From assembly GCA_029953675.1 (NCBI GenBank), contig JAMWBK010000008.1:1116001-1180000 (forward strand): DNA of 64,000 nucleotides, given 5' to 3'. This DNA is from Rhodosorus marinus CCMP1338. Lineage: Eukaryota; Plantae; Rhodophyta. Under the pieces are notes generated by a model, which searched no databases, was not told the origin of the DNA, and worked only from the letters and a program-made list of their open reading frames with translations. Of this stretch, positions 1 to 64,000 are shown piece by piece; the stretch's first letter is position 1; every line of letters begins with the position of its first letter. Made by a program: the position numbers and the translations under genes.

Positions 1-352
1 CCCACCCTCGCCCTTTGTCGAAGTGAACATGAGCCGTGCTTTCGGTTTTCGGAATCATGGGCATGATCGAGCCAACTTCCTCCATCTCAGACGTTGCCAG
101 GAAATCTCCCTCGTCCTCCTCGACTTCGTCCTTGCCAGAAGTCATATTCTCCAACTGCTTCACTATCCTTACAGATACCGGCGCATGTCCTATGGGTTCA
201 GGACGGAATGACTCTTTTTTCTTCAGTGCATTTTGGGCCTTTCCTCCGTCCACTAAAGGAGTAGTTTCTGAACTCATTCCAGCCTCAACATCCTTCTCAT
301 CGAAAAACTGAATTTTCTTTAAGCCTTCCTTCTGGTATTCCATGTTTTCCAT
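1..352 (-). CDS. 5' part of a hypothetical protein running off the window start; possibly the cytosolic N-terminus of a membrane transporter
   Basis: Hand translation from the ATG at 352: MENMEYQKEGLKKIQFFDEKDVEAGMSSETTPLVDGG...DKGRGW, open to base 1. It is absent from the ORF track because there is no stop in the window. The DVEAG..ETTPL-type leader is common in transporter N-termini (inference). Confidence 0.55.
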   Translation of the reverse strand, partial: MENMEYQKEGLKKIQFFDEKDVEAGMSSETTPLVDGGKAQNALKKKESFRPEPIGHAPVSVRIVKQLENMTSGKDEVEEDEGDFLATSEMEEVGSIMPMIPKTESTAHVHFDKGRGW

Positions 353-559
353 ACAAGTTCAACCTCAATACCCTTCCAAAAAGAAAAAAAACGCCTTGAC
401 TAGACCCCGCTCAAGATCGAGTAATCTCCGGCAGACCCTCTCTTACTTTGCAAACTCTTTCCAGTGCTCTCTCTCTCAGATACTTTCGATATTAACTCTA
501 ACAAACGTACTTCACACAAGCCCAAATCATCGAGCAGAAATTCCTAAGTAAACCTGTTC

Positions 560-2361
560 ATCGTTCAGCTTCCGTATCCACATCCTACCGATTCCAGTCT
601 CATCCCCCCCCCAAACCTCAGTACTCTACGATTCCCAGATTTCTAACGGATTCGGAGCTTAAGAGTACTAGTACTATATATATTACCAATCCAGAAAGTA
701 CTGAAGGATCGGAATGGATAGAGACTCTTCCAGGAAATGATCCAGCTTCAGGATGGCTAGTTCAAGTTTGGATTTCAAAATTCATGACAAGGGGTTGCAG
801 AGATATGTTCTTCTCAGATCTGGACCGACGACAAGAGTACATCAGCAAAGCAAGGATAAGCAGCCGAATTCGCGGGACAACGCACGGGTAGGTATCGAGT
901 AGGAGATGCAGCTCGATCGAATCTTGGGTATCAATATCTCATAAGAAACGATTCAATAGATCCATCGTTCTGAGGTTGTATGTATTGCAAAGACAGCAAC
1001 AGCCACAGAAAGCGACTCTGAATGCAAAAACTAGTACACAAACGTATTCAGAGTCTTTTTTCAGCGACAACCATCCGTCGTATGTAGGACTGCCAATTCA
1101 ATCTTGAATGTCAGAACCGAAATGTTTGATTGGAATATGACCTTAGCAGGTCTTGTATCTGGTTTAGAGCACTCCTACTCTCGCTAGCCGTTCCCCCATC
1201 TCTCTGTTTGGTTCCGCATGTCAAAGACTTTGGGTGGTGTGGGTAACGTGGGTCGCGAACGTTATGCAACGTTGGGAATTTTACACTTCCACACTTTTTA
1301 TACTTTAGTACTTTTAGTACTTTAGTACTTTTATTGCTTTTTTATAATTTGTTTTACTTTTTTACCTTAAAAAGGGCGATAATGGATATTTTGAAATGGG
1401 ACGAGAGAATTGGTTTTTTATTGCACGGACTTAGAAATTAGCTCCCAGCGTGGTACGATGGCTGTAGCTTTAAAGATCTCTCTATCGTCTTTCGTTATGG
1501 CTAGCGTGCTATTTCCTAAAGATCTAATTCTAAAACCTTTTTCCATTAGACGGCTAAGGCTGATACCGTTGAGCCCCCTCCTAGTAGTTATATTTTGTCT
1601 GCAGAACACGAAGTATCTCCTCTTGTGTCTAGCTCCACCGTGCCCACTTCGTTAGTGTATCGGTGTACCCGACCCCGATTGTGACATCGTTGAACCATTC
1701 GCTTGGGAACATCGGGGTTCACTAGAAGACTAAGGCTGATTACGCTTATATATATAGCTCTATATCGACCTTTTTTACGGGCCATTGCCGAGCGACGTCA
1801 CTGTGCCAGACACCCGCTGAACGTTTCCGACTTTCGGCATGATCCACCGCCACTCGTTGCCGTCATCTTTGTCCGCTCGCAGCTAGAACACTCAAACCTC
1901 ACAGGCACTGGATTGCTCACGTCTACCCCTCCGTCGTCTTGGAGTTCCTTATCTCATACGCGCTGCGATGCAGATTTGAAGACAATCTGTTCATTATGCT
2001 ACCCTTAAACGTGCTTCTGGACCGTTTACTAATTGTGCAGTAAACTCCAGAGGTTTAGTTGATAGTGTAGGTGTAGGTTCTCGTTAGCTTCGTGCGCTCT
2101 TTCGTAGCAACCCAGGGCGGCTTGAGAGCCTCCTCGCGGAGCTCTCTTTGGCCCTTTGGCGTTCCAACGCTGCTTTATTGTTGGACACGCGTCATCAGCT
2201 TCTTGTTTCTCGCTTTTCAGGGTAGTTCGGCTCTGAATAAACTGATGGCTGAAACTCCAGAAGGCGTCATGTAAATCTTGAAAATGGTCCATGTAAATGC
2301 AGGTGGGAAATTGTGAAACTGGGAACTCCCTACCTAGCCTTTTGCGATCGATCCAACCCAA
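560..2361 (-). mobile_element. Degenerate Ty1/copia LTR-retrotransposon remnant (gag-protease-integrase part; RT/RNase H not seen)
   Basis: Minus-strand fragments interrupted by stops and frameshifts, in copia order. Gag-like segment at 2361-2029. Protease/pre-integrase-like GTVELDTRG and GLNGISLSRLMEKGFRIRSLGNSTLAITKDDREIFKA at 1650-1450 (cf. copia NLLSVSQLxxKGxxVxF). Integrase-like FVY*FLHSES (cf. WVYFLKxKSE), QPQNDGSIES (cf. PQQNGxAER) and REFGCL (cf. RVFGCL) at about 1080-840. No LTR pair or PBS identified. Confidence 0.7.
1279..1368. repeat. Short degenerate T-rich tandem array (TTTTACACT/TTTAGTACT-like units) inside the copia remnant
   Basis: Seen directly: ttttacacttccacactttttatactttagtacttttagtactttagtacttttattgc. 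Composition resembles the array at 2372-2678. Confidence 0.65.
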
Positions 2362-2371
2362 TGACTTTTAA

Positions 2372-2678
2372 TAGTTTTTCCACTTTTTCAACTTTTTACA
2401 CCTTTTACACTTTTTACACCTTTTACACCTATTACACTTTTTACACCTTTAAACTTGTTACACTTTTTACACTTTTTCCACTTTTTCCACTTTTTCCACT
2501 TTTTACACTTTTTCCACCTGTTACACTTTTTACACCTGTTACACTTTTTACACTTTTTACACTTTTTACACTTTTTACACCTTTTACACCTTTTACACCT
2601 TTTACACCTTTTACACCTTTTACACCTTTTACACCTTTTACACCTTTTACACCTTTTACACCTTTTACACTTTTTATA
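2372..2678. repeat. 9-bp minisatellite, consensus CYTTTTACA, roughly 33 units
   Basis: Ten perfect CCTTTTACA copies at 2580-2669, preceded by the variants CTTTTTACA, CTTTTTCCA, CCTGTTACA and CCTATTACA. It explains the TPF/TLF/HLL repeat ORFs. Confidence 0.95.
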
Positions 2679-3088
2679 GAACTTTTTGATTGTGGTACCC
2701 CTCGAGGTGGAGGAGTGACGCCTGGATATGGCGTTGGAAGGCAGTAAGAGAGTATGAGAGCTGTTTCAAGCAGCCGATCTTAGGCAGTAGTCAGCTCGAA
2801 GCGTGGAGAAGGCACTTGATAAAGGCGTTTTAATATTCTTTGGACGTTAGTGTTGTTGAGAATGGCAGTTTCTGAAAAGGGTTTGAAGAGGATGCACGAT
2901 GTGTGACGGAGATGCTTCTTGGGCCTGTGAGCTGGTTTGAGGGTTGTCTTTTGATGGGCTTGCGGAAGTGTGTCGATGTTCTCTTTGGGGTTTGGTGGAT
3001 AGGACTCGGAGGGTGCACTGGGCTGGGAAACGGGTGGTGGACTGCGCTGTAGCTGTTGAGCAGGTTCGGGGCGGAATTTAGGAACACC

Positions 3089-3562
3089 ATGAGTGAAGAG
3101 GAACACTCGACGGGCATCTCTTCGAGGGGCGCTTTTGTTTCTGTATTTATGGGAGCGGTGATAGGGCGTTCCACGGGAAGGAGGGACAGCGTTTCTGTGT
3201 TTGCGGACCCGTCGATGAGGAGTTCCTCTGGAGCGAGTGACACGCGAACTTGCAGAGTGTGCAAGAAGCAGTTTACAGTTGATGAAAACCATCCTCGCGC
3301 TTGTCGGTTTCATCCAGGTCCGTGGATGGGAGCTGAGAACTCGAAGCACTATGGCATTGGGGCCAAAGATTCCGAGTAAGTTAGAGGGCGGAACAACTGC
3401 TACGATGCACGCATCGTAGTTACACTATTCTGAGAGATCTATCGTTTCCACGTGATGGTCAGCTTTAGGAGCGGAGTTTCCTATTTTCACGATTGCTGCG
3501 ATGCTGAAAGTCCCGACGCACCTGGTTGCACTCTTGGGCCCCATGTTTCTTATGATGATTGA
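3089..3562 (+). CDS. Small Cys/His-rich (CHORD/BTK-like zinc-binding) protein, 128 aa, 2 exons (3089-3375, 3463-3562)
   Basis: Spliced product ...CRVCKKQFTVDENHPRACRFHPGPWMGAENSKHYGIGAKDSD-FRSGVSYFHDCCDAESPDAPGCTLGPHVSYDD*. Donor GTAAGT at 3376, acceptor CAG at 3462, frame conserved. The N-terminus is Ser/Arg-rich with AFVS, a possible transit peptide. Confidence 0.8.
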
Positions 3563-3815
3563 CAGAATACTTTTGACGCATCATCGGATTTTATCACTTC
3601 CCAGCCATTTGAACACAGGGGGAAGAATCGTAGATACGAACGGGCGGTACATTGAGCAATGAAGCCCTCCTTGAGGCCCATCTAAACAGGTTCCCACTAC
3701 TGGAAAGCTGCAGCACGCTGGCGTCTGATGAACACCTTAATCTTCGTTGTGCTTCAGAACAGGGTGTTCTACGGTTTATCCGTTTTATGGACTATTTATA
3801 GGTAGCGAAATGGGG

Positions 3816-4659
3816 TTAATCTGGTTCACAAGAACCATCTATTAGGGTGAAGTTAGTCATGACAATAATTGTGAAGGTTGCAAAGGTTGCAACGGCGCTG
3901 ACCAGGACTGGTATTAGACCGATGTCAGAGGGCACGAGCATATTGTAGTTGACGCGTTTCGAGACTCTGTGTATGACGAAGTAGCGCCAGAAGCCCACTA
4001 AAAGGAATACTATGGCTACGATACAGGCCGCAATAGCGCAATTCCGGATCAAAGTAACATCATCACAAAAGACCAGAAAGTTGATGGCCACTGCGAAAAT
4101 AAGCAACTAGAAGAACAACCGGCGAACGCAGCCATGGATCAGATACCATGTGCAGATGAGGGATATCGTGGCATGTTTTACCTGAACGGCGCATCGTATC
4201 CAGGCGTTGAAGACTCGAACCTAGTGGGGAATCACAAGGAACTCAGCAGTTTAGTTCTTGTTTGTGGCGTATTTCGGGGGAAATCAGTGAAGGCAATGAG
4301 CTCACGTTAAATAGATGAGTAAGAATTCTTCCATCCTCCGGAAGAGCATATTTATCGAGGTCCCTGGAGAGCAGCATGAGGATTCCGTTAAAGATCCGTC
4401 TTCTGTCGCTCATGTTTGTCACACCTAGCTCATCCCGTAGGTCCTTCAAGCTCAAACTCTTCAGCATCGACACGTCCACCGTCTGTTCTACAAACGCGGC
4501 AGAATACGAGCCCATTCCAATCCTCTCCAGCCATTCTACCACGGCATCCGTGTCATCTCCATCAACGGAAACTACCAGATTCTCCTCTCCATCCTCCCAA
4601 ATAGAATGATCAAAACCATAGAGTTTCTTGTACCATATCCTCAACCTCCCCATCTCCAT
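3816..4659 (-). CDS. SAM domain + DUF202 (YidH/VTC1-like) three-TM membrane protein, 227 aa, 3 exons (4659-4306, 4220-4182, 4106-3816)
   Basis: SAM: VVEWLERIGMGSYSAAFVEQTVDVSMLKSLSLKDLRDELGVTNMSDRRRIFNGI. After splicing, ILTHLFNVRVFNAWIRCAVQLLIFAVAI matches the DUF202 pattern LxNERTFLAWIRTSLAL, followed by two more hydrophobic helices. Both introns are GT-AG and phase 0. Confidence 0.8.
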
Positions 4660-5095
4660 TCCTCTCCTGGTTCGTCAGATGTCCACACCAAAGCCAAACC
4701 AACGCTTCAGCTCACCATCCTGTAAAACATGTATCCTCCACGAAACATCATTTCTTCAACCTCCCCTTCTGCCACCCAGAGCTCTTCCTCTCCGATCCAA
4801 CTTCCCACGGTCCAGCCAAACTTTTGGACTCCTGTGTTGTAAGTTCACGTATACCTATCCATTGCCTCCCACTACTTCCTTACCTTCCCTACGACAGTGT
4901 AGAAAAACCCTCCCCACTCTCAACGTACCCTTCCAAGTGCCATTTCTTCACTAACAACGCTGCCAGTGGAGAGATGTCCTTTCAGGTACTCACAATCCCA
5001 CCAAAGGGGGGTTAGCTCAGTAGCTTACTAATGGAATTCATGGAAACTCTTGTCTGCAGTCTCTTGCTGTGCTGACCTGCAGCTAGTTCCCACTC

Positions 5096-5470
5096 TCAAA
5101 CCTTATGGACCTCCAGAGTCTCAATGTACTCTTGTCTGTGACGTTCGTTGGCAATAAGCAGGTGCGTTAGGAACATCCAATACAGTTTCACAGTAAAACC
5201 CAATACTGACAGTTCGCTATCGAGCAGCTCAAAAACTAGGTGTCCACTTGAATTTGTAAGAGGAGGATCGAGGATTTCGCAAGTGGACTCTGATAGAGTT
5301 GAGGAAGCTCGGTTAAACCCGAATTCAACTCTGATCTTTTGTGGATCCTGCTGTTTTGATCCTGGGTTTTTATTTTTATTTTTTCTCTTCTTGTATCGGT
5401 GGAGTGCGGTGTTCTTGTCCACGTAGTTGATGCGTAGTCGTATAAACTGGATTGGATTTGGAAATCCCTG
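5096..5470 (-). CDS. Possible exon of a hypothetical protein
   Basis: Open frame GFPNPIQFIRLRINYVDKNTALHRYKK...EYIETLEVHK after a putative acceptor; no family recognised. Confidence 0.25.
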   Translation of the reverse strand, partial: QGFPNPIQFIRLRINYVDKNTALHRYKKRKNKNKNPGSKQQDPQKIRVEFGFNRASSTLSESTCEILDPPLTNSSGHLVFELLDSELSVLGFTVKLYWMFLTHLLIANERHRQEYIETLEVHKV

Positions 5471-5850
5471 CTTTTTTCGAGGACAGAATTAAGGGGACAG
5501 TTGGCAAGTGTTTCGTTGCTGCACTTGGGCTTTCAGGTTGTTGACCAATACCGTGCCATTCGTATACAAGTCCGGTTGAAGTACGCTGGATTAGGTTTTG
5601 AGGCTCGGTTCACGAGCATTGTCTTCCGTTTTTTTGTTTCGGGTTGAATTGGTGAAAATCGGCATCGACCATCGGAATCCATGTGATAATCGATTCCAGT
5701 GGACTGGATTTGAAGGTCCGTTCTTTTTTCTCCAGCCAGACTTGGGAAGGGTGCCTAGCGTTGCCCTGGGCGTTTATCATTGCTCTTCATTTTCTGGAGA
5801 TCGTTCGGGTCGGGTTTGTGAAGATCGTACCTGTGCGGGCTTTGAGAAAG

Positions 5851-7512
5851 ATGGACGCTGAGTTTGGGGATAGAGTTCAGTGCGAAGTGACTTCAAAGTT
5901 GAAGAGCTCCTGGATATCGACTGGGTCCCAACTGCTTGCATCGGTTTCGGTTCGCATCGGAACTGGCAGTGTTTCAGAAAGTGCGAGTGATGTGACGAGT
6001 GCGAGACCTGCGTCTTTGTTGAGCGCAGGGTCTAGGGGTGGATATTCTGCACAGTTTAATGTAAAGAGGTGCGTTGTCGATGATACCTACTTCGAGGAGC
6101 AGGAGCTTGGGAGGAGTGAAGTCGGAGCAAACGAAGAAAACAAAGCCGATGAAAGCCGGAGAAGAAAACGGCTGGCTGAGTTTACTCAGAAGCAAGGCAT
6201 GGTGAAGCTGAGCTATATTGTATGCGAAGTATCGGGACGATGGATTTGTGACAGTGCCTGGGTAGCTCAAGATGCACACGAATCCTCCAAAGAGCTCGAA
6301 GACATTGGTAGGTATGGCGACGTACCCTGGGCTGGAGCTCTTGACGACGCCTCCCACTACGGCGGTGGCGGCAAGAGGGGCTACTCCGGATTCATTTTTC
6401 GATCAAAGCCGCACATCATCGCGACCGAGGAGAAAGTTCTTTCTGGATCGCAGACAATCTATGACGTATCCTGCGAGTTTCCGGAGACATTGCCTCCATC
6501 ATTACGGGGAACCGCCGTTCGATACTCCTATGCTCTCGCGATCGTGGTCTCTTTTGACTCCTGTACACCGAAATCGTTGAGAATACCAATTCGAGTAGTC
6601 TTGTCATCTCCGCCCGCGGATGAGATTATTCCTGTGCCGTACACCAAACCTGAGGAGCCGGAAAGAAGCCAGTTTCAATCGAAATGTGGTCCCACAGACC
6701 CATTGACGATGAGATCTCATTCACTCGCTTCACTTCCTCCTCACGATGTGGATCTAGCCCTCGCTCTCTCCGTGAACGGCAGATTAACACCGTACCGCTC
6801 GGACAATGAGATTGGAGCGGCTGAGGACCTCCTGTCAGATCAGGAATCGCTCATGATGAGCTTTCGGCCGCAGCAAGCAGGAGCACGATTTCAGAACGGT
6901 GGAGTAGAAGTGGGAACTGCGAGCCCAAGCGTTCGGACTCTGGATTCCGTGCAGGAGCCCCGCTCTGCGCGTGATACGCTCCCCGTCTACGTGCTGAAGA
7001 AGGGCAATAAGAAGATTGGGAGACTTTTTCTTCCGAAAACTGTGCATGAGCTTGGAGAAACTTTAACTGCGATATTCGACTTTTCCGAAGGAGAAATCCC
7101 ATGCTACCGGCTGATCGCGTCCTTGGAAATGAAAGAGATCGTCAATCCTGCGTACGCCCTGGGAAGTAAAGATCGACCTGCAAAAAGTGACGAATACGGG
7201 AGGACGTTTAAGAAGGTTTACGGTGAGCATAGCGAGTATGTGAGTCAAGCCCTTAACACTTACTTGGTCCTTTCAATACCGAGGGACGCTGCGGTCTGTT
7301 TCCAAACGAGCGCTGTGAAGGTGATGTGGGAGCTGATTTTCGCGTTCTACACACCTAGCGATGAAAGAATTGAACAAGAGTCCACCTCACGTACCGATGA
7401 ATCGTGGTACATACCGGAAAAGGAAACCGAGGTTCTTAACTGGACCCTACCGCTGGACGTTGTTGGCCCATCAGGGGACCCCTCGGAGAAAAGAGCACAA
7501 GTTATGTCCTAA
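5851..7512 (+). CDS. RGP1: Rgp1-family protein (Ric1-Rgp1 Rab6/Ypt6 GEF subunit)
   Basis: Long ORF with the first plausible ATG at 5851. Motifs YDVSCEFPETLPPSLRGTAVRYSYALAI, FQTSAVKVMWELIFAF and VLNWTLPLDV match the Rgp1 pattern (LPPSFRG..RYSY; LxWxLxFEF; FxWDLPI). Confidence 0.8.
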   Translation: MDAEFGDRVQCEVTSKLKSSWISTGSQLLASVSVRIGTGSVSESASDVTSARPASLLSAGSRGGYSAQFNVKRCVVDDTYFEEQELGRSEVGANEENKADESRRRKRLAEFTQKQGMVKLSYIVCEVSGRWICDSAWVAQDAHESSKELEDIGRYGDVPWAGALDDASHYGGGGKRGYSGFIFRSKPHIIATEEKVLSGSQTIYDVSCEFPETLPPSLRGTAVRYSYALAIVVSFDSCTPKSLRIPIRVVLSSPPADEIIPVPYTKPEEPERSQFQSKCGPTDPLTMRSHSLASLPPHDVDLALALSVNGRLTPYRSDNEIGAAEDLLSDQESLMMSFRPQQAGARFQNGGVEVGTASPSVRTLDSVQEPRSARDTLPVYVLKKGNKKIGRLFLPKTVHELGETLTAIFDFSEGEIPCYRLIASLEMKEIVNPAYALGSKDRPAKSDEYGRTFKKVYGEHSEYVSQALNTYLVLSIPRDAAVCFQTSAVKVMWELIFAFYTPSDERIEQESTSRTDESWYIPEKETEVLNWTLPLDVVGPSGDPSEKRAQVMS

Positions 7513-8342
7513 CTGTTTTGGAGCTGTGGCCCTTCTGAGAGCAACAGACTGAGGAAATCACGCAAGAGTCGAACATCCTGAGAGTTGAGACACGGTGTGT
7601 GAAAACGAAACACAAGGCAGCTGAGAGCACGCTTCAAGTGCAAAACGAACATGCTGAGAAGGGGCTGAGCTAGGACGGCGCAGACTGCAGCCACCTACAC
7701 GAGAGGGCGTATTCAAACTCCGTGATACATTCTGGTATTGTGCAAATACCGAGTGAGTTTCCGTATATAAATACAAGCCGGCCAGTACTTTTAGACTGAA
7801 TGATGTGATTGGCATGACAACAGTCCATCTTCGGCTTCATTGATCTGGCATTGAGCTCTGGCTGAATAAAAAGTTTTGGCAAGTGCCGTATGAGTGTATG
7901 AAAGTGGAGCGCAAAGGCGATATACATCTGGCGCTGTTGTTGCACGAACGCAGGTATCAGATGCAATGGATACATTATTCTACATGACAGTGTTGAGGCA
8001 TCTGCTGTTGTTTAGGGGGGCAAAAGCTATTCCGGAAAGGAGCTATTCAATTTCTGCAATACCTTTTGAATTTTGTTTGGATGACTGTGAGCTTGCAACC
8101 TTGCTTTCCCCCCCTCTATTCCAACGGCGAGCCTGTGTCGGTGGGGGAAGGGGGGGTGGGGTGGGGTGGGGTACGGGAAGGAACGGAATAGCTTGTCTTC
8201 TAGCAACACAAAGTCGTGATCGGTTCCTGGGCGAAATAAAAGTAGTCAGATCCTTAAAATACACCTGAGCATTCATCACCCCGCGCCCCTGCTTGATAAT
8301 TGTTTTTGAATATTTCCACGTATTTGTCCAAAATTCTTTCAT
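7509..8342 (-). CDS. Possible multi-exon hypothetical gene (structure unresolved)
   Basis: Plausible first exon MKEFWTNTWKYSKTIIKQGRGVMNAQ and last exon DVRLLRDFLSLLLSEGPQLQNS*. I could not join them in a consistent phase. Confidence 0.2.
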
Positions 8343-9317
8343 TCTGTTCGTTTCGAGGGACCGAGATTGTACCAGATTGGTGAAAAGCATATGAAAATTT
8401 GAAGAAATCCATTTATTTTGATTGAGAAGATGGAGCATCGACCTCTTATATTCTCGGGAATTTATAATTTTCTTTTTTATTTAGAGACGGGTCTCGATTG
8501 CTTTCTCTTTCCTTAATAGAAAAATTTCACGGCCGTGGAGAGGAGTCCGACCCTTATCGGCCCTGTAGGGCACCTTTGGCCCACACCCCCCCGCTGTTTG
8601 AGATTTAGTAAGATTTACATATATTTACCATTTTACCCCCCTCTCCCCTTTAAGATAGAAACTCAAGCGTAAAGGGGGAATCGTGCTGTACCTGTAAGGT
8701 GCACAAATATAGATCCTCAGTTTCTAGTAAATTCAAAAAATAAGAAGTGTTTCTGGAGATGGGTGGCGAGGGGCTTGGAATAGTGCAATTGAATTGACTT
8801 GATGTACTATTAGAAAACTCTGAGGGGTTTATGATGGTAGGGTGTCGGGGGGGGGGAGTTTTCCTCTTTTTTTTCTTTTTTTTCAGTGTTTGCACATGTT
8901 GGGATGGTTTTGTTCTGGAAAAAGTAGTTTTTAATGATAAATGAGTAAAATCGCGGATCGTGGGTTTGGGATTGATCTGATGAGCTTTGGAGCGTTTTGT
9001 GAGAGAGAGGTGGGAATAGTTGAGGTTTATGGTGTGTGTGTGGATGATTGTGAATAGAACGGTGCGGGGATTGCTGAATTGGGCAGGCTGGGAAAGACTG
9101 TATGGTGTTTTCCGTTCTTTCGTTTCTGGTGGAGAGGGATCTGTAGTGTTTGGGGAGTTGTGAGGGTGGGCTGGTGGGTCCGTCGTTGGAGGAGGACAAC
9201 TTCATCGTGGAGCTGTGGTGGGGGGAGGGGGTCCAGGGGGAGATTCGGTTTGCTTGGGCCGGGGTCCGAGGGCGTGCAATCTTGGCACGTGGTTAGTACG
9301 GGCTGACGGTGTCGAGG

Positions 9318-12300
9318 ATGGAGGGATTAGCGTTTGGGTTTACCGCGGCGGCATCGGGTCGGGATTTGTTGAAGCCTACCTCGGGGTTTAGGATGACTGG
9401 ACGATGGCCTGCATCCTCCTTATCGAGGCGGGGATCTCGTGTGATTATGGTCACGAGTGTTCCTGTGTCCGTTGAGAGTAGTCTTTCCTCCACAGGGAAG
9501 GACCCAGTTTCCGACTATGTGGAGAGCCGGAAGGGGGGCAAGGTGATTCGCAGGATTCTGATCGCCAACAATGGAATGGCTGCAACGAAGGCTATTCTTT
9601 CTATTCGAAAGTGGGCTTATACTGAACTCGGGGACGATCGTGCGATTGAGTTTATCGCAATGGCAACTCCTGAGGACTTGAACGCAAACGCAGAGTTCAT
9701 CCGCCTAGCCGATGCGTTTGTTGAGGTCCCGGGGGGGACGAACAGGAACAATTACGCCAACGTCAATCTGATCGTGGATACTGCGCTCGCGCAGAACGTT
9801 GACGCAGTGTGGCCTGGATGGGGGCATGCAAGTGAAAATCCGAAGCTTCCAAATACCCTGAAAGAGAACGGAATCAAATTCATAGGTCCCCCGGGCCCAG
9901 TCATGAGCGTACTCGGCGACAAAATCGCGGCGAACATTCTGGCGCAGACCGCTGAGGTGCCGAGCATTCCCTGGAGTGGTACGGGACTGACAGCTGAGCT
10001 GCAGGAGGATGGGACCATTCCGGACGAGACTTTCAACAAGGCCTGCGTTACTACTGAGGAAGAGGCGATCGAGGCGTCGAAGGGGATAGGCTTTCCGATA
10101 ATGATCAAAGCATCGGAGGGCGGAGGTGGAAAGGGTATCAGAATGGTTGCGAATGAGGATGAGCTTCGTGCAAACTTCACACAAGTGCAAAACGAAGTAC
10201 CGGGCTCACCAATCTTCATGATGCAGCTTTGCAAGAACGCGAGACATTTGGAAGTGCAGATTGTTGGTGACGAGCACGGCAACACGGTTGCGTTGAATGG
10301 CAGGGACTGCTCAACCCAGAGACGGTTCCAGAAGATCTTTGAGGAAGGACCTCCGGTTATTGCAAAGCGGGAGACTTTCCGAGAAATGGAGAAGGCTGCG
10401 CAGCGACTGACTCACTCCATTGGCTATGTTGGCGCTGGAACAGTGGAATACCTCTATAACGCAGAAAGTGACACATACTGCTTTTTGGAGTTGAACCCTA
10501 GATTGCAGGTGAGCAGGACTCCATTGCTGACAAAGTCCATCTGATTCCTCTACAAGTTGATTGCCTTGAGGAGAAAAAAAAACTCGTGAGGAGGTAGCTT
10601 GAACTTAAGAGGACTTCCTGTTTGCAATTTTCCTAGGTTGAGCATCCGGTAACAGAGGGACTGACTGGTGTGAACCTCCCCGCAACTCAACTTCAAATTG
10701 CCATGGGGATTCCACTCTACAACATTCCTGATCTCCGAGAGTTCTTTGGCCAAGACCGCTACGGGCTTTCCGAAATTGATTTCTTCAAAACTGAGTACAC
10801 TGAAATTGACCGCCACGTCATTGCAGCCAGAATCACCGCCGAGAATCCGGATGACGGGTTCAAGCCGACCTCTGGGCGGATCGAGCGCGTCCGATTCCAA
10901 TCATCTCCGAACGTTTGGGGCTATTTTTCCGTTGGTGCCCGGGGAGGAATCCACGAATTTGCGGATTCGCAATTCGGCCATATCTTCGCCACAGGTAGTA
11001 CACGAAACGAAGCTAGGAAAGCGCTGGTTCTCGCGTTGAAGGAAGTGGAGGTGAGGGGCCCCCGGTTTTTCTTGCTTTCAGTCTCTCTGACCCGTCACCG
11101 GTAGTCCTGAGTTACTCATCTCTTCCCAATCCGGACCGTCCTTGTAGGCTCGTGGAGATATCCGAAACCCTGTGGATTATCTAGTACAGCTCCTTGAAAC
11201 GGACTCCTTCAAGAACAACGATATCGATACGTCGTGGCTTGATAAGCTGATCAAGGAGAAGACCGTTAATGTAGAACCAGACACAGAGCAAGTAGTTCTC
11301 GCAGCAGTGATCTATCGGGCTTTCTCCTATGTGCAGCGAGTTCTCAAAAAATTTGAGGCCAGTCTTGAAAAGGGACAAACGGCTTCCGCAGTTGAGATCG
11401 CTGGTATCAACCGTTTTCCTATTGACATTGCGTACAAGGGCGTGAAATACAACTTCGGCGTAGTTCGAGCGGGACCGGAGCGATTGGTTCTCACGATTGG
11501 CAAGCAGCAAATTGAGACCTCCGTCCGTGAGCAGCCCGATGGCAGCCTGCTGGCAACTTATGGAGGTGTTGCACGGAACGTGAATGGTTTGGAGGAGCCG
11601 CTCGGTCTGAGAATTACGCTCGACGGCCAGACAGTTCTTATTCCGAATGTGTTTGATCCTTCGGAACTTCGTTCCGATGTCAACGGAAAGGTGGTGCGGT
11701 TCTTGAAGGAAGACGGGGACGATATCCAGCAAGGGGAGCCCTACGTAGAAGTTGAATCTATGAAGATGATCATGCAACTGTCAGCGGCTGAGAGTGGAAA
11801 GTTTACTGGGAAGCTGAGCGCGGGATCGGTAATCAAGACGGGTGATATGCTCGGCAGTCTTCAATTGAAGGATGCGAGCAAGGTAAAGAAAATTGTCCCA
11901 TTCGAAGGAGAGTTTGACGAGAGCTGGTCTAAGTACTCGACCAAACGCGCACCGAAGGACGACTTGATGTTGGTGATGGATGGCTACGATCAGGACTTCG
12001 ACGAATCTGTTCAAAGATTGTTCAAGACCCAAAACATTGAGGAAGCCGGTGACGACATAAACCAGCTGATGACCAAGTACGTGGAGGTGGAAGAAATTTT
12101 CTCAGGAAAGCCTTTCGATCAGGCACTGTCAGGGCTGATCACGGCTCGGAAGGATGACTTGAAGCCGGTCAGACAGATTACCATCTCGCATTTGCAGAAA
12201 GGGAGGTCGATTCTGGTCCGGTCCCTTATTCGACAGCTGTTTACCTATCACGAAACATATACCTCTTTCCAGTGTCCGACTGCCCTCGAGAACACTCTTC

Positions 12301-15300
12301 ATCGACTTACGGCACTGTCCGGGAAGGAGCTCAGCAAAGTATCAGCGGCAGCCAAGGAGCTGCTGATCGAGTTTAGGGTTCCCAACAACGAAGCCCGTTT
12401 GGCGTTGCTGCGGACGTTTATTACGCAGGATAAGCCGATTAAGGAACTCGCTAGGTCCCGACAGCTGTCCCTCTCCGTAGATCTGCTTTGCGAACTGTTC
12501 TTCGACAAGGACGAGAGCGTGCGAAAAGCTGCGATGGAGGTCTACAGCCGAAGAGTCTCCTTCTTGCACAAAGTTCAGGACTTCAAGATCAGCGAAGGCT
12601 CCGATGGACAGACGCTAGCCACGTTCCAATTCAACTACATGGATTACGTGGACGAGAATGCAGAACCAGTGGAGAGGCTTGGTGCGCTTACAACGATTCC
12701 ACTTTTCTCTCAGTTGGAGGGGGGACTGGACAATTCGCTTGACAATTTCCAAAAGGAGCTCGGATCGAGGAAGGAACCGGATGCCCTTTCAAACTTGCTC
12801 ACGCTAACCATTGAGAAGATGGATAGCGAAGTATCAGATGACGAGATTATCCCCAAGCTCGAGGGGATACTGAGACAAAGGCAGGCCTTGATGCGTGAAC
12901 TTGGAATTCGCACTGTGACCTTGATCATCTTGCAGCAGGAAACTGCACGACCTCGGTACTACACCTTTGAAGAATGTCTCAACTACGGAGAGAACGATCT
13001 AAGGAGGAATATGCGGTCAACTGCGTACTACATCCTTGAGCTCAAATCCTTGCTCAGCGGATACGAGATTAAAAGGCTACCTGCTGTTTCGCGCAATGCT
13101 CAGTTGTGGTTGGGCACGGAAGCTGTGGATTCTGATGTGTCTGTGTCAAGACCACGCAGTCAGCGAGTGTTTTTCAGAGGCTTTTCCCTATCTGATGTGA
13201 CGATTGATGGCGTTGCTGAAAAGATCCTCATGACGGCTATGGACGAGCTCGAGCGAGCGCTAATCCTTCCGGATGTAGCTGCAACGGCTTCATCATCTAT
13301 CTTCCTTCACTTCATCGTACCATTTACGAGTACGACTACAGATCTGATCTTCAAACTACGGAATCTGTTCCGGAACCTGATTCCAAAGCACTCTGAGCGT
13401 CTCCTCAAGTACAAGGTGGACGAAATCGACGTAAAGATTCGAGCAAATTTTGAGAATGACAAGGCGGTTCCGATCCGACTGGTGGCCTCGAGCAGCACTG
13501 GAGAATGGCTGAAGCCTGAAGTCTACCTGGAGGACAACGACCCAGTTACGGGAGTTACTGAATCGTTCAGGTCCTTTGAGCAACTGGAGACCGGAAGCAT
13601 GACTGTTTCGCCCTATCTTTCAAGCAATATCCTTCAGATGAAGCGCGCATCTGCGAGACGCGTTGGTTCAACATACGTCTACGACTTCATTGGTCTGTTT
13701 GAAATGTCCGTGAAGAAGTCTTGGCAGCAGTTCCCAGGCCTGGAGATGCCGGAAGATTCCATTTTGGAAGCCGAAGAACTTGTCCTCAACTTCGAGACAG
13801 ATCAGCTCGAACTCGTGAAACGGCCTCCTGGTGCGAATGATGTTGGCATGGTTGCATGGCTTCTCAAGCTGAAGACTCCGGAGTACCCTGAAGGACGCGA
13901 AGTTGTAGTAGTTGCGAACGACGTCACCTTCCAAGCAGGTTCGTTTGGAGTTCGCGAAGACGATGTTTTCTTCAAGGCCTCGGAGTTTGCGAGAGAGCGG
14001 GGAATCCCCCGAGTGTATTTGGCGTGCAACTCTGGAGCTCGGATTGGGCTTGATTCGAAACTGAAGAGTAAGTTCAAGGTCCAGTTCAAGGACGACTCCA
14101 AACCGTCCCTTGGCTTCGAGTATCTGTACCTCACTGACGAGGACTACCAGGAGATGAAGCCAGACGAAGCAAATGCCCACGCGATGACTGTAGACGGCGA
14201 GACAAGATGGGTGTTCGATGACATTATCGGTTCGGTCCATGGTATTGGAGTTGAGAATCTCCGCGGGAGTGGAAAAATAGCTGGAGAAACGAGCCGCGCT
14301 TACGATGATGTGTTCACTCTCAGCTATGTCACTGGAAGAACCGTTGGGATTGGTGCGTACCTTGTGCGACTCGGACAGCGCACGATTCAAATGTCGAATG
14401 GGCCTATCATTCTTACCGGGTACGTGGCCTTGAACAAGCTCCTCGGCAAGGACGTTTACACTACCCAGGATCAACTCGGAGGACCCCAAATCATGTCTCC
14501 CAATGGTGTGAGTCATTTGGTCGTTTCCAGCGACCAAGAGGGAGTTGAGGAAATTCTGAGATGGCTTTCCGTTGTTCCAAAGACAAAATCATCTATTGCG
14601 CCGATGCTTGCTCCGGAGCTTGTTGACCCCGTTGATCGTGAGATCGATTTTGTCCCAACGAAGACACCCTATGATCCAAGGCATATGCTGGCTGGGGTCG
14701 AGGGAGACGATGGTACCTTCCTCTCGGGCTTTTTCGACAAAGGAACGTTCAAAGAATACTTGCCACACTGGGGTAAAAGTGTGGTTGTTGGTCGTGCGCG
14801 ACTGGGCGGTATTCCGTTTGGTGTAATATCCATTGAGACCAGGTCTGTCGATAGGCGTATTCCCGCGGATCCTGGAAATGAAGAGTCACGTGAGGTTGTG
14901 GAGGCTCAGGCGGGTCAAGTATGGTTTCCGGACTCCGCGTACAAGACGGCTCAAGCTCTTGAAGATTTCAACCGAGGAGAGAATTTGCCGGTCATGATCT
15001 TCGCGAATTGGAGAGGTTTCTCGGGAGGTACTCGGGACATGTTTGGAGAAATTCTGAAGTATGGATCGATGATCGTTGATGCGCTACGAAACTACAAGCA
15101 ACCAGTATTTATCTACTTGCCTCCGAACGCCGAACTTCGTGGTGGAGCGTGGGTGGTGGTTGACCCTACTATAAACGAGGAGATGATGGAGATGTATGCG
15201 GACGTGGAAAGTCGTGGAGGAATTCTGGAGCCTCCAGGTATCTGCGAGGTAAGTACCCTGGCCGCCCTGTGGATGCGATTGGAGGTCAAAAAGGGGGTCA

Positions 15301-16053
15301 CAAGGGAAGGATAGTTGTATTTAAATATAGAACTTTTTTTGGAATTCGTCTAGGTCAAATTCCGTGACAAGGAGCAGAAGCAGACGATGCACAGACTCGA
15401 CGACGAGCTCATCCGTTTGGATGCGCAGCTCAAGTCTACAGACTCGGCTGGCGAGCGGGAACAGATCAACGAGCAAATAGCGAACAGGGAGAAGCAACTG
15501 GCTCCCGTCTATCTTCAAATCGCGCACGAGTTTGCTGATCTGCATGATCGCGCAGGGAGGATGAAGGCCAAGGGAGTGATTTCTGATGCGCTCTCGTGGA
15601 AGAGGTGCGTATTTGACCGCCGTCGGATTCAAAGTACCGCGTCCTGAACCATGCTTTGCTCTTTGCGCAGTTCTCGAAAGTTCTTCTACTGGAGGGCAAA
15701 GAGACGAATCTTGGAGCATTCTGCACGAAAAGATCTCCAGGTGGCGAACACTTGTCTGTCGTGGTTGGAGACTGAGACTCTGGTCAAGTCCGTCTGTCCA
15801 GCTGAGTGGTCTGACAACACGGCTGTAGCAACGTGGTTTGAGGAAAATCCAGAGGCCCTGGCCCTGCTGATATCTCAGCAAACGGTAAGCCGCACCTTGT
15901 CGCCCAAAGTATATCTCACCACCCATGGAAAGCCTGACATATTATTTATCTTCGCCCTCCCTCCAGCTGGTTTGCGCTCAAAACTTGCTGAAGGCGAAGC
16001 TAGAAAAGCTTTCCCCTGAGCAGCAGGAGGCGCTGAAGAAAAGCATATGCTAG
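9318..16053 (+). CDS. ACC1: Homomeric (multidomain BC-BCCP-CT) acetyl-CoA carboxylase with an N-terminal plastid transit-like peptide, about 2085 aa, 6 exons (9318-10508, 10637-11050, 11148-15248, 15354-15604, 15671-15884, 15967-16053)
   Basis: BC motifs [23 protein letters not shown] and FLELNPRLQ|VEHPVTE; biotinyl motif EVESMKM; CT motifs [33 protein letters not shown] and NWRGFSGG. Exon lengths sum to 6258 nt (in frame) with GT-AG introns. Confidence 0.97.
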
Positions 16054-16062
16054 GTAGGCTTG

Positions 16063-16900
16063 TTACGGGACTATAGTGTTTATTGCTGAAGGATAATATT
16101 CTGTTGAATCTAGTGAGACGGGGGCTCGCCCCCGTTCCAAACCCCCAAAATCATTAGTAATTTCTTTCCATACCATCAATAAAGGTCGTTCAGGCATCAC
16201 TTTCTCATTGTTCTTGCTTGACAATCCGGGCGCTTCTAAGCCTTTGTCTGCTGGCCTTGGAAGGGATTCATCCGCTAATATGCTACGAATTTCCTTGGTC
16301 GAAACCATTGCACACCAGGAATGCATGAAACACCCTCTTTAGTCATGCGAAGGATGGTGCGACATCTCTTCCAGTCGAGGACAACTCGCCACACATGATC
16401 TTTCTCAACGATTCTTCGCAAGCAATTCGTCGAAGGGGAAGAACAAGCAGACAGGTGTATTTGGCGAATTGGCCACAAACTCATCTTGTGATGAAACAAA
16501 TGACATCAAGCAATTAAGAAAATACAAAAAATCCAGGTGTAAAGAGGTCACAGCCGGAGACATAAACTCAGAGACAGAGTCAGCTTGATGTTCACTAGAG
16601 CGGTGCAGATGATAATGTATGCTGTAGTATTGGTCGCATGATCCGGTTGGTTCCATCCCAGTAAACGCATGTCCCCGATTTCTGCCCTACCGGACAACTC
16701 CATAATCTACTACCTTGCCGATGCTCAAGGGGAAGCTGTCGACTAGGCCACACAAGGAGTTTCGTGTTCTCAGCAAACCCAAACAGTTGACTATTCCTGC
16801 TCTACCACCACCTCTCATCTGCGCGGCTGGAACCGCAGTGAGGGCTTACGTCCTTTTGCATATCTCACAAGGCTTTGCCTGTACGACCCCAGCGGTGAAT
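16063..16900 (-). CDS. Probable multi-exon hypothetical gene convergent on ACC (structure unresolved)
   Basis: Coding-like segments (EMRFDGDGSFTFTAGVVQAKPCEICKR followed by GTAAGC; terminal ORF 16326-16063). No family recognised. Confidence 0.3.
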
Positions 16901-17248
16901 GTGAAACTGCCATCCCCATCAAATCTCATCTCTCAGGAAACAGGTATTTGGTAACCGTGTTGCACCGGAGTAGGGCTGTGAGTGGCGGAAGCATTCACGA
17001 GTGAGAAGCTCAGGTTCTGATGTTCATAGGGTGAGGCTCTTGTTAGGTACCGCTTGGGAGCACAGGATTGAAACTAGGATTTAAGGTAAACGCGGTGACT
17101 TGTTTTCATGCTCATAGGTTTTGTTGGAAGTGGATAGAAGGATAGATTCTGCGACAGTTTTGAGGTTGGGTTCTGGATTCGTTTTGATTTTCGTACTCGA
17201 TGATTTGGACGGGGAGAGGATTGGTTGGAGAACCTCTGGTAGATTTGG

Positions 17249-18190
17249 ATGAGTCTCTATAGGCTTCGCGGCCTTGTGCTGGGCGCGGTTTTCCTTTTTG
17301 TTTGGACTGTGGATTGGCTCTTGAGGTGCCTTGATGGTCTGAAGCAGTGGTTGGACCAGTTGATTTTCGATTACAAAAGATCTACTGTAAATGGGTGCCT
17401 GGTTGAGAGTTTGCATGTTGCGATAATTTGTGAAGATTTAGAACCCAAAAATGGTTCGAGTGAGCTAGGAGTAGAGACCTTGGCCAGGGTTTGCTGTTGG
17501 TGTTCTGAGGAAGGTATACGTTACCTGAGAAAAGCTGTGCATCCGGTGGCCCGGTAGAAATCTTAATTCCGAGTCTGGAAACCTTTCGTGTTCGCAGGGG
17601 CTAAGCTTATAACGTTGTATGATGGGAGTGGAGGTTTGGCAGAGCTTTCAGGAGCAATTTCGGATTCTGTGAAGCGACAGACGGCGAGTGAGCATGTTAA
17701 GATCGAGGTCTGCAACTGGAAAGCGAAGCTACCAAAGGATAGTTCGAACATGATCACAACGTCTGTTCGTATCATAACACCAGATTTCGGGCGGGGAGCC
17801 TTGGTGAACTACACTAGAGCGCTAGCTGGCAACGGCAGCTTGTCGAAGGGAAAGATCAGTTTTCAAGGTACGTTTTGGCGTTCCTGCCATCGTTTATCCA
17901 TGTGCTCCACGCTATTTTAGGTTTTTGAACACCGCTTTTCTGTTGCCTCTGTCCCTGTTTTATCAGACGTTGTGAAAACGTTGGATGAAGATCCGCTCCA
18001 AATTCTGCTTGAGACCGAGCCAGATTTATTGCTCTTGTTCGCAGAGAGTCGAACGCTAGGTGCGTTTCCGCCGTGGCAGATTCGGTTAACCCAGATTAAG
18101 CATTTTCGCAGCTTGGCTGAGATGACGCGATCAAAACTGCGCTACGCGCTCATGAAAGCTCTGACATCCGAGAAGAGATTTGGAAGATGA
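17249..18190 (+). CDS. NUS1: cis-prenyltransferase (dehydrodolichyl diphosphate synthase) partner subunit NUS1/NgBR, 252 aa, 3 exons (17249-17513, 17598-17867, 17967-18190)
   Basis: N-terminal TM segment, LHVAII, LARVCCWCSEEG|AKLITLYDGSG, EPDLLLLF, TLGAFPPWQIRLTQI and the C-terminal RxG motif EKRFGR. Exons sum to 759 nt, in frame. Confidence 0.9.
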
Positions 18191-18536
18191 CAAGCGCTTT
18201 TAAACACGTCGACGCAAGCCTTTCGCCGTTCATTGACTTAACTTGGCTGCGTACGGGCCTGTCCAGTACACGAGTGCGCGACGAACGAACTTTTCAAGAT
18301 ATCAACTTCTAGGGAAAATAACAATCTTTTAATATACAAATTTTATCAGTCCGCAAATTTGCAGACAAGAACGTAGCAACAAAAGCGCCTCAACTCCTCT
18401 CTACTCATTGTGGTAGAGAACCAGCTCAAACAGTGCACCCCAAGCTCACAAGTGTTGACTTTGCCCTAGGCTCATTCTCACAACAAACCCATAAACACCA
18501 ACCGCACTCTGTACACAGCAGCAGCCACCTCGTTCC

Positions 18537-21500
18537 TTAAACTCGATGGGATGGGGAGCCTCTTAAGTGAATGCCATTTGGACGCGGCGACCCAGACGGA
18601 TGACCCTCTCTTATCCCCATCCCATTCACCGGTGGTGGTGGAGGCGGAGGCGGTGGCGGTGGCGGAGGGGGAGGCGGAGGAGGCGGTGGTACAACGTGCC
18701 TCTGCCCCATTGTGACAGGGTTAGACACGTGTCCCCTTGAATCTCGTGAAAACATCTGCGGGGGGGACGATACAGCACCATACGGCATGCTCTCTCCGAA
18801 GTTGCCCTTCACGTGCGAACCGGTATAGTAGTTCGGGTTCCCGTAAGAAGGGTTCATCGGGCTTGACCTCCGCTTCTCAAACATCGAGTCCATCCCACGT
18901 TGAAACTGCTCACGCTTGGGCGGGTACCTCACATCCCTCGCACCTCTCAGGCTATGCTTCTCAGGATACCTCGGTCGGGGGCTGTAGATAGGGGTTTCCG
19001 TTCCATTCCACGACGGACGAAAATTGTTGGGGATCATCTGCGGAGAGGGTTGGGAGTTGTAATACAACCTAGGACTCGACATGAATTCGTTTGGAGGGGT
19101 TCCTTGCCTCGTGGGCGGGACCTCCGGTTGCGATTCAGAAGCGGGGGTTCCTGCTTGGGATTGCTGAGACTGAAGAAAGCTCTGCATCCTCATTTTCACA
19201 ACGTCTTGATAGGAAGTATACGAGTCCACGCCTTTCGGATCCCCAGACGCGTCATCAGATGCTTTCGGCTCCTTCCGCCGCTTTGGAGGGCTTAGCTCTC
19301 CTACTCTCAGCGACGCCGAAGCGACCGTCGCTGGTGAGCCAGCTCGTGAATTGCCCGTTTCCGCCACAAGGTTCTTCATCATGCTCGAGTCTTGAGCCGC
19401 TGCATTTACATCAACAGTAAACTGCAAGCGTTTGACCCCCAGCCGCTCCAGCTGCTCTAGCTGCTCTGACCTGGGCGACGCAACGCTCCGACTTTCCGTC
19501 AGTGCAGGACTTTCTCTCGATTTTCGTGGTATAACGATGTCGTCCACTGGCACCGAGTATAGGTCAGAACCAACTCCGTCGTCTCCATCGACTCCAGCAC
19601 CCTTCGAATTTTTGCTCGACGAGTCCAGCCCGATTTTCACCTCTTCCCTCGGAGATCTCGCTGCACCAAGACCTGATGCCGCTGAATCACGAGACTTCAT
19701 CCTCGGTGACCGAGAATGTCCGTCCCCATTGACCCCAATCGCGTCAGGACCTCTGCTCTCTAGGTCACTCGTTTGCTTCTTAAGTGCTCCACCTTCTCCA
19801 TCAGGTCCTGCGGACATTCGCCTGACTGGAAGATCCTCGTCACTGGCGCCAATCCCTAAGCTCTTGTCGTTGAGGGGAGAGGCTTGCTGCCTGTCTATGC
19901 CGGTTATGGGCACTGTATCAGGGGGCGGGGCGGGCCTCTTCTTCCGAATGACTAGATCTTGGATTTGATTCTCTTTCGGAGTCAAATCTTCGCTTATCTT
20001 AGCAACTGATGCTCGTGGGGGTGGCTTTGGGGGCCCTTCGTTCATCCCCTCAGCTTCCACAGGCAATGTCGCAGCTGGACGCCAATCAATCTTTTCCTCC
20101 AGTTCCTGCTCACTTGGAAGGTCCTCGTTGCTTAATAACTTCCTCGACTTTCCCTTGGCCATCGGGCTACGGGAAGTCACTGCATCCCACCGATTTGCAA
20201 CTTTGACAGTTCCAGATTGCTCATTAATAATGTCTTCATACGCTGGTTCCAGTTTAGGCTCTGTCTTCTTCCCTTCATCTTCAGCACAGGCAGGAGATGT
20301 GGGGCTGTCCTTTACGTTCGGTTCGTCATCAGCCTTGTCATCTCCGTTCTTATCGATACTGTTGGTGGGTGTCAGCTGAAGAAGCGGAAGTTCATACTCA
20401 GAGACGGGGCTAGGAGTCTTCGACCCGGACATGCCCGCTGGACTGCTAGACGACGGGTGCACGAGGCCGAGGGAATACTTCTTTCTCCACGGTAGTCCAG
20501 GTTTTGACCTCACCGACGACCCGTTCCTGTCCTTGAAGGTTCTTCCCATACTCCATTCCCTTGCGGTCCAAGTAGACTCCTTGCTGTGTTTTCCGCCCTG
20601 TAAATATGGAGCTTGGAGCTTGCTGCCGACTACCGACGGTCCTGGCACGAAAAAATTCCCGCTGCAGTCTTGAGCAACCCTTAAAATTGCCAGGGTGGCG
20701 TCAATTGCACGCTCTCGCTTTCGATCAGGATCCCGACCAGTTCTGGTGCGCTTGCTCCGCTCCTTTTCCCTGTTCAGTCTTCTTCTGGCCTTCCCATTTT
20801 CTAGAGATACACAGTTGCTAGTCTCGTTCTCCCGAGAAACGTCCACTCCCACCTTCCCATCAGAGAACGAATTCTGCCTGCAAACAACTCCTTCGTTCCT
20901 GTCAACGCCAGGGCTTGAGGCCTCATCTTCTTGGACTCTCTCAGAAACCCTTGGAGAATCTTTAAGGAGGCCGTCCTTCGCTCTGTGCTGCGGAGATTCT
21001 TCAGGTCGAGATTTCTTCTTCTTGCGTTCTTCAATTTTCTGGAAGAGTTCGTAGTACTGTCTTGCTTTCTTCTCCTCCCTGGACATTCTGCTGAAGTCCC
21101 CACTGGAATTCGCTCCATATTTGCTCTGTTCTGTAATTGCGGGTGAATCTTTAACCGCTTTTCTAGCAGATGGTGATTTCAACCCTCTGGACGCAAGGGA
21201 CGGGGTTCGCGGACGCTTTATAGAACTTGCCGTTGAGCCGTCTAGGCTATCTCTCCGTCCGAGCTCGAACGATTCAGTCGGCGACCCCGAGATGCTTTGC
21301 GGCGACTTTAAGCCCTTCCTGGGCGTCGATAGTCTCTGCGCGTTGACTACTTGCGGCCTTTCCTGCCCTGAGTGGCCGTCGAGTTCACTCGTCGACGAAT
21401 CAAGTCTCTCGCTCACATCCGATCTGCTCATCCCGGTCAGAAGAGAAAGTCCACAGACAACACTCTGCCTGTCCTTGCTGAAGCGGCTTTTGTAACGATG

Positions 21501-22417
21501 CGCATAAACGCGGAATAATTCGTCCACATCCACCACATCCTTCTTCCGCTTCTCTCTCAAGTCCGCCGCAAAAAGTCTTCGGAGTTCAATCGGTTTGATC
21601 CGAGCGAGCACGATTTCACCTTCTTTTGTCCTGAATTCTTTCAGAAGTTTCTTCTCTTTGAATTGAGGATGTGCGAGACACTGTTTCCTCATCAGGTCTG
21701 GCCGACATTCATGACAGAAATACACATCGGGGGCATCCTCCTCTCGTCGGAAGCCCATGCATTTCCCGTGTTGCCAAGTTTTACATTTCTCGCAAGCAAT
21801 CATCCAGTCAGTCGATTCCGAGTCAGCTACGTTGCAAGGGCACCTCGTCGGAGCATCTGCAAATTCGTCGCTATCCGAATTTTCTGCGCCTACATTGTCG
21901 CTTCCACTCCCCATGTGATCCAAACAGTGTAGTCCGTCTTCCTTCTGCGCTTCATCCTCTATTTCCTCTGGTTCTGCGACTTTCTCAATTTGAAGGAGAG
22001 ATATAGGCTTCTCCTTCCCAATTCTCGAGTCCGCAGTACCGTCACCAATAGTGGTTTTGCTTCTTGCCCGTTTCATCGTGGTCTTGGGGCCTCTAGAATT
22101 CGAACTCGGTTCTAAGTTCGTACACACAAGAGAAGGCAACGTTGTCAGACCGAGGTGGACCATAGCTGCGACTCTTATTTAGCGGGGTTACCTTTTCTTT
22201 CGGAGGACTCTTTCAGACATATTTTCCTCTCCTTGTCGTTGCCATGATCCCGAATCCTCAGGTCTGGCTGATCAAGTGTGCCTCCCAGGCCGTTAACGTC
22301 AACGCCGTTAGCCCTTTTAACCGCTCCTTTGCTCATCTTCGTAGCGGACATCTCCCCAAGAGATTCCACCAGGTTCCTGCTTCGTATTTCACCCTCAATC
22401 ATGGACGGCGAATTCAT
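18537..22417 (-). CDS. Large PHD-finger chromatin protein (SET3/BYE1/DIDO-like PHD) with a long disordered C-terminus
   Basis: 1208-codon ORF containing TRCPCNV...WMIACEKCKTWQHGKCMGF...YFCHECRPD (C4HC3). A probable upstream exon (MNSPSMIEG...SSERK, ATG at 22417) joins in frame via a GTAACC...TTAG intron. Confidence 0.85.
18631..18690 (-). repeat. Coding poly-proline tract (20 x CCN)
   Basis: The plus strand reads (GGN)20, which is P20 near the C-terminus of the PHD protein. Confidence 0.9.
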
Positions 22418-23599
22418 CCCTCTCCAAAGTGCATTGCAAGACCTACAAACCAGAGTCAAAAAATAAAGTCACTAAGGTCAGAAGGGAAAAAAGCTAGGCA
22501 CAAAGCCTGCCTCCGCAAGAACCGGTAGACAAATTTCACATTCCCTCCACCGCCAAACTTACAACCTCGCGGGCAAGGCCCGCAGTTTCCGTCACCTTTA
22601 GCATGGCTCGAGTACTTTCGCATCCGAGCCAAGTTGATTTAGAGCTCCTCTACAAAATGCTTGCGACCTTGAGGCACAGCCCTCCTAGGCCATCTACTCC
22701 CAAACCCTTCCCTCTACTGCCTTATATGCACGCTTCTAGAAGAACCAATGCGAAACGTGTTTAGCCCGCTGATAAGGAGAACAAAACCAAAACCGTCCTT
22801 GGCCGTTTGAAAGACTAGAACTTACCCCTCAACCCGCAATTCCACTTGCCCCAAGCACAACCTCGCCAAAGACTCTTTTATCCCACCAACCACAGGGACA
22901 GATATTTCAAACTCAGACGCCTCTGTGGATGGTTTCTTTCCCTTGCAAAAGCAATGGCAAACTACTATGTTCAACCTCTCGTTCACCATGAACTACACCA
23001 AATCCGCGAAATCTCAACGTCTCGGTCTCGCTCCCTCTCTCTCCCTCCCATACCTCACGTCCAACATTTTCTTTACGCCGTTTTACGACTTCGGCATCAA
23101 CAGGATGATGATGACGAAAAGCGATAGCAATTTGGGGAAATTTCAGGGAACACGATATGGGCACTTAGAATTCCACCAATAGAGGCAAAGAATTGTCACT
23201 AACATCGAGCACGAGTTTCCTGCTCCAGTTCTACGCACTTTCCACTATCTTTCGATTTCGGCCGAAAACGGAGGGCCTTGGACAAGCTGCGAAGGAGTGA
23301 AAGAGAGGGCGAAAGATGAAATTTGAGAAAAGTGAGAGGGGGGCGGGGGTGGGGGCTTTCGTTCGTTCGGGTTTGGAATTATTTTGTTGCCTTGGGCGCA
23401 ACACGACAATTCCGGGTTAGAATCCCAACTTTGCTCACTACTACAAATACTCCAGAATTAGTGCAAGTCAAGGAGGGGTTTGACTAGAAACAGTTTTTGC
23501 CTTCTGCGTTTCGTTTACCACGGGTCAGTTTTTTTTTGAGTTTCGAAGGTTCGGAATATCGTTCTTGGTTGTGGGGGGGGGAGGTAGATTCGATTCATT

Positions 23600-24100
23600 T
23601 AAAAAGAATGAATAATATTGTAATTATTCCTGATTTTCTGGATGGAACAGACTACTTCCAAGTGTGGGACATCATGGATGTTCTTCTGAAAAGGGATTTC
23701 GTGACGAGATACGGCCGGGCAAGGGATGAATATTTTTTGTTCTCGTTTTCGGAAAATGTTTCCTCCCGGTTTCGGGAAACTGCTACGGGACCCCCCTTTT
23801 CCGTGAGTGTAGCAAACTCGCGGTGGGGCTAGTGCTAACCCCAGCCAACAAAAGTGGCCAAACGTTGATTTCAGCTCTTATTGAAATTATTTATTACTAT
23901 TCCTAGACTGAGCTGAAAAAGTACGCAAAGGAGACAATTCGTTCTACCCCTGTGGACCCTCTTTACTTCTTTTTTGGGATGAAGCACTTCCACACATCGG
24001 CTGCCATCCCCATAATCATGACAGCTGAAGAGCACGGCATTTTTAGCAAACTAAGGGGGGTACTTATTCGAATAGGTTTTCAAGGAAAAAAAATTGATTT
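23600..24100 (+). mobile_element. Possible second copia gag remnant
   Basis: IPDFLDGTDYFQVWDIMDVLLKR resembles the copia gag N-terminus (LDGxNYxxWxxxMxALL). The surrounding DNA is AT-rich with homopolymer runs and has no spliceable gene. Confidence 0.35.
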
Positions 24101-24994
24101 TTTTTTTTTGACCAGGCCTCCCAGCCTGTTCACCATCTCTTATCCCGGGAGTAACCATTGGACAAACCTGCGACCCCCTTCCCCATTTTGTTTTCAAGTG
24201 GTGCTACGTGCCTGAGATAGTTGTAAGAGGGACTGCTGGGATGTGGACTACCTCTCGCTGTGAGTCTCGGAGAAGCGAACAAATGGTGAAGTGCTGAAGC
24301 GTGAATGTCGGTTGTGCACAGGATGCGTTGGGAATGGCTGACCGCTAGACGATTAAGGAGTAGCCTGCGTTCCCGGCGGCCGCGCCTTCAACTCAAAGTG
24401 GTTTCGAGGAATATTGCGCTGAATCATGCGGGTGTTTGTCTTCATGATCCAAACCGGGCTCGTTAGCAGCCTCGTTTTCGGTGTGTTCGTCTTTCCCTTG
24501 CACTAGACCAGTGCTTGGCTTGCTTTCTAGTTGGCCTAATCAGTAGGCTTTGACTTGCCTGGTTGGTCTTTCCAAGTGGATCTGGCAGACGTTCACATGA
24601 ACAACACAATCGCCCACAGTTGAAATAGTCACTCTTCTTGTAGCGCTCTTGCTTGCGGGAGGAAAGGCTGATTATGGAGGGATTTCCAGGAGAGTTGCTA
24701 ATGTTGGGATGAATGGCTTGTTGCCACAACGAGAGTAGCAAGCTAGGGCGGCGGGTGGGCCGCTTGCAAAGCTGAAATGTATTCTTCGTCTTGGCCGGCT
24801 GTACCAAACAGCCTTGCGTGTTGATTAAGTGTTTACTTAACGATATATGTCCAGCTTGACTGGTGCATGTCGCCACAGCCTGCGGGAGAGAGCATTTCCA
24901 CGGAAAGGCCTTAGCAAGCAAAGCCAAACCAGATGTTTTTGGCGATCTACATGGAGGGCAAGATACCCAAAGCTACTGAATTGTACATCGAGTT

Positions 24995-26041
24995 TTAGCC
25001 AGTCCCTACGACAGACCAGCTGAGCAGCTCACCAGCTTTCATTGGAGTGAGGTACTCTTCACTGTTCTCGATTGCGATCCTTCTTGGTACCTCCTTAGGC
25101 GTCTTCTTGAGCGAAAGCGAGCCATGGTTAAGCTCCAGCCCATAAAACCTCGCACCGTTCTCAGATAGAAAGGGCTCAAGTTGCTCCATCGCGTCCATCT
25201 CATCAAAAGCTTCTGCATACAGCTCCACCGCCGCTGCCGCGGAAAAGACACCAGCAGCGCCCCCGATCTTGTCGCATTGCGGATGAGGGGCTGAATCCGT
25301 CCCCGCGAAGAAGCGACGCGAGCCCGACTTGACGGCGCTGCGAATTGCCTCCCGATCATCGCGGGTTTTCAAAATTGGTAGACAGAATAAGTCCATGTGA
25401 AGCTTTGAGTTCTTGAAAAGGGCGCTTCTATCAAAGCACAAGTGCTGAGGTGTTACGGTAGCCGAAATGTTATCAGAAGGGTGACTCAGAACATATTCCA
25501 CAGCCTCCTTCGTGGATACGTGCTCAACCACAACTTTCAGTTTCGGGTAAGTAGATGTAATACGCACGAGGACGCTTCTCACAAACTCTCTCTCGCGGTC
25601 AAACATGTCTTCGCGAACGTCAGGAGTGACTTCACCATGCACGCACAAAATGATGCCTAATTGTTCCATTGCGTCAAGGGCCTTCGAAATTTTGTCCAAC
25701 GATGTCACCCCAGAGGCAGAGTTGGTAGTGACTCCGGCTGGATACAGCTTGCAGGCCTTGACAATTCCTGAATTTGCTGCGTCTCTGATCATTTCCGGTG
25801 TCGTGTTATCTGTCAAGTACAATGTCATGATCAAGTCCACTCCGGGAACAGCTTTTAGGATACGATCCCGGTACTGTTTGGCATCCTCCACAGTAACAAC
25901 GGGAGGTTTCAAATTCGGCATCACCAGAATCCGCCCAAACTGTGCCGCCGAGAGCGGCGCTACAGTTTTTAGGACGTTCCCATCACGCAAATGAACATGG
26001 AAATCGTCTGGTTTTCGAATCGTGAGCGATTGACCTTCCAT
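24995..26041 (-). CDS. pyrC: Dihydroorotase, type II (homodimeric, E. coli PyrC/plant-like), intronless, 348 aa
   Basis: DDFHVHLRDG, VMPNLKPP, LYLTDNT, KLYPAGVTTNS, LCVHGE, EHVST, CLPILK and FAGTDSAPH. Confidence 0.97.
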   Translation of the reverse strand: MEGQSLTIRKPDDFHVHLRDGNVLKTVAPLSAAQFGRILVMPNLKPPVVTVEDAKQYRDRILKAVPGVDLIMTLYLTDNTTPEMIRDAANSGIVKACKLYPAGVTTNSASGVTSLDKISKALDAMEQLGIILCVHGEVTPDVREDMFDREREFVRSVLVRITSTYPKLKVVVEHVSTKEAVEYVLSHPSDNISATVTPQHLCFDRSALFKNSKLHMDLFCLPILKTRDDREAIRSAVKSGSRRFFAGTDSAPHPQCDKIGGAAGVFSAAAAVELYAEAFDEMDAMEQLEPFLSENGARFYGLELNHGSLSLKKTPKEVPRRIAIENSEEYLTPMKAGELLSWSVVGTG

Positions 26042-26172
26042 CAGCTCTCTGAGATCAAATCAGCACTGATCGACTACACCCGGCCAAATCTCCAGACGGC
26101 TAACTAAACGCAGCGCCCGAAATCCAAAATGCGTTGCCTAATTCTTTGCTCCAGGTACTGCCTGAGAATCTC

Positions 26173-27150
26173 TCAGCTATGCTTGACGTTGGTACCCCAG
26201 TCATATGCGAGCCAGCGTACAGGAAGAGACCTTTTTCGGGCCTCTTGTAAGCTCGACCTTTTTGAACTATCCTCTGGAAGGTTGCAGATGACCCAATCCA
26301 GGGTTTCACTTGGGAAATCACTGGAATACCAACTGAAAATTTGACTGAGCTGAACACAATCTTGTTGCGCGACGACGTTGTCGTTGGAAAGTAGGTATGC
26401 CGTCGTTACCATTTCTAGCATATCCTCCACGCTCTTCGCGGTGAAGAAGCGAATTGGTGGGCAGCTGATTGCGCCACAGTTCAGCGCGAAGTGAATACGA
26501 GGATCCATTGGTATCAGTACAGACGAGAGTCGTTTGTCGCCGTCTTTGAAAGGTTTGGACTTGATCACATCGAACGGCGATGGTCGGTTTTCCCGCAGAA
26601 CTCCATTTTCGATATCATGAAGGGAGTACAGGAGACCACCAATTTCATACTTTGCGTTCACGTTGAGAGCTATTCTGCTCGCAGTATTGGACGAAGGCCC
26701 ATCCAAAGCGATAGAATGTAATGTCAGAATATTGTACACGTTGAGGAAGAAAGCAAGTTTCTGAGTGTGGCTGAACGCCCCGGGATCGACCTTCTTTAGA
26801 GCGCTTGTCAGAAACACAAAGTCCACAAACTCCTCACTGTCCTTCATGCCCGCATAGTCCACTCGAGAGCCGTCATCTGCAACGAATTTGCCGATCAGCC
26901 GCTTGGCTTGCTTCTGCTCATACAAGGCAACAAAAGCCGACAAAAGGCGGTCTGGTGTTGGTGACTCAAACGCACACTTTCGGAGCGATACAGATATTTA
27001 TATTCTAGCCAAGAGTCGAGGAAATACCTGCAATTCTTCCGCAACCTCTCCGCCGTCGAGGCGCTGAAACTGGGAGGACTCGCTCTCCGTTCCATTGTTG
27101 AGCACTGATACTCTCCAATACATTGTTCTCAGCAATTCCTCGAGTTGGTG
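26173..27150 (-). CDS. DUF547-domain protein; the 5' exon(s) are approximate
   Basis: ORF 26943-26173 has VDYAGM, KLAFFLNVYNILTLH, SLHDIENGVLR, DPRIHFALNCGAISCPPIR, LSQIFSWYSSDF and YDW. The upstream coding-like exon ends ...GGEVAEELQ|GTATTT. Confidence 0.85.
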
Positions 27151-27649
27151 GGTCGAAACAATCTTCTTCAAGCCGATCGCAGGTGAATTACGAAGATTAC
27201 TGAATGCCTCTTGTCTGGGTTATGTCCATGGCAGTCCCGTCACGTTCCTTTGCGGGGAACCCGGAATGCAAGAGCGGGTTTGGCTCGGGAATTAGCAGCT
27301 GGAGCAGGTGAGCCTCTGCACTTCGGTGCAAGTTGTGTGCGAGCTCTGGAGCGTGTCAAAAGCCGGTTGTCGGTGAGGCAATGGCTACTCTGGTAGGAAG
27401 TTTCTTGTGAGCCCATCTTCTCTGATTGAAGGTTCCTGTTCAGTTTCCGAAACTCGTGCTTTTGTGACGCTGCTGCATGACTGGTCCCAGTAGTGCTTCA
27501 GTTCTCGTTTGTGGGTTATCCGATCGGAGTTGATTGAGTCAGCTCTGATCGCTAGCGAGTTTGCAGAAGTATCCCGGTTTATCAACTGTGTAACAACTGG
27601 TTCTATCCAAAAATAACTGCAGCGTCATTCCGCTGAGGCTATGGGAAGC

Positions 27650-29342
27650 TACAGTATATGTGTGTAGTTGCATGCGTGAAACCAAAGCCGCCGTGATGCT
27701 CTTCTTGACTGTATGCGTCTTTGAGTATGAATCTCTGGTTTGCTAGAAACTCTGGCGCTGCAACTCTGCCCTAGTTCAGCAGGCGCGGCTTTTACGCCCT
27801 TCCTAGCATACTTCATTCGGGGACTTTTTTCGCTTGCGATTGAACCGATCTGCCTGTCTGTATTAACGAGGCCATGGATACTGGTCAAAGCTATCGAAAG
27901 AAGAGAACTAGAACTCGATTCTGTCCGCATGGAAAGTTTCCATCAGCGCATACACGTCACTCAAGAAGATGGGGGGTTCACGCAGATGTGCCGGGGTTTC
28001 CTCTCTGGACTCCCTGAGAAAGAGCTTCTGCTGACGCACTGATAGCCGGTATTCGGCAGTCGAACAAGTTAAATTTGAAGGAGGGCCTGCATATGCGTAT
28101 GCTCGGTCAGATCCGTCCGCCTCAGACGATTTTTCGCTACATACTGCTGAATGCCTAGGGAGAATCCTGATAACGGTTGGTTCCGACATGAGCGCGTTGC
28201 TCCTCTGCAGAATCTTGTTATCCCGCTTTTGGTTGGTTGCACAGCCGTTGCAAGTTTGTTTAACCAGCAGTTCATCGTGCTCGGCAAAGTCGTTTCAACG
28301 GATGAGAGAGGTTTTTCTAGAACGGAGCCTCTCTTTTGACAGTCCGAAGAGTCTCCACCCTCTGTCTCCAATAGTTCATGCTTCAGAGTATCTATGAAGA
28401 CCAGAAACATGCATAGAAAGCACTCGTAAGTGGAACAAGTCGTTAGGAGAACAGACAAGCGGTTGGATGCGGATACGCGGGGTGGGCCACCATTACCGGA
28501 ACGAGAGTAGTAGCCCTGAGGTCGCTGCAGGCCACGGGCTCTGATACCTGCGTTGTCCTCTGGTTTCCAGGGATCAGGAAAGGTTTGTGGGCCACACGCG
28601 ATGACTTCATCTGAACTGATAGTACTAGGACAGCACAGTAAAGAACTAACGTACCTGCGAGGTGCATTTTGCTGTTGTGCTCTGGGTTAGAACAACGTCC
28701 CAAAGGTACTTGCCAAGAGGTAGTAAAATCATGACGCAAAACCTCCACTCGGACGTCTTATAGTCATCACGAGGATCCAAGCTGAAAAACTCCACCTCAA
28801 CAGAACGTCTTATTCTGAGAAGTAAGCGGAGTGCAAAACAGTGCTAGCCGCTCGTGACACTGTCGCTCACCTAGTAGGGCTGATTCTCATAGATTAGCTG
28901 GAGTTTGTTTACAAGCTCCTTGAGCACTGCCTCCGAGTGCTTTCGAGCAATAGCCTCGACTTTCCCTTCCAGAAGGTTCCGTAGTCGAATATATGACCAT
29001 TAGCGACCTCGTGGTGCTGTGAATTCCGCCCGCCAACCCCGTGGCTAGTGTCCAGAGGAAAAGGCATTCCATTCAATGAGGGGTTTGTGAACCGCACAGA
29101 GCATATGGATCGCAGTCTACGGACAGCTGCTCGACTTCATCCACAATCACCTCTGTACAGTTCAATTGGTTGGTATTCCATCTATAGATAGTCCAAACGA
29201 GAACTACGGTCGCAATTATGCCCAACAGATAGCCAGAACCCGAGAAACTACGTGCTTCAGGCGTTCTTGTTGCTCCACTGTAAGGAACTCTTGAGAGGTT
29301 CTGACACTCTTCTTCCTGATGTGTGTGGGGAGCCTGCAGCAC
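27650..29342 (-). CDS. Probable multi-exon hypothetical type II membrane protein (structure unresolved)
   Basis: The first ORF has a single TM helix (GYLLGIIATVVLVWTIYRW) after a short N-tail, followed by several coding-like minus-strand segments. No family recognised. Confidence 0.3.
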
Positions 29343-31779
29343 GCAGCCAGAGAGGTGCTACTGATGCAACAACCGTGCGGGGTGTCGATGTCGCACCCGA
29401 ATAAATCATTATCCATTCAACTTCTCAGCCTAAGTTTGTACTGGCGGCCGCCCCTGGTAGGTCATTTAGTCGGAAACCGCGCGAAAGTCTCATACAAGCG
29501 GCCTTGGTGGACAGTATTCCTCAGTTTGATCATTACAAGAAAACAAATCTAATAGATTTCAAGAATTCATCTCCCCTCCTCCCCCCTCTCCCAGCCCCCT
29601 TCAACTCGGCGTGTTCGCTCCTGTTTCAACAACACTGCTCTTTCCCAAAATAAGTTGGGGCCAGGGGGTGTGGTAGGAGTGGTCGTATCTTCGATAAGCG
29701 CGTACAGTCAACAGTCACGGGGAAGGTCTTGTGATTGGTTTATCTCCTGGCAATTTTTTTTGGATACCCAATCCAGGCATTCGTTCGTCAATATGGTGTG
29801 TCATTGGCTAGAAGGGAGTATCTCATCAGGAGATTGGTTGCCCCCTAGGGGACCTAGTGATGAACGTACGTAGCTTGTATCATGTACTGTATTATTTACT
29901 ATTATAAACTATATGTTATGTTTATTTTTGAAGCATAATGTAATCTTTAGCGAGATATGGTACGGGGCTCCTCTACAGAAAGTTATAAAACTTAGATTCT
30001 CCAACCCCTTCTGGCAAAAGGAGTGTTTTTCTTCTAAGATATCAAGGCAGCTATTTTATTTGGTTATTGGAGAAGTCATCTGCGGACGGCGGCTTGCTAC
30101 GAAATGGACGTTGGAATTCTGAAATACACATGTACAAAGCCCTTTCGAAGCAAAGTTCTGCCCCCCTACGCCTACAATACGAACTCTGCCAGTTTTCCAT
30201 TTGAAGACGCTCTTTCACGAATGGGAACAAATTTGGGGGTTTTTAACAGCTGAAAGAACCCCCGTACTCTAACCCCCCCCTTTCACTTACCCGGAATACG
30301 GGTAGGACACCCCCGGATGTGTGCTGGGCATGGACTAGTGTCACTCCCCCCTTGGTAGGGAAAAGCCTGGAGTCAAGTGGGTGGATTTTTTTTTGCATGA
30401 ACATCCGATTGTCCTTTTTTTCTTCGAAAGTTCATGCAAGAAAACTAAACCATATGGCAAAATCAAAGACCTGAAGCGATGAATTTTTTTTTGCAGAAGA
30501 GTAAATTGGCATAGTATCTTGGGGAAACATGAAGATTTTTGTTCCGTACTTATTCAACCCCTGGGTCCGTGCCGGTTGTAAATCCTCTGCCCCTTTTACC
30601 TACCGGTTGGAAGGATTTTTCTTTTCCGATTATATTAAATTAAAGCAATTAGTTTGAGCATATGGAAGCCACGCAGTCTGCCACGCACCACCCTGGTTGG
30701 ATCGAGTTTCGTTCTAGGAAAACATGAGTCATAGGTACCCGTCGATTCAAAATTTAAATTCTGTGATATTGATAGTGCCCGGCAAAGTAAATCTGGAAGC
30801 TCGAACGTGATAGGAGAAACGGGGCATATCTCCGAATGCATCCCCAAGAAGATCAGCATGATCCTTGACTCCGTAGATGATCCTATGGGCCCTAAGTAGC
30901 ATGTTTTGAAAGGATTTTTCACTTTTTGGGGTGGGTGTTGGAAGGATTTATTGGACTAGAGGGGGTGTGAGTCTTGAGGGTAGTTGCTGTGAAATTTGTT
31001 GTCTGTATGTGGTTTTTTGAAAGTATTAGGACTGGTCCGGTGAACCCTCATGGTTTGGTTCTCTAACCCCTATACGCGTGTTCGTACCCGGAACCCTTCG
31101 TTTAGTTTTAGTTTTGTTAGTGCATCTATATTTTTCTTTTGGTTGTATTGGAGGCGGCGAAAAAAGAATGGGCTTTTTCCCTGCCGTAGATGTCTTTCTG
31201 CTTAAGAAGGCGTGCCGGAGTATCATATGCCTTTTTAGTGTGACCATTTTCTTTTTGGGATGCGTGTGCGCTGTGAAAAGGCATTTTTGATTGACAGACG
31301 GTCGAAGGTGACTTGGGTGAGTCAGTGCTAGCGCTGGAGGTGGTGGATTGGTTTTTAGTTGGATGTGCTATTGATTTGCCTGGTAGTGCGGGTCAGCGGT
31401 TGGAGTGCAGTGAGGGTGTCGGGTGCTTTCAGACGAGAAGTTTAAGTCGTCCTCGAGTTGTGCGAGCGACCAGTTGGTCTGACGTCTCAGAGAAGAATTT
31501 TCCACTCGGTCTTCAAGGCAAAGGTAAGTCTACTTAGCCGCGTAGTTTCAAATGGTTTGCAACAGCAGAATCACCTAAGCTCAGGAACTTCTGTCCTCTG
31601 CCGGTTTGAAGGAACGGTGCGCGGGTTGCAGACTTGAGCGGCTGTAAATGTCTCCTGAGCATCTTTTTGAAGCACAAGGCAGTTTGCTCAATCTTGCGAG
31701 AGCGTGGTTGTCGAAGGGACTAGGTATTGCCAGTAGAACGGACTACAGTTAGAAGGAAGTTTTTTTGTGGCCCTACAAC

Positions 31780-33400
31780 ATGGCGCACAGGGATTTGAAG
31801 GTGGACGACATGACAAAGGGTAGGTTTCTTGCTGGCCAATCTGACGTGTTAGAGAGGAGTTAATGTAAATGACCGTTCGCATGGCTTCCCCCGGGTTGTT
31901 TAGATGTTAGCCCGATCAATTTCAATGCAAATCAGAACGAAGGGAAACTAAGGTATGTTGATAGTGCTCGGCTATCGAAGGCGCGTACTCAAGAATCCCT
32001 GTTCACCGTTGGCGAGTATCGTTGCGCATCCAGGATTAATAAGATCAACGAAGCCCGTCTGAAAAAGTACGGCTGCGTGGTGCACGATGGACTGGTATAC
32101 AATAAGAACGGCTACAGAATCTGTGGGGTCATGAACCAGCACGACAAGCCGTGTCAGCGCATTGGCCACTGTCCCTTCCATAACACGAATGTTTCCGACG
32201 ACGCACCGCATAGAATCCCTATACCCTCGCTTGGGCAAGATCCAAACCCGCCCGAAGATGGAGAAGAGGAGGGCGAGGAAGGGCTTCATCAGTTGCCCCC
32301 GAAGAAGAGTATGCCAAGGATAGTACAGCGAACGAGACTGAAGATCCAGATTGGGCCAAGCCCTAAGCATTCATTTTTTTTTATTTTTTCTTTCGCCTAG
32401 TCCCGTACAAGAAGGGTTGGACGAAAGAGGAACATTACTTGTTCCTTCGCGGCCTTGCTTCTCACGGAAGAGGCGCTTGGAAGCAGATCGCGGCGATTGT
32501 ATCGTCAAGAACGCCTACCCAGATTCAGAGCCATGCTCAAAAGTATTTCTTGAGGCAGAAGCAGAAGATGAAGAACAAGAGGAGTATTCATGATTTGAAC
32601 CTTAGCAGCCCCGAAATGGTGGGTAGAACAAACGCAAGCGAGTGTTTGCCCAATTTTTGCTCACTCTTCCCGAATTCTTGGTAGGTCGAGCTTGCGTCGA
32701 GGTATTCGAATCAGCAGCAACCGTCGCCTCCGTATGGTATGGATGGAATGCAGGGATCCTTCCAGCCCTATAGCAACGACATGGCGTCTGGGGTAGGGAC
32801 ATGAAAGTTTTAGCTGAAAGCTTGCTGTGATGTGCATTGGCTGACGAAGCTGTCCTTGTTTCCCCTGGTTCTTACGCAATAGCAGTCCTCTGGGCTTGTG
32901 AATCGTGCTGCTGAGCCGAATAGTATGGGAACCGGTGTTATGTATCACTCCTTCGTGCAGGAACCCCAGATCTCGAACAATGTCATGTATTCGGGCAATC
33001 ACCAAGGTACGTTATGCCGGTCATCAATAGTTTCGAGTTTGTTTTCTGTGAGGAATACAGTAGTTGGGATAGTTTACGAACGGAAGAATGTTTTTTTCCT
33101 GGGTAGGGCTTTTGTATCCTTATCCTGGAGTGCAAGGGGTGCAAAACCCGGTTCTTGGTCCAGAGGACGGAATTGATCACGGAGGCTACCGCCCGATTGC
33201 GTCTGGAGACTCTCGACCAGCTCCATACATTATTACTCGGTGAAATTCGGGGCCGAAGGAGACATGTGGACTGTTGCGTCAGAGACTGCCGGACGTATGT
33301 GTTCAGCGTTTGTCCGGCAGCTGATTTGATCCGCTCCACGGCTGAAGAAGAAGGGCGGGGATATATGGGACGTTGTGGTTGTTCTTTCAGATAGGGAGAT
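31780..33400 (+). CDS. 1R-MYB (SHAQKYF class) transcription factor with an extra Cys/His motif; multi-exon, 3' end approximate
   Basis: Spliced: MAHRDLKVDDMTK|DVSPINF...ICGVMNQHDKPCQRIGHCPFH...PPKK|IPYKKGWTKEEHYLFLRGLASHGRGAWKQIAAIVSSRTPTQIQSHAQKYFLRQ...KRSIHDL. Donors GTAGGT, GTATGC, GTGGGT and GTACGT. Confidence 0.85.
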
Positions 33401-34033
33401 TCGGAGATTCAAGGACAACGGAGGATGCAGCTGCAGGATGGAGAGGGTGCACTCTTGAAATTGGCATAGGGGTCAAAGCGTGTATAATTAGTTTTTGAGA
33501 GTGTCATCAGTGTCATCCTACGAGTTTGCAGCTCATAGCAAGGGGTAGTCGTTTAAGGGAATTGCGGAGAAGGGTTCTTCGCGACGAGTGCTTCTGCCGG
33601 GGATGACAGCGAGAATTGTGTATACGAGGTGAACATTGGATGAAAGGGTGTACAATAGTTGGAGAATGAAATGGGGACAGTCGTGAATATCCCGAGTTCC
33701 GGCTTGTTGTAATTGGGTTTCGGGTTGGTTTTTATATTTTGTTTTAAATTTCTGAAACGGTGGAAGTCGGTTGGTCGCCATTTTTCGCTTCTATCGAACC
33801 GGGCCCCACGGTTTTAGTAAATGATTTTGGGAGATTCATGGGATCCTGGGAACTGAGCCGTCGAGATCATCGACTATTCTTTTTTGTTCGATTTGTTTGA
33901 CCTCCTATGTCACAAACACATGCTATGAAGCTCCTTCATGCATTCAATCATTTTGTTGCACGCAGTTACTGCTTCGAAACTGCGCATATCCTAAACTCCT
34001 CTCATCCCGCGTTCGCGTGACGATGCTGGTATG

Positions 34034-37000
34034 TCAGCCGGAATCTCCATCGCTACCCCCTACGTTTGGTGCATCTCTGCCTCCCAGTTTTATCTTAACA
34101 CGAATTCCTGCATCACCCTGTCCTGAATCTGCGTCCTTCTCCCGTTTCCTCTTCTTCTTTTTCTTCTTCTTCTTTTTCTTCTTCTTCACTGAGTCATCAC
34201 TATCCCCGTCACCAGCGTCCAGCGGAATGTCCGTGTCAAACAGCGATGCAGGTGCCATTGCTGAACTTTCCTTGTACTTGTTCCAGGCCTCTTGCAGGTG
34301 CTCGAGTTCTTGACTGTCAAACGCTTCTGTAAAGGGAACCTGTATCGTGAGATCACTAGTTTAGATCTAAATCACATTTGGAGCGAGCACGTGGATCTGA
34401 GATATCAAGTCTTTCGTCCAACATACCCTTACGCTTACGTCACCAAGCATCTCCTGTTTCTTGGCCTTATTTTGCGCTGTCGACCTAGCTCTTTTGGCGG
34501 ACCTCGGCCTTTTCTCTCCTTTCTGAACGCCCTTTTCAGGATTGGCCTCCTCGAGAATGGGGAATATTTCGAGTTCTTCGTTTGCTTTGTTAGCCACAGG
34601 CGGTGGAGATCTCCTAGAAGATTTCTGGATCCACGAAAGCAAGGAATGTAAGGAGTGCAAAGTAACGGAGGCTCCCTCGTCTGCATTGGCAGTAACACCA
34701 TGATGCATCCGCAAACAATGTATTTGAGCAAAGATGGCTTACCGTGGTCTTTACCGGCGGTGCTTTTATGGGGGTCTCCTTCGCAGGGGGAACCTGTTAT
34801 GTATAAGGCGCAAGATTTTCTCGTCAAATTCACACGCTGAGGGAGACAGGGTGGGAGGCCTTGTGTGGTGTTTGCGACAAACCTTCGCTGTTTTTTTCAC
34901 GGTAGCTTGTCCATGGCTGCTGTCACTGTCACCTTCAGCTCCGTCTTCCAGTTCCTCCTTGAAATCGATTGCCACGCCAACGGGTTTTCGAAGAGTCTCG
35001 CCAAGTTGATGTTCCACCTTTCTCTCCACTCCTGCCCGAACTCGCTCACGCTCTTGGATATACTCTGCTGGGGACAGGAGCGCTAGAGGCACACCGCGTC
35101 CGTACAAGAAAGTCAAAATCAAGCATGACAATCTTCGAAGTCTGGGATCGCGACCCAAGGCAGAGATTTTCATCATTCGACGGCATACTTCCGCCGCTGC
35201 CTTAGTGTTTGCACGAAGCGCAAGTCTGACCTGAGCGTCTATATGCGAGGAACAGAGACACCAGAGACGCGCGGTAAGTATACGCGGGAGATCTAAAATC
35301 TCATCGAAACTGCGACCTACCGTTCTGACACGCACGCAAGATCTCCCGTAAAGCCGCTCTTCGCAGCCGCGAACTGCTTGCAGGATTCGTGGGCTTGGAG
35401 CCCTCTACCAGACCATCCACTAAGCTCAGTACCATTTTGAGGATGCTTAGCGAGCCGCTTTCAAGGCGCATTAACGCCCTCAACGAGCCCTTCCTCGCTT
35501 CATAGAAAGGCCTATGCCACCATGAGACCACAACGCACAAACGAAAGCTTCAGGTCAACTCCCTTTCATCAAGGACACCACAACAACAGGCAAGAAATCG
35601 AAGGTACAGCGTCGTACGTGTTTGAAGCAACTCCAGATATCACTTCTAGCAGAGTATCAACTACTTCATTTCTGAAACTGGCATTGCCCTCCGTCGAGAG
35701 CTTCCGCTTGGCGACTGCGAGTTCTGCGAGTGCGTTCGTTGCGGCTCCAAGAATTATTCCATTCTGCGCGGGGACAAGCTCACTTACTGCCAAGTAGCGC
35801 AGGATTTCTTGATAGCAACGGTCAACTGTGTCGTTTGATTCCATACGAAGGCTAAAACAAGGAGTAAACAGCAGAGCTATTTTCAGCAAAACTTTTGTGC
35901 AGAGCCCTTGATCAAGCACGGTTCTTTGCAGCTTCTTCGCCTCGCACCACATGCGCGCCGTGCATGTCAGCATGTCTGCGACAAAGTAGTCATCATCGTA
36001 AACGTTTCCAGCGTTGTCACTACTGTTCAGAACGGAAAGCAAAAATTCTCCTGCTATCTCCATTGCCTCTTTCCCCGTCACCCTCGCGACTCCTTCCACA
36101 ATATCTCGTTGCAAGAAATAGTCTGTTATCTGGGCAAAATTGTTCTGCTTCATAGCCCCGCTCTCATACATAAACCTTGCGTTCCGCAAAATGTTAGGGG
36201 TGCATAAGTGCCAAGTCCGGGATTCATGAGGATTCAGTAAAAGCTCTCGGGGCACTTCAACAACAATTACGTATGATTGGGTTGAAACTTACCGCTTCCT
36301 GAAGAAGCTCAGCACCTTGTCCAAACCAGCAGTTTGATCGCCCTCCACATAGGACGTGGCCAGGGCCGCAGCGGCCATAGTTCGAACTCTATAGTACAGT
36401 TTCCCGTTCGACAGAGTGTCAGTAAGCGCGTTGATGAAGATGTCCTCCGCTGAATTCGCGAGACCCTGACATGCTTCGTACTGGGTAGATGAAGACAAAA
36501 AGTAGATAGGAAACATTTGCGCAGACGTGCATGCCAGGCTGCTTCAGTGATGAATTCCCAGGGATGCATTGATCGGATACACCGTTCACCTGCCCAACTA
36601 CGTCTCTCTCCATTTTAAGGGCCTGCATCCATGCATAATGTGGCTGCCTGAAATCCATCGATTTGGCCCATTCAAAATCCGGATCTACGCGTACCCACAG
36701 CACCGGACAACTGCCGAGAGGATCTTCCTTGAACTCCTTCTCTGCTTGGGCCGCGCTTTTGTGTTTCGAACGGCGTGAGTGGCAGGGCAGCTCAAGTACG
36801 TGCATCTACCGGAGTCGGCACGTTGCCCGACAACAGCGCAGATCTCCTGTGTGAGTGATCCGCTTTCAAGGGGTTGCGCCCCGGCTCGAAACACAAATGT
36901 TGTGTAACTCACCTCGTCTCGTATATCCACCAAATGATCGTGTTGCACGCCTTCTATTTCAAATATCCGAATTGTAAGCTGCCCAGTGAAGGGGTGTACA

Positions 37001-39312
37001 CCATCCACCATGCCGCTCCTCCGTACCCCACCCTGACTGAGATCCTGTTTCACAACAAGCTCTACTTGGTGCTTCCTAGGGTCGTATTTATAACCGCATT
37101 GAAACCGCGGGACAGCGTGAGAGTTTGCCCAGTCCCTCACCAAGGGTCTAACGTCTGTTCCGCTGTTGGCACGCAGTCGCTTAAGGAAAGTAGCGACGTC
37201 CAAAAGGCCATATCCTTCATCAGATTTTGGGGGAGGGATCCTGCATAGGGTAATAATTTCATATAGTAGGGTTTCATCAGCAAAACGTTGAAACCGCCGC
37301 GCCACCAGCGCACCTTCAAGAAGCGTTCACCCCATTCTGGTCTGCAGAGTAATCGCTTCAGCGACTATATCCCGCAGGACCCTCTGCATGGCGTCCATCC
37401 CCCCTCGTTTTTCGACCATGTACACAAGAAGGTGTGCTCGGTGCCTGGCGCTGGTGTTCGCCAAGTCTGATTGGGAGGCTTCTGCTAGAGATATCGTTCC
37501 TTTCAAAGAGTCCGAGGTGGTAGAAGACATCCTCGTTGTCAGTGGTCTCCGAGTAAAAAGGACGGAAGACGAGTTTTCAGGAGAACTCACCGCCCAGTTT
37601 CTCGCACATGGACTTTGTAATATCCACGACGTGCAGCTTGTACCAATTGTTCCCAAGCGTATCCTTCAAGCAAAGTGCCGTCAAATACTCCGAAATTCCC
37701 GTTACCAACCACGCGTTTTGTGGTCCCCTGGGCCGTACGCAGACGCCGAAATAGGTCGATGCTACGACTGAGCAAATCGCCCTCCTAATTGGGACGCAGA
37801 CTGAAGAGTCAATCACCCATCGGCCGGTTTTGCCTCTCTAAACTTTGCACGCCGTAAGTTTTTTTCTACACACCTTGCAACATAGTGCTGATCTATACTT
37901 CGCTCAGAATGCAGAGTATCGGCGGCAAAGATTCCTAATCCTCCAAAGGTGCACTGAGGAGTTTTTGTGCCTTGACCGTAGCCAAGGAAAACTTGCTTGA
38001 AAGAGCCAACGGGAAGAGGTTTCCCAAGGAAGGAATAGAAAAACTTCCTGGCTCGGTCAAGAATGTCCGGACCCGTGTACACCAACTCCTTGGCTCGGCC
38101 TGGAAGGCAGAAGTGAGTTACCTTCGGAAGGAACGCAGGGCGAAGACGAGACCTCTGTTTATCAATTTTGCTGGCTTTCAAGGGCAGAGACTTGTTGCCA
38201 GAAAGAACGCTCCTGCGGGCATACCGTTGACGGGGTTCTCGGATCAGCCAGCACTTTGAACATCCCAGCGACGACTCCAATCTCACTCGCCTGCACTGGG
38301 TAGACAAGGTCATAGAAAAACATGTGTTTTCCTTCCTCCGTCAGCTGCTTATCCACTAAGTCTCCGGAGCAAATGGCCATCACTTCCTTCTCCACGGTGA
38401 TCGCAATCCTGTAAGGACATCTGATGATGAGAATATCAACAAAATCGATTAACGTTTTGCCGACGATGGTTCGCTAACCACAGCTTTCAGGAAGCCACTA
38501 CCAGGTCATGAGGCTTACCGATCCCAAGAGTTCATTGTGTCAAAGCAAGGGAGCCAGTCTTGAGCAAAACCGAAACGTCCATCGGCGTACATATAGGGCA
38601 TCTGCTCAGCGTTTTCTTGAGCTGGGAATATAGCACCAGTTGAAGCGTGCGCTTGTGTACTGTACTCCACCCTGATAGTTATCTCAACCTCTTCGGGTGG
38701 AGGCTGATTTTTCCCTCCGAACTGCTTTTGAAGATCTGATCTTATCTCGAAAGGTATCGTAATACAGAGGTTTGGTCCGTGTGCTTCTTCGTTCAACTGT
38801 TGAGCCTGCATGTTGAAGTCTTCCAGCCGGATCTGTCCGAAGACGCAAGTGGGGAGCGTGCTCTGGTGGTCAGAGTACGGTTCTTTCGCCAAGTATAGAA
38901 TGAGAATTCTATTATGCTTGGCGCACCTTGTCGTGCTTAATTAATTCCTCCACGCTTTTCTGTTTCGGCTTAACGGATAGTACTTCACTGACGGAGACGA
39001 AATTGTTGACCTGACAGGTGATTACTTTGCATTGTCCGGAATGCAACCGAATTTCCTTCAGGTCCCGCCTCAAGGGTCTAATAATGTACTCAACGGCTCC
39101 ATGGAGCTGACTCCTTTCGAAGTCAATCTCTATCCCGACGAATGCGCGTTCGACCTGCCAACCTCTCTCAACCTTTTTGCGTTAGATAATAGAGAAGGAA
39201 GCCCACGAGTCAAAAAATTGCGACGACGCATTCTACTCACGCGGAAAGCAGAGCGACATACCACCGCAGGCGGAGGTGGACGAGGTTCCTCCCTCACGAA
39301 AGGCACGGTCAT
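34034..39312 (-). CDS. TAF2: TFIID subunit TAF2 (inactive M1-aminopeptidase fold), many exons, Lys-rich C-terminal tail
   Basis: GIEIDFERSQLHGAVEYIIRPLRRDLKEIRLHSGQCKV, WLPCFD, ITVEKEVMAICSGDLV, THFCLPG, SFKQVF, NAWLVTGISEYL, LWVRVDPDFEWAK, ERDVVGQ and LYGRGVP. It ends with the poly-Lys tail at about 34145-34190. Confidence 0.92.
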
Positions 39313-39362
39313 CTTGCTTTACTATGGGATGCCATTAATTCGAATGCCTCTTCTGCGAAAGC

Positions 39363-39517
39363 TAGGAGATGATCCTCTCCTAAACCTCAACACTCTCCTT
39401 CCCCATTTTCCGCGGAGCCAACCAAGAGACGTTCACGGTAGGAGATGATCCTCTCCTAAACCTCCACACTCTCCTTGCTCATTTTTCACGGAGCCAACCG
39501 AGAGACCTCAACACTCC
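39363..39517. repeat. Tandem duplication with a 76-bp period; each copy starts with a perfect 7-bp-stem hairpin (TAGGAGA-TGATCC-TCTCCTA)
   Basis: Copies start at 39363 and 39439, and a partial third fragment (CTCAACACTCC) follows. The array lies 50-200 nt upstream of the TAF2 ATG. Confidence 0.9.
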
Positions 39518-40622
39518 TTTCTATCCGTAATCGAAACGAATCAGGATTTTGGAATGCGTAACACTCTTGTTTCATCGCCTTCCTTTAGACCATCATCTGT
39601 AGAACTCACCTGATCCATCGCCCACTCTGTGATGCCTTATTCTGCACACCTATTACACGATCCCTGCCGTTCTTGATCGGGGAGTGGAAACCTCGTTTTC
39701 GAAATCAACCACCACCCTCAGAAGCCAACGCGAATGTCGAAGCTTCCCAATCCCAGGATTTCCCTGCCTCTCGCGACATGCGGCTGGGAATTAGGGTTGC
39801 GCCCTTCCCATTGCTTGATCAGTTAAGCTGCTTCATCAGGGTCACAGGCTCTTGGCGACACTGGACATTGTAGTTGCTTTTGTGTAATTAGAGGTGTGCA
39901 TAGTTCCGCAGCTGGGTTCCTCGTAACTGTGCTCGAAGATTCATGAATATTCGGTCTGCAGCAAATCAGGAAAACTGTTTGCTTGTCGGCCCTACTCAAA
40001 ACCGCGATGCGGAGTCATTGTCGGATCAGCTCTCGCAACTGCTGGCTTTTAGAGTTTGGAATGAAAAGTATGAAATGCCTTACTGCGTTTGCCTAACTCT
40101 GCGAGGATAGTGTACGATGCTATGTAGCCAATCAACCAATCTAGCTATATGGGCCAGCAAACTCGAGTTTGGGTTCGGTTGAATTCTGTGCTTCAAGTTG
40201 AGACTGGCACTCCAGGAAAAACGCGTTTCTGACGCATCTCGATTCTACCTCGTTCATGAGAATACATGGGCGTTGAGCGAAAAGCCAATGCACTTGATTG
40301 AATCGCATTGTTGCGGGAGACTGGGGATGACAGTCGTCGTCGAAGTTTATCATACGCGGCTATCTTCTAGAAATGCTTTTAGTTAAACAACGCCACAGAT
40401 GATGTACTTCATCTTCCGCGCTGCTTGACCATTGCCAACTCATGGCTCAGCAATATTGCGGGCGCACATCGTAGATCAGAAGCTCGTACCGCTTTACATC
40501 TTTCCCACCTAGTGACCACTCATGTGGGCGGATAAAAACTCCCGCACCACCGCTAGGAGGGCTCCAGGACCTTGCCGTCTCACGAGCCTTGCTTGTTCAG
40601 GGACCTGTCAAGCTTCGAAGGC

Positions 40623-40960
40623 TTATCGCCAGACAAGGTTGAAATCCGTCTGCGCATGTTTGTCAATGTCCGTCTGAATGGCTTCAATGTGTTGCTTCTT
40701 CGATTCTATTGAAGTCTTTGTTTCCTCAATGTTGATATCAAGAAGTTCCATGTAGTGCTGGCAGACAGTTTTCATTTTGTCGGAGCTAGTACCTTGTTCG
40801 CCAGTGGAGAGACTTTCTAGCAAGGCCCCAGTCTGTTGCAAAACGTGAGACGTCTCAGTTGCAGTGCAAGCTCGTGCGACAGGCGCTCTCAACTTACCTC
40901 TGCAAATTCCGCTTCAAACTGCGAAACTTTAATCTCACAACTTGATTTATCTGCCTCTAC
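40623..40960 (-). CDS. Coiled-coil exon(s) resembling Mediator subunit MED11
   Basis: QFEAEFAE|...VLQQTGALLESLSTGEQGTSSDKMKTVCQHYMELLD resembles the Med11 helix pattern (ExEIxxILQxAGxxLxELS ... HCxxFM). Donor GTAAGT at 40897. Confidence 0.45.
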
Positions 40961-41834
40961 TTGAATCTTCTGCTTTATTAAGCGATCGGAAATCACCTTA
41001 TTTCTCGAGTTCTGCAGTTTCAAACCGGCAACCGCTCCCGGGCGTATTGGAACCCACTCATTGGACGGTGCAACGTCACTAGCGAAGTTCCGGTGGGACC
41101 AGGAAAAGGCAACTATTCCTGCCATTAACAAAGCCAGTCCCACTAGAGCGGCTCCAAGGTCTCCGTATTTGAAAACTACCATGCAGTCGTAAACGAGAAT
41201 AGTAACGGTGGGAACAAGGCCACCCGCCATTATCATACATGCTTGCCGGCTCGTTTTCATTGTCGCAGCGAGACCAAAACATAGAATCGTGCAAGCATAA
41301 CTTATCCCCTGCACGGTTGTATCCAACACCTCAACACCGTAACCGATGGCGATTACGCTTGCAGCAACAATTGACGGCATTGAGCTAAGAACACCCCCTG
41401 AGTCCATCGTGCTCGTTTGAACGTGGGCTTCACAAAATTTCCTAGATTCATTCACGTACCCAGCTTCTCATCAGCATCAGTCCAGCCTATCGAACAGGCC
41501 CTCCCAGGCCGACCAGAGCGCCTGTTCCCCGTTCTACGGCGCAAGAAACAGCACAGGGTAGCAACTCGTCCCTCACCAAAAGCCAACAACACACTGCCTT
41601 GAGTCAGTTCGGGTACCAGAGCTGATTCACAGAATTCCAATCCGTACTAATCCTACAAACAAGCTCAAACCCAATTATACACAAAACTGCACTTCCTAGC
41701 CAAGCCAGAAACTCCCAGGAAGACCCGGACCTCCCAAACCCCCCTTTTTTCCAATTACACTCCAAACCATCCATCTTTCCACATTTAGGTACACATACTT
41801 TACGAAGGAATTTTCTGTTCGTTGTCGCACACAA
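40961..41834 (-). CDS. Multi-pass membrane protein, multi-exon; its frame runs directly into the MED11-like exon
   Basis: Hydrophobic segments KLG|GVLSSMPSIVAASVIAIG, ISYACTILCFGLAA, IMAGGLVPTVTILVYDCMVVF and LGAALVGLALLMAGIVAFSW. The 5' exons are unresolved. Confidence 0.5.
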
Positions 41835-42403
41835 TTAGTAATTACTAGTATTTCTAGAAGCCTGCACACTTTCAGACCCTTTGACTATGACACAACAACA
41901 ACCAAGGCACAATATTAGTAATAATAATCATAGAAACCTGGACTTTTCCGACCCCCCCCCGACTAAGACATCAAATTCATCACCTATCTAAAAGTTTCCA
42001 AATTTAAGTATCCATCTTTGTACGATGTATTTTCCAGCACTTTTTTCTAGCAACAATTTCGTGAAGTGTTGGGGGGGGGGGGGGGGATGGGCCACTGGAA
42101 GGAAAGGATTCTCTTCGCATTGAAGCGTACAATTGGCAATGGAAAAGCTCTTCCAGCTTAGTCTCGAAGAAACTGTGTTGAAAGCAACTTGTAGTGTTAT
42201 ATGAATTAACGTGGTGCACTTTGAAGGAAAATTTGGTGGCGTTTATTGGGCTGGCGTAGCTGTGTCTGTACAGTGTTGGTGGGACGTGGACTGCGTGGGG
42301 GAGGGCAGCAGGGCCTTTCTGGTAAGGTTGGTTTCATGTGGTTCGTAGAGTTCTTGTGATAGTGTGGAATCCGTTGGAGTTTTGTATTTTGCTTCTTGTG
42401 CGG

Positions 42404-43650
42404 ATGGGGAACTCTGGATCACATGCAAATGACGAGCAGGCTTCCGTTGAGGAGGGAGCCCGGGAGGCAGGAAGGCCAAGCAACAATGTGACTCATTCCG
42501 GTAGAACGCTTGGACCACGACCGAGCAGCGCTGCCCAAGTCCCTCAGCCTACGTATCATGTCGGCTCTGTTTATCCGAGCGCGAGGGTACGGAGTCACAT
42601 GGAGGCATGGATCTTTTGAGTTTCATGTAATGACTTGGCATGCTTACTGTCTTGTTGTGCTGCATCAGGTTCCCGTCACTCGGTCAATAAGCGAATCCGT
42701 CAAAGTCAAGAACAAATTTCTTCTCGTAAAGGACAGCTGGAAGTTCGTGCGGGACGAATCGGATCCCAGTCTGCTGTTGTTGACGTTTGATTTCCACTCG
42801 TACGTTCCTGGCACACTAAGTATGTATTTCCTGGCCACGGATAGCAATGCGAGAGGAGAGCGAAGGAAGGTATCCGTTTCGTTTACGGAGGCGCTACCTA
42901 AGAGGCAATCCCAGCACAAGTTTGCAGCAGGACAGCGCCAAAGTTTTACGCAGAAAGCACCTGACGGTTAGTTTCTGGAGGAGCTCTCATCATCGCTGTA
43001 AACGTCCGGGGTCCTCTTTTTCAACTTGGGCTTTTCACATCTACAGGGTTGCCGGAGAAATTTCTAAGCCCGGAGAACATGGTACATGACGACAGCAAGT
43101 CCTACTATCCGGTAGTTCTCGTCATGGAGGTGGACATCAACAAAATCTCCTCTCCTCACCAAGAGGTTTCATGCTATGTAACGTTTGGGTACATCGCCAG
43201 AAGTGGTGACTCGTACGAAGTGAGAGCTGTCAAGAAAACTATTATTGTAAACGAACAACAAGTAGAAATGTTCGAGATATATGGTGAGGACTCCTCCAAC
43301 GTTGGCCTTCTTTTGGACTACAATATCTTGCCGCCCAAGAGGACTTGATTAGTAACAACGAAGGGTCGCGTCTTCTCTGCATAGGACTCGACCATAGAAA
43401 AGGCAATCCGGCATCGAATGAATCAGAGTGTGTAATCTGCCTCAGCGAGGAGCGCGAAATTGCCATACTCCCCTGTCGCCACCTCTGCTTATGCGGGAAT
43501 TGCGCCCAAAGTTTCTTCCAGAGACAGAGCGACCGGTGCCCAGTATGTCGTGTTCGGGTAGAAAACATGCTAAGGATTTCGCTCGGAAATGACTCGGACG
43601 TGCCCGCACAGCCTACAGACTACGGAGGTGGCCAGCGTGTGGCGACCTAG
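42404..43650 (+). CDS. RING-HC E3 ubiquitin ligase of the LOG2/LUL/MGRN1 family, multi-exon
   Basis: N-myristoylation start MGNSGS, a DAR2-like middle region (LLTFDF...YYPVVLVME...VKKTIIVN...EMFEIYG) and the RING CVICLSEEREIAILPCRHLCLCGNCAQ...CPVCR. Confidence 0.92.
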
Positions 43651-43846
43651 CAAGTCAACAGTTAGTATTGCGCCACGCAAGCAAAAAAACGATCGCAAGC
43701 TACTTGACCGGACTTGTCGCTTGAAATCTAGTGTACGTTGATAAAACAGATATTTTATTAACAATCGAAGCAGTGTTGAGGCAATATTATTTTTTTTAAT
43801 TACATCTGCCAGGGTATCTTTGATTGAGAGTTATGACAAGGCAATC

Positions 43847-45722
43847 TCAGTACGTAGATTCTTGAAAGTCTTCCATCCTCTGTGCAAAAGCATCCATGTC
43901 GGTACCTTGCGGAAGCGAGTTCAACGGCGGGAGGTTATCCTCTACGTCCAGGTCCAGGAAGTTGGGTAAAGCATCTCCCACCTCGTCGGGCTTTACGGTA
44001 CCATCCCAGTCTGCGGGACCTGAGTCTTTGCGAACAAGAAACGCAGGAGTTTTAGCCTTCATTCTCTTGGTGGAAGCGTACAGGCAAAGTCTTTGTACTA
44101 CATACCATCGAACAGCACTGTTTCAAAACCGTTCTCCGTCGGTTGATGGACGAGCTGCCCCATTGACGGACTTTGCACGTCTGTAAACTCTTCGACCTCG
44201 TCCATTGAGCCCCGCATAGAGGGCATTCTCACAGGTGCGATTCGCTTCGCTGACTTCGGCGTCTCGTAAGAATTTACTCTTCTTCGTTTGCTGCCTGGCA
44301 TACTGACGTTGCTCAGCTGACGTTCCGAAGAACCTTCCGAGGTCTTCGTCACCGAATCTCCAGTAGATAGTTCTTGAACAAGCGCTGGTGGAAAGTTGCT
44401 AGGCGTCTGCTGAACGCCAAGGATTAATGGGGTATTGCCTGAAGGGAGAAATTTCCACGAAAGGGGAGGGAAGGATTGGTGAGCAAGAAATTGCGTCCCC
44501 GCCATTTCACATCGGGATTGGCTTGACGCAATTTGAAAACCTCCGTTTCGAACAGATTGGTTTGCGACAAGCATACTCTCGCGTCTTCCAGTTTTTTCTT
44601 CCGGGAGAATAGGGTCAGCCAAGAACGGAGTCGCTCCAGTGGATCCTCCTGATAAGGCGCCAAACATATTTGGCATCTCGTCGTCGGAACCGGATGAGCC
44701 CGGCTGATCATTAACTTGATCGCCCGCGGCAGTTCCACTACCACCACCCTCTTGTAGGTCGTCCGCTGAGGCTGGTGCTGGGAGCCTTCTACGCCTTGAC
44801 TTCCCTGATCGACCTATTCGAGTTAAAGTGTTCAACGATTTCATCAGTCCCTCTGAGAGGTCAGGTGCAAGTGAACCAGCTTTGTTTTCGCTTCCTTACC
44901 ATAGTTCTTCAGAACCGGCTGGAAGTAGTAATAGAGAAACTGCTGCATTTTCTTCATGTTTGCTTCGAGCCGCTCTATCCTCTTTTCGTGTATCTCGCAA
45001 TTGTGTTTCAGCTGGGTTTCCTGCTTGCGGTATATCCCAAGCTGTTTCCTTGTACCCATCAGCTCCTTGAGGAGCGTGTCGCGATCTCGCTGCAATCGAT
45101 CAACTTCTCCAAGAATACCACCGTAGTTGCCCAGCTCGAGTATAAGTTTTTGGTTGTCTGGGTTGTTCTCTCTGCCCGGCAACAACTGCATCATGTTGGC
45201 ATTTGGGGCAGTTTGTAGTTGATTCTTAGGCTTTTTCCGTGTAATGTCCACCAGCAAGTCTGGCCTTCCTCGTTGAAAGCTTTCATGTCCAAATGTCCAG
45301 TTGTCCGGGTCCTGCTTGTGAAACCCGTACTGATTAAGCTGCCTTACGAAAGAGCTGAAATTATTGTGCTTAAAATACTTCGGCAGCACGTCTCGCTCGA
45401 ACTGCGTTGTCTTGTGAACCGTAAAAATTCTTCCATCGGGGCTCCAGCTCACCAACTCATTCGTTCTTGGATCATCGACAAGGTCGTACAGTTTCGTAAG
45501 AAAAGGTGGGGGTCCCTGGTTTCCAATCATAGCATGTCCACGACTAGATTGTTGTGAAGGGCCACCTTCAGTACCAGACGGAGCGTTCCCGCTGAGCCCA
45601 ACGGGCTCCTGCACAACGGTCCCGGACAGAGCATTTTGCTGGCCGTTCTCTTGCGGCATCATGGGATTGGGAAAAGGTCCATGGCCCAGTCCGGGACCGT
45701 TCGGGGGACCCCGATTATTCAT
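43847..45722 (-). CDS. HSF: Heat shock transcription factor, 3 exons
   Basis: DBD PPPFLTKLYDLVDD...LPKYFKHNNFSSFVRQLNQYGFHK, HR-A/B coiled coil, basic NLS RRRRLP and an acidic/aromatic C-terminus. Joined by GTAAGG...CTCAG and GTATGT...CAAAG introns. Confidence 0.93.
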
Positions 45723-46199
45723 TCTCAACTTTGTCCCAAAGTCCAGGTACGCTGCCGACTGCAACAACGAACGAAAGACAAACTGAACGCCTCTCTCTCC
45801 CACACAATCTCGCAACAAACTCCCCTCCGCTCGATCTGAGCACCACACACGAATGGACAACTACCGCCAGAAAACGGGGATCCTCTTCTACAATAAGCAA
45901 GCAACACAATTTGCGGAACCCAAACACCCAAGTCAACAGAACCCGAGCTCCTCCAAACAACTTTTTCAACTCTGAAACCGAGCTCTTCAGATTCCACTCT
46001 GCGCTCCTGCTGCTTCCTCAAGCTCCTCCCCCCGCTTGCATCTTTGTGTTTACTATCTCAAGTCCACATATGTGGATATGAACCAATGCCAGATTACCAG
46101 GAGCAACATTGGGAGTGAATGATATGGGCTCTTCCTGTGAGCCTTTGTATTCAATACAACGGTAGACAGCAAGAGCGTTTTACTTTCACGGCTGAGCTA

Positions 46200-46970
46200 A
46201 CGGTGATATAAGAACGACATGAAAGCACTTTAGGAGCTCCTCTGCTTGTTCTTGCTTTCCGCTTGGAGCGTTGGTCGGCAGGTTAAGACGACCACCGTTG
46301 GTATGGACTCCTCAATCCAGAGAGAGTTACTGGTTCAGCATCAGTTTTTGTTCAAGATTGTAAGCGATGCTGAACGTTATGAGGCTATCTATCTACAGCT
46401 TTTCCTCAGCGCAAGGTTTTCGAGCATTCACCTCGACGAACACAATGCAACAATGTGTGTGATGCTCACCCAGACGCTCCTCAGGTGCATGCTGTTGCTT
46501 TCCTTCTCACGAACAAAAAAGCCTGCTCTAAGACTTAATTAAGAAGGGTTGTCATGAAAGTTAACTATTTTAAAATAGCTCGTACTATTTCACGTTCTTT
46601 GCTCTAGATTTGGTACAGTTTAACTGATTGATTCAATCATTTTATGACGTGACGGAAGAGTGCTTGAGCGCACAACGGTTTTTTAAGTACTGAGGATGGT
46701 TGGGGACGTGCAAGTGCGTCGCCTCGAAGCTCGTAGCAGCTTGAAAATGTTTCGACTTGGAGAAGAAGGCGTACGTGTGGAGAGATTGCTCTCCTTTCAT
46801 AAGTGCGTTGATTTCGTTGAATTCGTTGGTATTTCTGCATTCCTTGGTGGATCTGTGTTAGCGAGAGTCAAGTGCTGATAGAAGAATTCGGAAATTTCGC
46901 TGTTGTCGAGCTGCTCGATTATCCTCGTCTACCTTGCTGTGAGCGGAGGTGTAGGAGGGTTGATATCCAT
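46200..46970 (-). CDS. Possible small multi-exon hypothetical gene divergent from XPB
   Basis: MDINPPTPPLTAR|GTAGAC...CTAACACAG|STKECRNTNEFNEINALMKGEQSLHT|GTACGC splices in phase; later exons are unresolved. Confidence 0.25.
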
Positions 46971-47146
46971 TTAGAGGACAATGAAAGTTTCGGAAGCTTT
47001 CTAAGTGAACGCCTCAGAGCCCTGAGAAACGAAAGGAAGCAGGAGTCGTGGGCCTCGGTTTGCATTCTTCTGGATAGACGCAAAGAAACCTTCGTGCGTA
47101 TCGTACGTTTTGTTGTATAGTTATATTTAAATAGAAAAAGAACGAG

Positions 47147-50100
47147 ATGGTTTCCACTGACCAACCGGAAAGGAAGCGTGCTCGTCGGTTGTCCAAGTTA
47201 GCGGCAAATAGTTCAGATGACGCGTATGAAAAGGAACAAGAGGCTGAAGCTGTAGGAAGCGACCCGGAGTATACCGTGGGAGATGATGATATTCTTCCTA
47301 TGCCGAAGCAGGCAATGGTTTGTCCAAACCTGGAACATCCAGAGTTTACTCAAGGTTGCTTTCGGTCTGATCGTTGGCGGTTTCAATCCACTTAGGTACC
47401 TATAGAGCAACAAATCGACGCAGAAGTGGACTATGATATGCTAGATTCTTCTTCACTCGAACTCAAGAAGGACCATGAATCCAGACCTGTTTGGGTGTCC
47501 GCAGATGGCCGAATTATTTTGGAAACATTTTCATCCGTGTACAAGGAGGCGTACGATTTTTTAGTCGCAATCGCTGAACCCGTTTCTCGTCCGGAACTCG
47601 TTCATGAATATCGACTGACGCCGTACTCGTTATATGCTGCGGTGAGTTTACATGGCCCTGATTTCCCAAAGCAAGGCCGAATCAATGATTGTGCGGCCCG
47701 CACGCGTTCTATGTGTAATTGGAGTTTATGTTGAACCCCTCGATCCCGCGTCATGCAGGTCAGTGTCGGGTTGGAGGCGGACAACATTATTAGCGTCTTG
47801 ACCAAGCTGTGCAAAACGACGTTACCTCCGAATATCGTGGATTTCATACGTGATAGCACGAAAACGTATGGAAAGGCCAAGCTAGTCCTGCAGAAGGGCA
47901 AGTATCTAGTCCAAAGCGCAGATACAGAAGTGTTGAAGACGCTCCTTAGCAACAAGATCATTCGCGCTGCGCGCATAGTGAAGTCAAATCCTGGCGACGG
48001 GGAGAAAGAGGATGGTACGGAGGGCAATTTGTTTCCGAAATGCCATCAGTCGGATAGTTCTGTGTGGGAAAATTAACAAACCTTTGCCTTCTCTTCAGGT
48101 CTGATGTCAACGGTAAACACCGAGCAGGACGCAAAGTTCACGTTTGCTGGAGGAGAAACCGCAGTCAACGACCAGACAACATTAAATGCTCTGCAGAAAG
48201 CGCTTGATGACGACGAGGATGAGGAGGAAAGCAGGCAGACTCTAAATGACAAGAAAATCTTTTCGTTTGAGGTATTTGTTATCGAGCCATAGTTCCTCTA
48301 GAGATCTCAATGCTGTTTTTCCGTCATGGGCCACTTAGCACTATCGTTTTCTCACCCAGGTTGCGGGAGAGCAAGTGGAACATGTAAAGCGAGTTTGCAT
48401 AGAACTGGACTATCCGTTGATGGAAGAGTATGATTTCAGGAACGACTCTCTGAACAAATCAGTAGATATGGATCTGAAGCCCATAGCGAAAATTCGACCA
48501 TACCAAGTATGTGCTGGTAATCCTGATTACGTGTGACGCGGCTGGACCACGATTCTTCATTGTCTTACCCCTGTTGTGGTTGCGATAGGAAAAATCGCTT
48601 GCAAAAATGTTTGGGAATGGTCGGGCGAGATCTGGTGTAATCGTGCTACCGTGTGGTGCGGGCAAGTCGCTTACTGGCGTCACGGCTGCATGCACAATAA
48701 GAAAACCCACACTATGCTTGTGCACATCATCCGTCTCCGTTGAGCAATGGCGGTATCAGTTTTCTTTGTGGAGCACGAAACCTCGCGATCAAGTGGGGCG
48801 TTTTGCCGCGGGTATGTCGAACTGTAAAGACCTGTACTAGGTTCGTTGTTTAAGCGCTCTGCTGAGCCATTGTTACTGCTGCCATGCAACCCGTGAACTC
48901 ATGATTCGCTCAGGCGGTGAGAAAGGAAAGAATATTTTCAGTGGCGTGCTGGTCACAACCTACTCTATGATCGCCCACAGTGGGAAAAGAGCCGTGGAGA
49001 CGCAGAAAATGTTGGACAAAATCAAAGACACTGAATGGGGACTTATCCTTCTTGATGAGGTGCATGTAGTTCCAGCGAACATGTTCAGGAAGGTGAGCCT
49101 TCCTTTGGCTGAAACCCGACAACGCTTTCAAGGGTATTGATGCAGTTGCGAAATGGACTCACTGTGTATGGACTAATATTGTTCAATATCGGTATTTTTA
49201 GGTTCTTGGGGTCATCAAGGCTCATTGCAAGCTAGGTCTCACCGCCACCCTGTTGCGAGAGGACCAGAAGATTGGCGATATCAACTTTTTGATCGGACCA
49301 AAGCTGTACGAGGCAAATTGGTGAGCGGTTTCCCATCACTTTTGTTTTTGACCTGTTATGGTGCCTCTGATGTTCATGCGGAGGTTTTGGGCTCACACGG
49401 ACGGATTAGCACGCGTTTTCTTCGATTTACTGAACTTTGCTCCTTTCATAGGTTGGATTTGCAACGAGCTGGTTATCTCGCAACGGTGCATTGTGCGGAG
49501 GTCTGGTGCCCCATGACGGGGGAGTTCTATAGAGAGTACTTGACTCAAACACCGGCGAAGAGGAAGCTCCTATATGCGATGAATCCGAACAAATTTCGCA
49601 TGTGTCAGTACCTTGTTCGATACCACTCTGCAAAGAAGGACAAGATCATTATCTTCTCTGACAACATATTTGCGCTGAAGCAGTATGCGATTCGTCTGAA
49701 CGCGCCATTCATCTACGGGCCGACGACCCAGAAGGAGCGAATGAGGGTGCTCCACCATTTTCAGACTAACAGTGAAGTTAATTGTATATTGCTCTCCAAG
49801 GTTGGGGATACGAGTATTGACATCCCAGAGGCGAACGTGTTGATCCAAGTGAGTTTTTCGCGGCAAGCTCAATTTTGATGAGGAACTATGGTGTTTAAGT
49901 AGCTTGATTTTCTCTTCCATTAGGTCTCTTCACATTTCGGTTCTCGTAGGCAGGAGGCACAGCGTCTTGGCCGTATCCTAAGACCAAAACCAAGGGCTGG
50001 TCAGAACTTCAACGCGTTCTTCTACTCCCTCGTTTCTACGGATACGCAAGAAATGTTCTATTCACAGAAGAGGCAGCAGTTTCTGGTGGACCAGGGCTAT

Positions 50101-50427
50101 AGCTTCAAGATTATTACCCAGCTGGAAGGCATGGATAGGGACGAGACGCTTGACTTTGGGACTAAGGAGAAACAGTTGCTGTTGTTGCAACAGGTTCTGG
50201 CCGCTGACGAAGGGGAGGCCTCGGAGCGGATTGTCGACGAAGACCTTGATCGTATGCAGACTGTCTCCGGAGCTCGGCGTGCAACAGGTTCGCTTGCTGC
50301 CCTCAGCGGTGCAAAGGGTATGAGCTACCGCGAGGTAAACCGAGGACCGGAAGTTCTCGAAGACAGAAAACGTCTTGGCATAGTTAGCAAGAGACACGCT
50401 CTCTTCAGAAAACGAGACAACAAGTAG
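47147..50427 (+). CDS. XPB: TFIIH helicase/translocase XPB (ERCC3/Ssl2), many exons
   Basis: [37 protein letters not shown]|VSVGL, Walker [69 protein letters not shown] and [17 protein letters not shown]. Confidence 0.97.
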
Positions 50428-52185
50428 TCGACTGTGTTCAAAGTGGACTCCGAAATAGCAGAGAGAGCGTGTGCAGCCCAAGCCCACGCCTCAAGACGAC
50501 GAGATCAATCAGACACGGAGCGGGATGCAGCGAGACGTTCCGCATCTGATTATATAAAAATGGCTCTTACACTTCTAATTTCCAAAACGGGACCTCCTCC
50601 TTGTGAGGCTTGATGAAACTTCAAGGATTTCACTGATCAGTTCGTGGGCCAGGCTTCGTTGAGATTTCCAGTTTTCTGATGTCTCCCATTGTTATCGACT
50701 CCATATGTCTTCGTGCTTTATAGTGGAGCAGCCGAATAACTTCGAATCGGAAAACTCGAGCGATCTGCGCTAGAAGTCTGAAATTGAACTGTCCGCTTCA
50801 GATGGGCAACCATCTGGAGCAGTTGCTCGCGTTAAAATACAAGAGTTTCACGGTCAAAGTTGTTGCTGACAGTCAAGCAAGTCGCCATAGATGCTCCGGA
50901 AACGAGTAACATTGGCCTTTTTGGACCGGGGGGGCCGGCAGTGATTACCGCCCGGAAACTCGGCGGAGATGGTATCACATACAATGATAAGATCACTGTG
51001 ATGTGATCATCATCAAAGAGCGCATCAGTCAAGATGAGCACAGATAGCTTCTGGGAACGAGAGAGCAGTAACAGCCTGGTTTCCTGAACTACAACAGCTG
51101 TACTAGACGCCACTGAGCTCGAATTCTACATGAGTGATAGACCAGCCCAGCAGTCTCTATCAACCCGAGAAAAAATGCAGGCAGCGCTGAGTCATACTAT
51201 GCACGATTGGTACTTGGATCAGGCTGCGCAGGTATGTGTAGTAGAATACCTGCAGCCTGCAACTTCGGAGCGCTCAGCAAACCAGCTCCGGTCATTCCCT
51301 CTACCGGAACTGACCCGAGCTGGCAAGGGCACGGTCCAATCAATTTAGGCCCCTAGAAACAAAAACAGAAAATTAATTTTCAACTATTCAATCATTTTCT
51401 TTTCGTCGGCGATATTTGGTTGAATAATAAGAGAAAAATCTCATACCCGAAAGAAGGGAGTCAAGCTGACCGGCCTGAGGGGGGATTCCATGAGGGAATG
51501 CTAGATGAGCGCTCCACTTCAATTTTCAGGGTTTCACCGCGAGATCTCATCTGTGTCTATGTCATCCGGAGATTCATTGTACTGGGGGGGTGCAATAATG
51601 CACATTTGGACGTACAGAATTTTGCTCCTTAAATTTACGTTTTTCATTTTGCCTGGAAAGAATTATATTAAAAATTAACTCGAATAGATTGATTATGCTT
51701 TTGTAAAGACTGAATATTGTTTGATTTAGAAGAAATTCGATATTCAGTCATTATCATTTTGTTTTTGGGATGATCCCCTGAATGGTGGACGCCTATTCTG
51801 TTTCAGAAAACGCGTACAAGGCGTGCTAATGTAAGGGGTGCGTTCCAGAGGGAGTTTCGGGACGGGGGCTTCATGGGCTACCGGGTTCACGGTGGCTGGT
51901 GTATTTCAAATCAGGAGGCTCGTGGGAGGGGTTGGGCTTTTTGGGAGAAGGCTGTAAGAGCTGGGACAAAGTTAGGTTGCTCAGAGGTCATTACGTGGAG
52001 AGGTTCTGTATCCAAGGGTGGTTTGTGGAATGGTTGCTCTGTTGTGCTGATTTGCGATAGAGTTGCTGGCCGCCTGGAGTTCCTTGCTGAGTTTTATTGA
52101 CCAGTTAGGAAGAAAAGGAGGGTTGCTGTTGGTGAGCTTTCGAGATCGGATTGTAGGGAGGGACACCCTAGTGGTTGAGGCGGAG

Positions 52186-54507
52186 ATGGCGTTTGTGCCT
52201 TCGTTATGGACTGGTTTGAGGGTCGATGCGGAAAGTATCATGGTAAGCAGACGGCGAGGAAACGCCTCCAATCTGAAAGGGATAAGATGTAGGATGGAGT
52301 CAGCTGAACCTGCAGTAGAGACGGAGGAAGTCAACTCGGATCCGAAGGGTGAGTGATAAATTGATCCGCTGCTGACGCAGTGTACTGACCAAACAGACCC
52401 GCGGCAGGGGATCTGTACCCTGTTTTGAAACGCCCATACGGGATCCAGCTGGGGTACAGTTAAGCTGATCAGCATTCGATGAACCGCGCAATCACTCAGG
52501 ACTTGTGAGAATAAAGCGCGTGCTTGTGTCGGTTTCTGATAAAACCAGTATCGTGAACTTGTGTCAATTCCTTACTGGCATCGGAGTGGAAGTCATTTCT
52601 ACTGGCGGATCAGCGAAAATCTTGATGGAGAACGGCGTCGCAGTAACAGAGGTGACGTGAAATCGCGCTAGAAGCGATCAGTTGACTGAGATGACTTCCT
52701 CTCGAAGGACGATGAGTCTATCCCAACTATCGTTTTGGAGCATTTTGCACTAACCACTTTCAATTAACCCCTCCATCTCAATCCGCAGGTGTCTGACTAT
52801 ACGCAGTTTCCGGAGTTGCTGGATGGAAGGTTGAAAACTCTCAATCCGAAAATCCACGGGGGGCTGTTGGGAATTCGCGGGAACGAGGAGCACCTGCAGG
52901 CGATGGCCGAGCACGGGATATTGCCTATCGATGCGTGCGTTGTAAACCTGTATCCTTTTGAAGAGACTGTAAACTCAGGCGAAGACTTTGGAACGTGCGT
53001 GGAGAACATTGACGTTGGTGGTCCAGCAATGATTCGAGCTGCCGCGAAGAATTTTAAGTCTGTTACCGTGGTCACTGAAGTGGACCAGTACGCGGAGCTG
53101 CTAACTGAGCTTGCAGAGAACGACGGATGTACAACGCTCGCGCTTCGGGAGAAATACGCGGGAGCAGCTTACGCGAGGACGGCAGTTTATGACGCAAATA
53201 TAGCGAGCTGGTTCTCTATGCAGGGAGAAGAGCACTTTCCGGAAAGACTGGTTATCAGCGGCATACTCAAGCAGAGGCTTAGGTACGGGGAAAATCCCCA
53301 CCAGGTACGGTTTGCTCCTTTGGACGATGTGCTAGCCAGAACGCGTGATCAGCCGAAGAGTATCATGTTCTCATTCCGTGGCTGCTTGATCAAATCGTCA
53401 TCCTTTTCTGTGTCGGTTGACAGAGAGCAGCCTTCTACGTTTCGGATGGTCCAAAGAGGCTTGGGGCGGCGACTTCGGAGATCATTCAGGGAAAGGAGCT
53501 AAGCTACAATAACATTGCTGACACAGATGCTGCGTGGGAGTTAGTTTGTGAGTTCAACGAGCCCGCAGTTGCAATAATCAAGCACGCGAACCCTTGCGGC
53601 GCAGCTGTTGGAGTTAACCCGATGGATGCCTACATAAGGGCTCTCGCGTGCGACCCAATATCGGCGTTTGGCGGAATAGTCGCGTTCAACAGGACACTAG
53701 ACAAGGACGCTGCCGAGGAAGTTATCAAAACTTTCACCGAAGTAGTGATTGCTCCAGATTCCACGGCGGAGGCTCTACAAGTGCTCAGCCAGAAAAAGAA
53801 CTTGCGAGTATTGTTGACTGGTGGTATTCCTGCAGACGAGCCGGGCTGGACAGTGAAGTCTGTAGCGAGCGGATACCTCGTCCAAGATCGCGATGCTGGA
53901 AGCGTCACGGAAGCACAGCTACAGATTGTCACAAAGCGTGCGCCGACGGCCCAGGAGATAACTGATATGCTGTTCGCGTGGAAAGTGAGCTTCAGCAGTT
54001 CCGCAGCGCTCACATTTTGGTTTGGTCGTGTTCCTCATGATATGGCGTTTTTTGATGTCGGTTTTTGATACTGTTTCTTTAGGTTTGCAAATACGTCAAG
54101 TCAAACGCGATCGTATTTGCAAAGGATGGATCCACTGTAGGCCAAGGGGCCGGTCAGATGAGCCGCGTGGATTCCGCTCGTATAGCAGCACTGAAGGCGA
54201 AGGAGACTTCTGAAGCAGCTCAGGTATGGATTCGCCTCGGGTTAGGTCACGTGGAAGTAGCATTCGTACATACTGACCTGTGGGGCTCTTTGAGGGGATG
54301 CAGGAGGAAGAAGTAAGAACCAAAGGATCTGTCGCAGCATCAGATGCTTTCTTTCCTTTCCCGGACGGTGTGGAAGTTTGTGCGGATGCTGGAGCGACTG
54401 CGATCATCCAACCTGGGGGCTCGAAGAGGGATGAGGAGGTTATTGCAGCGGCCGATGCACGGGGAATGACCATGGTTTTCACAGAAATGCGTCACTTCAG
54501 ACATTAG
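52186..54507 (+). CDS. purH: Bifunctional AICAR transformylase/IMP cyclohydrolase with an N-terminal plastid transit peptide, 6 exons
   Basis: MAFVPSLW... transit-like exon, then [93 protein letters not shown] and RHFRH*. Confidence 0.96.
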
Positions 54508-55748
54508 AAGATGGCCGCCACACATTGCGACGAATGTCGCGTATTTTCGCTGACCTCAATATCTGGACTACTAGGAGATCGCCGACATCTGCGCTTGGAG
54601 CCTTTTTTTTGTTGGCTGTCTAGTCAACATTTTTGGGGGAGGAAATGAAAAGCGTCTGAGGGCGTCTTTGTTGTACTGAAGCGGAAGGAAGAACTATGCA
54701 AACTGTACAAAGTTGATCTCAACGAGCAAGAGCCTCGTGAGCGGAAAGCTCGACTGTCGAGTATGGGTTTTCCTCCGTTGTTTTTCTTTGTGAAGATTCT
54801 ACAGTTTTAACTAGTCAACAGTACGCGATTGGTTACCGCAGCTGGTCGGTTGAGCAAATAACAGTGTTCAGCATTAGAGCGGGATGAGGGAACAAGTAAC
54901 AAAACACAGGAACATTAAAGCAGTGCAAGAGCATTACAAGCAGGCGAAGTACTCATTTGCTAGTTTAAGTCCTCAGCTTGGTTTCGCTTTCTCAATCCAA
55001 TGGACCAACCCGAGTTTCTCCGTAGATTCGGGATTCCGCTCGTTCTCATCACCGTGCTGGATAGCTTACGGGAATCTTGACGCTTTTAGAGCGATGTTGC
55101 AATCAGCAGCAGTCAGCAACACAAACTCATTGCTCTCGTTGTGATCAGCAGATGGTAGTGCCGTGCTCATGAAGGAGAGTACTTTGACAGGCTCGCAGCT
55201 TAGCCAATGTGCAGCTTGGTCCACTCCTTTGTTCGATCAGAAACTCCCTCATGCCGTTCGGCCGCCGGGTCAACTGCTTCGCACCTTGATGTGATTCTAA
55301 GGAGCATTTCAAAAGGAAGGATTTTTAGCTCGGCTACTGTTTCCACTGGGCAGTTGGTCTTCCTTTTACTTACTTCAAACTACCCCAAAACAGCCACGCG
55401 GGCCAGCCGGTGATATTTAGGCTGTTTGCTCCTAAATACAGAAACAAACTCGATAGCTCATAAGTCTGGAAAATCCGACTGGTTAGCACTGCTATAACTC
55501 CGTTCCTGACTAGATCAGCCGTTCACGGCTCCGCCTGTTTCCTTCCGAGCCTTGCAGACTCCGTTTGATTCCCCGCACGGATCGTGGTCGTCTGGGTTTT
55601 TGGCTTCGAGCGTTCCTGGCTGTTTCCTGTGCGCGGGTTGCATCAGCTTGCGAGGGTTTGAACGTTGCTTCGCGTGCTGTGGTACGATGATAATCGTCGC
55701 CAAATCTTGGGTTTGAAAAGGGATAGGAGAAACCTTCGCTTGCTACTG

Positions 55749-56423
55749 ATGGAGCCACAGCAACCGAATGTTTTAGTAACGGGAACACCTGGTGTTGGGA
55801 AAACTACCCTCGCGAAAAAACTCGCAGAGCAAGAATCGATGAAATTCGTGGACGTTGGAAAGTATGCGATTAAGAATCAATTAACGGACGGCTACGATGA
55901 CGAGCGGGCTTGTCACGTCTTGGACGAAGACAAGGTGAGAGACGGACATTCCTCTCGCCACTCCAGAGGTGTAGATCTACTTCTCCTCACGCCAACACGC
56001 TTCTCGGATTAGGTCCTTGACGCACTGGAGGATCTGATGGTCAAAGGAGGAGTTGTAGTCGATTACCATAGTCCTGAGTGGTTTCCTGAGAGATGGTTTT
56101 CCGTGGTGGTTGTTCCTAGATGCTCAAATGGTGAGTTCATATTCCTACTCTTGGTAGTTCGTAGACCCTCGAGGTTTCTCAGCGTTTTTGGTTCTTGCGT
56201 GAATAATTTACCAGGAGTGCTTTATGAACGACTTTCGAAGAGGGACTACTCGCAAGCAAAACTGCAAGAAAATCTGGAATGTGAGATAATGCAGGTAATC
56301 CTTGATGATGTCAAGGAATACTATCCGAAGGCTTTCATTGTGGATGGACTTCACGAGACAGAGCAGGAAACGCAGGAACTCATCCAACGGATAACCACTT
56401 ACATTTCAGCGGGCAGAGCTTAG
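55749..56423 (+). CDS. AK6: Adenylate kinase 6 / Fap7 / hCINAP, 170 aa, 3 exons (55749-55934, 56013-56130, 56215-56423)
   Basis: PNVLVTGTPGVGKTT, VVDYH, FPERWF, LYERLSKRDY and KLQENLECEIMQV. Exons sum to 513 nt, in frame. Confidence 0.93.
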
Positions 56424-56429
56424 AAAGAA

Positions 56430-58832
56430 GAAGCTATGAACTGCTAGGTACGGCGTCGACCCCCCCTCCCACTCATGAGACCTAGAAATGGAATTCCATA
56501 TAGTACGCTGGTGCACCGCTGACCTCTGGTCCTCTTGCAGCCGTACGGGCCTTAATATGTCCACTCTTGATTCCGCAGCGGACGGGGTGAAATGGAGCAA
56601 ACCGTGAGATGGCCTGCTTCCACTCTCAAAGACGAGATAATGGCTTGACCCTGTGAAAGCGCTTCCGTAAGTGTTTGGAAACGAATCTATTCCCGACATA
56701 TTGTTTCAAGACCTGATCGAAACAAGCACCAGTGTACGGTGTAATACAATTTACAGCACAGAGCTTCTGTTGTGCGCGGGGGTGGGGGGGGGGGAGGCCG
56801 CGACCATTTCGCAAGGCAGATTATGGCTCTCTCGGGCTATCTGAATCGAATATCTCCCAAATCGTATGTTTGCTTGTGCTTCTCGATGGCACGAGCACCT
56901 TATAGCCCACCCCCACCCAAAATATTCACTCCCCTCCCGCCCACTTTCAGTGAAGTCGTTTTTCATTGACAGTTCTGAGCCAATTCAGTGCAACCCTAAT
57001 TCAGTACTTTTTCTGTTTAATAAAAAAAACTGGAAGTGTGTTTCAGTTTCAGTTTGACTGATAAAAATGTTCGGAAAACCCTGTTCTGTGCTCTTTTGGA
57101 CCAAACCGAGTCTTGCTGAAACTACTCTAGCGCTCCGATGCCAGAGCGTATCAGCATCTTTGCTCTAGCTACACAGCTCAGATCTTGGAACTGCCACTGT
57201 AGATCGATATGAGTGAACCCTCTGCGAAAACGTCGCTGCCAGACCCCGCAAACTTACTCCTTTCTAGAGCTTGATGTTCTGCAGGGACCGCAAGCTGGCA
57301 AAAGCGTTGAAGAGTTAGATTGTAGAGGTTCCGCTAGGCTACCTCGAGTTGTAACGGGTTCTTACCACAATGACGGCATGGCAGTCTCACAGCCAGGAAA
57401 CCCACGCAAATTCCCCAGAAACGAGAAATTCACGTGAAGCTCATGCTGGAACTGATTCAGCACAATCTCATTGAAACACATGGGCTGCAGCGTTCTTTGC
57501 TCCGAGCGCATAGCTATAGTAGCCGAAGAGGTACCCTGCATTCTGAATTCGCAGAGGGAAAACATCGATTCGCAAGGCTTTCACACATGGTGGGACTGGA
57601 TGGAGCTTTTCTCGGCGCGAACTATAAGAGTGAGCTTGAATGCGATAGGCATTTTTTCACCTCAGACCTCGAACACAGGTGAGTTTTCTAATTTGCACTA
57701 GAAACCCATGACCGTAAATTTTACGGTGCCACCCAGCCAAGTGTTGGACGCGAGACCAGGACGAGCAAAGCGGGCTTTTTCAACCCAAACGAGTCGAAAA
57801 CGCAGGCGCGTAGGAATCTCCTATTCCCCTCATTATTCCCCACGAATTTCCGACCAGCCCGCGAAAACAACCATGTATTAGTTGATCCCGCAAAAAAAGC
57901 CAAACGGCCAACGGTTTTCACTGTTTCTCCACTTTGGGGTGGGGTGCGGAATATCGAAAAACGCTCCTCATTTGACCCTTATAATCGTTGTAAGGGCGAT
58001 TATACTATCAACGCACGATCTGTTCCAGTAAATCCCAGTGCATGCGAACACATGTCCAGATAGAAAAGGGTATGAAACGAAGTTCAAGAAAGCGGGAAGA
58101 ACTCGAACGCTGGGCGATCAGATTGCTGAGTTCCGCCCTCGGTCGAAAAGATACGTGAGTACGCGTTTATCATTATCATTAGTACTACTGACTTTGACCT
58201 TACGTGTACCTGAAGAGAACACGTCCAGAAAGTACCTCATGATTTTTTGGGAACCGGAGCTTGTTTTGGGAGGAAGGAAATAAACGCCTGCGAAATTTCG
58301 CCCTTTTCGACTTGGTGTTTGTGTCTCATTGCCCACGGAGATACCAGCGTTTTCAGAGAGGAAATCGAGCTGCTTTCGCATATCTCAGCCTGAGAGGTAA
58401 ATATCCATTTTTGTTCGTCCTACTGACTCGGGTCGCTCTTATCTTCCTGTAAGCAACAAGTTTCTACTTGAACAGATGGCTGAAACTTGGGCTCTTGCAG
58501 CAATGTGTGCGTGTGACCGCAGTCGCAGTCGGACCTTGACAAAGTTCTGCGTCCTGACGAATCATGCCAAGTAGCAAAGGTCCGCTGAGAGCTCCTAATA
58601 CTGATACGGTGTGTGCCGCCTCGATGATCCCCTTTTCTGGGCAGTGTGGATGACAATCGACATTCTGTTTTGCAAAAACATCTGGGTGGGTTGAAATTTT
58701 TGAAAGTATTTTAGATTTTGGGCAAGCGGAACTGCTGAAAAGAACAAAACCAGATATCCTGGCATTTCTAGACTCTTGTGAGCTGCAGGACCTAAATTTG
58801 GGGCTCATTCTTTCCTTTCCGATGACTTTCAA
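56430..58832 (-). other. Region with coding-like minus-strand segments and plausible splice sites; probably one or more unresolved multi-exon genes
   Basis: Segments such as PDVFAKQNVDCHPHCPEKGIIEAAH, AELSNLIAQR...WTCVRMHWDLLEQI|GTGCGT and CFNEIVLNQFQHELH|GTGAAT. No family recognised. Confidence 0.25.
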
Positions 58833-59535
58833 TCCATTTATTGATAAAAATACATCTGCCCGCTAAGTTACGTTCAACCAAGGGGCGGTCGGTGGGGGGG
58901 TTGAAAGTATTTCGAGCTGGGAAAAATAACAGTAAAGACTAGTTAAGTGTCGCACGTGAGAAACGGGTGAGCCCAACCCAAAAGCCTCCCTTGGTTTGGA
59001 ATATCCACTTTTTAATCAATTCGAGATACCCTACGATTTCCTGCACTGTGTGTGGACAACACAAACGGAAATCCTCAGCTAGCAAGGACTAAAGCCAGCC
59101 AGAAGCAACGCTGGCTACAAAATATCCGAAGGCGTGGTGATCAGCGGCACAAACCGATGGGACAGCGGGGAGCGCAGAGCGCCGAAAGGCTGGGTAAGTC
59201 ATCGCCTCAGAGTACTAGGACTCCCCAAGCATCGCATTGAGCCCGCAGCGTCATCCCGAGGAACCTGGGTCACGAGCTTGGAACGCTCGAATCGTATACC
59301 CTCAGACCATGAGTGCGTCGTTGGGTGTCTTGTTGGACGCTCATAGGGACCTCGCGTTTTAGATCGAAATCTTCTTATGCGATTTGTCTCTGTACGAAAG
59401 CCGCTCCTTAACGGGATACGAATCTTAGTCAGATATTGGCTCTCCGCTACGAACTATTCGTCATACGCCCTCTGAATCGTAAAAGCCACTTGGCAAGGTG
59501 ACACCGATATTATTCAAGCAGGATCTCGACCATTC

Positions 59536-59994
59536 TCAAGCTGTTTTGCACTCTGAGAAGCCACCATACGAGCACGCTTTTGGAGCGAAGGGAAAAACAT
59601 AACCGTAGACCGATGCAATAGGTGATAGAGGAAGGGGTGGGGTGGAATGCCTGTCTTCATAGCTTCCGAAACGCGCGTTGAGATGCCAACTGCTGAGACC
59701 CAATGTTGCTGCGAGCGGTGTCGCATCTGGAACGGAACGCTGACGAGCGTGGAACTGGGATCCTTTTGGAGGTGGCAGCTCGTTCTGGGAAGTCCTATCT
59801 GTACTGCCAACGATACGATCCCCGTGGCTCAGATGATCAACTGTGTTTGAGCTATATCCATTGGCACAGCTGTCCCCGAGCATCCGTTCGTCAGTCCGTA
59901 GGAATGCAACCCGTGCTCTAGCTGAGTGAGCGTTCAACTCATTAGCGTTGTATCTCTCTGGATTCTTTCGATGAACTTTCCAATGTGGTTCCAC
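59536..59994 (-). CDS. Hypothetical protein (possibly the first exon of a longer gene)
   Basis: 152-codon ORF (start codon not ATG); no recognisable domain. Confidence 0.3.
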   Translation of the reverse strand: MEPHWKVHRKNPERYNANELNAHSARARVAFLRTDERMLGDSCANGYSSNTVDHLSHGDRIVGSTDRTSQNELPPPKGSQFHARQRSVPDATPLAATLGLSSWHLNARFGSYEDRHSTPPLPLSPIASVYGYVFPFAPKACSYGGFSECKTA

Positions 59995-61512
59995 TGTCCA
60001 CTAAGCCAATTGTTGTCACAGGTTCCTGTGCTCGCCTCAAACCAAGGAAATACGCAATTTTATTACTTTTCGCATCCTTTTCATGTTACCCATTAGTTCG
60101 TCGATGTCTGGTTGTGAAGCACTCCGAGTGACAGAGAAAGCAAGAATAATCTTTACCAAGAAATCCTGGTATCTTTTACCCCTGGGAATTTTGTTTTGCG
60201 AGCACCCGTTGCGCAGTTCGTCGAGGATATTTCATAAATCAAGGCTATCAGGTCAACGATCATTTCGATTGTGAGCTAAAACTTTTTAGAAATGTTGAAC
60301 TCTAAACAAACCCAATTGTAGAACCGTATCTGTTGTTTGTCTTTTGTTTATGTCGGAAAGATGAATGAATGTATGAATGTGTTTATAAGGATTACCGTCG
60401 GTTGCTACCCCATGTCCGATGTTTTTCATTTTTGTCTTCCTAGGCTAAGCAAAGAAGCTGAGTGGACAGTTCGTAGACAGCTTAAAAAATAAGCAAGAGG
60501 ACACCATTATCTATAGTTCGTGCGTGATTCAGAATCGTGGCCATGAACCGTTCTCACACCAGCCAGCTGAGCAAAAGGGGCGATTTTGGGGCGTATTAGA
60601 ACATTCTCGGAGAAAATGTGCCAATCTGGAACCCCCACTCAAGAGTATCCAGGTACCGAGAACTAGTTGTTCTGTAATTTTATTGCCTCTTTTTCAGTAG
60701 ACGGGGAAACCTATCAGGCGGATTTGTCCAGTTTCACCAATTCAGAAAAAAACAACGTAATGGTCGAAAACAGGCCGATATTTGATATGGCTGTTTCATT
60801 GGTTGGCTAAATCATCTGTGGAACTGGATTCCTCGTCGAAGTAACAAACAAACGAATTCACACTTTGCTAAGAAGAGGGCGCAGAAGGGGTGGTGGGCTT
60901 TCCACATAAAATTTGGGCATATGATTGTTCAAGAAAATTTATGAATTCGAGAAGAACCGTGTGTAAGTAGTTTCGGTTGGCTGCAAAACAGAGGAATTGT
61001 GCAGTGACATGAGCTGTCTGGAGCATACTTCTGTTGATTGGTCATCTGAGTGTATCATGGCCATTCATTGGTAGATACTATTTTGTCAGCCATTCTCACG
61101 AACAATGTTCACTATCAATTACTGATGGGGGGGGATGGTTATGAATTTTCATACGGTGATTCCAATACCGTGGGTGGGTTAACCGTGACAAGATGAATTT
61201 GAGAATATCCTTAATAAATTATATACGTTTGGTATTGGGAAATTGCCTTCCACCCCTAACCAGAGAGAACGGCCACCTCAAGCAAACAGCTTTCGATTGC
61301 TGCAAAATACGGAAATCCTTGAAAATTTTGATCGTAGCACTGAGGACTGGCAACAGGCGGTTTCGACCGTTTTCTTTTGGTCTGTGCTCACACTATCGAA
61401 CGTTGTTAGGAACCATATAAGCTACTCATGCCATGCAGCTGGCTCTCGAGTGGAGTGCGAAGGGGAGGGTGATGGCGGGGTGGAGGATCTGTCCTCAGCG
61501 AATAGAACCACA

Positions 61513-62205
61513 ATGAGCGAGGGGGGAATGCTGTTGTTGAATAGTCAAGTGCTTCGGGAGCAACTGCCGAAAAGCGTGCTATTCGGTCAGCGCTCAACGA
61601 AAGGAAGACATCGGAATAGAACGGTAACAATTATTGATTGGGATGACACAATTCTGCCTAGCCATGAAATCTTTGCGAATGGTTTAGAGAACGCGATGCA
61701 TCGCAACGGTACGGTAATCGCGGAGTTTGAAGCGGTGTTGAGAGAAATTGAGGAGTCCGCGTTGAGGTTATTACAGAGGGCGCTAAGTCAAGGTCTGGTC
61801 GTGGTGGTAACCGCGTCGGAGTCAGGTTGGGTAGAGAAGTCCGGGGCAGTCTTCCTCCCCCGTGTCTTAGCATTTTTCCGGAAGCATTCGATACGAGTGG
61901 TTAGCGCGAGAAGCAGATATGAGCGCGTTTGCGGTCCTAATGAATGGAAGGTTAGAACGTTCCATGATGAAATACGGCAATTGTTTTGCGAGAAGAAGGG
62001 TGTGCACGTCGTAGTAATCGGTGACGGACCATTCGAGTATCTTGCAGCAAGGAGTCTAAAGGACACCTACTCCGAGATGATAGTGAAGATGGTGAAGTTC
62101 ATGGAGGGCCCCACGCCAAAGCATTTGCACAATGAATTGAGTGTTTTGGGATCAGAGATACACGCCATTTTCGAGCATTACGAATCTCTGGAAATCTTTT
62201 TGTGA
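61513..62205 (+). CDS. Uncharacterised HAD-superfamily protein (DWDDT type)
   Basis: Motif I IIDWDDTILPS, motif II VVVVTASESGWV, SAR..Y...WK..TF, motif IV VIGDGPFEY and VKF...P. First ATG at 61513 within ORF 61243-62205. Confidence 0.85.
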   Translation: MSEGGMLLLNSQVLREQLPKSVLFGQRSTKGRHRNRTVTIIDWDDTILPSHEIFANGLENAMHRNGTVIAEFEAVLREIEESALRLLQRALSQGLVVVVTASESGWVEKSGAVFLPRVLAFFRKHSIRVVSARSRYERVCGPNEWKVRTFHDEIRQLFCEKKGVHVVVIGDGPFEYLAARSLKDTYSEMIVKMVKFMEGPTPKHLHNELSVLGSEIHAIFEHYESLEIFL

Positions 62206-62794
62206 TTTAATTTAGGATTTGATCGCTAACAACTTACATTCACATATCTATAATCGTTAATAAAATTGCATATTGCTCACATAACGCCGGAGACTGACGA
62301 CGCCTTGCAATCCGAACCTTCGTGAAGCCGGTGATGTCGACAAAGCTTTGTGGAGGCTTGTGTTTCACGTTTTCCTACATCGCATACCTCAAGGTTGGAT
62401 GGTCCGCGGTACATGAAACTACGAGCTTGAGAAAAACTTAGAAAGGCATGGGTGATCTCACCACAGGTAATGATGACAACTATACTTTTGTTTCTTTGCT
62501 TGGAGCGCGGAAAGTGGTAGTGGAAAGTAGACATAGTTGTTGCAAGACCGAGATCCCGTTGCGAGGGGAACCGGGACTGGTGTCAAGGTCCTACCTCTAC
62601 AGGAAAAAATCAGTGTGATTCAACACCCATCAGTCTCTTGTGTAAAGAAAGCTTCCGAGGATGAGATTGTACGCTTCAAGCTCCAAATATGTTTGGACTC
62701 ATCTTCCAGGAAAACAGCTACAGTATTGGAGGCTGTTGAACAGACAGCGATCGCGGTTCGGGATGGCTTGGCACGTCCTTTCTTCAACGGCCTC

Positions 62795-62848
62795 CAAAAT
62801 TCATATTCCAGGAAACGTCTAAAGCCGTTTCCTGGAATATGAATTTTG
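62795..62848. repeat. Perfect 23-bp inverted repeat with an 8-nt loop
   Basis: CAAAATTCATATTCCAGGAAACG-TCTAAAGC-CGTTTCCTGGAATATGAATTTTG. Confidence 0.95.
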
Positions 62849-63236
62849 AGTTGCCGCAAACAACGATTGTATCATCATCATATGTCGACAGGGGACTTTT
62901 TTACGTTTGTTCAGGAATTATGAAACGCGAATAAATGCTAAGAAAACGAATACTTAAAGCTTGCGGTTTCAAAAGCAATAATCCAATGGGCTCATGGGCT
63001 CTGGGGGATTGTTTTGCGGAGAGCGCGCACCGCTCTCAATTCATAAGCAAATGTAAAGATTTCGAAGCCCCGGACCGACGGGAAAACCGTTATTCGTAGG
63101 GCTGCCACCCGACTCGCTAGATTTTTGGATGCATACAGAAGAAATTGATCATTTATTAAGTGCTTTTCAAAAATATATCTATTATAATTGAATGAAGTAC
63201 TGGTGGGACGCGATTGACTCGATTTGTGGATTGTTG

Positions 63237-63345
63237 CTTATAGCCGGGTTGATATGAAACGCCGATATGGGCTATCGTAAGTTTCCGAGAAAAAAAAGTT
63301 AGTACACTTATAGCCGGGTTGACATGAAACGGCGAAAGCAGCTAT
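63237..63345. repeat. Direct repeat, about 29 bp, 70-bp period
   Basis: CTTATAGCCGGGTTGATATGAAACGCCGA (63237) versus CTTATAGCCGGGTTGACATGAAACGGCGA (63307), 2 mismatches. Confidence 0.85.
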
Positions 63346-64000
63346 TGAGAGCGTCCAATAAATATTTAGTATACTTGAAATCCATAAGCTCCTCGCATTC
63401 CCGAAAACCACCCCTCTAAACGACTCTCACTCAATCAAATTTTTTATCGCAATTCTCTCCTGAACCTCCTCGTTGCTAACCGATTCTACATGGAAGATCT
63501 TCTACCTGAGAAGACTGTTTGAGCCCCAACACCAGGTCAGATCTATACAGATAAGCCAAATTGAACCATACGTGCCAAGGGCGAGAACTGTTTGCCCTAA
63601 AATAGACCTTCCCCGAGTCGTCATTACTTTTCGGTACTTCTTTTTCTTCTCGGACAAGACCGCTAACGGCTCTCCTGGCGGGCACACTTAGGGCGCACTC
63701 TAGATAATAGCGTTGTCATAAAACGTCCAATAAAATAGTAAGTAAATACGATATGGAATAGACGAAGAGACGTCTTCGGATAGAAAAACTCAAGTTTTAT
63801 TCTACAATGTGTGTACCATACACACCACGATAGGCTGGTCGATAAAACGTCCCGTGGTCAATCAGCTTTGTCCAATATTCAGCCCCCATGGTATCGAATT
63901 ATGATTACTTCTGTTATTGACAGGCTGTCATTCATCATCCAATGGTTGTCGGAAGTCGCCCGGATGAAAGATTCTAAGTACGGACGAAGTGGGAGCATGC

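Follow-up and report, generated by a model that had tools for sequence, protein, structure and literature searches.

A nucleus-encoded, plastid-type homomeric acetyl-CoA carboxylase with a putative transit peptide in the red alga Rhodosorus marinus

Gene, domains and N-terminal leader

The window, by which we mean the whole 64,000-nucleotide stretch analysed (positions 1,116,001 to 1,180,000 of contig JAMWBK010000008.1 of Rhodosorus marinus CCMP1338), carries on its plus strand a gene of 6736 nt (contig positions 1,125,318–1,132,053) for a eukaryote-type acetyl-CoA carboxylase (ACC). Splicing of plus-strand open reading frames at GT-AG sites gives six exons, five introns of 66–128 nt and a coding sequence of 6258 nt that specifies 2085 amino acids plus a stop codon (Table 1), which bears out the length and coordinates of the complete multidomain enzyme that an earlier note had read at this locus. 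Across its entire length the product shows 100% identity to NCBI KAJ8902898.1 (P0001, "hypothetical protein NDN08_006218 [Rhodosorus marinus]"); by this identity and the contig match, the host taxon, which the note had left to be confirmed, is a primary-plastid red alga. MMETSP transcripts of R. marinus back the first ATG as well as each of the five introns, and introns 3, 4 and 5 are further confirmed by transcript variants that read through them. Contamination or misassembly was considered and ruled out: the gene lies on a 2.1-Mb nuclear contig among neighbours of equal G+C, and its spliceosomal introns are confirmed by the transcripts of another strain.

All domains of a homomeric ACC (BC, BT, BCCP, central and CT) are found on this one polypeptide, with the Pfam families Biotin_carb_N, CPSase_L_D2, Biotin_carb_C, ACCA_BT, Biotin_lipoyl, ACC_central and Carboxyl_trans in canonical order and each above its gathering cut-off. 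Residues 60–2050 are homologous to the yeast and human ACC holoenzyme structures 5csk and 6g2d, residues 60–582 match biotin-carboxylase domains in the PDB, and the CT domain matches the yeast and human CT structures and aligns end to end with its Pfam profile (positions 1–493 of 493). Judged from the sequence, the features needed for catalytic competence are in place, namely VESMKM with Lys741, the ATP-grasp glycine-rich loop and an intact CT domain.

Table 1. Features of the R. marinus ACC gene, in window positions
Feature	Position	Strand	Basis
In-frame TAG upstream of the start, making ATG 9318 the first possible ATG	9294..9296	+	Sequence reading
Whole gene, start to stop codon: plastid-type homomeric ACCase, 2085 aa	9318..16053	+	Spliced model; identical to R. 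marinus NDN08_006218
Exon 1	9318..10508	+	Spliced model; GTGAGC donor
Exon 2	10637..11050	+	Spliced model
Exon 3	11148..15248	+	Spliced model; intron 3 retained in transcript P0127
Exon 4	15354..15604	+	Spliced model; intron 4 retained in transcript P0124
Exon 5	15671..15884	+	Spliced model; intron 5 retained in transcript P0123
Exon 6, including stop codon	15967..16053	+	Spliced model
Leader, residues 1 to ~59, putative red-algal-type plastid transit peptide	9318..9494	+	Homology to solved BC domains starts at residue 60
Internal Met44 (MVTS...), possible alternative start	9447..9449	+	N-terminal comparison; short transcript ORF of a relative begins there
Biotin carboxylase region, residues 77–567, across introns 1 and 2, including glycine-rich loop	9546..11243	+	Pfam PF00289, PF02786, PF02785
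Biotinyl (BCCP) domain, residues 715–771	11685..11855	+	Pfam PF00364
Lys741 of VESMKMIM, expected biotin attachment site, inside clade-specific E-[A/S]-MKMIM	11763..11765	+	Motif alignment
ACC central region, residues 839–1346, with clade-specific LSxxVDLLxxLF block	12057..13580	+	Pfam PF08326; motif alignment
Carboxyltransferase domain, residues 1446–1999, across introns 3 and 4	13878..15710	+	Pfam PF01039, E = 5.7e-156

Ahead of the conserved ILIANNG the protein has 79 residues, compared with 19 in the cytosolic paralogue described below. The earlier note had seen here a Ser/Arg/Ala-rich leader with an early AF and no signal peptide, and such a leader is present: it carries Phe6 and Phe8, a net charge of +5 over residues 1–43, 21–27% Ser plus Thr and few acidic residues, and its maximal 12-residue hydropathy of 1.16, as against 2.15–2.35 in signal peptides, leaves no room for a hydrophobic core. 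A phenylalanine near the N-terminus reportedly marks the plastid transit peptides of rhodophytes and glaucophytes. Neither the genome nor any R. marinus transcript closes the leader frame, and two of the transcripts (P0122 and P0125) encode the identical leader from the identical Met. In a 74%-identical relative, the long isoform P0128 keeps it in frame (MERAAFGFAPAA...RRSARVSMVTS) and shares its ME-x-x-AFGF start and basic tract, and similar leaders precede the red-algal homologues P0024 and P0011. By composition, conservation and transcripts, then, the extension has plastid-targeting-like properties, and a true start downstream of it, which would have undercut the earlier reading, is not what we find, given that the leader opens at the first ATG past an in-frame stop, appears in the transcripts and is kept in the relative. 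A second transcript of that relative, L001, has a 25-nt deletion that closes the first ATG after 17 codons, so that its main ORF runs from the equivalent of Met44; a leaderless isoform is therefore conceivable. The 25-nt difference is not an alternative intron, as it lacks GT-AG borders and is too short. Met44 itself aligns with a Met kept at the end of the leader in cryptophyte and ochrophyte orthologues.

Placement among acetyl-CoA carboxylases

The earlier note had assigned the protein to the plastid clade of homomeric ACCs rather than to the cytosolic one, and this assignment held with 100% bootstrap in each of five neighbour-joining (NJ) analyses, all of them distance methods (Kimura, two gamma corrections, and the N-terminal and C-terminal halves). 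The plastid-type clade in these trees comprises 36 sequences, Toxoplasma ACC1 among them, and a 129-sequence tree gives the same placement. Long-stemmed, the clade unites Toxoplasma gondii ACC1, Vitrella and the chromerids, dinoflagellates, pelagophytes, ochrophytes and Bigelowiella with the cryptophytes Guillardia/Hanusia, Rhodomonas and Teleaulax. Nearly all of its full-length ochrophyte and cryptophyte members begin with a bipartite leader, a signal peptide followed by an ASAFAP-like motif, which is the plastid-targeting signal of complex plastids.

Two motifs cited in the earlier note as marks of this clade are both present in the protein (YVEVESMKM at residue 734 and an LSxxVDLLxxLF-type motif at residue 969), and both proved clade-specific in a motif alignment. 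E-[A/S]-MKMIM occurs in 36 of the 36 plastid-type members, whereas nearly all sequences of the cytosolic clades read E-V-MKM-[Y/C/V] (Galdieria has E-A-MKM-Y, and a few others differ), MKMIM being found in none of the aligned cytosolic ACC clades; the LSxxVDLLxxLF block is likewise confined to the plastid-type clade.

A second ACC, NDN08_006265 (P0405), is encoded on the same contig at a distance of about 170 kb and supplies the cytosolic paralogue whose existence had been set down for checking. It begins MDAYEKYV..., without a leader, and groups with the cytosolic-type ACCs of Galdieria, Cyanidiococcus, Gracilariopsis and Porphyridium at 90–100% bootstrap, the same values that keep the window protein out of this red-algal cytosolic clade, to which a leaderless enzyme placed with C. 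merolae, Galdieria and florideophyte ACC1 would belong; NDN08_006265 fills that position. The C. merolae orthologue in this clade is cytosolic by GFP (PMC4928187). The window gene is thus not the sole ACC of the genome, nor is it a recent, grass-style duplicate of the host cytosolic enzyme, since the paralogues are 36–49% identical and fall in different, strongly supported clades. Porphyridium purpureum holds an equivalent pair, "Acetyl-CoA carboxylase 2" (P0024) and the cytosolic-type P0407. Each way in which the earlier note had allowed that it might be wrong, a downstream start and a sole ACC among them, was examined and none was found to hold; its observation is confirmed and its interpretation supported.

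How does this enzyme compare with known systems? Its closest counterpart is the complex-plastid and apicomplexan ACCase ("node E" of Huerlimann et al., 2015, including Toxoplasma gondii ACC1, diatom ACC1 and the Guillardia theta enzyme), which has the same BC-BT-BCCP-central-CT chain of about 2050–2150 aa, shares the 100% clade and both signatures, and is 53–59% identical to the window protein in cryptophytes and ochrophytes. It differs in carrying a signal peptide, whereas the Rhodosorus leader is a putative simple transit peptide without one, as the host plastid is primary and has two membranes. P. purpureum P0024 is likewise red-algal, falls in the same clade and is paired with a cytosolic-type ACC in an alga whose plastome lacks accA/B/D, but it comes from another class, Porphyridiophyceae, is 53% identical, measures 2201 aa and differs in the sequence of its leader. 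The red-algal cytosolic ACCases (C. merolae ACC1/CMM188C, Galdieria, Gracilariopsis and NDN08_006265) belong to the same family and have the same domain order, yet they form the separate clade noted above, span 2279–2640 aa, lack a leader, carry an EVMKMY-type biotin motif and share 36–49% identity with the window protein. Functional analogues are the plastid ACCase of grasses (Poaceae), which replaces the heteromeric enzyme (PMC4489017), and the minor plastid ACC2 of Arabidopsis: each is a eukaryote-type ACC behind a simple transit peptide in a primary plastid, but both are recent duplicates within the plant cytosolic clade, unlike the Rhodosorus enzyme in its separate plastid-type clade. The heteromeric AccA/AccB/AccC/AccD ACCase of other red algae and most plants catalyses the same reaction, presumably in the same compartment and role, with four subunits derived from cyanobacteria, of which the plastome of red algae encodes three.

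Compartment and replacement of the heteromeric enzyme

The plastid genes for the heteromeric enzyme bear directly on what the homomeric one may do. In Table S4 of Lee et al. (2016), accA, accB and accD are each listed for 40 of 48 red algae and for none of the eight Proteorhodophytina, R. marinus included (its data being partial); acpP, acsF and apcA-F, by contrast, appear for every one of the eight, and the complete proteorhodophytine plastomes in the table are those of Porphyridium (two species), Bangiopsis, Erythrotrichia and Rhodochaete. The plastome check proposed earlier thus comes out, on this published table and with a partial data set for R. marinus, as a plastome without accA, accB and accD, and because no Proteorhodophytina plastome in the table has these genes, the idea that the window enzyme replaced the heteromeric plastid ACC gains support. 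By analogy with Arabidopsis, a heteromeric enzyme could nevertheless operate alongside it.

We consider it likely that this complete, expressed and nucleus-encoded protein is a plastid-imported homomeric ACC that replaced the heteromeric enzyme; import, processing and its role as the sole plastid source of malonyl-CoA are what we infer. Cytosolic translation of the protein would begin at ATG 9318, its leader, some 60 residues long, would serve as a red-algal stromal transit peptide for passage across the two plastid envelope membranes, and cleavage would follow near a conserved R-x-x-M-V/T site. The mature BC-BCCP-CT enzyme would then supply malonyl-CoA to the plastid type II fatty-acid synthase, whose acyl carrier protein (acpP) is still plastid-encoded in Rhodosorus, and would so take over the job that the heteromeric ACC (plastid accA/accB/accD plus nuclear accC) does in Cyanidiophyceae, Bangiophyceae and Florideophyceae, leaving cytosolic malonyl-CoA to the leaderless NDN08_006265.

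A cytosolic or dually localised enzyme would result if translation began wholly or partly at Met44, the 43 codons upstream being a 5′ leader or a uORF, and the position of Met44 at the conserved Met of cryptophyte and ochrophyte orthologues, at which the gene models P0003, P0014, P0018, P0019 and P0139 start, lends this some credence, as does the L001 transcript. We nonetheless regard it as improbable: a dedicated ACC of cytosolic type, itself leaderless, is already encoded elsewhere in the genome, the leader frame stays open in genomic DNA and in every R. marinus transcript, the protein sequence of the leader is kept in the relative's long isoform, and the Met-starting ochrophyte models adjoin full models with bipartite leaders and therefore look like truncated annotations. 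A basic, acidic-poor, hydroxylated leader is also compatible with a mitochondrial presequence, in which case the enzyme, like yeast Hfa1, would supply type II fatty-acid synthesis in mitochondria; red algae have such a pathway, with mtKAS and mtACP in C. merolae (PMC4928187). This seems very unlikely to us, given that every clade member whose location is established or can be predicted is a plastid enzyme (Toxoplasma ACC1 and the ochrophyte and cryptophyte proteins with bipartite leaders), and that the plastid, having kept its fatty-acid synthase (plastid acpP) on a plastome without accA/B/D, needs an imported ACC. The N-terminal Phe, a mark of plastid transit peptides in rhodophytes and glaucophytes, speaks for the plastid as well. 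Plastid import stays the reading we adopt.

Red or green origin and what it means

According to textbooks and reviews, a heteromeric ACC of bacterial type serves all primary plastids except in grasses and prasinophytes (Huerlimann et al., 2015). Such accounts also trace the homomeric enzyme in the plastids of diatoms, haptophytes, cryptophytes and apicomplexans to a prasinophyte-like source, and it has become one of the flagship "green genes" of red-plastid lineages (Chan et al., 2013; PMC3881603). That study mentioned in passing that a homologue from Porphyridium fell in the clade of plastid ACCases and still favoured the prasinophyte source, so the idea of a red connection is not wholly new; a literature search for Rhodosorus or Proteorhodophytina together with ACC returned nothing relevant.

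It is possible, though we put it somewhat short of probable, that the homomeric plastid ACCs of every lineage with a red-derived complex plastid (cryptophytes, haptophytes, ochrophytes, chromerids and apicomplexans, and peridinin dinoflagellates) were handed down through endosymbiotic gene transfer by a red alga in which the homomeric form had already displaced the heteromeric one, and not by a prasinophyte, the donor lying on or near Proteorhodophytina. Alternatively, and this too we hold to be a real but less than probable case, the red copies are not ancestral: an ancestor of Proteorhodophytina may have gained the gene horizontally from a green alga akin to prasinophytes or from a secondary alga akin to cryptophytes, and the green-source scenario would stand. 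Prasinophyte plastid ACCs have been placed in or beside the plastid-type clade (Huerlimann et al., 2015; Chan et al., 2013, PMC3881603), the gene is known among red algae in Proteorhodophytina only, with the heteromeric enzyme kept by Cyanidiophyceae, Bangiophyceae and Florideophyceae, and in our NJ trees the red sequences are nested within the clade, not basal to it. The inner branching order of these trees is unstable, with bootstrap values of 43–94% for red monophyly and 4–93% for reds plus cryptophytes. What speaks against a transfer into the reds is that both Stylonematophyceae and Porphyridiophyceae, two classes of red algae, have the gene and that, in the 2016 table, the plastid acc loss extends to each of the four classes of Proteorhodophytina; together these make for an old event. 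Moreover, the cryptophyte proteins are the closest non-red relatives (57–59% identity versus 53–56% for ochrophytes) and share with the reds an SRxLSLSVD variant of the central motif, as expected under inheritance from a red endosymbiont. The basal positions are held by long-branch alveolate and pelagophyte sequences, which renders the rooting suspect; to read these branches as prasinophytes would be wrong, for they are dinoflagellates, Oxyrrhis and pelagophytes. The homologue lists behind the trees contained no named Ostreococcus or Micromonas plastid ACC, and Cymbomonas P0219 joins the plastid-type clade weakly (19–42% NJ bootstrap).

With a red alga that possesses both an ordinary cytosolic ACC and a plastid-type ACC whose leader resembles a simple transit peptide, and that belongs to a subphylum whose plastomes, in the table cited above, lack accA/B/D, the hypothesis of a red-endosymbiont origin can be put to a direct test; complex plastids may owe the plastid-type enzyme to their red-algal ancestor and not to a green alga. 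The enzyme is also a discrete character by which the red-algal lineage that donated complex plastids can be narrowed down; were the red-donor scenario true, it and the loss of plastid accA/B/D would form a rare genomic character placing that donor on or near Proteorhodophytina. For Rhodosorus and Porphyridium, which produce EPA and ARA, the likely committed step of plastid fatty-acid synthesis would reside in one large nuclear gene.

The gene and its host

On the plus strand of the window, long open reading frames joined at five canonical GT-AG introns (128, 97, 105, 66 and 82 nt) make up one gene at 9318-16053, whose coding sequence of 6258 nt specifies 2085 residues. An in-frame TAG stands at 9294-9296, and the first ATG after it is that at 9318. 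Pfam domains follow one another in the order Biotin_carb_N, CPSase_L_D2/ATP-grasp, Biotin_carb_C, ACCA_BT, Biotin_lipoyl, ACC_central and Carboxyl_trans (the last at E = 5.7e-156, its profile covered end to end), which is the make-up of a complete eukaryotic acetyl-CoA carboxylase (ACC). The ATP-grasp loop and the biotinylation motif VESMKM (Lys741) are both intact, and homology to the holoenzyme structures of yeast (5csk) and human (6g2d) ACC runs from residue 60 onward. Splice model, Pfam and structure matches thus confirm in every detail the complete multidomain ACC of about 2085 residues claimed in the earlier note. In another R. marinus strain, MMETSP transcripts (P0122, 2085 aa; P0125) code for the same protein, beginning at the same Met, and the variants P0127, P0124 and P0123 run into introns 3, 4 and 5, respectively, so the gene is expressed and the model correct. 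These intron-retention isoforms (15249-15353, 15605-15670 and 15885-15966, the last three introns) were assembled beside the fully spliced mRNA, and each would cut short the C-terminal tail that follows the CT domain.

Along all 2085 residues the product agrees with KAJ8902898.1 (100% identity; "hypothetical protein NDN08_006218 [Rhodosorus marinus]"), and the gene occupies 1,125,318-1,132,053 of the 2,117,290-bp contig JAMWBK010000008.1. Its assembly, GCA_029953675.1, is the nuclear genome of R. marinus CCMP1338, in the discussion of which ACC does not appear (Lee et al. 2023; PMC10250338). This makes the host a primary-plastid red alga (class Stylonematophyceae), as had been supposed. G+C content is even along the whole window, which holds one ACC locus only; the neighbouring long ORFs belong to ordinary nuclear genes that have no functional tie to ACC.

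Exons of the ACC gene and other coding features in the window
Feature	Position (nt)	Strand	Basis
ACC exon 1	9318-10508	+	ORF and GT-AG splicing
ACC exon 2	10637-11050	+	ORF and GT-AG splicing
ACC exon 3	11148-15248	+	ORF and GT-AG splicing
ACC exon 4	15354-15604	+	ORF and GT-AG splicing
ACC exon 5	15671-15884	+	ORF and GT-AG splicing
ACC exon 6	15967-16053	+	ORF and GT-AG splicing
Rgp1-matching ORF	5683-7512	+	match of long ORF
PHD-finger protein-matching ORF	18537-22163	-	match of long ORF
Amidohydrolase-matching ORF	24995-26041	-	match of long ORF
DUF547-matching ORF	26173-26943	-	match of long ORF
HSF-type DNA-binding protein-matching ORF	44844-45860	-	match of long ORF
PurH (AICAR transformylase/IMP cyclohydrolase)	52186-54507	+	Pfam MGS, AICARFT_IMPCHas; intron-split

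The plastid-type clade and the other carboxylases of red algae

The closest match to the window protein comes from a Rhodosorus-like species (the relative; 74% identity), followed by cryptophytes at 56-59% (clusters including Guillardia theta, Hanusia phi, Rhodomonas and Teleaulax), ochrophytes at 53-56% (Tribonema, Vaucheria, brown algae, Triparma and many diatoms), and then Porphyridium purpureum "ACC 2" (P0024, 53%), Bigelowiella and Vitrella. Nearly all full-length ochrophyte and cryptophyte matches begin with a signal peptide and then an ASAFAP-type Phe motif, the bipartite signal that directs proteins into complex plastids. An HMMER search of the whole library provided 150 sequences to represent ACC diversity, and a neighbor-joining tree built on 129 near-full-length sequences (1488 columns) puts the window protein inside a long-stemmed clade with 100% bootstrap; a curated tree of 76 taxa and 1895 columns, computed with Kimura distances, with two gamma corrections and for the N- and the C-terminal half each by itself, returns this clade at 100% in every analysis. 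By cluster look-up it also contains Toxoplasma gondii ACC1, reportedly the apicoplast enzyme, and, on its deeper branches, dinoflagellates (Amphidinium ACC1a, Durusdinium), Oxyrrhis and pelagophytes. The placement with plastid-type rather than cytosolic ACCs, earlier proposed from the motifs YVEVExMKM and LAxxRQLSxxVDLLxxLF, therefore stands in all distance analyses, and both motifs are diagnostic in the alignment: E-[A/S]-MKMIM is present in 36/36 clade members, and the LSxxVDLLxxLF block is confined to them. Cytosolic clades carry E-V-MKM-[Y/C/V] in nearly all cases (Galdieria, with E-A-MKM-Y, and a few unnamed sequences deviate), and MKMIM was found in none of the cytosolic clades of the alignment. 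The diatom Seminavis robusta has two plastid-type paralogues, P0065 and P0072, each with a bipartite plastid leader; their sister relationship (100% bootstrap) indicates that the plastid enzyme duplicated recently there.

A profile from three representatives grouping near Cyanophora matched the cytosolic-type ACCs of Galdieria (three species), Cyanidiococcus, Gracilariopsis and Gracilaria, and likewise P0405 ("NDN08_006265 [Rhodosorus marinus]", 2279 aa) and P0407 (Porphyridium purpureum "Acetyl-CoA carboxylase"), so that Rhodosorus, like Porphyridium, has one ACC of each type. NDN08_006265 lies outside the window on the same chromosome-scale contig, JAMWBK010000008.1, at about 1,301,495-1,308,600 (L002:1501-8606), on the strand opposite to the window gene and ~170 kb away from it. 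Trees join it to the remaining cytosolic-type ACCs of red algae (90-100% bootstrap); it shares only 36-49% identity with the window protein and begins MDAYEKYVTDRGGKRVIRKILIANNG, with 19 residues ahead of the conserved ILIANNG versus 79 in the window protein. For CMM188C, the C. merolae member of this clade, GFP shows a cytosolic location (PMC4928187). The chief objection anticipated in the earlier note, that the window gene might encode the only ACC and a cytosolic one, is removed by this paralogue.

The plastid genome of C. merolae encodes AccA, AccB and AccD of the bacterial-type heteromeric enzyme, and a nuclear gene encodes AccC, which is targeted to the plastid (PMC4928187); accA, accB and accD are also listed in florideophyte and bangiophyte plastomes. 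Table S4 of Lee et al. 2016 (PMC5010701), which gives the contributing species per gene for a 48-species red-algal plastid data set, names 40 species under each of these genes, all Cyanidiophyceae, Bangiophyceae or Florideophyceae, and 0/8 Proteorhodophytina. Five of the eight have complete plastomes (Porphyridium purpureum, P. sordidum, Bangiopsis subsimplex, Erythrotrichia carnea and Rhodochaete parvula), and Rhodosorus marinus, Rhodella maculata and R. violacea have partial plastid data. All eight are listed for acpP, acsF and apcA-F, and P. sordidum also has plastid fabH (PMC5010701), so by this listing the type II synthase is retained in the plastid and the plastid-encoded ACC subunits are not. 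The red group without plastid accA/B/D in the table, genes that the earlier note had wished checked, is exactly that in which the plastid-type homomeric ACC occurs. In the same Table S4, the plastid argB gene set names at least 36 species, and none of the eight is among these 36; accA/B/D may belong to a broader plastid gene loss in Proteorhodophytina.

The leader and the destination of the enzyme

Residues 1 to ~59 of the window protein lack a counterpart in the paralogue and in solved BC domains. Residues 1-43 have a net charge of +5 and 21% Ser plus Thr, with Phe at positions 6 and 8; a Phe near the N-terminus is the defining mark of transit peptides in rhodophytes and glaucophytes. The highest 12-residue hydrophobicity is 1.16, against 2.15-2.35 for signal peptides on the orthologues of cryptophytes and diatoms, so an ER signal is absent, and the Ser/Arg/Ala-rich leader without hydrophobic signal peptide described earlier is indeed present. 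The transit-peptide-like start noted on PurH in the window was likewise seen again, its first exon opening with MAFVPSLW in the manner of a red-algal transit peptide. The relative's protein (P0128) also opens with an in-frame leader of this type, MERAAFGFAPAATKSLVAGAGRGFVLTRTKQNAVRRSARVSMVTS, the coding sequences of the two species being near-identical over their first 25 nt and diverged over the remainder of the leader, and comparable leaders occur in other red-algal members, P0011 (...CAAFVGAP...) and P0024. Such a leader suggests that the window protein is targeted to the plastid.

Most likely, to judge from the sequences, the protein would be made from the ATG at 9318, carried by its transit peptide through the two-membrane plastid envelope and cleaved near a conserved R-x-x-M-V/T site; the mature enzyme would be the plastid ACC, a malonyl-CoA source for plastid FAS, and NDN08_006265 would serve the cytosol, for elongation. 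Comparison of N-termini places Met44 (9447-9449) at a point where the leaders of orthologues from red algae, cryptophytes and some ochrophytes end in a Met and then V/T-A/T (…RVIMVTS, …GLHMVAV, …GLRMTAT, …APTMVAA, …PLRMVAT), and several deposited gene models begin precisely there; the site may be one of processing or an alternative start of translation. A cytosolic or dual isoform started at Met44 would draw on this conservation and on one transcript of the relative (L001), in which a 25-nt deletion shuts the upstream frame, the first ATG opening a 17-codon uORF (MERAAFGFAPAATVDSY and a stop) and the main ORF starting from the equivalent of Met44. We disfavour it, as a dedicated cytosolic paralogue is already present, the remaining clade members are plastid-located and the plastome gene pattern speaks against it, and the same observations lead us to disfavour a mitochondrial destination.

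The two transcripts of the relative (L001:66-119 and L004:66-190; JGI sample 3300016877) are otherwise identical and differ by the 25-nt segment within the leader. An ordinary intron is rejected, GT-AG borders being absent; the difference may reflect an allele, an assembly artefact or a route to a leaderless isoform.

Red or green origin

Branching order within the plastid-type clade is unstable in the distance trees, which included no named prasinophyte plastid ACC: red monophyly ranges over 43-94%, reds plus cryptophytes receive 55-93% with all columns and 4% with the C-terminal half, and long-branch alveolate and pelagophyte sequences take the basal positions. By identity, the closest non-red relatives are cryptophytes, and the SRxLSLSVD variant of the central motif is common to reds and cryptophytes, ochrophytes, alveolates and Bigelowiella having mostly LSAGVDLL. 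Both observations are as predicted for inheritance from a red endosymbiont, which they would fit but do not prove; alternatively, the red-algal copies could stem from an old transfer into Proteorhodophytina. Huerlimann et al. 2015, with only two red algae in their sample, both with cytosolic ACCs, concluded that horizontal transfer from a prasinophyte relative had occurred (the green-source hypothesis), and Chan et al. 2013 (PMC3881603), who had placed a Porphyridium homologue in the plastid ACCase clade, held the direction of transfer not to be inferable, yet favoured a green source.

In the literature we found no report of a transit peptide on a red-algal plastid-type copy, of such a copy coexisting with a canonical cytosolic ACC, of a link between it and accA/B/D loss across Proteorhodophytina, or of a plastid-type ACC in Rhodosorus; its evolutionary implication is under-explored, not unheard of. 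The interpretation as a plastid homomeric ACC in a red alga is supported on every point testable in silico, import and the direction of transfer being the key steps that we infer. With it, the choice between a green and a red origin of a flagship plastid enzyme becomes a concrete, cheap test, and the identity of the red plastid donor may be testable by the same route.
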